Positions 1 through 42,187 of a stretch of 42,187 nt of DNA are shown here, one piece after another; positions within the stretch are counted from its first letter, which is position 1, and every line of letters starts with the position of its first letter. This DNA is from Puniceicoccales bacterium. GTDB taxonomy: Bacteria > Verrucomicrobiota > Verrucomicrobiia > Opitutales > JAIRLG01. Location: contig JAITIW010000048.1 of assembly GCA_031279255.1 (NCBI GenBank), forward strand, positions 1 through 42,187. Direction: 5' to 3'. The notes under the pieces were generated by a model. The model searched no databases, was not told the origin of the DNA, and saw only the letters and a list, made by a program, of their open reading frames with translations. The translations under genes were made by a program, and so were the position numbers.

Positions 1-125
1 ATTCTTGGCAAAAGAATCTGTTGACATATAAAAGTCCGGTCAATCCTAAAATGTTAAGTTTTTTATATGACTGTTTTTATTTTTGTTTTATTTCGCCCAA
101 AAGACAGATTTTCATGCCCTTGAGA
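1..125. repeat. Inverted repeat, left copy (partner 11623-11747); may extend beyond the window start
   Basis: 1-125 is the reverse complement of 11623-11747 with one mismatch (CGCCCAAAAG vs CGCCCCAAAG). Confidence 0.95.
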
Positions 126-153
126 CTTTCTCCATCGCCGTACTCGACTGTTT

Positions 154-236
154 TCGGCTGCCTTTGGATCTCTTCGAGATCGCCCGCGAAGCGGGCTACA
201 GCCGGCCCCAGAGGGGCAGGCTGCAAAGGCAGCCGA
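154..236. repeat. Cloverleaf palindromic element, copy A
   Basis: 13-bp closing stem TCGGCTGCCTTTG/CAAAGGCAGCCGA enclosing three hairpins: GATCTC-TTC-GAGATC, GCCCGC-GAA-GCGGGC, CAGCCGGCCCC-AGA-GGGGCAGGCTG. Confidence 0.9.
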
Positions 237-310
237 TGGATGAAACCTACGGGTAAGCTCCCGACAAGACATTTCTCAGCATCACTCCCATAGCCATCGA
301 TCGGCAAATC

Positions 311-412
311 TACCGCCTTTGAGCCCTTTGGGCTCTTGCCCGCTACGCGGGCAGCGCTAAGAGAAAAAATGCAAAGCAAGAGCTTTCATTTTTTCCTATC
401 GCAAAGGCGGTA
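311..412. repeat. Cloverleaf palindromic element, copy B
   Basis: Closing stem TACCGCCTTTG/CAAAGGCGGTA; hairpins GAGCCC-TTT-GGGCTC, TGCCCGC-TAC-GCGGGCA and a long imperfect AT-rich third arm. Confidence 0.85.
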
Positions 413-604
413 AAAGGAGGCGAGTCCTCCAAAAAGGAAAGTGAATCCTTCTAACATCTAAGAAAAACACACTACTCGAGTAAAACTATTTAAATACCAC
501 TCCAACAGAGACAGCAAAATAGAGACAAACAACATTCATCGACCCACGAACACTTTTCTCTTGTCAAAAAAAATCCGGCTTTCAGGATGGGAAAGTATGG
601 CAAT

Positions 605-681
605 GCGCCTCTAGCTCAATTGGATAGAGCATCTGACTACGGATCAGAAGGTTGCAGGTTCAACTCCTGCGAGGCGTGCCA
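605..681 (+). tRNA. tRNA-Arg(ACG)
   Basis: Acceptor stem GCGCCTC/GAGGCGT, anticodon arm TCTGA-CT-ACG-GA-TCAGA, GGTTCAA T-loop, encoded CCA. Confidence 0.97.
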
Positions 682-761
682 ATGGGAGGAGATAGTTCCT
701 GTCGTTTTGCGGTTGTCTAAGTTTAAAAAAAACTTCGGTCGCCGTGACGACAATAGAGAAG

Positions 762-837
762 GGGGCCGTAGCTCAATTGGGAGAGCGCCACAATGGCATT
801 GTGGAGGTCGTCGGTTCGATCCCGATCGGCTCCACCA
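762..837 (+). tRNA. tRNA-Ala(GGC)
   Basis: GGGGCCG/CGGCTCC acceptor with G3:U70, anticodon arm CCACA-AT-GGC-AT-TGTGG, GGTTCGA, CCA end. Confidence 0.97.
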
Positions 838-1145
838 GGTTAAATCATCCGATCCGCTGCTGCGCTTTCGGATCGCATTGAAGATAGAGAAAGAGACCGA
901 GATGGGCGGATCAGGACGACGTTGGACTTTCGAGCTAGGCCAGAACCACATTGGACTTTCAAGCTAAATCAAAGAAAGATACAAGAAGATAAAAATAGCA
1001 GAAAATCTTGAGTACGCTGAAGCTGAGATATCCAACAGAGGCTTGTGCTGAATCTTTAGTGAAGCCTAAAGTACTTCTAAACTTCTGATAAAGATTATTT
1101 TATGACTGCAATCGCTGTAAAATACAGAATTTTCGGATATATATT

Positions 1146-1359
1146 AGTAGGATTTTTAAAAATCCTACTTTAAAACTGAAAGGAAATTTCAAAGCAATAC
1201 TTTAGTTTTTTTTGAAGAAATTTCAAAGTATAATTTTAGTTTTGCGATGATTTTCCGAAGTTCTACTTTAGTTTTGAAAGGAAATTTCAAAATAGTGCTT
1301 TACTTTTGGAAAGAAAAACTAAAATGTTGCTTTAAATTCGGAAGGATTTTTCAAAGTAG
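1146..1359. repeat. Perfect 24-bp palindrome followed by six degenerate ~32-bp tandem units
   Basis: AGTAGGATTTTTAAAAATCCTACT at 1146-1169; units start at 1166, 1198, 1232, 1264, 1296 and 1328, consensus about TRCTTTAnwwTTGRAAGGAwwTTTCAAAR. Confidence 0.8.
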
Positions 1360-1369
1360 TACCTATAAA

Positions 1370-2569
1370 ATGGACGAGATAAAAATATTCAGACGTCTTT
1401 TGCCGCCGTCGCTCAATTCCTTTTTCCTCTTCGGGCCGAGGGGGACGGGAAAGACTCTATGGCTAAAGCAGACATTTCCCGACGCGCTCAAAATTGACCT
1501 CCTCCAACCTGAGAATGCGCGGCTTTACAGCGCTAATCCGGAGCGCTTGCGGGACCTGACACTCGGGCGCCTGGTCACACAGCCGTCGCCGGTCGTCGTC
1601 ATTGATGAAATTCAGAGAGTACCTCAGCTGCTCGACGTCATCCACAGTCTTCATGAAAGCCATCCGCAGGTACAGTTCATCATGACCGGATCGAGCGCAC
1701 GGAAAATACGACGGCAGGACGTCAACCTCCTCGGCGGCAGGGCTTCTTGGCGTACCATGCATCCCTTTCTGGCGGCCGAAATGGGGCCGCAATTCCAGCT
1801 CTCTCAGGCACTACAATATGGCATGCTACCTGTCATCTGGGGACAAAGGCACCCAGCCGATGCTCTAAAGTCCTACGTCGGCACCTACCTCGAGGAGAAG
1901 GTCAAGCATGAGGGATTTTTCCGACATGTCGAACCCTTCGCTCGCTTCCTGTCCATTGCTTCTTTTTCGCATGGAAGCATACCCAATGCAACTTACATCG
2001 CTCGAGAATGCGGCGTATCGCAACCTACTGCCCAAACTTATTTTGAGATTCTGAAGGATCTCCTGATCAGCTTCCATGTCCCTCTTTTCTCAAAACGGGC
2101 GAAGCGGGTACTCATCAGCGCCAATAGGATGAAATTTTACTACGCTGATACCGGTATCTACCGGACTCTACGCCCCAAAGGTACTTTTGATCGACCGGAA
2201 GAAATCGAAGGACTTTGCCTCGAAGGCCTTGTGGCACAGCACCTGAGGGCCTGGTGCGACTATTTCGGTGACGGAACGAAATTATACTACTGGCGTACCA
2301 AAGCCGGAGTAGAAGTCGATTTCGTCCTCGACAGCCCCAACGGACTGTGGGCCATCGAGGTCAAGCACAGCGACGTCGTGCGGCGGGAGCATCTAAGCGG
2401 CCTACGTGCCTTTGGAAAGGACTATCCGGAAGCGCAACAGCTTTTCATCTACCGCGGCCACGAGACACTTGTCGTCGATTCCATCCTCTGTCTTCCCTGC
2501 GAAGATTTTTTGCGACAACTCAAAGGCCCGACTTTTTTAAAAATCGAGCCTTCCTTCACTTACCCTTAG
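1370..2569 (+). CDS. AAA+ ATPase (AAA_14-like) with C-terminal DUF4143 / PD-(D/E)xK nuclease-like domain
   Basis: Walker A GPRGTGKT, Walker B VVIDEIQ, TGSS motif, C-terminal YWRT..EVDFV..AIEVK. Start moved to ATG 1370 because the ORF-track extension translates the repeat array. Confidence 0.9.
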   Translation: MDEIKIFRRLLPPSLNSFFLFGPRGTGKTLWLKQTFPDALKIDLLQPENARLYSANPERLRDLTLGRLVTQPSPVVVIDEIQRVPQLLDVIHSLHESHPQVQFIMTGSSARKIRRQDVNLLGGRASWRTMHPFLAAEMGPQFQLSQALQYGMLPVIWGQRHPADALKSYVGTYLEEKVKHEGFFRHVEPFARFLSIASFSHGSIPNATYIARECGVSQPTAQTYFEILKDLLISFHVPLFSKRAKRVLISANRMKFYYADTGIYRTLRPKGTFDRPEEIEGLCLEGLVAQHLRAWCDYFGDGTKLYYWRTKAGVEVDFVLDSPNGLWAIEVKHSDVVRREHLSGLRAFGKDYPEAQQLFIYRGHETLVVDSILCLPCEDFLRQLKGPTFLKIEPSFTYP

Positions 2570-2588
2570 CGAATGTATTTATCGCTCT

Positions 2589-3537
2589 CTAGAAAGATAC
2601 CGTCATACGAGCGCCGAGCCATGCGATGGATTTATGATTCGTGAGGTAATTGGCCAAGTTGTTATTCGAAACATGTTTGCTATTGGAATTGATATTATAG
2701 TGGATGCCAATAGCCGACTCCACATGTCCATTCGGACAGAAGCATAATTCAAAAGTACCACCGGCATAAGCATAACGATTTTTCTCACTCGTGAGGTTAC
2801 GAATCTCCAATGGCATCCCATTAATCTTTTGAATATTGCCCAATTTCCCCGTAAAGAAGCGCTTTGCGCGGACATATCCGCCATTTACCTGAGTAGCTAT
2901 TTTTAACAAAGGTATACCTATACGTGCCAAATCGAAGCCATAATCCACCTTTCCTTCTAGCGTATAGGCTTTGCAACGGATATCATAATAGGCAAAAACC
3001 GAAGGCGTAACAGGCTCGAAGCATTTACAAATCACACCGGCTCCGAATTCCCAAATATCATCACGCGTATCATAACCATTCTGATCGTCACGCCAGTAAT
3101 GGATATACTTGGCATTCGCGTCCAATATCCAATCATCGTTCAGTAAGTAGCGCAGACCAAATTGCGTCCGCGTCTCATCGAAATCGAGCGTCAAGGCACC
3201 TCCTTCTGGTTTTGTCTGAATGGGAACGCTGAGAAACGTATCGATATAAAGTTCATACTTCCCCAACGGCAGAGCAAAAGCATGCTCCGTTTGCAAACAA
3301 CGTTTACAGCGCTCATATCCGCGATAAAAATATCGCTGATTGTATAGGATAGAACCCTCATAATTGGATAGAACCCTCATAATTCCACCGAGCACAGAAG
3401 TCCTCGATGCACTTAAAGCCGTGACATTTTTGATGACCATCGGCGCAACTATCACCTGCACAGCCACACCCAGCCGTTCCTCCCCATAAAGCCGAGCAAC
3501 AGGCCCACATTGATATACCAATTCCAACACGTCTCAT
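2589..3537 (-). pseudogene. Outer-membrane beta-barrel protein gene (Gcw_chp/TIGR02001-like), frameshifted by a 19-bp tandem duplication
   Basis: ATG 3537 with G-rich RBS gives signal-like MRRVGIGISMWACCSALWG and stops at 3360-3358. Removing one copy of the 19-mer restores a 309-aa frame with YFYRG motif, aromatic-rich strands and C-terminal Phe. Confidence 0.75.
3347..3384. repeat. Perfect 2 x 19-bp tandem duplication
   Basis: GGATAGAACCCTCATAATT at 3347-3365 and 3366-3384. Confidence 0.97.
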
Positions 3538-3898
3538 CCAACCCCCCTAGTAAAGTAGGATTCTAAAACAGGAGTTTTATCCTGTCAATGCGAAATTTAC
3601 AATTTTTTTACAAAGTTCTTTTACAAAAAAATAGATTTTCTCCAAAATGACATTAAGACGTCCCCAATTGCAAATGAAGGATACTCATATGAGTAAGCGT
3701 TAACGGTTTGACGCTTGTCAAACGACGAAATTCTTCTGTCGATAAATCTTTTAAACTCAAATATCTCATACTTTTTTCTCTAAACAACTATCTCTTTATA
3801 TCACTTATTTTTCGTTTCGAAGGAAGTCTGGTGAACGACCCAAGATAAAGCCATCAAGAGAAGATAGCATCTCATCTTAAGCTCTTTTTTCAAAAATC

Positions 3899-4789
3899 TC
3901 AAAGCTGTGCCTCTGCCTGTCGACGTATCTCTTCATATCGTTCCGGTAAAGGTTCTAACCCGATCATTTCCGGCAAAAAGCCGAGCTGTATGAGGGAAAA
4001 CCGGATGATAAAATAAAAATCGGCTCGCAAATTTCCCACGTTATATCGCCAACGCCAGCATTGTTGTCCCTGAAAAGTTCTCCAATGCACCCATTTGAAT
4101 TCTCCAGAACCCAACCATTCCTCATAATCTTGAGCAAATGCTAGACAAGCACGTATCCCTAATCTCATACCTTTATGAGGGGAATCAGCTCGCAACTCTT
4201 TCAAACTTTTAATGCAACTTTGACACCCTTTTGTAGCGTCTTCTAACGCAGCCCGTATCCGAAAATAACGTACTTCGCATTCTTCTCTCAGGGTTTCACC
4301 GTAAAGCTCATACTCCTGACTACCAGGAGGTGTTGGAATAAAGCCCGATTGCCGCAATAAAGAACGCAGATCTGACAAACGCTTGGATATTTCAAAAAAC
4401 AAATCAAAAGCAAAAACCAAACCATCCAGATAAAGATTATCCCCAAGCCATTGATGCCAATAATGAATCAGATCGTCTATGGGTAACAAATATACCCACT
4501 GCCATACACGCGTCTTATCAGCGTCATTCCAACGTCCCTTTGGTGCTTCTCGAAACACATAATCGAGCTTTTGCAGCCAAAGGGCCACATACTCGGAAAA
4601 TTGATTTCTCAAGCAAAGATCAAGAGGATAATACGGGTAATATTCATGAGAGACTTGTCCGTTCAGTATCTCCGCCATGGCCTCATGATCGCCTAATACA
4701 GATATATCTTCTTCCGTTAATTCCGCCGAGGTATTGGTGCTCCAAACCATCGCTGTTGTTAACAATATTCCTACACGATTCATTTTCAT
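3899..4789 (-). CDS. Hypothetical exported protein
   Basis: 296-aa ORF with signal-peptide-like start MKMNRVGILLTTAMVWSTNTSA-E; no family recognised. Confidence 0.75.
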   Translation of the reverse strand: MKMNRVGILLTTAMVWSTNTSAELTEEDISVLGDHEAMAEILNGQVSHEYYPYYPLDLCLRNQFSEYVALWLQKLDYVFREAPKGRWNDADKTRVWQWVYLLPIDDLIHYWHQWLGDNLYLDGLVFAFDLFFEISKRLSDLRSLLRQSGFIPTPPGSQEYELYGETLREECEVRYFRIRAALEDATKGCQSCIKSLKELRADSPHKGMRLGIRACLAFAQDYEEWLGSGEFKWVHWRTFQGQQCWRWRYNVGNLRADFYFIIRFSLIQLGFLPEMIGLEPLPERYEEIRRQAEAQL

Positions 4790-4829
4790 ATTTTTATAAA
4801 CTTCGCGTAAAATAATACTGAGATATGAG

Positions 4830-4866
4830 ACATTATTTTTACAATTAATAATTGTAAAAATAATGT
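4830..4866. promoter_or_regulatory. Perfect 18-bp inverted repeat with 1-nt spacer (possible operator or cruciform)
   Basis: ACATTATTTTTACAATTA-A-TAATTGTAAAAATAATGT, 40 bp upstream of the 4789 start codon; function is inferred. Confidence 0.5.
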
Positions 4867-5158
4867 AAATACTTGGTCATTCACATTAAACTCACCATTC
4901 GCCCCAATATTCTCTACGAAAAAATTCCCAACGACGAGATATAGTGCCCGATGGCTAAAATTTCATGATATCCTCCTCATGGACATTATCGTTTGCCTTT
5001 TGAGTAAAAACCCATAGAATCCTTCTTTGGGACTCAACGGGATGAAAAATGATAAGCGTCGCGCTGAATTGGCAGGGTGTATATAGCTCCTTTTAGCCGG
5101 AAACTAAGGTGTTTTTCATATTCCATGGCGGTAAAACAAAAAATCCATAAACAACATT

Positions 5159-5182
5159 AAAAAAGCCTCTAAAATAAGAGGC
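5159..5182 (-). terminator. Rho-independent terminator
   Basis: Stem GCCTCT/AGAGGC with 6-nt loop followed by T6 on the minus strand, ~70 nt after the stop at 5252. Confidence 0.65.
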
Positions 5183-5251
5183 AATTGATTTAAAAATAGT
5201 AAAGATACGCCATCTTTGTTAAAAACAGGCTCAGTAACTTAGTCATTCATA

Positions 5252-7054
5252 TCATCGAGTCAGCTTTTCTTGACATTTTTGAGCGAACTCACGATCACCT
5301 TCTCTTTCAGCTGCTTGGGCGTAATCGGATAGCACTTCACGATCAAAATCCCATGGAGCTCTTGGAACATCCAGCTCTCGGATCGCGCGGTAGACGCGTT
5401 CACAATTACCTTCATCTCGAAAGACAAAAGTTTGTTGCATACACTCAAGGTACTTTTGCTCTGGTTGACACTCATTTTGTAGTAAAGTTTCGAGTGCTTG
5501 AAATAATTTATCTCTAGTCCCGACGACAGGGCCAAATCCGTCTCGTAAATAGTCGAAATATCCACTCTGGTAGGTATGAGCACCTTGGGTCGTAACATTA
5601 TCAAACTGATAATAAATCACGGGACGCCTGAGCAAAGCCATCTCGAAGGCCGTCGATGAGTAATCGGTAATCATCACAGCTGATTCTAGAAAAACGTCTT
5701 GTATACTTCGGTTAAAACAAGTCACCTTTTCAATGCCTGGCAGTGTCCATTTACTTAAAAATTTACGCATAAGAGAGTGCGGGAAGAATATGATGCGGTA
5801 ACTGTATTTTTGAGCTAAGGCCGTCAGGCTTTTATCAGTTAAAAAGCCATTCCATTTTTCAAAATAATTCGTCCCTTGGAATGTCTTAAACATCTGATCA
5901 GCATTTTTTATTCCATCTGTTACGTCTTTGACATGTTTCCGCCATGTGGGCATGATTAAAATAGCCTTTTCAGGAAGTTTTTTGCCTTTGTTTTTTTTAG
6001 AAAACTCTCCGACTCTTCTGGCAAAATCTTTGGCATATCTCTGATTATCAGAACACCCCGGGTTGAGGTAACGATGCAATAAAGTATCATGGCGCGGAAG
6101 CCCCAGCATTTTCCCATGTGCCGGAAGAGTCTTGTAAGGCGTACCCTTACCGACGATACTATTGAATTCAGTGAATGTCGTGGTCACAAACAAATCCATT
6201 TCTTTGCCGTTAATCCATTCCGACATATCGTCTTTAATAACACCATGCTGCAAAAAGATGAAATGCTTAAAGCGCAAGAAATCAGGTCCGTAGCGTATCT
6301 TGAGCGCTTCAGCTGATTGCGACGAGATAATCTTCGAAGCTTTGTCGAGAATGGCCCTACAATCGTCAGCCACAAGCGCAGGCTTCTGGTCTTGTTTTAT
6401 CTCTTGTTTTAGGGCCAATAATTGAAATCCTTCTTTTGAAAGTTTGTTCCAGTAGGAATTGTCTTTACCATCGCCACCCATCTTGTTGATGGTGAAGTAG
6501 GGCGTAACATCACGTGAATGTTGTGTTCTTAGGAAACGATAAAAATGTTCGGCATTATCATCTCCTTCCGTACTGCGGTCTAGCAAAAGCCAAACATTCG
6601 CATTTTGTTCCGGATATTTTTCTCGCTTCAATCTTTCATAACGCGTCACGACATCTGGAATGTCGAAAACGTCTCTCAACGTTTCATTACCAAAAACATC
6701 TTTAAAATAACATGTCGTGCGGTTTACTTTAGCGGTCATACTTTTTACTCTTTCATAAGACACCAGCATATCGATAGCTTCTTGAGACCGTCCATCTTCA
6801 AGCTTGACGATATACTTTTTCTGAAAAAGAGGAGCAATTCTTTGGCCGTCTACTAAGATATTAAAGGTGTCTGGTAACCCTCTCGGGGTGAGAGGGAAAT
6901 AAGGATGGGGAAATTCCGAAATAGTGAAAAAAATTTCAGATTTGGCTGTGTCTACTTTTTGACAGCAAAAAACAGGAATAGCCGATAGTGAAGTTCCTAA
7001 GACTATCGACGCGCATAACGATAAAAATATCTGTTTTAGTTTTGTTTGATTCAT
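5252..7054 (-). CDS. CDP-glycerol glycerophosphotransferase family (TagF/TagB-like) protein with N-terminal signal-like sequence
   Basis: Motifs DDNAEHFY, FLQHGVIKDD, GLPRHD, IMPTWR, ITDYSS..FE, PVIYYQFD. GGAGGT RBS at 7066-7061 supports start at 7054. Confidence 0.9.
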   Translation of the reverse strand: MNQTKLKQIFLSLCASIVLGTSLSAIPVFCCQKVDTAKSEIFFTISEFPHPYFPLTPRGLPDTFNILVDGQRIAPLFQKKYIVKLEDGRSQEAIDMLVSYERVKSMTAKVNRTTCYFKDVFGNETLRDVFDIPDVVTRYERLKREKYPEQNANVWLLLDRSTEGDDNAEHFYRFLRTQHSRDVTPYFTINKMGGDGKDNSYWNKLSKEGFQLLALKQEIKQDQKPALVADDCRAILDKASKIISSQSAEALKIRYGPDFLRFKHFIFLQHGVIKDDMSEWINGKEMDLFVTTTFTEFNSIVGKGTPYKTLPAHGKMLGLPRHDTLLHRYLNPGCSDNQRYAKDFARRVGEFSKKNKGKKLPEKAILIMPTWRKHVKDVTDGIKNADQMFKTFQGTNYFEKWNGFLTDKSLTALAQKYSYRIIFFPHSLMRKFLSKWTLPGIEKVTCFNRSIQDVFLESAVMITDYSSTAFEMALLRRPVIYYQFDNVTTQGAHTYQSGYFDYLRDGFGPVVGTRDKLFQALETLLQNECQPEQKYLECMQQTFVFRDEGNCERVYRAIRELDVPRAPWDFDREVLSDYAQAAEREGDREFAQKCQEKLTR

Positions 7055-7193
7055 ATCCATACCTCCATTATAGTAGCCCCAGCAAACTGGAGTCGGCAGG
7101 CAATATAGAAAATTACTTACTTGAGTCAAATACATTCGGGCTCGCTTTTAAGAGGAAAAAGTCTAAATTAGGGAAATAACTTGGGATTGGTAT

Positions 7194-10100
7194 ATGGATA
7201 TTAGAAAAGCAATTGGATTGGATGAGAATGGTGCGCGCATAGCGATTTCAGAGGATAAAACACTGGTGGAATACATCAAACTGCGCCTCATGGCGATGGG
7301 ACAAGCGCTGGAGATGGAAGAAGATGATCCCTATACTGTGAGCCGGATCGCTGCGCCGATTTTTGCCAATGCTCAAGCCTTCCGACGACTCTTGGCTCAT
7401 TATCGCTCTCCGGTCGACACGAGGATTACGCAATTCCTCGACCGCTTTTTAGCCGATATTCCAGAAGCCGATCGGCATGAATGGCTCCCATTGCAGACAT
7501 TCGAAACCGATCGTTATGGTATGGCACGTATTCTGGCCTTACCTCTCGATGGCGATGAGTATCATTCGGAATACATCGATTCCTATCGCGTCGTGCAAGG
7601 GATCTTGCACAATCCGAAAGTCGACAAGCGAACAACAAAAGATGTCTTCCACATCGTTGAAGGCGGGCCTGTCGTACCGGATGACAAGATAGAGGTGCCG
7701 AAAATTGCCTTTGCGCGGCTCTTGAAAGCGGCCTGCCATCCGCCGCAGGAGCTTCTGGAGCTTCCCTTTACCGCCAATCAACGGCGTAAGGCCTACAGCT
7801 TTGTCTCCAGCTATCTCCGGCCGGTCGTCTGCCCAGAAGTTTCTGGATTTTGCCACGAGAAATATATGGAAATTCGTTTCTTCGCACCCGGATCGTTGGT
7901 CAACTTCATCGACTGCGTCGAGAGCATTTTCGGAACCGCCGGCTCTTCTTCTCTCCCTGAAAATAATGCCGCTCTAGATCCCGACGGCTGGACAGGTCAT
8001 ACGGGTTGTATCCTCATCGCACCGCATCTGACACAACTCAAGAAGAAAGATCTTGGATTACCCAACATTTCTCAGGCGACGGAACGACAGAAGCGCGATG
8101 GCATGTGCTGGTCCGATGAACATGAGCGCTATCACGACGGTCGACCGTTTAAAATCATGGCACGTACCTTAGAGGGTGTCATCGTCTCCATCATAGCCGA
8201 CAGTTATAATGGCTACGGCAAGAAGGAGATCAAAACCCACATCAGCTATTCCGCCAATCTCTATGGGCAGTGCGAAGAGGAACATTCCGGTGGGACATTG
8301 GCCTTTGCTTCCTACGATCTCGGCGATGAGTTTCGGCTCACGCGGATCGAGACATCACCCCATACCTTCGCCCAATTATTGAAGACACATACTCATTCCT
8401 TAATACCGCAGCCCGAGGGCTACGCGATTGATCAACATTATGACGATATTTTCTACGTTCCGGAAGATGCTCTTTTTACGCTTCAACCACTGGCTGTCCG
8501 CTGGAATCAGCACGGTCAAGAAGTTTCTATCCCACTACAGCCTGAGAAAACCTACATTCTGCCCTCTGGATATAGGGTCGAACTTATCGCACCGACTCAC
8601 GGTAGCTATGATCGCTGGCGCCTCGTCGGGACACGAGGTGAATGCGTCTTTTGCCACAAGCCGTCGACGGTATCAGGTGGCGGCAAGTCAGAAATTGCCA
8701 GTCCCATTGCGGACAACATCACGACCGGTACAGTACTCGTCGAAGACCTGCAGGAGGATTTTAGGCAATTGGAGGCCATACTGCAGCATGACCTCTCGCG
8801 GCGTTACCGTCATCCCGAAAAGGAAGAACTTCCGATACTGGATCCACGGCGTTCCCTGGGGTCCGTCATCAAGATGTTCCATCCGCATAAGGATTACAGC
8901 GATGAACATAATCAATGGATCACATCGCTACCACCCTATTTAAAAGATCTGCTCTTTGTCCTAAAAGCCTATTACAGACCCTCCTGGGGCAAGGATTGGC
9001 CGCATTATTTCTCGGTCGATGCGATCAATGGCCATTCCGGTTATACATTAAAATACCTCGAAACGCCACTCATCGCCCGCTATCTGCGAGTGGGCTCAAC
9101 CCATCGCCAATCCGGACGTCTCTTTACACTTCGCCAAGATTTCTATCCGGCCTGCAAATGGCAGATGGAAGACGACATTACTGCTTCGGTTGTCGTGCCC
9201 ATAGATTCACTTTCCGGTCTCAATGCCGAGGGTCATCCTTCGGTTAAGTTCGTCAGCAATATCGAATACCGTCTCTACCAACGTCCTGACGAGGCGATTG
9301 TTCCGGGATATGATCATAAATCGGAATACGCCATGACACTACCCGAGACATTTACGTGCAATCTGCATCCCATTACACGAGAAGAGGCACGCATCATGGT
9401 AGCCGACAGCATTGCCTTTTCCCGCTATACCGAACCGATGCAACATCTTTTAAAGACATTCGCAGAGCAAACCGATGGTCCTCGATTCGCCGCCTGTCCT
9501 TCCGTCCGACGGCGCATGTCCCATAATACCTTCAGCACCAATCCGCGCTACCTCGAAGATCGAGAAGACCTGACGCAGGCACGAAAGGCCTACCTCCTCC
9601 GTACTTCCACATGCCTTGCGCGACAGCTCTCCGAAGATCAGGCTATCCACTATAGTGTTCAGGCCGTCATTTCCGGCCGGCGCAATAATCCTCCGGAAGA
9701 AAATATCGCGCCGCTTTCCGTTCACAATCCGCTTCATTATCTCGAACTACCGGAGCTTTTTATGGAATATGCCTCTAACATGACCGGGAAATCTCCCTCG
9801 ACGACGGGTAGTGGACTCGAAGGCGTCATGACCAAACGACCTTTCAATGGCCTGAGTACGATCACCGATCTCAACAATGCCCTGACCAGTTTCCTGCTGA
9901 CTGGTTATCAAGGCTTTGTATCCTCGGCTGGCTTTCTGGGGCCTCATCATCCCATAGGCCATGATGTGACTTATCTCATACCGGAGATATGGTGCCGCAT
10001 GTCGGCCGAAGAACGCGATGCTTCGTTTCTCATAGAACACGGTTACCTGGAGCCCTGTTGTGATTTCATACACGAAGGCCACTGTGTCGAAGCTAGTCGC

Positions 10101-10655
10101 CTGGGATACCGCATCACGGATCATTTTGTCAAAACATTCGCCGGACGTATTTTCTCAAGTCCAGAGACACTCTTTACGGAAGAAATGCTACGACCAGAAT
10201 TACAGGACAGGGACATTTTTTCCCAAAGCATGGCGAATATCGTCGATGCCCATCGGAGAGCCGCCGAGATCTTTTTTCACGATGGCTCCATTGAGGGCGC
10301 CTGTCCGCCACTCCGAGCACTACTGGAAATCATGGCTTTTGGAGAATCGGATGGATTACAACGTTCCTCGCCGGAATTCCGAAAAATGTTCGATCCTTCG
10401 ACGATACGTTCGCAAGAATGGTACCAGCAACGGCTGGAAGCTTTTCGTCGGCAACAGATCCGCCACTGGGAACGCTGTCATCGCGAAGTCAAGGCATGCT
10501 GCGATAAGTCCTATTCCGATGGGAATGAGCCCGACATAACGGCCTCAACTTCTCAGCGCCTCGCTGCCATTGAGGAACAACTTCAACGACTTCAGGCTCA
10601 AGACGCGACATTCTTTCAAGGTTGCCTCGGCCTCGATCCCTATGTCTGTCCGTAA
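7194..10655 (+). CDS. PPi-dependent phosphoenolpyruvate carboxykinase (PEP carboxytransphosphorylase)
   Basis: 1153 aa; motifs LHNP..DKRTT..VFHI.EGG, RFFAPGSLV, ISYSANLYG.CEEEHSGG, CHKPSTVSGGGKSEI, GKSPSTTG recalled as typical of PPi-PEPCK. Confidence 0.85.
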   Translation: MDIRKAIGLDENGARIAISEDKTLVEYIKLRLMAMGQALEMEEDDPYTVSRIAAPIFANAQAFRRLLAHYRSPVDTRITQFLDRFLADIPEADRHEWLPLQTFETDRYGMARILALPLDGDEYHSEYIDSYRVVQGILHNPKVDKRTTKDVFHIVEGGPVVPDDKIEVPKIAFARLLKAACHPPQELLELPFTANQRRKAYSFVSSYLRPVVCPEVSGFCHEKYMEIRFFAPGSLVNFIDCVESIFGTAGSSSLPENNAALDPDGWTGHTGCILIAPHLTQLKKKDLGLPNISQATERQKRDGMCWSDEHERYHDGRPFKIMARTLEGVIVSIIADSYNGYGKKEIKTHISYSANLYGQCEEEHSGGTLAFASYDLGDEFRLTRIETSPHTFAQLLKTHTHSLIPQPEGYAIDQHYDDIFYVPEDALFTLQPLAVRWNQHGQEVSIPLQPEKTYILPSGYRVELIAPTHGSYDRWRLVGTRGECVFCHKPSTVSGGGKSEIASPIADNITTGTVLVEDLQEDFRQLEAILQHDLSRRYRHPEKEELPILDPRRSLGSVIKMFHPHKDYSDEHNQWITSLPPYLKDLLFVLKAYYRPSWGKDWPHYFSVDAINGHSGYTLKYLETPLIARYLRVGSTHRQSGRLFTLRQDFYPACKWQMEDDITASVVVPIDSLSGLNAEGHPSVKFVSNIEYRLYQRPDEAIVPGYDHKSEYAMTLPETFTCNLHPITREEARIMVADSIAFSRYTEPMQHLLKTFAEQTDGPRFAACPSVRRRMSHNTFSTNPRYLEDREDLTQARKAYLLRTSTCLARQLSEDQAIHYSVQAVISGRRNNPPEENIAPLSVHNPLHYLELPELFMEYASNMTGKSPSTTGSGLEGVMTKRPFNGLSTITDLNNALTSFLLTGYQGFVSSAGFLGPHHPIGHDVTYLIPEIWCRMSAEERDASFLIEHGYLEPCCDFIHEGHCVEASRLGYRITDHFVKTFAGRIFSSPETLFTEEMLRPELQDRDIFSQSMANIVDAHRRAAEIFFHDGSIEGACPPLRALLEIMAFGESDGLQRSSPEFRKMFDPSTIRSQEWYQQRLEAFRRQQIRHWERCHREVKACCDKSYSDGNEPDITASTSQRLAAIEEQLQRLQAQDATFFQGCLGLDPYVCP

Positions 10656-11048
10656 TGGGACGATGAAATTCGCTCAGGAAAGATAATCAGAAGTTTCTTC
10701 TACGGTTGGAGAGAAATTCGACTCCGACACTGACTGAAGCGGCAAAGCTGCCGGTCGCTGGCCGACGTCCGTAGGAAGCGGCATTGGGTATTGGGCCGAA
10801 TGTCCGTTTGTCTGTTTTGTCGAGTGACTCATAAATCCGCTGGTCGAGCGTCGACGGTCGTGAGAAGTGGCCACTGAATATTTCATCGGATATCCATTGG
10901 AGATGATATGGAGAAGTCTTATCGAGTGTCGAAGTCTTATCGGGAGTCCATTCGTCTGTTTCGTTGAGTAGGCCATTCTGTCAGTTTTGCCAAATATTTC
11001 ATCTGCCGGTTCTTTTGAGTGGATGTGTTCTGTCCGGTAGCTCCGGTC

Positions 11049-11131
11049 TCGGCTGCCTTTGCAGCAGGCCCTGAAAGGGCCCGCTGTGGCCCGCTTCGCG
11101 GGCGATCTCGAAGAGATCCAAAGGCAGCGGA
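11049..11131. repeat. Cloverleaf palindromic element, copy C (inverted relative to A)
   Basis: Reverse complement matches 154-236 at 73 of 83 positions; pairing of the third arm is retained. Confidence 0.9.
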
Positions 11132-11270
11132 AGAAAACGGCCAAGTTCAGCAGAAAAAACAGCAGAATCCAGCGAAAGGAAAGGCAGCAGTAGAAAACGG
11201 TCGGAATTAACAGAGGGAAAAGAAGGAAATGATGAGATGTAGCCAAACCTGAGTCTAACAGAAAGAAAGA

Positions 11271-11589
11271 GAGAGAAAGCAACGGACCACAGCATCGGCA
11301 GATTTCGGTGGACAGATTTTGGCGCTGGAGGAAAATTTTCCTTAGGGGCTTAGGTGGTGTCACCAAATGAAAAGGTGGACAAAGAGAAAAGAGAAGAAGA
11401 CGGAGGAAATGGACAAAAAGGCACATAGGAAATATGACCTATCAGATGAATTGTGGAATAAGGCGAAAAGATTGCTGCCTGGTTTGACGACACCATCTAG
11501 CAGAGGAAAAATAACAGGGTGTGGCCAATTTCCATGGAGAGAACGCAACGGGCCACGACATCGGTAGATTTCGACGAACAGATCTTGAC
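11271..11589 (+). repeat. Pair of degenerate 53-bp direct repeats (11271-11323 and 11537-11589)
   Basis: 43 of 53 identical without gaps (GAGAGAAxGCAACGGxCCAC..CATCGGxAGATTTCG..GxACAGATxTTGxC). Confidence 0.8.
11353..11497 (+). mobile_element. Internally deleted IS5-family element (MITE-like), 145 bp
   Basis: 15-bp imperfect terminal IRs (GGTGGTGTCACCAAA / TTTGACGACACCATC, 12 of 15), TA on both flanks, and RBS plus ATG 11409 encoding MDKKAHRKYDLSDELWNKAKRLLPG, like IS5 transposase N-termini. Confidence 0.7.
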
Positions 11590-11622
11590 TGATAGGAGAA
11601 AAGAACGATAAGGAAAGAATGT

Positions 11623-11747
11623 TCTCAAGGGCATGAAAATCTGTCTTTGGGGCGAAATAAAACAAAAATAAAAACAGTCATATAAAAAACTTAACATTTT
11701 AGGATTGACCGGACTTTTATATGTCAACAGATTCTTTTGCCAAGAAT
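11623..11747. repeat. Inverted repeat, right copy (partner 1-125)
   Basis: 124 of 125 identical to the reverse complement of 1-125. Confidence 0.95.
11705..11733 (+). promoter_or_regulatory. Candidate sigma70 promoter for the tRNA-Thr-tuf operon
   Basis: TTGACC-N17-CAGATT preceded by an A/T-rich UP-like tract, ~55 nt before tRNA-Thr; the -10 is non-consensus. Confidence 0.4.
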
Positions 11748-11789
11748 GGTTGTCGCTGGAGTTCAGCGAGAAAGTGGACTGTATTCGTT

Positions 11790-11865
<76 letters not shown>

Positions 11866-11899
11866 GGGTGAATCTTTTATCAATTATTGAAGAGAACAA

Positions 11900-13090
11900 A
11901 TGGCTAAAGAAACCTTCGCTAGAACGAAGCCGCACGTCAATGTCGGCACAATTGGTCACGTCGACCATGGTAAGTCGACGTTAACGACCGCTATTCTCAA
12001 AGTCCAATCGGACAAGGGGTTGGCGGAATTCAAGTCTTACGCGGATGTGACGAAGGGAGGGACGATCCGTGATGCTTCCAAGACCGTCACGATCGCGGTT
12101 TCCCACGTGGAATATGAGAGTGATGGACGTCATTATGCACACGTCGATTGCCCAGGGCATGCTGATTTCGTCAAGAACATGATCACGGGTGCGGCCCAGA
12201 TGGATGGCGCCATCCTCGTCGTCAGTGCCGCCGATGGTCCGATGCCTCAAACGCGCGAACACATCTTATTGGCTCGCCAAGTAGGCATTCCGAATCTCGT
12301 CGTATTTCTCAACAAGGTCGATCTTTTGGATGATCCGGAGCTGCTCGATTTAGTCGAGATGGAGATCCGCGATCTTCTCAATAAATATGACTATAATGGT
12401 GATAAGATCGTCATTGTACGCGGTTCAGCCCTAGCGGCCCTAGAAGGACGTCCGGAGGGCATCGAGGCAATTAACAAATTATTAGCGGCATTGGATAGGG
12501 AGATCGACGAGCCGAACCGTGATATAGATAGGCCATTCTTAATGTCGGTAGAGGACGTGTTTTCCATAACCGGTCGCGGGACGGTGGCCACAGGCCGCAT
12601 TGAACGCGGCGTGATTAAGGTCGGCGAAGAGGTGGAAATTATCGGTTTGGGGGATACGCGCAAGACGACCTGTACGGGTATCGAAATGTTCCGCAAGCTG
12701 CTCGATGAGGGTCGAGCAGGAGATAATGTCGGTATTCTGTTACGCGGTGTCGATAAAAAGGACGTGGAACGCGGTCATGTATTAGCTAAACCAGGGACGA
12801 TCACGCCGCATTCTAAGGCGAAAGCTGAGATTTATGTCCTGACGAAGGAGGAAGGAGGACGCCATACGCCCTTCTTTCAGGGTTATCGGCCGCAATTTTT
12901 CTTCGGAACAGCCGATGTCACCGGTGTGGTACAGCTTCCTGCCGAAACAGAAATGGTCATGCCAGGGGATAACCTAGGTGTCATAGTGGACTTACAAAAA
13001 AAGATCGCGATGGAAAAAGGCCAGCGTTTTGCGATTCGCGAAGGAGGACATACTATCGGCGCTGGGCGTATTACGGAAGTAGTATTCTAG
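11900..13090 (+). CDS. tuf: Elongation factor Tu
   Basis: [29 protein letters not shown] motifs. Confidence 0.99.
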
Positions 13091-13146
13091 GTTGAAAGTA
13101 GAGGGAAATTCGCGTAGTTCTTCAAATATTTTATCTTTGTGTATGT

Positions 13147-13222
<76 letters not shown>

Positions 13223-13267
13223 TATGTCAGCAGGAAACGGTTAAAAGACGTAGCAAACAAGAGCATT

Positions 13268-13483
13268 ATGAAGTGGTTAGCGAGAGTGCGTAATTTTTGT
13301 GGAGAGACGGTGACGGAGCTGCGAAAGGCTTCCTGGCCGGATAAAAAGGAATTGTCACAATCCATTGTTGTTGTCCTCGTGGGTATGCTGATCTTGGGTG
13401 CTTTTGTCAGTGTCTCCGATTTCGCACTGTATGAAGTAGTGGACCTTCTGAGCACATGGGTAAGAGGTCGTTTGGGAACTTGA
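13268..13483 (+). CDS. secE: Preprotein translocase subunit SecE
   Basis: ELRKASWP motif plus one TM helix; located between tRNA-Trp and nusG; start at ATG 13268. Confidence 0.93.
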   Translation: MKWLARVRNFCGETVTELRKASWPDKKELSQSIVVVLVGMLILGAFVSVSDFALYEVVDLLSTWVRGRLGT

Positions 13484-13490
13484 TCATCGC

Positions 13491-14060
13491 ATGACACATC
13501 TCTCGACACATGAGCCGCAATGGTATGCGTTGCAGGTTTTATCGAACCAAGAAATGAAGATCAAGGCATGCTTGGATCATATCGTAGATCCTGCAGGATG
13601 TCATGGCATTTATGAAGTGCTCGTGCCCATGGAAAAAATAATAGAGATTAAGAACGGTAAGAAATCACATCGACATAAAAAGCTCTATCCGGGCTATGTC
13701 TTTGTCCATGCGCAGCTCTATGACGACGCGGGACAAGTCTGGCAAGAGCCATGGCAACTGATTCGCAGAACTCAAGGAGTGGTAGGCTTTGTGGGTGGTG
13801 AAAAACCCGTTGCCTTGAAATCTCATGAGATCGAGCGGATTCAAGGACAGATCAAGGCATCGGAGGACAATCCCTTACCGAAGTCGGCTTTCACACTGGG
13901 CGATAAGGTCAAGATTCAGGAAGGTCCTTTTATCAATTCCATAGGACAAATAGAGGCCATCGACAATGAGAATGGAAAATTAACAATTTCAGTCTTGCTA
14001 TTTGGTCGTTCAACGCCAGTTGAAGCAGAGTTCGGTCAAGTAGGGCCGGTAGAAGAATGA
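13491..14060 (+). CDS. nusG: Transcription termination/antitermination factor NusG
   Basis: WYALQV, YPGYVFV, KOW region GPF..FGRSTPVE. Confidence 0.98.
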   Translation: MTHLSTHEPQWYALQVLSNQEMKIKACLDHIVDPAGCHGIYEVLVPMEKIIEIKNGKKSHRHKKLYPGYVFVHAQLYDDAGQVWQEPWQLIRRTQGVVGFVGGEKPVALKSHEIERIQGQIKASEDNPLPKSAFTLGDKVKIQEGPFINSIGQIEAIDNENGKLTISVLLFGRSTPVEAEFGQVGPVEE

Positions 14061-14075
14061 TAGGGCTCAAATATT

Positions 14076-14501
14076 ATGGCGAAGAAAGTCATCCACAAGA
14101 TTAAGTTACAGCTACCAGCTGCGGCGGCCAATCCCGCTCCCCCTGTAGGGCCAGCTTTAGGTGCGGCAGGTGTGAATATCATGGCTTTCTGTAAAGAATT
14201 CAACGCTCGGACAAAGGATCAGGCCGGGATGATCATTCCCGCTGTAATTTCGGTCTATGCTGATCGTTCTTTTTCTTTTGAATTGAAATCACCACCAGCA
14301 GCAGTTCTATTGCGGAAAGCGGCTGGGGTTCCCAAAGGTTCTGGAGTACCGAATCGAGATAAAGTAGGGAAAGTCACGCGGAAACAGGTCATGGAAATCG
14401 TAGCCTTGAAGGCATCTGACCTCAATGCGGAGAGTCAAGAAGCAGCGACTCGTATGATAGAAGGAACGGCGCGCAGCATGGGTATCGAAATCAGTGCCTG
14501 A
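14076..14501 (+). CDS. rplK: 50S ribosomal protein L11
   Basis: [21 protein letters not shown]. Confidence 0.99.
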
Positions 14502-14520
14502 GCAACATGAATGAATCGTT

Positions 14521-15234
14521 ATGAAAGTACAGAGTAAACATCAGCGCAAGGCACAGGAATTGGTGGATTTAAAGCAGTATTTTTCTGTAGAGGCTGCGCT
14601 TGAATGCCTGGGAAAAATGCCAAAGGCTCGTTTCGATGAGACAGTGGAACTTTCGATTCATCTGGGTGTCGATCCCAAATTGAGTGATCAAATGGTTCGT
14701 GGAATGGTGCGTTTGCCCCATGGGAGTGGTAAAGTGGTACGGATTGTCGCCTTTACGGAATCTCCGGAAGAGGCATTAGCGGCTGGTGCGGAAGTGGCAG
14801 GGCTCGATGATGTGATGCAGCGAGTACAGGACGGGTGGATGGATTTTGATGTGGCCGTTGCGACGACATCGGCCATGAAGCAAGTTCGGACGATTGCACG
14901 TATTTTAGGCCCGCGTGGTCTGATGCCCAGCCCAAAATCAGGAACAGTATCCGATGATTTGGTATCGGTGATTCAGGACGTCAAGGCCGGACGGGTTGAA
15001 TTTAAGATGGATAAAACAGCTAATATGGCCGTTGTCGTAGGGAAGCGATCGTTGTCGAGAGAATATTTATGGGATAATATCAAAGCGGCCATAGAGGCGG
15101 TATGCCATGCTCGACCGGAAGCCTTTCGGGGTCGTTTTATCCATAACATGGTTCTAAGCGCCACCATGACTCCCGGAATCCGGTTAGATTCGCAGGAATA
15201 TTTGAAGATGGATACGAAAGGAAATCAGCAATGA
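14521..15234 (+). CDS. rplA: 50S ribosomal protein L1
   Basis: FDETVE, LGPRGLMP.PK.GTV. Confidence 0.99.
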   Translation: MKVQSKHQRKAQELVDLKQYFSVEAALECLGKMPKARFDETVELSIHLGVDPKLSDQMVRGMVRLPHGSGKVVRIVAFTESPEEALAAGAEVAGLDDVMQRVQDGWMDFDVAVATTSAMKQVRTIARILGPRGLMPSPKSGTVSDDLVSVIQDVKAGRVEFKMDKTANMAVVVGKRSLSREYLWDNIKAAIEAVCHARPEAFRGRFIHNMVLSATMTPGIRLDSQEYLKMDTKGNQQ

Positions 15235-15737
15235 GAGCGGAGAAAAGTTTACTGGTTCGCGAAACGGTGACGTATTTGCAGGATTCAGGCTATGTCTATT
15301 TGGTAGATTTTTCTCGTATCCGCGTAGAGGAAGTTGAGGAATTGCGAAAAATATTAAAGGCAGAAGGGGCTGTCTTTCATGTCGTCAAAAATACCATCCT
15401 GCAGTTGGCGGCGAATGAATTACCTTTGCCAGATTTTAAGCAAATTTTATCGGGCCCTACGGCGATTGTGGCCGGTGGTTGTAATCCTTCCAGCGTAGCC
15501 AAAGCTCTCTTGCAATTCCGAAAAAAACATGACGATAAGCTGATCATCAAATGTGGTGCCTTGGCCGATCATCTTTTGAATCCGGAGGAAGTAAAAGCTC
15601 TGTCGGAATTGCCGACGTTGGACGAATTGCGGGAACGTTTCCTATCGCTTTTACAGGAATCGGCCCGTCGGATGCTATATGTGCTCCAGGCAGTTCCACA
15701 AGGTTTACTCAATGTTTTACAGGCGAAAACGCGTTAA
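15231..15737 (+). CDS. rplJ: 50S ribosomal protein L10
   Basis: VVKNT..A, GPTAI, LPTLDELR; synteny. Confidence 0.96.
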   Translation: MRAEKSLLVRETVTYLQDSGYVYLVDFSRIRVEEVEELRKILKAEGAVFHVVKNTILQLAANELPLPDFKQILSGPTAIVAGGCNPSSVAKALLQFRKKHDDKLIIKCGALADHLLNPEEVKALSELPTLDELRERFLSLLQESARRMLYVLQAVPQGLLNVLQAKTR

Positions 15738-15838
15738 GGGAAATGAATTTTTTTAATCTGAGTCGGCAGTATTTTAGGAGAATGTCTCTTAAATGATCTT
15801 GATAAAAGGGGTCGCTAAAATGCTCCAAGGAGGAAACT

Positions 15839-16222
15839 ATGGCAGATATCACAAAAGAACAAGTTATCGATTGGTTGAGTAACCAGTCTGTATTGGAGAT
15901 CGCTTCTCTCGTAAAGGATTTGGAAGCGAAATGGGGCGTCAGTGCAGCGGCTCCGGTTGCGGTGGCAGCGGCGGCAGTGGCAGCCGCTCCGGCGGAAGCC
16001 GTCGAGGAAAAGACGGAGTTCAGCATCACTCTTACGGCAATTGGAGATAATAAGATCAATGTCATCAAGGAGATCCGTGCCATCACAGGTCTTGGACTAA
16101 AGGAGGCAAAAGATCTCGTAGAGGCCGCTCCTAAACCTGTGAAAGAAGGGATTTCCAAAGCAGAAGTAGAGGAGATTAAGCAGAAGTTAGAGGCCGTGGG
16201 AGCTAAAGTCGAAGTGAAGTAA
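15839..16222 (+). CDS. rplL: 50S ribosomal protein L7/L12
   Basis: Ala-rich hinge, [18 protein letters not shown]. Confidence 0.99.
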
Positions 16223-16385
16223 AATCGAGATCTTTCGACCATTGATTGTGTTTTTAAGATCTGGATTCATCCTGTTACCATCTGGACAATGTGGAGAACG
16301 TTTGCGAAAACTTTCTCGGTTTTCTTTTTTTAAAGCGAGACCTCCGCTTTTTGAAATGAGGTGATGAGTTGTGTCCTTTATTGCT

Positions 16386-19300
16386 ATGTCGCATCGTATT
16401 TCATTCGGAAAGCTAAAAGAAGTTATTGCTCCGCCTAATCTTATTGAAATTCAGCTCCAGTCTTTTGCTGATTTTTTGCAGAAGGATGTGGCTCCTGAAA
16501 AGAGACGTGCCGTCGGATTGCAGGCCGTTTTCCAGGAGGCGTTTCCCATCGAGGATTATGGCGGAAATTGCCGCTTGGAATATGTGGCTTATCGTTTGGG
16601 CGAGACGCGCCATACGCAGGATTATTGTATCCGGGAGGGCATCACCTATGCGCTGCCTCTGTATGTCACATTGCGAGTTCGCGAGGGCGAGGAAGCGCGG
16701 CAGGAAGAGGTGTATTTCGGTGAATTACCGGTCATGGGAAATCGCGGTTCATTCGTCATCAACGGAGCCGAACGCGTCGTCGTGAGTCAATTGCATCGCT
16801 CACCGGGTATTTGTTTTGAGGCTACAACACACACGAGCGGGAAAATATTATATGCTTTTCGCATGATTCCTGATCATGGAACATGGATTGAGGTCCAGTT
16901 CGATCCCAATGATCTCATGTATGTCTATCTGGATCGCCGCCGCCGTCGTCGTAAATTCCTCGTCACGACATTATTGCGAGCCATGGGTTTTGGTTCCAAT
17001 CGCGATGTCTTGAATCTTTTCTATAAGGTTGAAGAGAAGAAGGTCTCGGTATTGATGCGAAAGTCCGATGTTTCCAGTCTGCTTCTGGTCGAAGATGTGG
17101 TCGATGCCAAGGAGGGAATTGTGTTGGCGCGGGCCTATGAATCTTTGTCGAAGACGACCCTGAAGGCGTTCGAAGCCGCTGCCATCGAGAAGGTTGAGGT
17201 ATTTGACGCATCCGTCGATGACGGCATGGTCATACGTAGTTTGGAACGCGATACGGCACATAATCAAGAGGAAGCTTTGCGGGAAATTTACAAGCGTTTG
17301 CGCCCGGGCGAGCCTGTCACATTGGCCGGAGCGACATCAATGTTTCAGTATTTATTCAGCGATTCACGGCGCTATGATTTGGGACGTGTTGGGCGTTATA
17401 AGATCAATCAGCGCCTCCATTTGACAAAAAATTTGGAAAATCGTCTCGTTGATGTCGTCGATGTTGTGGCGGCGACGAAATACCTCTGTGGCCTCCGGAA
17501 GGGCGAAGGTTTTCTGGATATGGTGGATCATTTGGGGAATCGTCGCGTACGCTCAGTGGGTGAATTATTGGTCAATCAATGTCGCGTTGGACTCACTCGT
17601 ATGGAGCGCATCATTCGTGAGAGGCTATCGCTTTATGAGCAAACTGTCGATTCGTTGTCGCCGCAGCGTCTCGTGAATCCCAGAATTTTCATGGGTCTCT
17701 TGCGCGATTTCTTCGCACGTAGTCAATTGTCGCAGCTGCTGGATCAGATCAATCCCCTCTCGGAAATCGCCCATAAGCGACGCCTTTCGGCCCTCGGACC
17801 AGGGGGATTAAATCGCGATCGTGCCGGATTCGAAGCGCGTGACGTGCAGCCCTCGCATTATGGTCGTATCTGTCCCATCGAGACGCCGGAAGGTGCGAAC
17901 ATCGGCCTCATCAATTCGTTGAGTATTTATGCACGTCTCAATGAATTCGGTCTACTGGAAACGCCATATCGCGTGGTGAAGGGAGGCGTCGTGAAGGATG
18001 AAGTGGCGTATCTGGATGCTTCTCAGGATGAGCATTTGATGGTGGCTCAGGCGCATTCTGAAATGGACAAAGCGGGAAAATTGCAGGGGAAAGTCATTGT
18101 CCGCCAGGAGGATCAAGTCCTGGAAGTGGAGCCGGATGCCGTCAGCTATATCGATATATCTCCGAAACAAGTGATATCCGTAGCCGCTGGTCTCATTCCT
18201 TTCTTGGAACACGATGATCCTGTCCGGGCCTTGATGGGTTCAAATATGCAACGTCAGGGAGTACCGCTCTTGGTGCCGCAGGCGCCGCTGGTGGGGACGG
18301 GTATTGAAGACAGAGTGGCGTGCGATTCTCAGCAATTGGTGATGTCCCTCAGCGAAGGTATTGTGGCATCCGCAGATGCGAAGCAGATCATCGTATCGCC
18401 GGACGGTACGCTGCCAAAACATTTCGATCCCGTAAAAAATGTACCCACTCGGTCCGGTATCCATGTGTATAAATTGCGCAAATTTGTCCGTTCCAATGCG
18501 GCGACTTGTTTCAATCAGCATCCGATTGTGAAAAAGGGCCAAGCGGTGCAGGTGAGAACAGTGTTGGCGGATGGGGCCTCGACGGATCAGGGTGAGCTCG
18601 CTTTGGGCCGTAATGTCGTCGTCGCGTTCATGCTTTGGGATGGCTACAATTTTGAGGATGCGATCATTTTGAATGAGCGGATGGTGAATGAGGATATCTT
18701 CACATCGATTCACATCGAGGAATTTGAGTGCGTGGCGCGTGATACCAAGTTGGGTGAGGAGGAAATTACGCGCGATATTCCCAATTTAGGAGAGGAAACT
18801 CTGCGGCGTCTAGATCGCGATGGAGTCATTCGCGTCGGTTCAGAAGTAAAACCGGGAGATGTTCTCGTGGGGAAAATCACGCCCAAGGGTGAAACAGAAT
18901 TGGCTCCGGAGGAGAAATTATTGCGCGCGATCTTTGGAGAAAAGGCATCGGATGTGAAGGATTCATCATTGGTCGTTCCGCCAGGATGCTATGGTGTGGT
19001 CATGGATGTCCGGATATCGGGTTATGCCGATGAGAGCCAGAGAGAGATTTCACCTTCCAGTATACAGCGCCACATCAAGCGCGTCAATGAAGAATTTCGT
19101 GAACAGGAAGATCGTCTGCGCAATGATTTGACGGAGGCTTTGTCGAGTATTCTTTTGGGAGAAAAAATTCCGTTGGATATTCGTAACGGTGAAACGCAGG
19201 AGGTCGTGATTCCGGCTAATCGTAAGATCACTAAGACGCTTTTACGTCGTTTAGCGGCCTGCTCGGAGCATGTCGAAACAGAACCATCGCCGGTACGCAA

Positions 19301-20159
19301 TCGTATCATGGAGATCATCGATGCCTACCGCTATCGGTTTAAGGAATTGGAGCAGGAACGTGTGCGTAAGATAGCCCTAGTAGAGGCTGGTAGTTTGGGA
19401 GAAAGCGGTGTCATCAAGAGCGTTAAGGTCTTTATTGCGACAAAGCGTAAGATTCAAGTAGGTGATAAGATGGCCGGTCGGCATGGCAATAAAGGTGTTG
19501 TTTCCTGTATTGTCAAGCAGGAGGACATGCCATTTCTTCCGGATGGGACGCCGGTCGATGTCATTTTAAACCCTCTCGGAGTTCCAAGTCGCATGAATGT
19601 GGGCCAGGTTTTCGAAACGCATCTTGGTTGGGCGTGTCAAAAATTGGGTATTGCGATCGCTACGCCGGTTTTCGATGGTGCTTCGGAGGCAGACATACAG
19701 GAGTATTTGCAGAAAGCGGGTTTACCTATTTCGGGCAAGACGAAGCTATATGATGGGCGTACGGGAGAGGCGTTTGAACAGGAAGTAGCCGTGGGCGTCC
19801 TTTACATGATGAAACTGAATCATCTCGTGGCGGATAAAATTCATGCCCGTGCCGTCGGGCCTTACAGCTTAGTGACGCAGCAGCCCTTGGGCGGCAAGGC
19901 ACAATTCGGTGGTCAGCGCTTTGGTGAGATGGAAGTATGGGCACTGGAGGCTTATGGAGCCGCCTATACACTTCAGGAGCTTTTGACCGTTAAGTCAGAC
20001 GACATTCAGGGTCGAACGAAGATTTATGAATCCATTGTGAAAGGTGACAATACGTTGCAGGCGGGAATACCGCAGTCATTCAATGTCTTGATGAAGGAAC
20101 TGCAGAGTTTGTGTTTGGATATCCGCCTGGAAAGTGAAGAGCATTTCCCCATGCCATGA
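16386..20159 (+). CDS. rpoB: RNA polymerase beta subunit
   Basis: INGAERVVVSQLHRSPG, HKRRLSALGPGGL, GDKMAGRHGNKG, GGQRFGEME. Start at ATG 16386 (or GTG 16371). Confidence 0.99.
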   Translation: MSHRISFGKLKEVIAPPNLIEIQLQSFADFLQKDVAPEKRRAVGLQAVFQEAFPIEDYGGNCRLEYVAYRLGETRHTQDYCIREGITYALPLYVTLRVREGEEARQEEVYFGELPVMGNRGSFVINGAERVVVSQLHRSPGICFEATTHTSGKILYAFRMIPDHGTWIEVQFDPNDLMYVYLDRRRRRRKFLVTTLLRAMGFGSNRDVLNLFYKVEEKKVSVLMRKSDVSSLLLVEDVVDAKEGIVLARAYESLSKTTLKAFEAAAIEKVEVFDASVDDGMVIRSLERDTAHNQEEALREIYKRLRPGEPVTLAGATSMFQYLFSDSRRYDLGRVGRYKINQRLHLTKNLENRLVDVVDVVAATKYLCGLRKGEGFLDMVDHLGNRRVRSVGELLVNQCRVGLTRMERIIRERLSLYEQTVDSLSPQRLVNPRIFMGLLRDFFARSQLSQLLDQINPLSEIAHKRRLSALGPGGLNRDRAGFEARDVQPSHYGRICPIETPEGANIGLINSLSIYARLNEFGLLETPYRVVKGGVVKDEVAYLDASQDEHLMVAQAHSEMDKAGKLQGKVIVRQEDQVLEVEPDAVSYIDISPKQVISVAAGLIPFLEHDDPVRALMGSNMQRQGVPLLVPQAPLVGTGIEDRVACDSQQLVMSLSEGIVASADAKQIIVSPDGTLPKHFDPVKNVPTRSGIHVYKLRKFVRSNAATCFNQHPIVKKGQAVQVRTVLADGASTDQGELALGRNVVVAFMLWDGYNFEDAIILNERMVNEDIFTSIHIEEFECVARDTKLGEEEITRDIPNLGEETLRRLDRDGVIRVGSEVKPGDVLVGKITPKGETELAPEEKLLRAIFGEKASDVKDSSLVVPPGCYGVVMDVRISGYADESQREISPSSIQRHIKRVNEEFREQEDRLRNDLTEALSSILLGEKIPLDIRNGETQEVVIPANRKITKTLLRRLAACSEHVETEPSPVRNRIMEIIDAYRYRFKELEQERVRKIALVEAGSLGESGVIKSVKVFIATKRKIQVGDKMAGRHGNKGVVSCIVKQEDMPFLPDGTPVDVILNPLGVPSRMNVGQVFETHLGWACQKLGIAIATPVFDGASEADIQEYLQKAGLPISGKTKLYDGRTGEAFEQEVAVGVLYMMKLNHLVADKIHARAVGPYSLVTQQPLGGKAQFGGQRFGEMEVWALEAYGAAYTLQELLTVKSDDIQGRTKIYESIVKGDNTLQAGIPQSFNVLMKELQSLCLDIRLESEEHFPMP

Positions 20160-20174
20160 AATGCCGAATTTTGT

Positions 20175-23100
20175 ATGAGCAATAACGAAGAGATAAAGAA
20201 ATTTTTAGGCTTCAGCGAGACAAGTGATTTCGATCACGTAGAAATTTCCGTCGCGTCGCCGGATGCCATCCGTTCCTGGTCGAGTGGGGAGATCAAAAAT
20301 CCCGAGACGATTAATTATCGTACCTTTAGGCCAGAAGTGGGTGGCCTCTTTTGTCAGCGTATTTTCGGGCCTGTACGCGATTATGAATGCGCATGCGGCA
20401 AATATAAGCGCATCAAGTACAAGGGCGTTGTCTGTGAACGTTGTGGAGTGGAGGTGACATTATCGCGCGTACGTCGTGAACGCATGGGGCATATCGAGCT
20501 CGCGATTCCGGTTTCTCACATCTGGTTTCTGAAAAGTTTACCCAGTCGTTTGGGACTTTTTATGGGCATCAGCAGTCGAGATTTGGAGCGCGTTATCTAT
20601 TTCGAGAACTATATGGTGACGGATCCTGGATCGACGACCTTGAAGAAGGGACAGCTCCTGTCGGAACAGGAATATGTGCGTTTTCAGGAGGAGTATGGGG
20701 CCGATGCCTTTACGGCCAAGATGGGAGCAACGGCGATTCGGGATATCTTGTGCGAAAAGGATCTTGAGGAGATGGCATCCGAAATCCAGGAAGAACTCTA
20801 TCATACTCGCTCCAAGCAGACGAAGCAGCGATTGGTACAACGCTTAAAATTAGTATCAGGTTTTCTGAAATCAGGAGCTCGTCCGGAATGGATGGTTCTA
20901 GAGGCACTGCCGATTCTTCCTCCGGATTTAAGGCCATTGATTCCACTGGAAGGGGGGCGCTTTGCCACGAGTGATTTCAATGACCTTTATCGCCGTGTTA
21001 TCAGCCGTAATAATCGTCTTAAGAGCCTGCTGCAACTCAAGACACCGGACGTCATTGTACACAACGAGATGCGCATGCTGCAGGAAGCGGTGGATGCTCT
21101 GTTCGATAATGGACGTCATGGACGAGCTGTATTGGGTTCCGGCAATCGTCCACTCAAGTCTCTCAGCGAGATGTTGAAGGGCAAACAGGGACGTTTTCGG
21201 CAAAATTTATTGGGTAAGCGCGTCGATTACAGCGGTCGTTCCGTCATCGTCATTGGGCCTAAACTGAAGTTACATCAGTGCGGACTTCCGAAAAAAATGG
21301 CCTTGGTGCTCTTCGAACCCTTTATTATCCGTCGTTTGAGGGAATTGGGCTTTGTCCATACGGTTCGCAGTGCTCGTAAGATGATCGAAAAGCAATCGCC
21401 GGAAGTATGGGATATTTTGGAAGAAGTTACGAAAGGACATCCGATTTTACTCAATCGAGCGCCGACATTGCATCGCCTATCGATTCAAGCATTTGAACCG
21501 GTCCTGATCGAAGGAGATGCGATTCGACTTCATCCATTGGTTTGTGCCGCTTTCAATGCGGATTTCGATGGTGATCAGATGGCCGTCCATGTCCCGCTTT
21601 CGTTAGAAGCCGTCGCGGAATGTAAGACGATGATGTTGGCCTCGCATAATCTCTTCGCACCGTCGAGCGGTAAGTCCATTTTAACGCCTTCGCAGGATAT
21701 TGTTCTCGGTATTTATTATCTGACATGTGCTCCTAAACCGATGGAGCAGCAGATGCATTTCCCGTTGATGGGCAGTATCGATGAGGTATTATTGGCGGAG
21801 GCGAATAGAGCAGTCCGCAGGAGCGATTGGATCGATTTGGCAAATCCTGACTACGGAAAGGAAACACGTTATGGGGATAGCCATAAACATATCATACGGA
21901 CGACGGTGGGGCGAGTGATTTTAAATAGTGTTTTGCCGAGAGATTTGGGTTTTATCAATAAACCGATCGCCAAAGGAGCGCTGAGTGAGCTGGTGATGGA
22001 CATCTATAAAGTAGTCGGTAAGGCAAAATCCGTCCTTATTTTGGACGCTGTGAAGAATCTCGGCTTTATGGAATCCACCTATGCTGGGCTTTCTATCAGC
22101 GTGGCCGATATGATAATCCCGAAGACAAAAGAGGCCTTACTTTCGGTCGCGCGTCAGAAGGTTTCAAATGTCGAAATGCAGTATAAGAAAGGTGTTTTGA
22201 CGAAGGGAGAGCGGCGCAGCAAAGTCATTGATATTTGGACGAATACGACGGATGAAGTGGCCGATGAGACCTTCAAGAGCCTGGCGAAAGGTTCGGCCAT
22301 GGGTGAGGTCAATTCCGTCTATCTGATGATGGATTCGGGCGCACGCGGTAATCGTCAACAGGTGCGGCAATTGTGCGGTATGCGCGGATTGATGGCCACA
22401 CCTTCGGGCGAAATTATCGAACGGCCGATTGTAGCCTCTTTCCGTGAGGGGTTATCGGTTCCGGAGTATTTTATCGCGACACATGGGGCTCGTAAGGGCT
22501 TGACGGATACGGCTCTGAAGACAGCCGATGCGGGTTATTTGACACGTAAACTCTGCGATGTGGCGATGGATGTCGTCGTCACCGATGAAGTGGATGCCGG
22601 CTCCCAAGGCATTTGGAAACAAGCCATTATCGATGGAGATGAGGAAATTGTCAGTTTAACGGATCGTATCGTGGGGCGCTGTGTGGCCGAAAATGTTATC
22701 CATCCGGCCAGCGGAGAGCTCATCGCCGAAAGAGGGCAACTCGTCACGCCCGATGTGGCGCATCATATCGAGCAGTGTGGCATCGAACGTGTGAAGATAT
22801 TATCGCCCCTGACGGGTACCCATCGCAATCGGATTGCGCCCCAGGCTTATGGTATCGACCCGGCCACCAACAGTATGGTTCAAAAAGGTTCAGCGGTTGG
22901 GATTGTGGCGGCTCAATCGATTGGCGAACCGGGTACACAATTGACATTGCGCACGTTCCATATCGGTGGTGTGGCCAGTCAAGTGCTGAAGAATCCGGAA
23001 TACCGTACGCGCCATAAGGGAAAAGTATGCTATAAGGATCTTCGTTGCGTATCAGCGGAAAATAATCTGCACGTCGTCCTGAGTAAGACCGGTGCCGTGA

Positions 23101-24305
23101 GCCTAGAAGATGCGGATGGAAATGAATTGGAGCGCTACAGCATGACCGTTGGGACTGTGTTGATGGTGCCCGATGGCGTTGAGGTGGAAAAGGGAACCGT
23201 CATCGCCATGTGGGACCCGTATCACATTCCCATTCTTTCGGAACACGGCGGTATCATTCATTTTAAAGATATCATTGCCGGTGTGACTGTCAAACAGGAT
23301 GTCGACAACACATCGGGTCGTATGGCGATGATTGTCGTGGAGCATAAGGAAGATCTCAATCCGCGCTTCGAAGTGGTCAAAAATGCGGCGAAAGGAGAGG
23401 AGAAGCAAATTCTAGCGGTTTACAGTATTCCCATAGGGGCGCAAATTGTGGTGAATGATGGCGATCGTATCGTCGCAGGAGCTCTTCTGGCCAAGACGCC
23501 ACGCCTGACATCACGTACACAGGATATTACAGGTGGTCTGCCGCGTATTGTGGAATTGTTGGAAGCTCGGAAGCCAAAGGAAGTGGCCGAAATGGCCAAG
23601 ATCGATGGCATTGTCTCTTTCGGGGCACCGGTACGCAATAAAAAACGCCTATGGGTAACGGATTCGGAATCCGATCGTCGAGAGGAGCATTTGATCCCTC
23701 GGGAAGTGCATACTATTGTCCATGAGGGTGATTTTGTCAGTCGCGGACAGCACTTGACAGAAGGTGCGGCGGATCCTCATGAGATCTTGCAGATTTTAGG
23801 TGTGGCGCATACGCAGGAGTACATCATTTCTGAAATCCAAAAAGTCTATCGATCGCAAGGGGTTGTGATCAATGATAAGCATATCGAGATCATCGTGTCG
23901 CGTATGCTACGCAAGGTTCGCGTGACGGATACGGGCGATACGGATTTCTTCTGGGGAGAGCAGGTCGATCGCGAACATTTCATGAAGGAAAATGAAAAGG
24001 TCATCGTGGCCGGAGGAAAAGCAGGCGAAGCAGAACCTATACTGCAAGGTATTACAAAGGCTTCGCTGGAAACAGAGAGCTTTATTTCGGCCGCTTCGTT
24101 CCAGGAAACGACGCGGGTTTTGACCGATGCGGCGACCTTGGGCAAGATCGATCGCCTACGTGGGTTCAAGGAAAATGTCATCATGGGCCATTTGATTCCG
24201 GCCGGGACGGGTTATCCGTCATATCGCCATTTAAAGGCGAAACCGGTGGATGACTCCGATGATTTTGGGCAAGAGTATGCGGTGGAAAGGGCATTGGGAG
24301 GTTGA
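20175..24305 (+). CDS. rpoC: RNA polymerase beta' subunit
   Basis: Zn finger [32 protein letters not shown]. Confidence 0.99.
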
Positions 24306-24333
24306 AGTGGCGTGTTTCAGGGTGCGAGGATAA

Positions 24334-24421
24334 GCCCGCCTTTGCGATGAAAAATGAAGATTTTTATTTTTCTATCGCGGCCCGCAAAGCGGGCAAGGGT
24401 CCGAAGGGCCCAAAGGCGGGC
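24334..24421. repeat. Cloverleaf palindromic element, copy D (inverted relative to B)
   Basis: Closing stem GCCCGCCTTTG/CAAAGGCGGGC; AT-rich arm, GCCCGC-AAA-GCGGGC, GGGTCC-GAA-GGGCCC. Confidence 0.85.
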
Positions 24422-24604
24422 AGGAAGCAAGAGAGTCTAAGGTGTCGTGTGGAGAAAAATTCTAGTCGATAGAAATACAGTCCGGTGGCCAAAATGAGAG
24501 AAAGTGAATATTTATGTGATTTTTTATGGAATAAAGGCTTGCTTCTCCAAGTGGGAGTTCTAGCGTGCCCTCTTCTGAAAAAGAAAGTTTTGTTTATTTA
24601 AAGG

Positions 24605-25000
24605 ATGCCTACCATCAATCAATTAGTTCATAAGCCTCGTGTGCAGGTCGTAGTTAAATCGAAATCTCCGGCCTTAGGGTCGAATCCTTTTCGCCGAGGG
24701 GTCTGTGTGCAGGTCATGACGCGTACGCCGAAAAAGCCGAATTCCGCCATTCGCAAGGTGGCCAAAGTGCGCCTGACGCATGGTGGCGATGAGGTCATTG
24801 CCTATATCCCGGATGAAGGTCATAAGCTGCAGGAGCATAGTGTTGTATTGGTTCGCGGCGGCCGAGTGAAGGATTTACCGGGTGTGCGCTACCATATTGT
24901 TCGGGGCACATTGGATTGTTCCGGTGTGGAAAAACGCCGCCGCAGTCGTTCCAAGTATGGGGTCAAGCGTCCTAAGGAAGCCAAGAAAAAGGATTCATAA
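24605..25000 (+). CDS. rpsL: 30S ribosomal protein S12
   Basis: [26 protein letters not shown]. Confidence 0.99.
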
Positions 25001-25002
25001 CT

Positions 25003-25476
25003 ATGTCGCGTCGTAGAAGAGCCGAAAAACGTCCCATCGCAGAGGACCCGCGCTTTGGAAGTGTATTGGTGGGCCAATTGGTCAACATGATCATGGAACG
25101 TGGCAAGCGTTCTCTGGCTTGTTCCATTGTCTATCGGGCCATTGAGTTGGCGAGTGAAGAGATTGGCAAAGGTGATCCGGTGACATTGCTCCTGGGGGCA
25201 TTGGAAAATGCGCGTCCGAAATTGGAGGTCAGGAGCCGTCGTGTCGGTGGGGCGACCTATCAGATACCGGTTGAGATTCCGCCCACACGGCAACAGGCAT
25301 TGGTTTTTCGCTGGATGATTCAATCGGCACTTGGGCGTAAGGGCAAGCATATGGCGGATGCCTTGAGTCAGGAGATCATCGATGCTTATAATAATACCGG
25401 CAATGTCGTGAAGAAAAAGACGGAAGTTCATCGTATGGCGCAAGCGAATCGTGCTTTTGTCCATTTGCGTTGGTAA
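25003..25476 (+). CDS. rpsG: 30S ribosomal protein S7
   Basis: RRVGGATYQIP, HRMAQANRAF. Confidence 0.99.
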   Translation: MSRRRRAEKRPIAEDPRFGSVLVGQLVNMIMERGKRSLACSIVYRAIELASEEIGKGDPVTLLLGALENARPKLEVRSRRVGGATYQIPVEIPPTRQQALVFRWMIQSALGRKGKHMADALSQEIIDAYNNTGNVVKKKTEVHRMAQANRAFVHLRW

Positions 25477-25499
25477 TTTTTAAGAGGGAAGCGTTCGTC

Positions 25500-27653
25500 A
25501 TGGATCCTAAAGCTATTTCTCCCGTCAATTCGCCCAAGCGCAAAGTGCCCTTGGAATTCACCCGCAATATTGGTATTGCCGCTCATATCGATGCCGGTAA
25601 GACGACGACGACGGAACGCATCCTCTATTACACTGGTGTCGTTCATAAGATGGGTGAAGTGCATGAGGGAACGGCTGTGACGGATTGGATGGAACAGGAA
25701 CGCGAGCGCGGCATTACCATTACGTCGGCTGCCATCAGTTGCGGATGGACGACTCGGGAGGGCCTTTTTCGAAAAATTCCTCATCAGATCAATCTGATCG
25801 ATACCCCGGGACATGTCGATTTTACAGCCGAAGTGGAACGATCTCTTCGCGTTTTGGATGGAGCGGTGGCCGTCTTCTGTTCCGTTGCTGGTGTGCAGCC
25901 TCAATCCGAAACCGTCTGGCGACAGATGGATAAGTATCATGTGCCGAGAATTGCCTTCATCAACAAGATGGATCGCGTAGGGGCTGATTTTTTAGGAGCC
26001 GTGGAGGACATTCGCAAAAAATTGGGCGGCAATGCGCATCCGTTATTTCTAAATATCGGATCGGCAGAAGCATTTCAGGGGCTCATCGATCTCGTCAAGA
26101 TGGTCGCCTATGTCTATGATGAGACAGATCCATTGGGCGTAGCCTTTAAAGAAGTAGCTATTCCGGAATCGTACCAGAAATCAGCGAAGCAGTGGCGTGA
26201 GTCTCTACTGGAGGCGTTGGCGGATTTCGACGATGAATTGGCCATGAAGTTTTTAGAGGGCATAGCGGTCTCGTCGGATGAAATGCACCGAGCGATTCGG
26301 CGGGCAACCATTGCCATGAAGTTCATAGGGGTCATTCCGGGCAGTTCCTTCAAGAACAAAGGTGTTCAGATGCTATTGGATGCCGTCGTGAATTATTTGC
26401 CATCACCGTTGGATCTTCCGCCGATGAAGGCTTTCTGCGACGATGGGTCAGAAGTAGAAGTCCGGCCGGATGATAAGGGTGCGCTCTCGGCCTTAGGTTT
26501 TAAATTGATGACGGATCCTTACGTCGGGAAATTGGTCTTTTGCCGCGTCTATAGAGGGCAATTGCGCAAAGGAGAGGTGTTCTATAATCCCCGTACGCGC
26601 AATACGGAACGCATCAGCCGATTGATGGTTATGAAGGCAGATATGCGCGAGGACATCGATGTGGCCTATTCGGGTGATATCTGTGCCATTATCGGCGCGA
26701 AAAGCGTGATTACGGGCGATACGCTGTGCGATCGTTCTTCGGATGAAGCTCTGGAGCCCCCTACTTTCCCAAATCCGGTCATCAGCATGTCGATCGAACC
26801 TAAATCGAAGGCCGATCAAGAGAAATTGTCGTTGGCTCTGCAGCGTTTGGCAGAAGAAGACCCGACATTTCAAGTTTCATCCAATCCCGAAACGGGTCAG
26901 ACCATCATTGCTGGCATGGGGGAATTGCATCTGGACATTATCCGCGATCGTCTCTTCCGGGAGTTTAAAGTGGATGCCAATGCTGGACGGCCGCAAATTG
27001 CCTATCGCGAGACGATTACGGCATCGGCCGATGGCGAAGGCAAATTCATCCGTCAATCTGGTGGACGGGGCCAGTATGGTCATGTGGTCGTAAAAATCGA
27101 GCCGGGCGAAAAGGGTTCCGGCCTTGAGATTATCAATGAAATTGTGGGCGGTATCATTCCTAAGGAATACATCAAGCCGTCGCAGGAAGGTATTTTGGAA
27201 GGTGCGCGCAATGGTGTGATTGCAGGTTATCCGGCGATTGATATCAAGGTCAGGATTGTCGATGGTAGTTTTCACGAAGTGGATTCTTCGGAAATGGCGT
27301 TTAAGATGGCGGGTATTTTTGCCTTCAAAGATGGGATGAAGAAGGCGTCCCCTATTCTGTTGGAACCAATTATGAAAGTGGAAGTTGTGACGCCCGAGGA
27401 ATATCAGGGAGATATCATGGGAGATTTGAATCGCCGTCGTGGTCAGATTCAAAAAATGGAGATGAAGGGGTTGTTGGCGAATATCGACGCATGGGTACCG
27501 CTCGAAATGATGTTCGGCTATGCAACAGACATAAGGTCCTTGACAAAGGGACGGGCGAGTTATTCGATGGAACCATCGCATTTCGAGCAAGTCCCATCAG
27601 CGATTCTTCAGAGAATTATTGAGGCATCAACGCGGACGATTGCTCGTTCTTAA
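25500..27653 (+). CDS. fusA: Elongation factor G
   Basis: RNIGIAAHIDAGKTT, ERERGITI, DTPGHVDF; start at ATG 25500. Confidence 0.99.
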   Translation: MDPKAISPVNSPKRKVPLEFTRNIGIAAHIDAGKTTTTERILYYTGVVHKMGEVHEGTAVTDWMEQERERGITITSAAISCGWTTREGLFRKIPHQINLIDTPGHVDFTAEVERSLRVLDGAVAVFCSVAGVQPQSETVWRQMDKYHVPRIAFINKMDRVGADFLGAVEDIRKKLGGNAHPLFLNIGSAEAFQGLIDLVKMVAYVYDETDPLGVAFKEVAIPESYQKSAKQWRESLLEALADFDDELAMKFLEGIAVSSDEMHRAIRRATIAMKFIGVIPGSSFKNKGVQMLLDAVVNYLPSPLDLPPMKAFCDDGSEVEVRPDDKGALSALGFKLMTDPYVGKLVFCRVYRGQLRKGEVFYNPRTRNTERISRLMVMKADMREDIDVAYSGDICAIIGAKSVITGDTLCDRSSDEALEPPTFPNPVISMSIEPKSKADQEKLSLALQRLAEEDPTFQVSSNPETGQTIIAGMGELHLDIIRDRLFREFKVDANAGRPQIAYRETITASADGEGKFIRQSGGRGQYGHVVVKIEPGEKGSGLEIINEIVGGIIPKEYIKPSQEGILEGARNGVIAGYPAIDIKVRIVDGSFHEVDSSEMAFKMAGIFAFKDGMKKASPILLEPIMKVEVVTPEEYQGDIMGDLNRRRGQIQKMEMKGLLANIDAWVPLEMMFGYATDIRSLTKGRASYSMEPSHFEQVPSAILQRIIEASTRTIARS

Positions 27654-27659
27654 GAGAAA

Positions 27660-27974
27660 ATGGCACAGAAAATTCGTATTAAGCTAAAGAGTTTTGATCA
27701 TCGTTTGGTGGATCAGTCGGCGGCGGAAATCGTCGATGCATCGAAACGTTCCGGTGCGAGAGTGGTGGGACCTGTTCCTCTGCCGACCCGGACGGAGCGT
27801 TTTTCAGTCAACCGTTCACCTCATAAAGATAAGAAATCGATGGAGCAGTTTGAGCTGAGGACACATATGCGTTTAGCGGAAATTTATGAACCGACGGCCG
27901 ATACCATTGAATCGCTGAAACGACTCAATCTTCCTTCGGGAGTGGAAGTCAGTATCAGTACAGGATCGAAATAA
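27660..27974 (+). CDS. rpsJ: 30S ribosomal protein S10
   Basis: [25 protein letters not shown]. Confidence 0.99.
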
Positions 27975-28071
27975 GGGATAAAATGAAAAACACTTGACAA
28001 AATATCATCACGTCCCAGAAATCGACGAGAAAATATTTTTCTAATGCAGGTTTAACCTGCCGCTTAGAGTC

Positions 28072-28731
28072 ATGAAAGAAGAAATTGGAGTCCTAGGGAA
28101 AAAGATCGGCATGACGCAAGTTTTTGATGCTGAAGGCGATTTGATTCCCGTAACCGTCGTCAGAATGGCGGCCTGTCGTATTCTGCAGAAGCGTATGCAA
28201 GAACAAGATGGTTATGAAGCGGTTCAGATGATCCTTCAGGGCGAAAAACAGGGTGAGCACGTCAACGACAAGGCGACAATGGGGCGGCTCCAAAAGGCTG
28301 GATGCGATGTTTATAAACGTGTGGTGGCCTATCGCGAAATACGGGGTCAGTTCCCGGATTATCAACTCGGTGATACGTTGGATCTTTCGCTTTTTCAGGA
28401 AGGTGAAAAGGTCGATGTGGTTGGAATCACGAAGGGACATGGTTTTCAAGGTGTGATGAAGCGCTATGGGTTTTCCGGTGGTCCGGCTTCACATGGTGCG
28501 ATGTTTCACCGCAGAGGAGGTTCTTATGGACAGCGTCAATGGCCAGGGCATGTCATTAAGGGTAAGAAGATGCCGGGTCATTTCGGCATGGTGCGCCGTA
28601 CGGTACAAAATCTGAAGATCGTAAAGATCCTCAAGGAAGAAAATCTTCTGTTGATTCGAGGTAGTTTCCCGGGCGTAAAGGGCGCAACGGTGTTTGTTCG
28701 AAAGGCCATAAAAGCTTATGCTTGCTCATAA
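28072..28731 (+). CDS. rplC: 50S ribosomal protein L3
   Basis: GKKIGMTQVF, KGHGFQGVMKR, KGKKMPGH. Confidence 0.99.
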   Translation: MKEEIGVLGKKIGMTQVFDAEGDLIPVTVVRMAACRILQKRMQEQDGYEAVQMILQGEKQGEHVNDKATMGRLQKAGCDVYKRVVAYREIRGQFPDYQLGDTLDLSLFQEGEKVDVVGITKGHGFQGVMKRYGFSGGPASHGAMFHRRGGSYGQRQWPGHVIKGKKMPGHFGMVRRTVQNLKIVKILKEENLLLIRGSFPGVKGATVFVRKAIKAYACS

Positions 28732-28741
28732 AGTGTGTCCT

Positions 28742-29380
28742 ATGAAATTAAAGCTTTACAGTGCAGACGCTATGCAATTCGAGGAGAAGGAATTTCCTGA
28801 GTTTCCTGAATTGGGAAAGGATAAAGGCCAAATAGCTTTAAGTTTCGTCATTAAAATGCTGCAAGCGGCTAGGCGTCAAGGTAATGCTTGCACAAAGACA
28901 CGCGGCGAAGTCAGTGGAGGCGGTAAAAAACCGTGGCGTCAAAAGGGAACAGGTATGGCTCGACAGGGTTCACGTCGCAGCCCCATTTGGAGTGGCGGCG
29001 GTGTGGTCTTCGGCCCGAAACCACGATCTTATGGCGGCAAGGTCAACCATCGCGTGCGGCAATTGGCATTGGCAAAAGCATTTTTCGACTGTGCTTCGAT
29101 CGAAAAGGCCTGTGTCATGGAAAGTTTTGTGGTTCCTCAACCCAAGACACGGGCATTATGCCCAGTTTTAGCACGCATCGCACCCGAAGGAAGGCTTCTG
29201 TTGGTGGATACGCAATTCAGTAATGATTTCATTTTGGCGGGACGTAATCTGCAGCGCGTCTCTATGGTGGATGCCGCTATGGTCAATGCGTTGGATATTG
29301 TCTATAATGATTTTTGTATCTTGACAGAACGGGCGGTGGCGGTTCTGTCCCAGCGCATGGTATGGAAAGCAGTGTCATGA
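28742..29380 (+). CDS. rplD: 50S ribosomal protein L4
   Basis: TKTRGEVSGGGKKPWRQKGTG; start at ATG 28742. Confidence 0.98.
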   Translation: MKLKLYSADAMQFEEKEFPEFPELGKDKGQIALSFVIKMLQAARRQGNACTKTRGEVSGGGKKPWRQKGTGMARQGSRRSPIWSGGGVVFGPKPRSYGGKVNHRVRQLALAKAFFDCASIEKACVMESFVVPQPKTRALCPVLARIAPEGRLLLVDTQFSNDFILAGRNLQRVSMVDAAMVNALDIVYNDFCILTERAVAVLSQRMVWKAVS

Positions 29381-29664
29381 GTACGCCAGAAAAAGTTTTA
29401 AAGAGTATCTGGATGACGGAAAAGGCGACGTCCTTGACGTCCCAGGGCCAGTACACCTTTGAGGTCTTTCCTGGAGTTTCTTCCGTAGAGGTTTCCAAAG
29501 CGGTGGCCGAGAAATTCCGTGTGCACGTACGCCATGTCAATATCGTCAATCGTCGAGGAAAGTGGAAACGAGATCGATCGAAACGAGGTCACTATGGCCG
29601 AACGGCGGCTCGTCGGTTGGCTTATGTCGCTTTACGATCGGGTGAAACGATTGATTTGGTATGA
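29377..29664 (+). CDS. rplW: 50S ribosomal protein L23
   Basis: TEKAT, YTFEV, synteny; start at ATG 29377. Confidence 0.96.
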   Translation: MSTPEKVLKSIWMTEKATSLTSQGQYTFEVFPGVSSVEVSKAVAEKFRVHVRHVNIVNRRGKWKRDRSKRGHYGRTAARRLAYVALRSGETIDLV

Positions 29665-29678
29665 GGAGATTTTAAGAG

Positions 29679-30521
29679 ATGGCGATTGTTCAACTAAGAC
29701 CCAAAACTCCCTCCCAGCGTTTTCATTTGAAAAATGTCCAATCGCTGTGGAAAGGTGCTGCCGAAGCTTCTCTGACAAAGGGTGATCAGCGTTCACATGG
29801 GCGTAATTGCTATGGTCGCATCACGTCACGTCGTCGTGGAGGTGGGCACAAGCGTTCCTATCGACGGATCGATTTTAATCGAAAGAAAATCGGGATTGAG
29901 GCATCGGTGGCGCATATCGAATATGATCCTAATCGTTCCGCTCATATCGCTTTGTTGAACTTTGCCGATGGCGAGAAGCGTTATATGGTGGCTCCGCGAG
30001 GCCTGCAGTTGGGCGATAAGGTCGTACATCTTGCGGAATCTCAGGAGGATTTCCGTGTCGGTATGTCATTGCCGCTGCATCAAATGCCGCTAGGTGTTCC
30101 CGTTCATTGTATCGAGATGGAACCCAATGGCGGTGCGAAAATTGCCCGTAGTGCAGGTGCTTCGTGTCAGTTGGTCTCCATCGAAGGTTCTGACGCGACC
30201 ATTAAATTACCCAGCGGAGAGATTCGTTTACTCGATGCACGCTGTCGAGCGACCATTGGGCAGGTAGGAAATGTTGATCACAACAAACGTTCTTTGGGAA
30301 AGGCAGGTCGCAATCGATGGTTGAATCGTCGACCGCGGGTACGAGGTGTTGCGATGAATCCGGTGGATCACCCGCAAGGCGGAGGTGAAGGGCGTACATC
30401 CGGAGGTGGTCATCCGGTATCACCCTGGGGGCAATTGGCCAAGGGCTACCCCACGAGGCGAAAGACAAAATCCTCCAATGAGCGAATTTTGGTGAGGTGT
30501 AATGGAAGACGTGTGAAATAA
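29679..30521 (+). CDS. rplB: 50S ribosomal protein L2
   Basis: [28 protein letters not shown]. Confidence 0.99.
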
Positions 30522-30525
30522 GGAT

Positions 30526-30801
30526 ATGGCTCGTTCAGCAAAAAAAGGTTTCTTTGTGGATGTCAGCTTGATGGATAAGGTCGATCAAGCTCAGAAGACG
30601 AATTCCAAAAAGCCTATTAAAACCTGGTCGCGTCGTTCGACGATCACGCCAGATTTTGTCGGTTTGACGTTTCAGGTCCACAATGGGAAAGTTTTTCATG
30701 ATGTTTTCGTCACCGAGAACATGGTCGGCCATAAATTGGGAGAGTTTTCATTGACCCGGACATTTAAGGCCCATAATCCGCACACACAAAAGGCATCATG
30801 A
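30526..30801 (+). CDS. rpsS: 30S ribosomal protein S19
   Basis: [18 protein letters not shown]. Confidence 0.99.
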
Positions 30802-31154
30802 GTACGGAAAATGTAGAAGTCAAGGCGTTGGCGCGGCATGTGAGAATGTCGCCGAAAAAGGTTCGTGAAGTATTGCGCTGTCTTCCGGGCAGAACGGCCG
30901 GAGAGGCATTGGATTATCTGCGTTTAGTGCCGCGAAAGTCCGCTTTTTATGCCGCTAAGTTACTTCGCAGTGCCATTGCCAATGCTGATGTCAAGGGATT
31001 GAGTGGCCGTGATCTATGGATCAAGGAAGCGATCGTAGAACAGGGCATGGTCATGAAGCGCTTTGTGCCAGCGGCCCGTGGCTCGGCACATCCCATTCGC
31101 AAAAAATCGAGTCGCATTCGGTTTATTTTGACGGAAAGGTTGGAGAGAAAGTAA
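30798..31154 (+). CDS. rplV: 50S ribosomal protein L22
   Basis: [19 protein letters not shown]. Confidence 0.98.
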
Positions 31155-31156
31155 TT

Positions 31157-31795
31157 ATGGGACAGAAAACGAATCCTATAGGTTTGCGCCTTTCCATTCG
31201 CCGAGATTGGGAATCCCGTTGGTTTGCGACGGGGAAGGATTATGCGACATTTTTAAAGGAGGATTATGTCATCCGTCGTTTTTTGAGGCGGAAGGTAAAG
31301 TTCGCTTCATGTTCGAAAATATTCATCGAACGAGCTGGCGATCGTGTACGCGTGAAGATTCATTCGGCTCGACCAGGTCTCATCATCGGCCGTAGAGGGC
31401 AGGATTTGGAAAAGTTGTCGGAAAGTTTAAAAAAAATCATCCGACGTGATGTCCTGTTGGACGTGCAGGAGATTAAGCGTCCCGATCTAGAAGCGACATT
31501 GGTGGCCGAAGGTATTGCGGTGCAATTGGAGCGCAGGATTTCGTTCCGCCGCGCTCTGAAAAAAGCTGTACAGACGTCGATGGCATTGGGGGCCGAAGGT
31601 ATTCGCGTTCAATGTTCGGGACGATTGGGAGGGACAGAAATCGCGCGATCCGAATCGCAACGCGCTGGTCGTGTCCCATTACATACTTTGAAAGAGCACA
31701 TCGATTATGGTTTTGCGGAAGCTAAGACCGTATACGGAGTCATTGGAGTGAAGTGTTGGATTTGTCATCCACAGGAGGAATCGTCTGCCGCTTAG
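31157..31795 (+). CDS. rpsC: 30S ribosomal protein S3
   Basis: MGQKTNPIGLRL, RPGLIIG, GRVPLHTL; start at ATG 31157. Confidence 0.99.
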   Translation: MGQKTNPIGLRLSIRRDWESRWFATGKDYATFLKEDYVIRRFLRRKVKFASCSKIFIERAGDRVRVKIHSARPGLIIGRRGQDLEKLSESLKKIIRRDVLLDVQEIKRPDLEATLVAEGIAVQLERRISFRRALKKAVQTSMALGAEGIRVQCSGRLGGTEIARSESQRAGRVPLHTLKEHIDYGFAEAKTVYGVIGVKCWICHPQEESSAA

Positions 31796-31814
31796 TTTTT
31801 AATCATAAATCATC

Positions 31815-32231
31815 ATGGCCAAGTTATCACCTGCTAAGACAAAGTTTCGCAAAGTTTCCAAAGGGAGGAATCGCGGCAATGCCAAAGGAGGCGATACATT
31901 GGCATTTGGTGACTTTGGTATGCAATCTCTGAGTCGCGGCAATATGACATCGTCGCAGATCGAAGCGGCACGTGTGGCGATCAATCGCCATCTCAAACGA
32001 AAAGGCAAGATGTGGGTCCGAGTTTTTCCGCATAAACCGGTGACGAAAAAACCGGCTGAGACGCGTATGGGAAAAGGAAAAGGTCCGGTCGAATATTGGG
32101 TTTCGGTGATTAAGCCAGGCCGTGTTTTATTTGAATTATCCGGCGTCCCGGCAACAGTGGCGCGCGAAGCGATGCGTCTCGCCGATAGAAAATTATCATT
32201 GCGATGCCGTTTTGTCAGTCATGAAGAGTAA
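31815..32231 (+). CDS. rplP: 50S ribosomal protein L16
   Basis: [18 protein letters not shown]. Confidence 0.99.
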
Positions 32232-32251
32232 GATAATCTTTATAGGAACTT

Positions 32252-32440
32252 ATGGCGAATTTTAAGGAGTTAGATTTAAAAGAGTTGCGTGAAAAGGCAT
32301 TTCACGCGCGTGCTGAGTTATTGGATTTGCGGCTCAAAAAGCGCTTGGGCTCAGCGGGTAAGCCGCATGTGGTACGGCATTTGCGAAAAGAAATAGCACG
32401 TCTGGAGACGTTCATGCGAATGAAGAGAGATACAGCCTAG
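32252..32440 (+). CDS. rpmC: 50S ribosomal protein L29
   Basis: 62 aa, LRKEIARLET, synteny. Confidence 0.95.
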   Translation: MANFKELDLKELREKAFHARAELLDLRLKKRLGSAGKPHVVRHLRKEIARLETFMRMKRDTA

Positions 32441-32462
32441 CTGTTTCGGGTAGAAGTTCATT

Positions 32463-32747
32463 ATGAGTGGAGAAAGAAGTTGTCGAAAAGATTTGGTCGG
32501 TGTGGTGATAAGCCGCATGGGCGATAAGACGGTGAAGGTATCTTATGCCTATAAAGCACCTCATCCTCTCTATAAAAAAGAGATGAGGCGGAGGACGATT
32601 TTACACGCTCATGATGCGGCGAACGAATGTCAGTGTGGCGATAAGGTGGAATTGATGGAGACGCGGCCCATCAGTCATCTCAAGCGGTGGCGTGTGGTCC
32701 GGATTGTGGCGAAATCACCCAAAGCGGTGGAGGCGGAAAAGGCATAA
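32463..32747 (+). CDS. rpsQ: 30S ribosomal protein S17
   Basis: DKTVKV, HPLYKK, ETRPIS..KRW. Confidence 0.98.
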   Translation: MSGERSCRKDLVGVVISRMGDKTVKVSYAYKAPHPLYKKEMRRRTILHAHDAANECQCGDKVELMETRPISHLKRWRVVRIVAKSPKAVEAEKA

Positions 32748-32750
32748 AAT

Positions 32751-33116
32751 ATGTTGCAGCAGCAAAGTTTACTCGATATTGCGGATAATACGGGAGCTCG
32801 GAAGGCGATGATGATCCGCCGCCTGGGACAAATTACCGACACGGCTTCCATAGGAGATGTCATCGTAGTGGCCATTAAGAAAAGCACTCCCGATGCGGCC
32901 GTTAAGAAGGGAAGTGTCGCTCGGGCTGTTGTCGTTCGTACCAAAGCACCTATTCGTCGAAAGGATGGCAGTTCGTTGCGTTTTGATTCGAATGCTTGTG
33001 TAATTATCGATGATAAGGGAAATCCAAAGGGGACACGTATTTTTGGCCCCGTTGCACGTGAATTGCGCCAGAAAGATTTCACAAAAATTTTGTCATTAGC
33101 TCCGGAGGTACTATGA
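32751..33116 (+). CDS. rplN: 50S ribosomal protein L14
   Basis: [26 protein letters not shown]. Confidence 0.99.
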
Positions 33117-33370
33117 AATATAAAGTCAAGCGCGACGACGAGGTGATCGTAATTTCCGGAGCTCATAAGGGAAAGCGTGGGAAGATTTTGAATGTCATCA
33201 AAGATCGGTGTCGCGTGGTCGTTGAGGGAGTAGCGGTACATAAGCGTCACATGAAGAAGTCGCGGGAGTATCCGGAAGGTACGATTCTGAACAAGGAAGG
33301 TAGCATCCATTATTCCAATGTCATGCTCGCTTCTAAATTTGAGGCAAAGGAGAAAGCAAAGGTGCGTTGA
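33113..33370 (+). CDS. rplX: 50S ribosomal protein L24 (short form)
   Basis: [20 protein letters not shown]. Confidence 0.97.
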
Positions 33371-33425
33371 GGATTTATGATTCGAGAGAAGTATTGAAAA
33401 TGTATTGATCCCTCGAGAGCTTATT

Positions 33426-33977
33426 ATGAAGACGTCCACATCAGTCATGAAGGTGCATTACGACCAGAATGTCATTCCGGCTCTGCAGAAAAAATTTGGC
33501 TATAAAAATCGCCATCAAGTCCCGGTGATGGAAAAAATTGTCATTAATTCGGCCTTGAATGCCGATAGTGACAAATCTTGGGTGGCGGAAGTGGAAAAAG
33601 ATATAGGATTGATTGCTGCCCAGAAACCCATCATAACGCGTGCCAAGAAAAGTATTTCCAATTTTAAATTGCGTCAGGGAATGCCAAATGGCGTCAAGGT
33701 GACATTGCGCGGTCGTCAGATGTACGAATTTTGGTCGCGTTGGATGCACGTTGCCTTACCAGTTTCAAGGGATTTTCGAGGCCTTCTCAATAGATTTGAT
33801 GGCCGTGGGAATTATACGGTAGGTATCGTCGATCACACGATTTTTCCAGAAATTAGTATTGATCATGATCGAAAAAAAAATGTCGGTATGGACATTACGG
33901 TTGTTACTTCGGCCAAGACGGATGCGGAAGCACTGGAGTTTTTGAGGCTCATGGGTGCTCCTTTCCGGCTGAAGTGA
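33426..33977 (+). CDS. rplE: 50S ribosomal protein L5
   Basis: [29 protein letters not shown]. Confidence 0.98.
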
Positions 33978-34003
33978 GGTATCATGAGGAGATTGAAAAA
34001 AGC

Positions 34004-34309
34004 ATGGCTAAAAAATCAGTAATAGCTCGAAATGTGAAGCGTCAAGCGATGGTGGCGCGTTATGGGGAACGTCGTAAGGCACTGAAGTGTATTTTAAAGG
34101 ATCCCAAAACGACGGATGAGGCCTTTTTCAAGGCTCAGAGAGAATTGGCGAAACTGCCACGCGATACTTCTTTCGTCAGAGTGCGCCATCGTTGTGCCAT
34201 CACCGGCAGAGGTCGGGCATATTTCGGTCGTTTCGGAGTGTCCCGTATTCAGCTGAGGGAGATGGCTTTGTTTGGTGAATTACCCGGTGTGGTAAAGGCT
34301 TCTTGGTAG
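34004..34309 (+). CDS. rpsN: 30S ribosomal protein S14 (101-aa, lacks the four-Cys Zn motif)
   Basis: [20 protein letters not shown]. Confidence 0.98.
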
Positions 34310-34315
34310 AAAATT

Positions 34316-34705
34316 ATGGACACCGTTGGGGATTTTTTAACTGTTTTGCGCAATGCCAGTAAGGCCAAAAAGCCGACCTGCCGAGTCCCGGCTTCTAAAA
34401 TGCGCGAAAGTCTCTTGAATATTTTGAAGTCCGAGGGATATATTGCCGATTTCAAGCCGGAAGAAGATGAAGCCCATCATCATTATTTTTTGGTTTTTCT
34501 GAAATATGTTCAGGGAGTTTCGGCCATTGTCGGCATAGAGCGTTGTAGCAAACCCGGTTGTCGGCTCTACTATAGTCAGTCGAAAATCCCCAAAATTTTG
34601 GGTGGGCTTGGAACGGCTATTTTAACCACATCTCGTGGTATTTTAAAAGGTACTGATGCCGTCAAGCAAAAGGTCGGTGGAGAATTATTGTGTAAGGTTT
34701 GGTGA
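34316..34705 (+). CDS. rpsH: 30S ribosomal protein S8
   Basis: SKPGCRLY, GGLG.AILTTS.G, GGELLC.VW. Confidence 0.98.
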   Translation: MDTVGDFLTVLRNASKAKKPTCRVPASKMRESLLNILKSEGYIADFKPEEDEAHHHYFLVFLKYVQGVSAIVGIERCSKPGCRLYYSQSKIPKILGGLGTAILTTSRGILKGTDAVKQKVGGELLCKVW

Positions 34706-34719
34706 GATGGAGGAGCATC

Positions 34720-35256
34720 ATGAGTAGAATCGGAAAGTTAGCGATAGAGATTCCTGCATCGGTAAAAGTGACCCTGGAGGGGGCGAAAGTAAACGTCGAG
34801 GGGCCGAAAGGAAAATTGGAGCAGACATTTGACGATGTGGTGACGATCGTACAGAAAGATGCGCAGATATATGTCCAGCCCAAGGGTAATAGCCGTTATG
34901 CTCGGGCGATGCACGGTACGGTAGCTTCCATTATTCGCTCCATGGTCATGGGAGTTCAGAAGCTATTTTTTAAAGAGTTGGAAATTACGGGCGTTGGATT
35001 TAAGGCCTCCGTCGCGGATCATGTGCTTGATTTGTCACTGGGATATTCTCATCCCATTCGCTATAACATTCCGGCCAATGTGACGGTGACGACGCCGGAA
35101 GCGACGAAAATTCGGGTGGAAAGCCCTAGTAAATTCCTTGCAGGGCAGGTGGCGGCCGATATCAAACATTACTATCCGGCGGAGCCCTATAAAGGAAAAG
35201 GAGTGAGGATTGTGGGAGAATTTGTCAGGCGCAAGGAAGGCAAGAAGACGGCATAA
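34720..35256 (+). CDS. rplF: 50S ribosomal protein L6
   Basis: MSRIGK, LGYSHP, EPYKGKGV. Confidence 0.99.
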   Translation: MSRIGKLAIEIPASVKVTLEGAKVNVEGPKGKLEQTFDDVVTIVQKDAQIYVQPKGNSRYARAMHGTVASIIRSMVMGVQKLFFKELEITGVGFKASVADHVLDLSLGYSHPIRYNIPANVTVTTPEATKIRVESPSKFLAGQVAADIKHYYPAEPYKGKGVRIVGEFVRRKEGKKTA

Positions 35257-35278
35257 TTGGGTATGGTGAGGAGAATTT

Positions 35279-35644
35279 ATGGTGAATTTAAGTGATAAAC
35301 AAGTGGTGACGCAGAGGCGTCATTGGCGTGTCCGGAGAAAGGTAGAGGGTAGCGCAGATCGTCCGCGCTTGTCGCTGCATTTTAGCCATAAACATGGCTA
35401 TGCCCAGTGCGTCGATGATAACACAGGACGTACCTTAGTGGCGCTTTCGACGTTGGATAAATCCCTGAAGGAGCAGTCTGCCAAGGCGAATGTAGCAGGA
35501 GCTCGTCTGCTCGGTGATGCTTTTGGGAAAAAAGCCATTGCCTGTGGCATTTCCAAGGTTGTGTTCGATCGTGGCGCTCGTCAATATCATGGTGTCCTAT
35601 GCGCCTTTGCGGATGCGGTGCGCAGCCACAAAATTGATTTTTAG
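35279..35644 (+). CDS. rplR: 50S ribosomal protein L18
   Basis: RPRLS, VVFDRG..YHG. Confidence 0.98.
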   Translation: MVNLSDKQVVTQRRHWRVRRKVEGSADRPRLSLHFSHKHGYAQCVDDNTGRTLVALSTLDKSLKEQSAKANVAGARLLGDAFGKKAIACGISKVVFDRGARQYHGVLCAFADAVRSHKIDF

Positions 35645-35656
35645 TCTTTGTGATTT

Positions 35657-36220
35657 ATGAGTGATCAAGCTACAGTTACCCGTGAGCGGCGGCGGCGAAA
35701 ATTTCCGGAATCGAGAAGAGCTTCTCAGGAGCAGCTCAATCCGGACAAATTGGCCGAAAAGTTGATCCAGGTCAATCGTTGCGCGAAGGTCGTAAAAGGT
35801 GGTCGTCGGTTCGGTTTTTCCGCTTTAGTGGTGGTGGGAGATCAGGCCGGTCGTGTAGGTGTGGGTAAAGGTAAGTCCAAGGAAGTACCGGAGGCGGTGC
35901 ACAAGGCAACGGAGCGCGCCAAGAGGAATTTGCAATCCTATGCGATTCAAAATGCGACTATTCCTCATGCCGTAGAGGGTCATGCCGATGGTGGGCATGT
36001 GATTTTAAGGCCAGCTTCTCCCGGAACGGGCGTCATTGCCGGAGGTAGCGTTCGTCACGTACTGGAAGTATTGGGCATAAAGAATATTTTGTCGAAATCC
36101 TTAGGTTCCAGTAATCCGATTTCGGTTGTCCATGCGACATTGGATGCGCTTTCTCGCTTGAGGACATGGGAACAGGTGAAGGCCGTACGTTGCGCCATTC
36201 CGGATAGCGGTGATTTGTAG
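35657..36220 (+). CDS. rpsE: 30S ribosomal protein S5
   Basis: KVVKGGRRF.FSALVVVGD, GTGVIAGG. Confidence 0.99.
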   Translation: MSDQATVTRERRRRKFPESRRASQEQLNPDKLAEKLIQVNRCAKVVKGGRRFGFSALVVVGDQAGRVGVGKGKSKEVPEAVHKATERAKRNLQSYAIQNATIPHAVEGHADGGHVILRPASPGTGVIAGGSVRHVLEVLGIKNILSKSLGSSNPISVVHATLDALSRLRTWEQVKAVRCAIPDSGDL

Positions 36221-36249
36221 AAAAGGATTGAATAAAAGAGGATTAAACG

Positions 36250-36726
36250 ATGAAGTTACATACACTGGTTCGTGAGAAAAGTTCAGCTAGGCCGCGCAAA
36301 CGCGTCGGTCGTGGTGCCGGTTCTGGCATGGGAAAGACCAGCGGTCGCGGGCATAAGGGTGGCAAAGCACGTTCAGGTTATAGTCCCTCACCGGTCTCGT
36401 CCGGTATTCCTTTTTACCGCCGCTTGCCCAAGCGTGGGTTTGACAATAAGCGCTTTTCTCAGGAAATGGCTTACGTCAATCTTCGCGATCTGGATCGTTG
36501 TGGCGAAGTGGAAGTGATCGACCGTAGTTTGTTGCGACAGAAAGGGATCCTGTCATCAGATGCGCCCTATAAAGTTCTCGGCCAGGGCGAGATTCATCGG
36601 CCTTATAAAATTATTGCAGATCGCTTTTCGGCCTCCGCTAAGGCAAAGATTTTAGCAGCGGGTGGGGAAGCGGTGGAGTTGGTCGTACAGGAGACGCAGG
36701 AGACACAGAATAAAATAGAAAAGTAG
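36250..36726 (+). CDS. rplO: 50S ribosomal protein L15
   Basis: RVGRG.GSG.GKTSGRGHKG, RLPKRGF. Confidence 0.99.
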   Translation: MKLHTLVREKSSARPRKRVGRGAGSGMGKTSGRGHKGGKARSGYSPSPVSSGIPFYRRLPKRGFDNKRFSQEMAYVNLRDLDRCGEVEVIDRSLLRQKGILSSDAPYKVLGQGEIHRPYKIIADRFSASAKAKILAAGGEAVELVVQETQETQNKIEK

Positions 36727-36732
36727 CGAAAA

Positions 36733-38235
36733 ATGTTATCGGCTTTTGTAGATTGCATCAAAGTCCCTGATCTTCGGCGTAAAATTCTATTTACGCTGGC
36801 GCTTTTATTTGTGGCCCGTGTCGGAGCGAGTATTCCACTACCGGGACTGGATCCCAAACCTTTGCATGATTTTTTTGCGACACAAGCGGGAAGTGGTTCC
36901 AGTTTGATCGGCCTCTATAATATGTTTACGGGAGGTGCCTTTTTGAAAGGTGCTATTTTTGGTCTAGGTGTAATGCCCTACATCAGCGCATCGATCATTT
37001 TGCAGCTCATGTCTGCCGTTGTCCCGACCTTGGCACGTGTCCAAAAAGATCAGAATGGTCGTCAGCGAATTGCGCAATATACGCGCTATTTGACGGTGCT
37101 CATCTGTCTCATTCAGGGCATTCTTCTGGTCTTGGCGTTGATGAATTATCCCGAAAAATTATTTACGGGATTCAACAAGGAGGTCTATGGCGAGATCGTC
37201 GTCATGAACCGCGCTTGGTTCCTGATCAATTCCACCATTTTTTTGACCGCTGGGACGATGATTTTGACATGGTTGGGGGATCGCATCACGCAAAATGGCA
37301 TCGGCAATGGCATTTCTCTCCTCATCACCATCGGTATTTTATCCTCTCTGCCGCGTGCCATTTCACAAACATGGGCGATGTTCTATAGACCTGTTGGCGT
37401 AGAGGGAACACAATACGGTCTCTTTCAGGCGGTCTTGATGCTGGCTTTGTTACTGACGGTCATGGCGGCCATGATTTCCATGACACAGGCTACGCGGAAA
37501 ATTCCTGTCCAATATGCCAAGCGCATCATTGGTCATAAGGTTTATGGCGGACAAACTTCGTTTCTACCGCTGAAAGTCAATTATGCGGGGATCATGCCCG
37601 TTATCTTTGCGAGTGCGATTTTGCTCTTTCCGCAGCAGATCTTTGCCTATCTCGGTGCCGCGACCGGCGTGTCGCTCTTTCAGCGCCTATCCTACATTTT
37701 GATGCATGGCTCTTGGTTCTACTACCTCAGTTATGGCACGATGATCCTGGGCTTCAGCTATTTCTGGGTCTCGATCATGTTCCGGCCGACGCAGATTGCG
37801 GATGATTTGAAAAAAAATGGCGGTTATATACCCGGTGTGCGTCCGGGGGCTGCAACGGCGGAGTTTTTGGATTTTACGATGACGCGTCTGACGTTAGCAG
37901 GAGCCATTTTTTTGACGGTCATTGCCCTATTTCCCGATTTTCTCTACTTCTCTTTTCACATTCCCTATACCGTGGCGATGTTCTTCGGTGGGACAGGAAC
38001 CTTGATCACCGTAGGTGTCATTTTGGAGACCATGAAACAGATGGAAACGCATCTCTTGGAGAAGCAATATGATGGTTTTCTGCAGAAGGGGAAAGCGAGA
38101 GGTAAGGCCTCATCGAAACGCTTTTCGGAAATGATAAGCTCGTTGCTTCAGGTGAAATCTCTGTGGATATTTCTAGGTATTCTGGCCCTAGTGGGTTCTT
38201 TGGCCTGGTGGGTACATCATGTCGTTACGCCGTAG
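36733..38235 (+). CDS. secY: Preprotein translocase subunit SecY
   Basis: LGVMPYISASII.QL, GIGNGISL, IMPVIFAS, IPGVRPG. Confidence 0.99.
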   Translation: MLSAFVDCIKVPDLRRKILFTLALLFVARVGASIPLPGLDPKPLHDFFATQAGSGSSLIGLYNMFTGGAFLKGAIFGLGVMPYISASIILQLMSAVVPTLARVQKDQNGRQRIAQYTRYLTVLICLIQGILLVLALMNYPEKLFTGFNKEVYGEIVVMNRAWFLINSTIFLTAGTMILTWLGDRITQNGIGNGISLLITIGILSSLPRAISQTWAMFYRPVGVEGTQYGLFQAVLMLALLLTVMAAMISMTQATRKIPVQYAKRIIGHKVYGGQTSFLPLKVNYAGIMPVIFASAILLFPQQIFAYLGAATGVSLFQRLSYILMHGSWFYYLSYGTMILGFSYFWVSIMFRPTQIADDLKKNGGYIPGVRPGAATAEFLDFTMTRLTLAGAIFLTVIALFPDFLYFSFHIPYTVAMFFGGTGTLITVGVILETMKQMETHLLEKQYDGFLQKGKARGKASSKRFSEMISSLLQVKSLWIFLGILALVGSLAWWVHHVVTP

Positions 38236-38238
38236 AAG

Positions 38239-38997
38239 ATGATCTGTAAAACGGAAGAAGATCGACAGGGTATGCGGAATGCCGGGAGGCTTGCAGCGGA
38301 GATGTTACACGCGGTGGCGCAAATGGTTCGACCGGGCATTTCGACCGCTGATCTCAATGAACAGACGCGGGAACTTATGCTAAAAGCAGGTGCCACAAGT
38401 GCTTCCTATGGCTATGGATCGGCCAAAAATCCCTACCCGGGCTATGCTTGTTTCTCGATCAATGATGTCATTGTCCATGGTATTCCATCAAAAGATCAGA
38501 TCTTGCAGGAGGGCGACATCATCAGTATCGACCTAGCTTTATTTTATGAAGGATTTTGCGGCGATAATACCGTGACAGTGTGCGTTGGTGAGGTCTCTTC
38601 GGCGGCGCGACATCTCATCGAGATCACCGAAGAAGCGTTACGAGCCGGTATCCAGCAAGCGGTCACCGGGCAATATGTGGGAGATATTTCAGCCGCCATT
38701 GCGGCCGTTGCCCAGCGGGAAGGTTATGGCATCGTGCGTGAATTCGTGGGCCATGGCGTTGGTCGTGAAATGCATGAGGATCCGCAAGTGCCGAATTATG
38801 TACTTCCGCAGAAAGGTGCACGTCTGTGTCCGGGTATGACGTTGGCCATTGAGCCGATGTTCACGTTGGGCGATGCGGCTATTCAATGGGATTCCGATGG
38901 CTGGACAGTCCGAACGAAGGATCATTCTTTAGCCGCTCACGTGGAGCATAGCATTTTAGTGACGGAAAATCTTCCAGAGGTATTGACTTTACGATGA
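38239..38997 (+). CDS. map: Methionine aminopeptidase type I
   Basis: VHGIP, GHGVG..MHE.P, AIEPM, AHVEHS. Confidence 0.98.
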   Translation: MICKTEEDRQGMRNAGRLAAEMLHAVAQMVRPGISTADLNEQTRELMLKAGATSASYGYGSAKNPYPGYACFSINDVIVHGIPSKDQILQEGDIISIDLALFYEGFCGDNTVTVCVGEVSSAARHLIEITEEALRAGIQQAVTGQYVGDISAAIAAVAQREGYGIVREFVGHGVGREMHEDPQVPNYVLPQKGARLCPGMTLAIEPMFTLGDAAIQWDSDGWTVRTKDHSLAAHVEHSILVTENLPEVLTLR

Positions 38998-39075
38998 AAA
39001 TAGTTTCCAAAGCTTTCCATATCCGAAACTCGATGGAGAATCGAGTGCGTTAAATATAAAGATTGATGATCCATT

Positions 39076-39453
39076 ATGCCGCGTCTTTTAGGTGTCGATG
39101 TTCCAGATAATAAACATATCGCTTATGCCTTGCGCTATGTCTATGGTATTGGCCCGAGACGTGCGGATAAAATTGTGGAGCGCTTGGGTATAGATCCGAT
39201 GATGCGCTCGCAACAGCTCAACGAGGAGCATATCAGTCGTATTGTCTCCATCGTATCAGAAGAAGGTTGGAAAGTGGAAGGTGATTTGCGCCGTGAGGTC
39301 ATTGGTAATTTAAAGCGACTTCAGGCGATTCGTTGCTATCGCGGGATACGCCATTTGCGTGGTTTGCCCGTTCGAGGGCAACGGACATCGACCAATGCTC
39401 GTACCCGAAAGGGCTCGCGGAAGACAGTGGGAGTTGTGAGAAAGGCGAAGTGA
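39076..39453 (+). CDS. rpsM: 30S ribosomal protein S13
   Basis: [27 protein letters not shown]. Confidence 0.99.
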
Positions 39454-39484
39454 GGATACATATGTTTTTTAAACATTTAAAGTC

Positions 39485-39979
39485 ATGACGGAATCGGAGC
39501 AAAAGGAAAAGGTAGAGGAAATTGCCCACGAAGTTCCTGCGGAATCCAAAGCGGAATCGCCGTCAGCGGCCGAGATTTTGGACGAGGAGTTACTAAATGG
39601 CGTTAAGGTACGCCGTGCGAAGAAGAGTAAGAATATATCGTATGGAATCTGTTCCATTTTGGCCACTTTTAATAATACAAAAGTTGTGTTTACCGATCAG
39701 CGTGGGAATGCTATTTCGTGGTCGAGTTCCGGTAAATGTAATTTTCGAGGTTCCCGTAAATCAACCGCCTATGCGGCTCAGATGGTGACGCAGGATGCGG
39801 GCAGAGTGGCTTTGTCGCACGGCATGAAGGAGGTTGATGTGCATGTAAAAGGTCCGGGCATGGGACGTGATGCTGCTATTCGAACCTTGCAGACATTAGG
39901 GCTTGTGGTACATACCATCGTCGATACAACGCCCGTGCCACACAATGGATGCCGTCCTCGTAAACGTCGTCGTATTTAA
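39485..39979 (+). CDS. rpsK: 30S ribosomal protein S11 (acidic N-terminal extension)
   Basis: [25 protein letters not shown]. Confidence 0.99.
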
Positions 39980-39996
39980 TATTGTAGAAAAATTTT

Positions 39997-40605
39997 ATGT
40001 CTCGTTATACCGGACCTAAGGCCAGAATTAATCGCCGATTTTCACATGATATCTTTCCGGCTTGCAAAGCGACTGAGCGTAAGCCATATTGTCCTGGGCA
40101 ACACGGCCCGCGCCTACGTCGTCGCAATTCCGATTACGCACTAGGGCTCAATGAAAAGCAAAAATTGCGCTATCTTTATGGTCTGACCGAGAAGCAATTC
40201 CGTTTAGTTTTTGAGCGCGCGAAAAAGGAACGTGGCATTGTCGGCGAGATTTTTTTGCGTTCTTTGGAAATGCGCCTGGACAGTATTGTTTATCTGTTAG
40301 GATTGGCACGTACACGTCGTTCGGCGCGTCAGTTTGTGACTCATGGTCATGTCATGGTGGATCACGTAAGGGTCGACATTCCGAGCTTCATATGTAAACC
40401 CGGCCATTGTGTAGAGGTCGTCAATCGAACCGCATCGAAGCGCCTCCTTTCGCAACATGTGGAGGATACGCGTTATCGCAATCCACCGGCTTGGTTGTCG
40501 TTCAATGCCGATTTACTGAAGGGTCAGATTGATCGCGTTCCAGCTCGTGAAGAGATGACGCAGGAGATCAAGGAACAATTAATTGTTGAATTTTACAGTC
40601 GTTAG
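39997..40605 (+). CDS. rpsD: 30S ribosomal protein S4
   Basis: [26 protein letters not shown]. Confidence 0.99.
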
Positions 40606-40642
40606 GTTTTCAAATGTCTCATTTGGCAGAAGATTAAGGTTT

Positions 40643-41641
40643 ATGGTAAAGCGTTTAGGAGAGTTAAAATTGCCTCAAGGATTGGTGAAGGATGAAGCAT
40701 CGGCATCTCCCACATTTGGGAGATTTATTGCGGAGCCATTTGAATCAGGGTTCGGTCATAGCTTGGGCAATACCTTGCGACGCGTATTATTAGGTGCTAT
40801 TGAAGGCGCAGCGATTACCTGTGTGCGCATTCAGGGAGTGGATCATGAATTTCAGAGCGTCGAGGGAGTGGTGGAAGACGTTACGGAGATTATTTTGAAT
40901 TTAAAGAAGGTTATCTTCAAACATGCTTCCCGTCAGACAGCATGGCTAAAATTGGACGTCGAGCGGGAAGGTGCCGTGATGGCTCAGGATATTAGCTGTA
41001 CCGGTGGTTTTGAAGTGGTAAATCCTTCTCATGTGATTTGTCATCTTAATTCCAAGCGTCGGTTCCAAATGGATTTGGAATTGAAAGTAGGCCGAGCTTA
41101 TGCCTTGGCCAGTGCTTACAAAAAGGAGCCAGAGGAGATCGGCCTTGTTCCCATCGATGCTCTTTTTAGTCCGGTCCGGCTTGTGCGTTATTATGTGGAG
41201 GATACCCGAGTGGGACAGATGACGAATTTCGATCGTCTCATATTGGAGATCGAGACCGATGGGCGTATTTCACCAGATGAGGCGCTGAAGGAAGCGGTTG
41301 TTGTGCTGCAGCGCCATTTGAATGTTTTTGATGAGGTTCATCCATCCGAAATGGAGTTTGACGATGACATTCAAGAGGTGAACGAGGAACAGAATCGTCT
41401 CAAAGTTCTCTTGAATATGAGTGTCAACGAGATCGAGTTGTCCGTTCGTGCAGCGAATTGTCTCAATAATGCCAATATCACGACGGTGGGAGAATTGGCC
41501 TCGAAATCGGAAGCCGAGATGCTGAAATACCGCAATTTTGGCAAAAAATCCCTCAATGAGATTCGCCTCAAGCTCGAAGAATTGGGACTCTCTCTGGGCT
41601 CCAGGATTGATGATCGTCTTTTGGAAAAGCGTTCTCTGTAA
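40643..41641 (+). CDS. rpoA: RNA polymerase alpha subunit
   Basis: EPFE.GFG..LGN.LRRVLL, LSVRAANCL, NFGKKSL.EI; start at ATG 40643. Confidence 0.99.
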   Translation: MVKRLGELKLPQGLVKDEASASPTFGRFIAEPFESGFGHSLGNTLRRVLLGAIEGAAITCVRIQGVDHEFQSVEGVVEDVTEIILNLKKVIFKHASRQTAWLKLDVEREGAVMAQDISCTGGFEVVNPSHVICHLNSKRRFQMDLELKVGRAYALASAYKKEPEEIGLVPIDALFSPVRLVRYYVEDTRVGQMTNFDRLILEIETDGRISPDEALKEAVVVLQRHLNVFDEVHPSEMEFDDDIQEVNEEQNRLKVLLNMSVNEIELSVRAANCLNNANITTVGELASKSEAEMLKYRNFGKKSLNEIRLKLEELGLSLGSRIDDRLLEKRSL

Positions 41642-41659
41642 CCCTCAAAAAATTTTCAC

Positions 41660-42187
41660 ATGCGTCACGGATTGCATAGGCATTTATTGGGAAGGACGAA
41701 GGAACATCGCATAGCATTGATGTCGAATTTAGCAGCGGCGTTGTTTCATCACGGTCGGATCGAAACGACATTGGCAAAGGCAAAGGCATTACGTCCTTTC
41801 GCCGAAAAAATCATCACGTTAGCCAAGAAAGCTCAAGCGGCAGAAGTTTCCGCTGATCGGGTTCATTTTCGTCGTTTAGCGGTTACACAGGTTCATGATG
41901 AGGCAGCGGTCAAACAGCTCTTTACGGAACGCGTGTCGGAATTTGTGAATCGCAATGGCGGTTATACGCGTATTTATAAACTAGCTCCACGCCGTGGTGA
42001 TGCGGCCAAGTTAGCGATCATCGAGCTGATCTCCGGCGATGACAAGGGCTATAAGAAATCGCGCCGTACGGCCAAGCGGAAACCATCATCGGCTCAGGCT
42101 TTACCGACTGCCGAGCCACTAACCGAAGATAAGGAATTGATAGCTGAAGATAAGGGCGATATCCTGATGGTGGCGACAGATGCTCCG
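41660..42187 (+). CDS. rplQ: 50S ribosomal protein L17 (C-terminally extended; truncated by window end; absent from ORF track)
   Basis: Manual translation MRHGLHRHLLGRTKEHR..I.TTLAKAKALR..RNGGYTRI..RRGDAA; no stop before the window end. Confidence 0.97.
   Translation, partial: MRHGLHRHLLGRTKEHRIALMSNLAAALFHHGRIETTLAKAKALRPFAEKIITLAKKAQAAEVSADRVHFRRLAVTQVHDEAAVKQLFTERVSEFVNRNGGYTRIYKLAPRRGDAAKLAIIELISGDDKGYKKSRRTAKRKPSSAQALPTAEPLTEDKELIAEDKGDILMVATDAP

Follow-up and report, generated by a model that had tools for sequence, protein, structure and literature searches.

Cloverleaf repeats with a four-way-junction fold: a new family of interspersed nested palindromes in small Puniceicoccales genomes

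Four short stretches of nested inverted repeats lie between the genes of a contig from a Puniceicoccales bacterium, and they raise the question of what kind of element they are and whether they act as DNA or as RNA. A sequence-only reading of this contig (GenBank assembly GCA_031279255.1, contig JAITIW010000048.1, positions 1 to 42,187; the whole of this stretch is called the window here) had described four copies, A–D, with one fold and divergent sequences, and had proposed either a single-stranded DNA or cruciform element mobilised in trans or a structured RNA. Here, we analyse these copies together with the source genome (G000) and three sister species of the same genus (G001, G002 and G003). 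We find that the copies are part of a genuine and new family of nested palindromes dispersed through the genome, denoted the cloverleaf. It is most like REPs and MITEs, lacks features that define each of them, and has an unusual four-way-junction design.

Copy A (154..236, + strand) belongs to a subfamily with a GC-rich arm 3. Its outer stem pairs 154–166 with 224–236 and encloses arm 1 (167–181, GATCTC-TTC-GAGATC), arm 2 (182–196, GCCCGC-GAA-GCGGGC), a 2-nt linker and arm 3 (199–223); the DNA fold has a z-score of −7.70, and the covariance model described below matches 148–241 (E = 2.3e-15). Copy B (311..412, + strand) belongs to the main subfamily, in which arm 3 is AT-rich, and comprises the outer stem (311–320 with 403–412), arm 1 (321–335), arm 2 (337–353) and arm 3 (354–402, with one bulged C; z = −7.53; model match 303–419, E = 1.6e-24). 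Copy C (11049..11131, − strand) is an inverted paralogue of A, to which it is 88% complementary, and on the − strand its outer stem encloses arm 1 (11118–11104), arm 2 (11103–11089) and arm 3 (11086–11062), as supported by the DNA fold (z = −6.31), the inverted repeat and the covariance model (E = 3.5e-14). Copy D (24334..24421, − strand) has an AT-rich arm 3 and one G–T pair in arm 1 (z = −5.91; model E = 5.0e-18). It occupies the spacer between a 1,376-aa ORF (ending at 24305 and, from gene order, read as rpoC) and the following ORF at 24605; the same spacer holds a copy in the same orientation in G003 and none in G002.

These results confirm all four copies where the earlier description had placed them, together with the covarying stems quoted for them. 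The pattern GCCTTTG-N(40–70)-CAAAGGC has three matches in the window (A, C and D; 0.01 expected), and GCCCGC-NNN-GCGGGC has four exact matches (0.15 expected), numbers reached in none of 100 shuffles in either case; the outer core of copy B spans 94 nt, beyond the N(40–70) spacing, and was recovered by another search. The architecture is shared, as claimed: folded as single-stranded DNA, each copy forms an outer stem and three hairpins at −30.2 to −39.2 kcal/mol (z = −5.9 to −7.7), with 0 of 200 shuffles as good. The cores that had been called invariant are so within the window, but genome-wide the outer core varies (GTCTTTG/CAAAGAC, GGCTTTG/CAAAGCC, TTTT/AAAA, TTC/GAA), always with compensation. 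Likewise, the four intergenic copies are real but stand for a family of roughly 110 in the genome. C and D are the same element as A and B on the opposite strand, which corrects the earlier description, and the four do form one family, but A and C are not independent: with a 125-nt inverted repeat they are part of a diverged inverted segmental duplication.

This 125-nt repeat (1–125 versus 11623–11747, 99% complementary) brackets an 11.5-kb segment with two tRNA genes and several ORFs. Its first arm forms the opening bases of the contig, and its second arm, which bears a promoter-like TTGACA...TAAAAT, lies upstream of tRNA-Thr and a 396-aa ORF at 11900. The repeat could mark a segment that inverts, stem from duplication of a promoter, or be an artefact of the assembly edge.

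The window is one whole contig of an 885,323-base assembly in 68 contigs, and as this assembly is 93.6% complete with 0% contamination, the genome is truly small. An nhmmer profile found 111 distinct loci in G000, 105 of them near full length, and an exact regular expression gave 64 matches, one of which is a chance match within an ORF; the family therein amounts to about 110 intergenic copies, four of them in the window. We built a covariance model from 64 copies, namely the four of the window and 60 of the 102 full-length copies outside it, taken at even score steps. A scan with such a model had been suggested with the original description, and it recovered many more copies in G000 and also detected the family in all sister genomes. 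In G000 it returned 143 matches, the weak ones being opposite-strand echoes of strong ones, with four loci that were new. Together the copies of G000 make up 11.3 kb (1.3% of the genome), and the family takes up 1.3–1.7% of genomes smaller than 0.9 Mb; G003 (90% complete, 20 contigs) carries about 130 copies. The same-genus sisters G000 and G003 are similar in genome size and differ in GC content (46% versus 57%).

The distribution of the family is narrow. The covariance model matches all four genomes of the one genus, each of 0.8–0.9 Mb, and none of 147 other genomes of the order, which span 40 other families. In a search covering one genome per species, the exact pattern was found at at least 114 loci, and 78 of the 80 loci listed lie in three Puniceicoccales MAGs; the other two listed, from Anaerolineae and Planctomycetia, lack the cloverleaf fold and were discarded as chance matches. 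Sequences related at 85–95% identity occur in termite gut metagenome runs of one study and in one run of a second study. A loosened CTTTG...CAAAG pattern found at least 119 stretches in metagenomes, and the covariance model matched none of the 80 examined. Searches with blastn of plasmid and phage collections gave no cloverleaf match, and viral contigs gave none either. That the element was not recognised as a named family in the sequence-only reading is borne out for Rfam: at the gathering threshold Rfam 15 finds four tRNAs in the window and nothing else, and with E up to 1 it finds no match in 120–450.

The cloverleaf has a median length of 99 bp (range 77–129 bp) and a uniform architecture. 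The minimum-energy fold has the outer stem with three arms, neither more nor fewer, in 104 of 105 copies of G000 and in 128 of 128 of G003, so that in 232 of 233 near-full-length copies an outer stem closes three hairpins at a four-way junction. The outer stem has 9–19 perfect pairs with a mode of 13 (208 of the 233 copies parsed). Arms 1 and 2 each end in a 3-nt loop, on helices of 6 bp and 6–7 bp, respectively, and arm 3, whose loop is 3 or 4 nt long, has a median helix length of 20 bp in G000 and 17 bp in G003. The junction is tight, with linkers mostly of 0 nt on either side of the outer stem and of 0–2 nt between the arms, and an almost invariant TTT/AAA step lies directly at its crossover. 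Two helices are conserved in sequence in both genomes, the inner part of the outer stem (CTTTG/CAAAG) and arm 2 (GCCCGC/GCGGGC), the GC content of arm 2 staying at 0.83–0.88 in both. The sequence of arm 3 is free, and its GC content tracks that of the genome (0.44 in G000 and 0.57 in G003).

Very strong covariation bears out the proposal of a structure-constrained family. In G000, two-sided changes occur at 25 of 29 predicted pairs (64 copies). In G003, which lay outside model building, 98.3% of paired cells are complementary as against 75.3% in shuffles, and two-sided changes occur at 27 of 29 pairs in 1,009 cells, values reached by 0 of 500 shuffles, in an alignment that was fitted to the covariance model and includes some opposite-strand echoes and mutually related copies; since copies within a genome are related, the shuffle controls overstate the significance. 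One-sided changes are rare beside the 1,009 two-sided ones, and slid controls pair at 38.5–47.5%. Comparison of copies that share a spacer in G000 and G003 reveals compensated changes for each of the helices.

Several observations bear on the level, DNA or RNA, at which this fold is maintained. In tandem gene contexts the element is oriented with transcription in 28 of 57 cases (G000) and 30 of 74 (G003). G:U pairs are scarce (0.2–3.7% of pairs per arm) and number 59 in the sense and 51 in the antisense fold in G000, and 44 and 45 in G003, with equal folding energies. Most triloops are GNA or the complementary TNC (15 and 57 of 101 in G000, 40 and 45 of 115 in G003), and the reverse form ANG is absent from the triloops listed. 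The loops of arm 2 come as reverse-complement pairs (TGC 25 and GCA 5, TAC 24 and GTA 6, TTC 6 and GAA 4), the asymmetric arm 3 tip, bulge and loop included, is found either way round (33 versus 16), and the arms flip independently of one another (16/16/9/12, p = 0.78). The strand with the GNA loops shows no signal relative to the coding strand (20 of 41 and 25 of 51 copies) or to the G-rich strand given by GC skew (41 of 76 and 46 of 87). Strand symmetry and the inversion of loops and arms are marks of inverted-repeat DNA and lead us to assign the constraint to the DNA level. Of the options first offered for the element, single-stranded or cruciform DNA accordingly fits better than a structured RNA, given its orientation, G:U symmetry and loop inversions. 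Template switching between inverted repeats homogenises their arms and inverts the spacer, according to one study (PMC8604942), and makes quasipalindromes more perfect, according to another (PMC7202029). Part of the observed covariation may be mutational rather than selected.

All gene calls rest on a crude ORF caller of our own, which yields 735 ORFs and 81% coding sequence in G000. By these calls, 101 of the 111 copies of G000 overlap no ORF by more than 15 nt, and nine others touch only ORFs of 52–131 aa. One copy (contig C29, 472–574) overlaps the final 65 nt of an 803-aa ORF and thereby encodes the end of that frame. The copies are scattered among housekeeping genes in both orientations and occupy 28 of 93 convergent, 16 of 93 divergent and 56 of 473 tandem spacers in G000, and 27 of 89, 23 of 91 and 66 of 401, respectively, in G003. 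Roughly one third of spacers of at least 100 nt hold a copy, and across the spacer types of these two genomes we found no positional rule relative to genes. Copies are mostly solitary, without BIME-like clustering, and neighbours less than 400 nt apart form five pairs in G000 and two in G003.

The flanks are rich in T 5′ of the element and in A 3′ of it, T being rarest after the stem (16–27 of 208 copies at +1 to +6), and among the 208 copies parsed there is no fixed word or tetranucleotide beside the stem. Target duplications, a search for which had been proposed with the original description, do not flank the copies: direct repeats of 0, 1, 2 and 3 nt occur 147, 50, 8 and 3 times, versus 150, 45, 9.7 and 2.4 times with shuffled partners. 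Three copies in G000 (C2, 3700–3780; C24, 14845–14941; C16, 15866–15915) share an identical 3′ flank of 50–97 nt and have differing 5′ flanks, so some of the spread carried flanking DNA on one side.

Comparison of G000 with G003, which share 505 reciprocal best ORF pairs at a median identity of 69%, bears on the age of the copies. Among 335 syntenic gene pairs, a copy is present in both genomes in 33, in G000 only in 12, in G003 only in 20 and in neither in 270 (odds ratio 37), and when the comparison is restricted to spacers that retain at least 120 nt in both genomes once the element is removed, the counts are 23, 4, 9 and 33 (odds ratio 21, p = 2.6e-7); at least two of the 20 sites scored as G003 only hold G000 copies that nhmmer overlooked. 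Gain or loss is exemplified by a 144-nt spacer with a copy versus a 4-nt spacer without one. At the 33 shared sites, the orientation is the same in 22 and opposite in 11, and given these 11 the sharing of positions could in part reflect insertion preference. The partner ranks among the top 20 of 128 copies in similarity for 12 of 21 same-orientation pairs tested and for 0 of 11 opposite pairs, which are no more alike than random pairs. The shared spacers and similarity ranks indicate that many copies were inherited and that others were replaced or independently gained.

Within each genome, the copies have also come to resemble one another. The best within-genome match has a median identity of 0.87 in G000 and 0.79 in G003, compared with 0.58–0.72 for the parts of positional pairs between the two, which is little above random pairs, and the flanks of shared copies no longer align between the species and are as unlike as random pairs. 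Copy B is 85–92% identical to non-syntenic copies of G002, where the 3′ end of rpoC is 82% identical. That likeness within a genome exceeds likeness to the positional partner points to concerted evolution or to ongoing seeding from conserved master copies. Around a 19-kb contig with six copies, metagenome contigs of four runs break at the repeats; in the sole contig that bridges a copy there, 72 other letters stand in place of 611 nt that include the copy, and among those contigs no pair of filled and empty sites is close enough to give exact ends.

The account that we favour, with confidence that is evenly balanced, is that the cloverleaf is a REP- or MITE-like, non-autonomous family of interspersed DNA palindromes that acts at the DNA level. 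With a perfect outer stem, three hairpins and 0–2 unpaired junction bases, either strand folds into the same four-way junction, and the element would be active as a cruciform or, while the DNA is being replicated, as a folded single strand. The CTTTG/CAAAG and GCCCGC/GCGGGC helices, to judge from their conservation, are probably the recognition site of a sequence-specific factor, and in arms 1 and 3 pairing alone would be required. Selection may preserve the pairing, as may template switching between the inverted-repeat halves, in which one half would be copied from the other and the loop flipped, or the two may act together. Copies appear to be old enough to occupy the same spacers in different species, and within each genome the subfamilies of that genome would overwrite or re-seed them, by gene conversion or by a putative enzyme that transposes them in trans. 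Against this account stand the lack of a match to the transposase and recombinase families searched in G003, despite its roughly 130 copies, and the absence of a target-site duplication, a defining mark of MITEs. The retention of shared sites in genomes below 0.9 Mb and the two conserved helices would fit a host function as well or better, and the alternatives that invoke a host function, taken jointly, come close in weight to the selfish-element reading.

The first of these alternatives, possible if rather doubtful, is a domesticated DNA-level device, in which a putative host-protein binding or loading site is held by purifying selection in about a third of long spacers; a junction-binding, recombination, nucleoid or replication factor would be the candidate protein. 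It would explain why positions are common to species whose orthologues have a median identity of only 69%, why the outer-stem core and arm 2 have kept their sequence in both genomes when the flanks are no more alike than random pairs, and why strand symmetry is complete. It also accords with persistence in genomes of 0.8–0.9 Mb, with the lack of a detected transposase in G003 and with the presence of RuvC and two tyrosine recombinases in all four genomes. However, no candidate protein is tied to the element, and 12 + 20 of the 65 occupied syntenic spacers differ between the species, so single sites are dispensable. The near-identical subfamilies within a genome, moreover, suggest spreading or conversion and not the conservation of individual sites, and no positional rule against genes was found.

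Unlikely, in our assessment, is an RNA-level cis element in untranslated regions that would serve in either orientation as a 3′-end stabiliser, processing site or unconventional terminator. Its helices are self-complementary, so both orientations would yield the same stems; convergent spacers are the most occupied; and copy D lies 29 nt past the ORF read as rpoC. REPs and MITEs are moreover known to fold in RNA, as described in PMC3184786. Yet G:U pairs are rare overall and are not enriched in the transcribed sense, divergent spacers, which have no 3′ ends, are occupied all the same, and neither orientation presents a hairpin followed by a U-tract. An intrinsic terminator was rejected on flank composition and divergent-spacer occupancy. 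A generic terminator scan of window positions 1–20000 gave 18 sites versus 20.6 expected.

Quite unlikely is that the cloverleaf is a built-in Holliday junction mimic, that is, a transposase-free module recognised by junction-specific host enzymes. RuvC and tyrosine recombinases would be the candidates, and the TTT-G step at the crossover may resemble the cleavage preference of RuvC. RuvC is present in all four genomes, and tyrosine recombinases number two per genome in each of the four, with a third, shorter match in G002; none lies beside arrays. Loss of ExoVII was also considered as an explanation and ruled out, its large subunit being present in all four genomes.

The enzyme searches bear most directly on the original proposal of mobilisation in trans by an HUH enzyme, in which the cloverleafs would be REP-like substrates of a Y1 transposase of the IS200 or RAYT type that has since decayed or been lost. 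For this very unlikely reading speak eight matches to PF01797 (Y1 transposase) above the cut-off in G000, the lack of target duplication, which Y1 transposition predicts, and the composition of the element from hairpins. But all eight matches bear in-frame stops or are truncated, and they constitute an IS200-like repeat of their own, about 570 bp long, with end hairpins unlike the cloverleaf; only two of the eight lie within 2.5 kb of a cloverleaf. G001, G002 and G003, which carry the family and are 68, 83 and 90% complete, have no PF01797 match, and the cloverleafs are symmetric, without distinct left and right ends. A RAYT or TnpA(Y1) gene flanked by copies, which the sequence-only reading had named as a thing to look for, was not found in the four genomes, and a Y1 enzyme was rejected as the general mobiliser of the family. 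The relics lie at C45 (17339–17698), at C55 (1314–1610), on C9, C11 and C21, at the end of C6, at the start of C16 and on C63; two are thus at contig ends, and they show in-frame stops or 5′ deletions.

Pfam family searches recognised no intact cognate transposase of any other kind. G003 has no match to PF01797, PF01548, PF07282, PF13586, PF01609, PF00665 or PF00239, and PF04986 was silent there as well, as was its control. Short TnpB (PF07282) and IS4/IS5 DDE fragments are present in G000, G001 and G002 and absent from G003. A second repeat family of about 150 nt, found at window positions 11350–11500, gave 25 matches by blastn in G000 and numerous ones in G001 and G002, with G003 giving none; read by eye, one of its frames resembles the N terminus of an IS5-type transposase. 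Many of these IS5-like copies lie within about 0–350 nt of a cloverleaf, in no fixed arrangement.

A structured non-coding RNA gene in many copies is highly improbable: its stable, conserved and covarying fold notwithstanding, the element is unmatched in Rfam up to E = 1, exists in about 110 copies in both orientations with no strand signal of any kind, and has loop sequences that are free and inverting.

How, then, does the family relate to known repeats? A REP is one short imperfect palindrome of roughly 20–65 nt. Like REPs and BIMEs, cloverleafs are high-copy, extragenic, GC-rich palindromes that are specific to a species or genus and cause no target duplication; REPs are thought to act as DNA and RNA hairpins, and IS remnants are often adjacent to them, as the IS5-like remnant repeat is to many copies here. 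In some genera a REP hairpin has the tetranucleotide GTAG beside it, according to PMC3184786, whereas no fixed tetranucleotide adjoins the cloverleaf stem. The cloverleaf further differs in being a fixed four-helix module of 77–129 bp with a tight four-way junction, and in that its copies are mostly solitary and flank no RAYT (Y1) gene.

A target-site duplication is one of the features that define MITEs, and unlike MITEs the cloverleaf has none; its interior, too, is three independent hairpins and not one long stem. The likeness to bacterial MITEs such as Correia, ERIC, Chunjie and QMITE, as these are characterised in a defining paper (PMC3184786) and a 2024 review (PMC10969869), lies in a length of about 100–200 bp, an intergenic position, the lack of a transposase, a stable fold and terminal inverted repeats, here the perfect outer stem of 9–19 bp. 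The words 'Verrucomicrobi' and 'cloverleaf' are absent from that review. In a partial comparison, limited to the IS200-like relics as a possible parent IS, the ends differ from those of the cloverleaf. The family is set apart from IS200/IS605-type elements by its symmetry and by Y1 genes that are all broken and confined to G000.

Other resemblances are more distant. The positions of Rickettsia palindromic elements (RPEs) are shared between Rickettsia species. RPEs are likewise old palindromic repeats of a reduced, host-associated genome, and are about 150 bp long and often lie in frame within genes, as given in PMC10969869. Cloverleafs, in contrast, avoid ORFs (101 of 111) and have no sequence relation to them. 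The terminal hairpins of parvoviruses consist of an outer palindrome that encloses small internal palindromes, with the internal parts occurring in both orientations (flip and flop), which recalls the nested palindromes and two-way internal parts of the cloverleaf; however, those hairpins are the ends of linear single-stranded viral DNA, arising from hairpin transfer, whereas cloverleafs are internal chromosomal repeats without a match in phage or viral collections. Integron attC sites are recombination sites of 57–141 nt that conserve fold rather than sequence, have a variable central structure and act as folded single strands. The cloverleaf resembles them in its conserved fold and variable central structure; yet attC sites share a single orientation within cassette arrays next to an integrase, and cloverleafs are dispersed in both orientations, with the tyrosine recombinases not next to arrays.

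Interspersed palindromes such as REPs and MITEs are common, and most are single hairpins linked to a known type of transposase. What distinguishes the cloverleaf is a rigid junction design, found in the same spacers across species, with a variable arm that is rewritten to the base composition of each genome. Covariation statistics alone would class it as a structured RNA, a warning for RNA-motif discovery. If the family were indeed a Holliday junction mimic, it would spread through junction resolution or repair, or serve as a recombination or chromosome-organising site of a minimal genome. The cloverleaf offers a clean natural case in which to ask how far covariation in hairpin repeats reflects selection and how far template switching within inverted repeats, and why strongly reduced genomes keep such DNA.

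Follow-up and report, generated by a model that had tools for sequence, protein, structure and literature searches.

The window analysed here, 42,187 nucleotides of contig JAITIW010000048.1 from a Puniceicoccales bacterium, carries two tRNA genes followed by a tandem array of 32-bp units and, 10 nt beyond the end of the array, the ATG (1370) of a gene encoding the 399-amino-acid protein P0001 (Table 1). Both of its domains lie above their Pfam cut-offs (AAA_14, 72.6 bits, cut-off 27; DUF4143, 104.4 bits, cut-off 28.1), confirming the AAA+/DUF4143 ATPase-nuclease identity proposed in a sequence-only reading of the locus, and seven PADLOC models of PDC-S01 match the protein (best E 3e-44, in a library that sets no cut-off); NCBIfam provides no family for it. 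By model and by both Pfam domains, P0001 is a member of PDC-S01 (AAA_14 plus DUF4143; COG1373), which one survey, counting ~39,000 copies, places fourth in abundance among prokaryotic defence systems and lists as not validated (PMC12988326). Defence nevertheless remains a label for this locus: a PDC-S01 member challenged with T7, T5 and T4 is reported not to have protected its host (10.1101/2024.09.26.614923). The gene forms a single-gene unit, the next three ORFs lying on the opposite strand and differing in same-genus loci. A 440-aa ORF starting at 1247, within the array, was rejected as the coding frame because homology begins at M1370.

Table 1. Features of the PDC-S01 locus, in coordinates of the window
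Feature	Position	Strand	Remarks
tRNA-Arg(ACG)	605..681	+	context only
tRNA-Ala(GGC)	762..837	+	context only
Conserved block upstream of array, candidate promoter	1106..1141	+	putative, from alignment to homologue; remnant in G003
Palindrome, perfect 24-bp	1146..1169	none	lineage-specific variant of first half-site, not conserved
Array, six 32-bp units (second 34 bp)	1166..1359	+	predicted operator array; YAAAG-type half-sites alternating in orientation, 5-/17-bp gaps
PDC-S01 / COG1373-type gene P0001, 399 aa	1370..2569	+	AAA_14 ATPase, winged helix, DUF4143 PD-(D/E)XK domain
Walker A (GPRGTGKT, aa 22-29) to Walker B (DE, aa 79-80)	1433..1609	+	intact
Predicted winged helix-turn-helix, aa ~187-240	1928..2089	+	helices 187-200, 207-214, 218-230, then strand pair
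Codons S217-Q218-P219, start of predicted recognition helix	2018..2026	+	co-vary with half-site bases
PD-(D/E)XK-type motif E315-x-D317 ... E330-x-K332	2312..2365	+	intact

Among 212 homologues of P0001, the Walker residues G22, K28 and E80 are conserved in 212, 211 and 212, respectively, and the residues of the nuclease motif, whose domain is assigned to the PD-(D/E)XK family (PMC3424549, accessible part), in 207-209. An AlphaFold (AF2) model of the protein (pLDDT 90.4) contains a three-helix-plus-strand-pair unit at residues ~187-240, and an HTH_36 match was obtained at an E-value of 7e-4, under the Pfam cut-off. The best fold matches are two archaeal STAND-like ATPases, SSO1545 (2fna; Z 15.4, rmsd 3.4) and PAB2304 (2qen; Z 15.1, rmsd 3.1), which differ from P0001 in that identity is 17-18% and the alignment (246 residues, aa 1-269) stops short of the nuclease domain, which the fold search barely covered; a search of literature titles found no DNA site described for either. 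A plant NLR is the next match (Z 12.7). Foldseek places Cdc6/Orc1 at rank 1 (E 6e-7) with a TM-score of just 0.25, and a PDB profile search with P0001 returned AAA ATPases only, matched over the Walker region.

The six units of the array occupy positions 1166-1197, 1198-1231 (the 34-bp unit), 1232-1263, 1264-1295, 1296-1327 and 1328-1359, as the sequence-only reading had described them, down to the 10 nt before the ATG; the unit that it quoted as an example is unit 4, exactly. Any two units agree at 16-25 of 32 positions, unit 3 being degenerate with a leave-one-out score of 10; one unit carries a 2-bp insertion, and TRF calls only the last 3.0 copies (1266-1360, score 83). The array autocorrelates at 0.56 for a lag of 32 and at 0.53 for a lag of 64, whereas the best lag in dinucleotide shuffles (n=2000) averages 0.40 with a maximum of 0.50, none of the 2000 reaching 0.56 at any lag; the periodicity thus stands out from shuffled sequence, a comparison that had been put forward as its check. 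Two dyads are conserved within the array: YAAAG-N5-CTTTA at the unit junctions, with centres at 1165, 1197, 1231, 1263, 1295, 1327 and 1359, and CTTTA-N17-YAAAG inside the units. The internal dyad originally reported for several units, TTTTGAAA-N5-TTTCAAAA, is exact in unit 4 alone (1272-1292) and is not preserved among the four units found upstream of a 79%-identical homologue from an order-level relative (Puniceicoccales). A CRISPR-like array was also considered and rejected, the units being contiguous and their divergence spread along them, in place of constant repeats and unique spacers.

The palindrome at 1146-1169 is perfect over 24 bp, exactly as first read. Perfect palindromes of at least 24 bp arise in 3 of 5000 dinucleotide shuffles of positions 1070-1369, and this one is among four of that length in the whole 885-kb genome. 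The 79%-identical homologue has an ordinary half-site at the aligned place; because it keeps units of the same motif and lacks the palindrome, it is the array that is conserved, not the palindrome. The latter is moreover even-centred, unlike the dyads of the family, and we do not regard it as a functional or special part of the module; it may have arisen by template switching. No second copy of the array exists elsewhere in the 885-kb genome, nor any comparable site, the highest score elsewhere being 18.1; the genome-wide dyad count of 9 falls within the 3-10 found for other spacers. In sequencing reads, a Logan contig covers the stretch completely and differs from it at one letter only, inside the ORF; its run may have supplied this very DNA, so the agreement is no independent confirmation. 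A further run, X2, which covers the gene of a relative, does so only from 1330 on and leaves most of the array without cover.

The same tRNA-Arg/tRNA-Ala pair precedes the locus in the same-genus genomes G001 and G003, and the locus is therefore an old resident of this site. It is chromosomal, and in three same-genus genomes it is syntenic with the tRNAs and with a downstream gene of 1153 aa; no integrase or replicon gene is present among the five ORFs scanned. Proximity to tRNA genes, which had been noted as a trait of the module, is local, a tRNA lying within 900 nt upstream in just 4 of 149 homologues, and tRNA-linked integration was discarded on the same count. In G003 (90% complete), which yields no match to the P0001 protein, what follows the same tRNAs is a 25-nt remnant of the start of the gene, with two or three units in a decayed state (L346:1941-2080), an orphan array remaining where the PDC-S01 gene was deleted. 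The decayed units score 18.0 (with a 2-nt gap) and 13.1, compared with leave-one-out scores of 10.1-39.1 (median ~35) for the intact units; this one genome fits the view that the array is maintained only together with its gene.

Several other elements of the region were recorded. Three genes on the minus strand (2589-7135; 313, 296 and 627 aa), not present in G003, lie between the PDC-S01 gene and the 1153-aa gene; two are without Pfam or NCBIfam match and the third encodes a CDP-glycerol glycerophosphotransferase. The conserved 1153-aa ORF itself (7194-10655), syntenic in G001 and G003, has no Pfam or NCBIfam match and may encode a PPi-dependent PEP carboxykinase-like protein. Within the 313-aa ORF (3347-3384) lies an exact 19-nt tandem duplication, and a two-copy 26-nt repeat, spaced 29 nt, follows tRNA-Ala (912-966). 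A dispersed, REP/MITE-like palindromic repeat of ~100 bp (310-420, also ~24336-24419) has 70 long BLAST matches in the 885-kb genome, a heavy load for a genome this small, and dozens in same-genus G002; a second dispersed family, of ~110 bp (3715-3835), has 20 long matches in the genome and many in G001. Besides P0001 there is a distant PDC-S01 paralogue of 24% identity (L001/L018 at G000:C61:10395-11432, and L020 in G001), with an upstream block of its own that is conserved between both genomes and lacks an array.

Homologous loci were drawn from genomes of one phylum, plus 80 metagenome loci; single-protein scans contributed 1 locus from genome contigs and 0 from viral contigs. Across 158 distinct loci, strong repeats (score at least 20) occur upstream of the gene in 11/153, downstream in 2/144 and further upstream in 0/134. 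When homologues of at least 33% identity are considered (n=120), a repeat at lag 32 is present upstream in 27 and downstream in 1, with 1.3 in shuffles, and no other lag rises above 7; periodic arrays do therefore recur upstream of homologues, the outcome anticipated if the array belongs to the gene family as a phased set of cognate sites. PDC-S01 subfamilies below 33% identity (51 loci) show no 32-bp peak. Upstream arrays are seen in some members of other subfamilies (L013, L014, L022, L156, L159), with periods of 28/56, 23/46 and 22/44, so that each subfamily seemingly has its own spacing rule.

Among the 120 homologues of at least 33% identity, dyads with odd spacers are found in 34-56 loci versus 9-11 in shuffled sequence, even spacers remaining at baseline, and the sites follow a common grammar in which a 5-bp core behind an A/T tract recurs in alternating orientation with gaps of 5 and 17 bp (5+5+5+17 = 32). 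In 118 loci from four well-coded classes, both gaps are present in 41, the 17-bp gap only in 37, the 5-bp gap only in 7 and neither in 33. Dyad centres cluster 16 bp apart, at -23 and -7 and at -31, -15 and +1 from the start codon. The motif proper to each class is confined to the gene's own upstream region (73/118, against 2/112 downstream and 2/112 far upstream), and bracketing sites downstream of the gene were accordingly dismissed. A clear 31-33-bp repeat is present in 15/207 loci and spans at least 90 nt in 5/207; long arrays with different unit sequences and the same 32-bp period occur in several lineages (L006, L112). The array in the window is the long extreme of this subfamily-wide grammar, and, long arrays being so rare, its extra units may be dispensable.

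What reads these sites was addressed through co-variation. The 342 loci with a match were reduced to 301 distinct loci, 231 of them in the subfamily and 212 under 85% identity, and dyads were called blind, i.e. without protein information; scores of at least 8 are reached by 45% of loci and 12% of shuffles. In a mutual-information screen of the 166 of 212 loci with a dyad score of at least 6.5 (46 were dropped), the most informative protein columns for core bases 1, 2 and 3 are residues 218, 219 and 217, respectively; the flanks of the half-site and core bases 4-5 gave no helix signal in this blind screen. The expectation that unit sequence would co-vary with the central helical domain of the protein was thus borne out, with 217-219 as top columns. 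Among pairs at 50-60% identity outside the winged helix (124 high-confidence loci), those sharing 0, 1, 2 or 3 of these residues share 0.38, 0.87, 1.77 and 2.12 bases of three. With identity held fixed, the three-residue windows (n=396) at 218 and 217 give r values of 0.43 and 0.42; the best non-overlapping window gives 0.16, and the median is -0.006.

In a cross-table whose residue classes were drawn up after the data were seen, ERK goes with GGA (23/24), [SKPA]RK with GGC (18/31), xRT with GAC (15/22) and xR[SNA] with TAC (11/27). The class to which the window belongs (non-R218, P219) has an AAAG dyad in 11/17 loci versus 14/191 in others, and 6/17 are without the dyad, all of these being training loci. 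L197 (SQP), which is 57% identical, has a different site called; L016, only 35% identical and from a different clade, combines SSP with the same TAAAG dyad, its tree neighbours having GGAG-type sites. In ERK-type genes (L061, L093, L102), the start plus next codon, ATG GAA, appears to form the last half-site, and 17-bp-gap dyads centred at -7 number 19 cases in genes of this type.

A held-out test, with rules set beforehand, covered 46 new loci under 85% identity, 17 of which fall in the classes. The predicted motif is present in 6/17, versus 2/68 off-target cells (Fisher p 6e-4, with cells that are not independent); by class, the window's class (predicting AAAG) scored 0/3 and xRT 0/2, and no ERK locus was present. 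A looser motif, TACTTT/AAAGTA, is found in 11/20 loci of the window's class and 11/238 of the others when training loci are included. Tree-based tests on independent pairs (146/258 loci) found 5.0/6, 3.5/5 and 2.3/5 pairs agreeing with expectation, compared with 0.0, 0.0 and 0.1 pairs opposing it, at median p values of 0.06, 0.125 and 0.5, none significant. The held-out loci modestly support the recognition code, for which the evidence is good across the family and weaker in the exact class of the window. Since the letters of the repeats change in step with three residues of the predicted helix, the repeats probably serve the protein itself as binding sites, and we consider cognate binding of the array by the encoded protein very probable.

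To what end the array would be bound is less certain. It is likely the operator at which the encoded ATPase-nuclease represses its own transcription, and such autorepression is probably the main job of the array. The predicted winged helix would bind the 5-bp half-sites with the start of its helix in the major groove and its wing on the A/T flank. Half-site cores are 10 and 22 bp apart (~1 and 2 turns), which would put protomers on one DNA face and let them pair both ways; a longer array would consequently load more protomers, cooperatively via the AAA+ domains. Occupancy would block RNA polymerase over the -35/-10/start region in most relatives and, in the window copy, would form a roadblock behind a promoter near 1106-1141. 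The purpose of this arrangement would be to keep an intact, potentially self-damaging nuclease at a low level until a trigger is received.

In relatives, promoter sequences are consistent with such a role. In a set of 258 loci, a -35-like hexamer was counted 93 times at -34 to -39 relative to the start codon, a position that suggests leaderless promoters under the dyads, and many relatives are apparently leaderless. At the window locus, the block at 1106-1141 has CTGCAA, 16 nt and AATTTT, with TTGACA at the aligned place in the homologue; a sigma-70 scan of 800-1500 found no plus-strand site and did not pick up this block. The array had been pictured as a multimer-binding platform serving autoregulation, iteron-like loading or self-marking. 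Cognate, phased sites are retained from that picture, with autoregulation as the option that appears to fit best; self-marking loses ground because the genome has no comparable site elsewhere, and iteron-like loading of a replicon because the locus sits in the chromosome and keeps its synteny across three same-genus genomes. A motif that is upstream only, in a genome with no second site, likewise argues against bracketing, against a regulon and against genome-wide marking, the last two of which were dropped.

Autoregulatory operators of helix-turn-helix proteins are well known from the controller (C) proteins of restriction-modification systems and their C-boxes, from AbiEi and from lambda cI at OR: dyads lie over the protein's own promoter, often with a leaderless mRNA and in tandem, and the first residues of the recognition helix set specificity. 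The PDC-S01 sites resemble these operators in their tandem dyads upstream of the gene, over the predicted promoter in most relatives, and in the tracking of bases by the start of the recognition helix. They differ in that reader, ATPase and nuclease are one polypeptide here, and in half-sites that alternate 5- and 17-bp gaps with a 32-bp period over up to six units.

The alternative that survives best, though an unlikely one, accepts that the sites are cognate and makes the array a docking platform with a main function other than the control of transcription. The ATPase-nuclease would be held there in an inactive polymer, with the DNA in the role of an antitoxin or of a sensor of integrity; active nuclease would be freed once the site is lost or cut, for example in phage-driven breakdown of host DNA or after gene loss. 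Polymerisation would proceed on the 32-bp-phased half-sites via two alternating dimer interfaces, the three-residue code would keep paralogues orthogonal, and array loss or cleavage would both derepress the gene and release the nuclease; members of PDC-S01 could then, with the same low probability, be STAND-like nucleases restrained by a private DNA array and not by a partner protein or RNA. The evidence for cognate sites (grammar and co-variation) serves this reading equally, the STAND-like fold (SSO1545, Z 15.4; plant NLR, Z 12.7) and the intact ATPase and nuclease motifs agree with it, and the joint presence of 5- and 17-bp geometries in 41/118 loci would fit polymer formation. However, the sites sit on the promoter/start region (73/118 vs 2/112), for which plain repression is the simpler account, most loci have 1-2 dyads only, the gene was cleanly lost in G003, which speaks against strong addiction, and one PDC-S01 tested was without phage protection (10.1101/2024.09.26.614923).

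It is also conceivable, at somewhat longer odds, that one or two dyads make up the functional operator and that the six-unit array is a neutral expansion by slippage. Close relatives do differ in copy number, with 6 units at this locus and 4 upstream of the 79%-identical homologue, long arrays are rare (5/207), and the 2-bp insertion and the degenerate unit 3 (leave-one-out score 10) would be in keeping with this view. Against this, half-site cores and spacing have been kept while units diverged to 16-25 of 32 shared letters, and long arrays with different units have the same 32-bp period in several lineages (L006, L112).

Cdc6/Orc1 proteins with their origin recognition boxes, and plasmid Rep proteins with their iterons, are further cases of repeated sites beside the protein's own gene. 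P0001 likewise combines an AAA+ domain with a predicted winged helix, although SSO1545 and PAB2304 fit its fold better, and a loading site of the iteron or origin-recognition-box type, for replication or mobility of a selfish element, could also account for the Cdc6/Orc1 match that tops the Foldseek list (E 6e-7) and for a patchy distribution with many paralogues per genome. This explanation is nonetheless very improbable: the TM-score to Cdc6/Orc1 is 0.25, P0001 has a C-terminal nuclease, the sites vary between homologues, and no matching site lies downstream. Nor does the locus have an origin or replicon context, given its chromosomal synteny with the tRNAs and the 1153-aa gene in three same-genus genomes, the five ORFs free of integrase or replicon genes, and the lost gene and decayed array in G003; just 4 phage records were matched, all at 25% identity or less.

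In type III toxin-antitoxin systems (ToxIN/CptIN/TenpIN), tandem repeats of ~30-40 nt directly precede a nuclease gene, a layout that the PDC-S01 locus shares. The repeats might by analogy act as RNA, either a type III antitoxin-like RNA or a structured leader, the latter already raised in the sequence-only reading; positions 1140-1372 do fold well (z = -3.27 vs shuffles), and the candidate promoter may be placed so that the array is transcribed from it. We give this reading hardly any weight, since the dyads behave as DNA symmetry, with mismatches that show no G-U bias (G-T 22, A-C 30), and good folding is expected of any dyad-rich DNA. A scan of 800-1500 returned 0 terminator-like sites, so nothing of the kind separates the array from the gene; Rfam matches are confined to the tRNAs, and in many homologues a dyad overlaps the -35/-10 boxes and would stay untranscribed. 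A toxin of the ToxN/CptN/TenpN type was excluded, Pfam giving AAA_14 and DUF4143 only and no endoribonuclease family. That a separate host transcription factor reads the array is just as improbable, as the bases track helix residues of the encoded protein itself and the genome offers no second comparable site (best outside score 18.1; dyad count 9, other spacers 3-10).

Autoregulation by a helix-turn-helix protein is in itself ordinary, and the moderate surprise lies in the family and in the code. The literature examined, mostly its open-access part, mentions neither a DNA site nor a promoter element, nor any recognition code, for PDC-S01, and the predictions made here would supply all three. 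For this family, site and three-residue code would be a first direct biochemical handle, in the form of a defined, predicted DNA substrate, and the code yields predictions for helix swaps. Self-repression, or a missing trigger, is a possible reason why simple cloning assays of PDC-S01 may fail. Orthogonal sites would also explain why many paralogues are kept per genome, as in genome G340, which has 28 DUF4143 matches, and these paralogues would then represent a natural set of orthogonal DNA readers.
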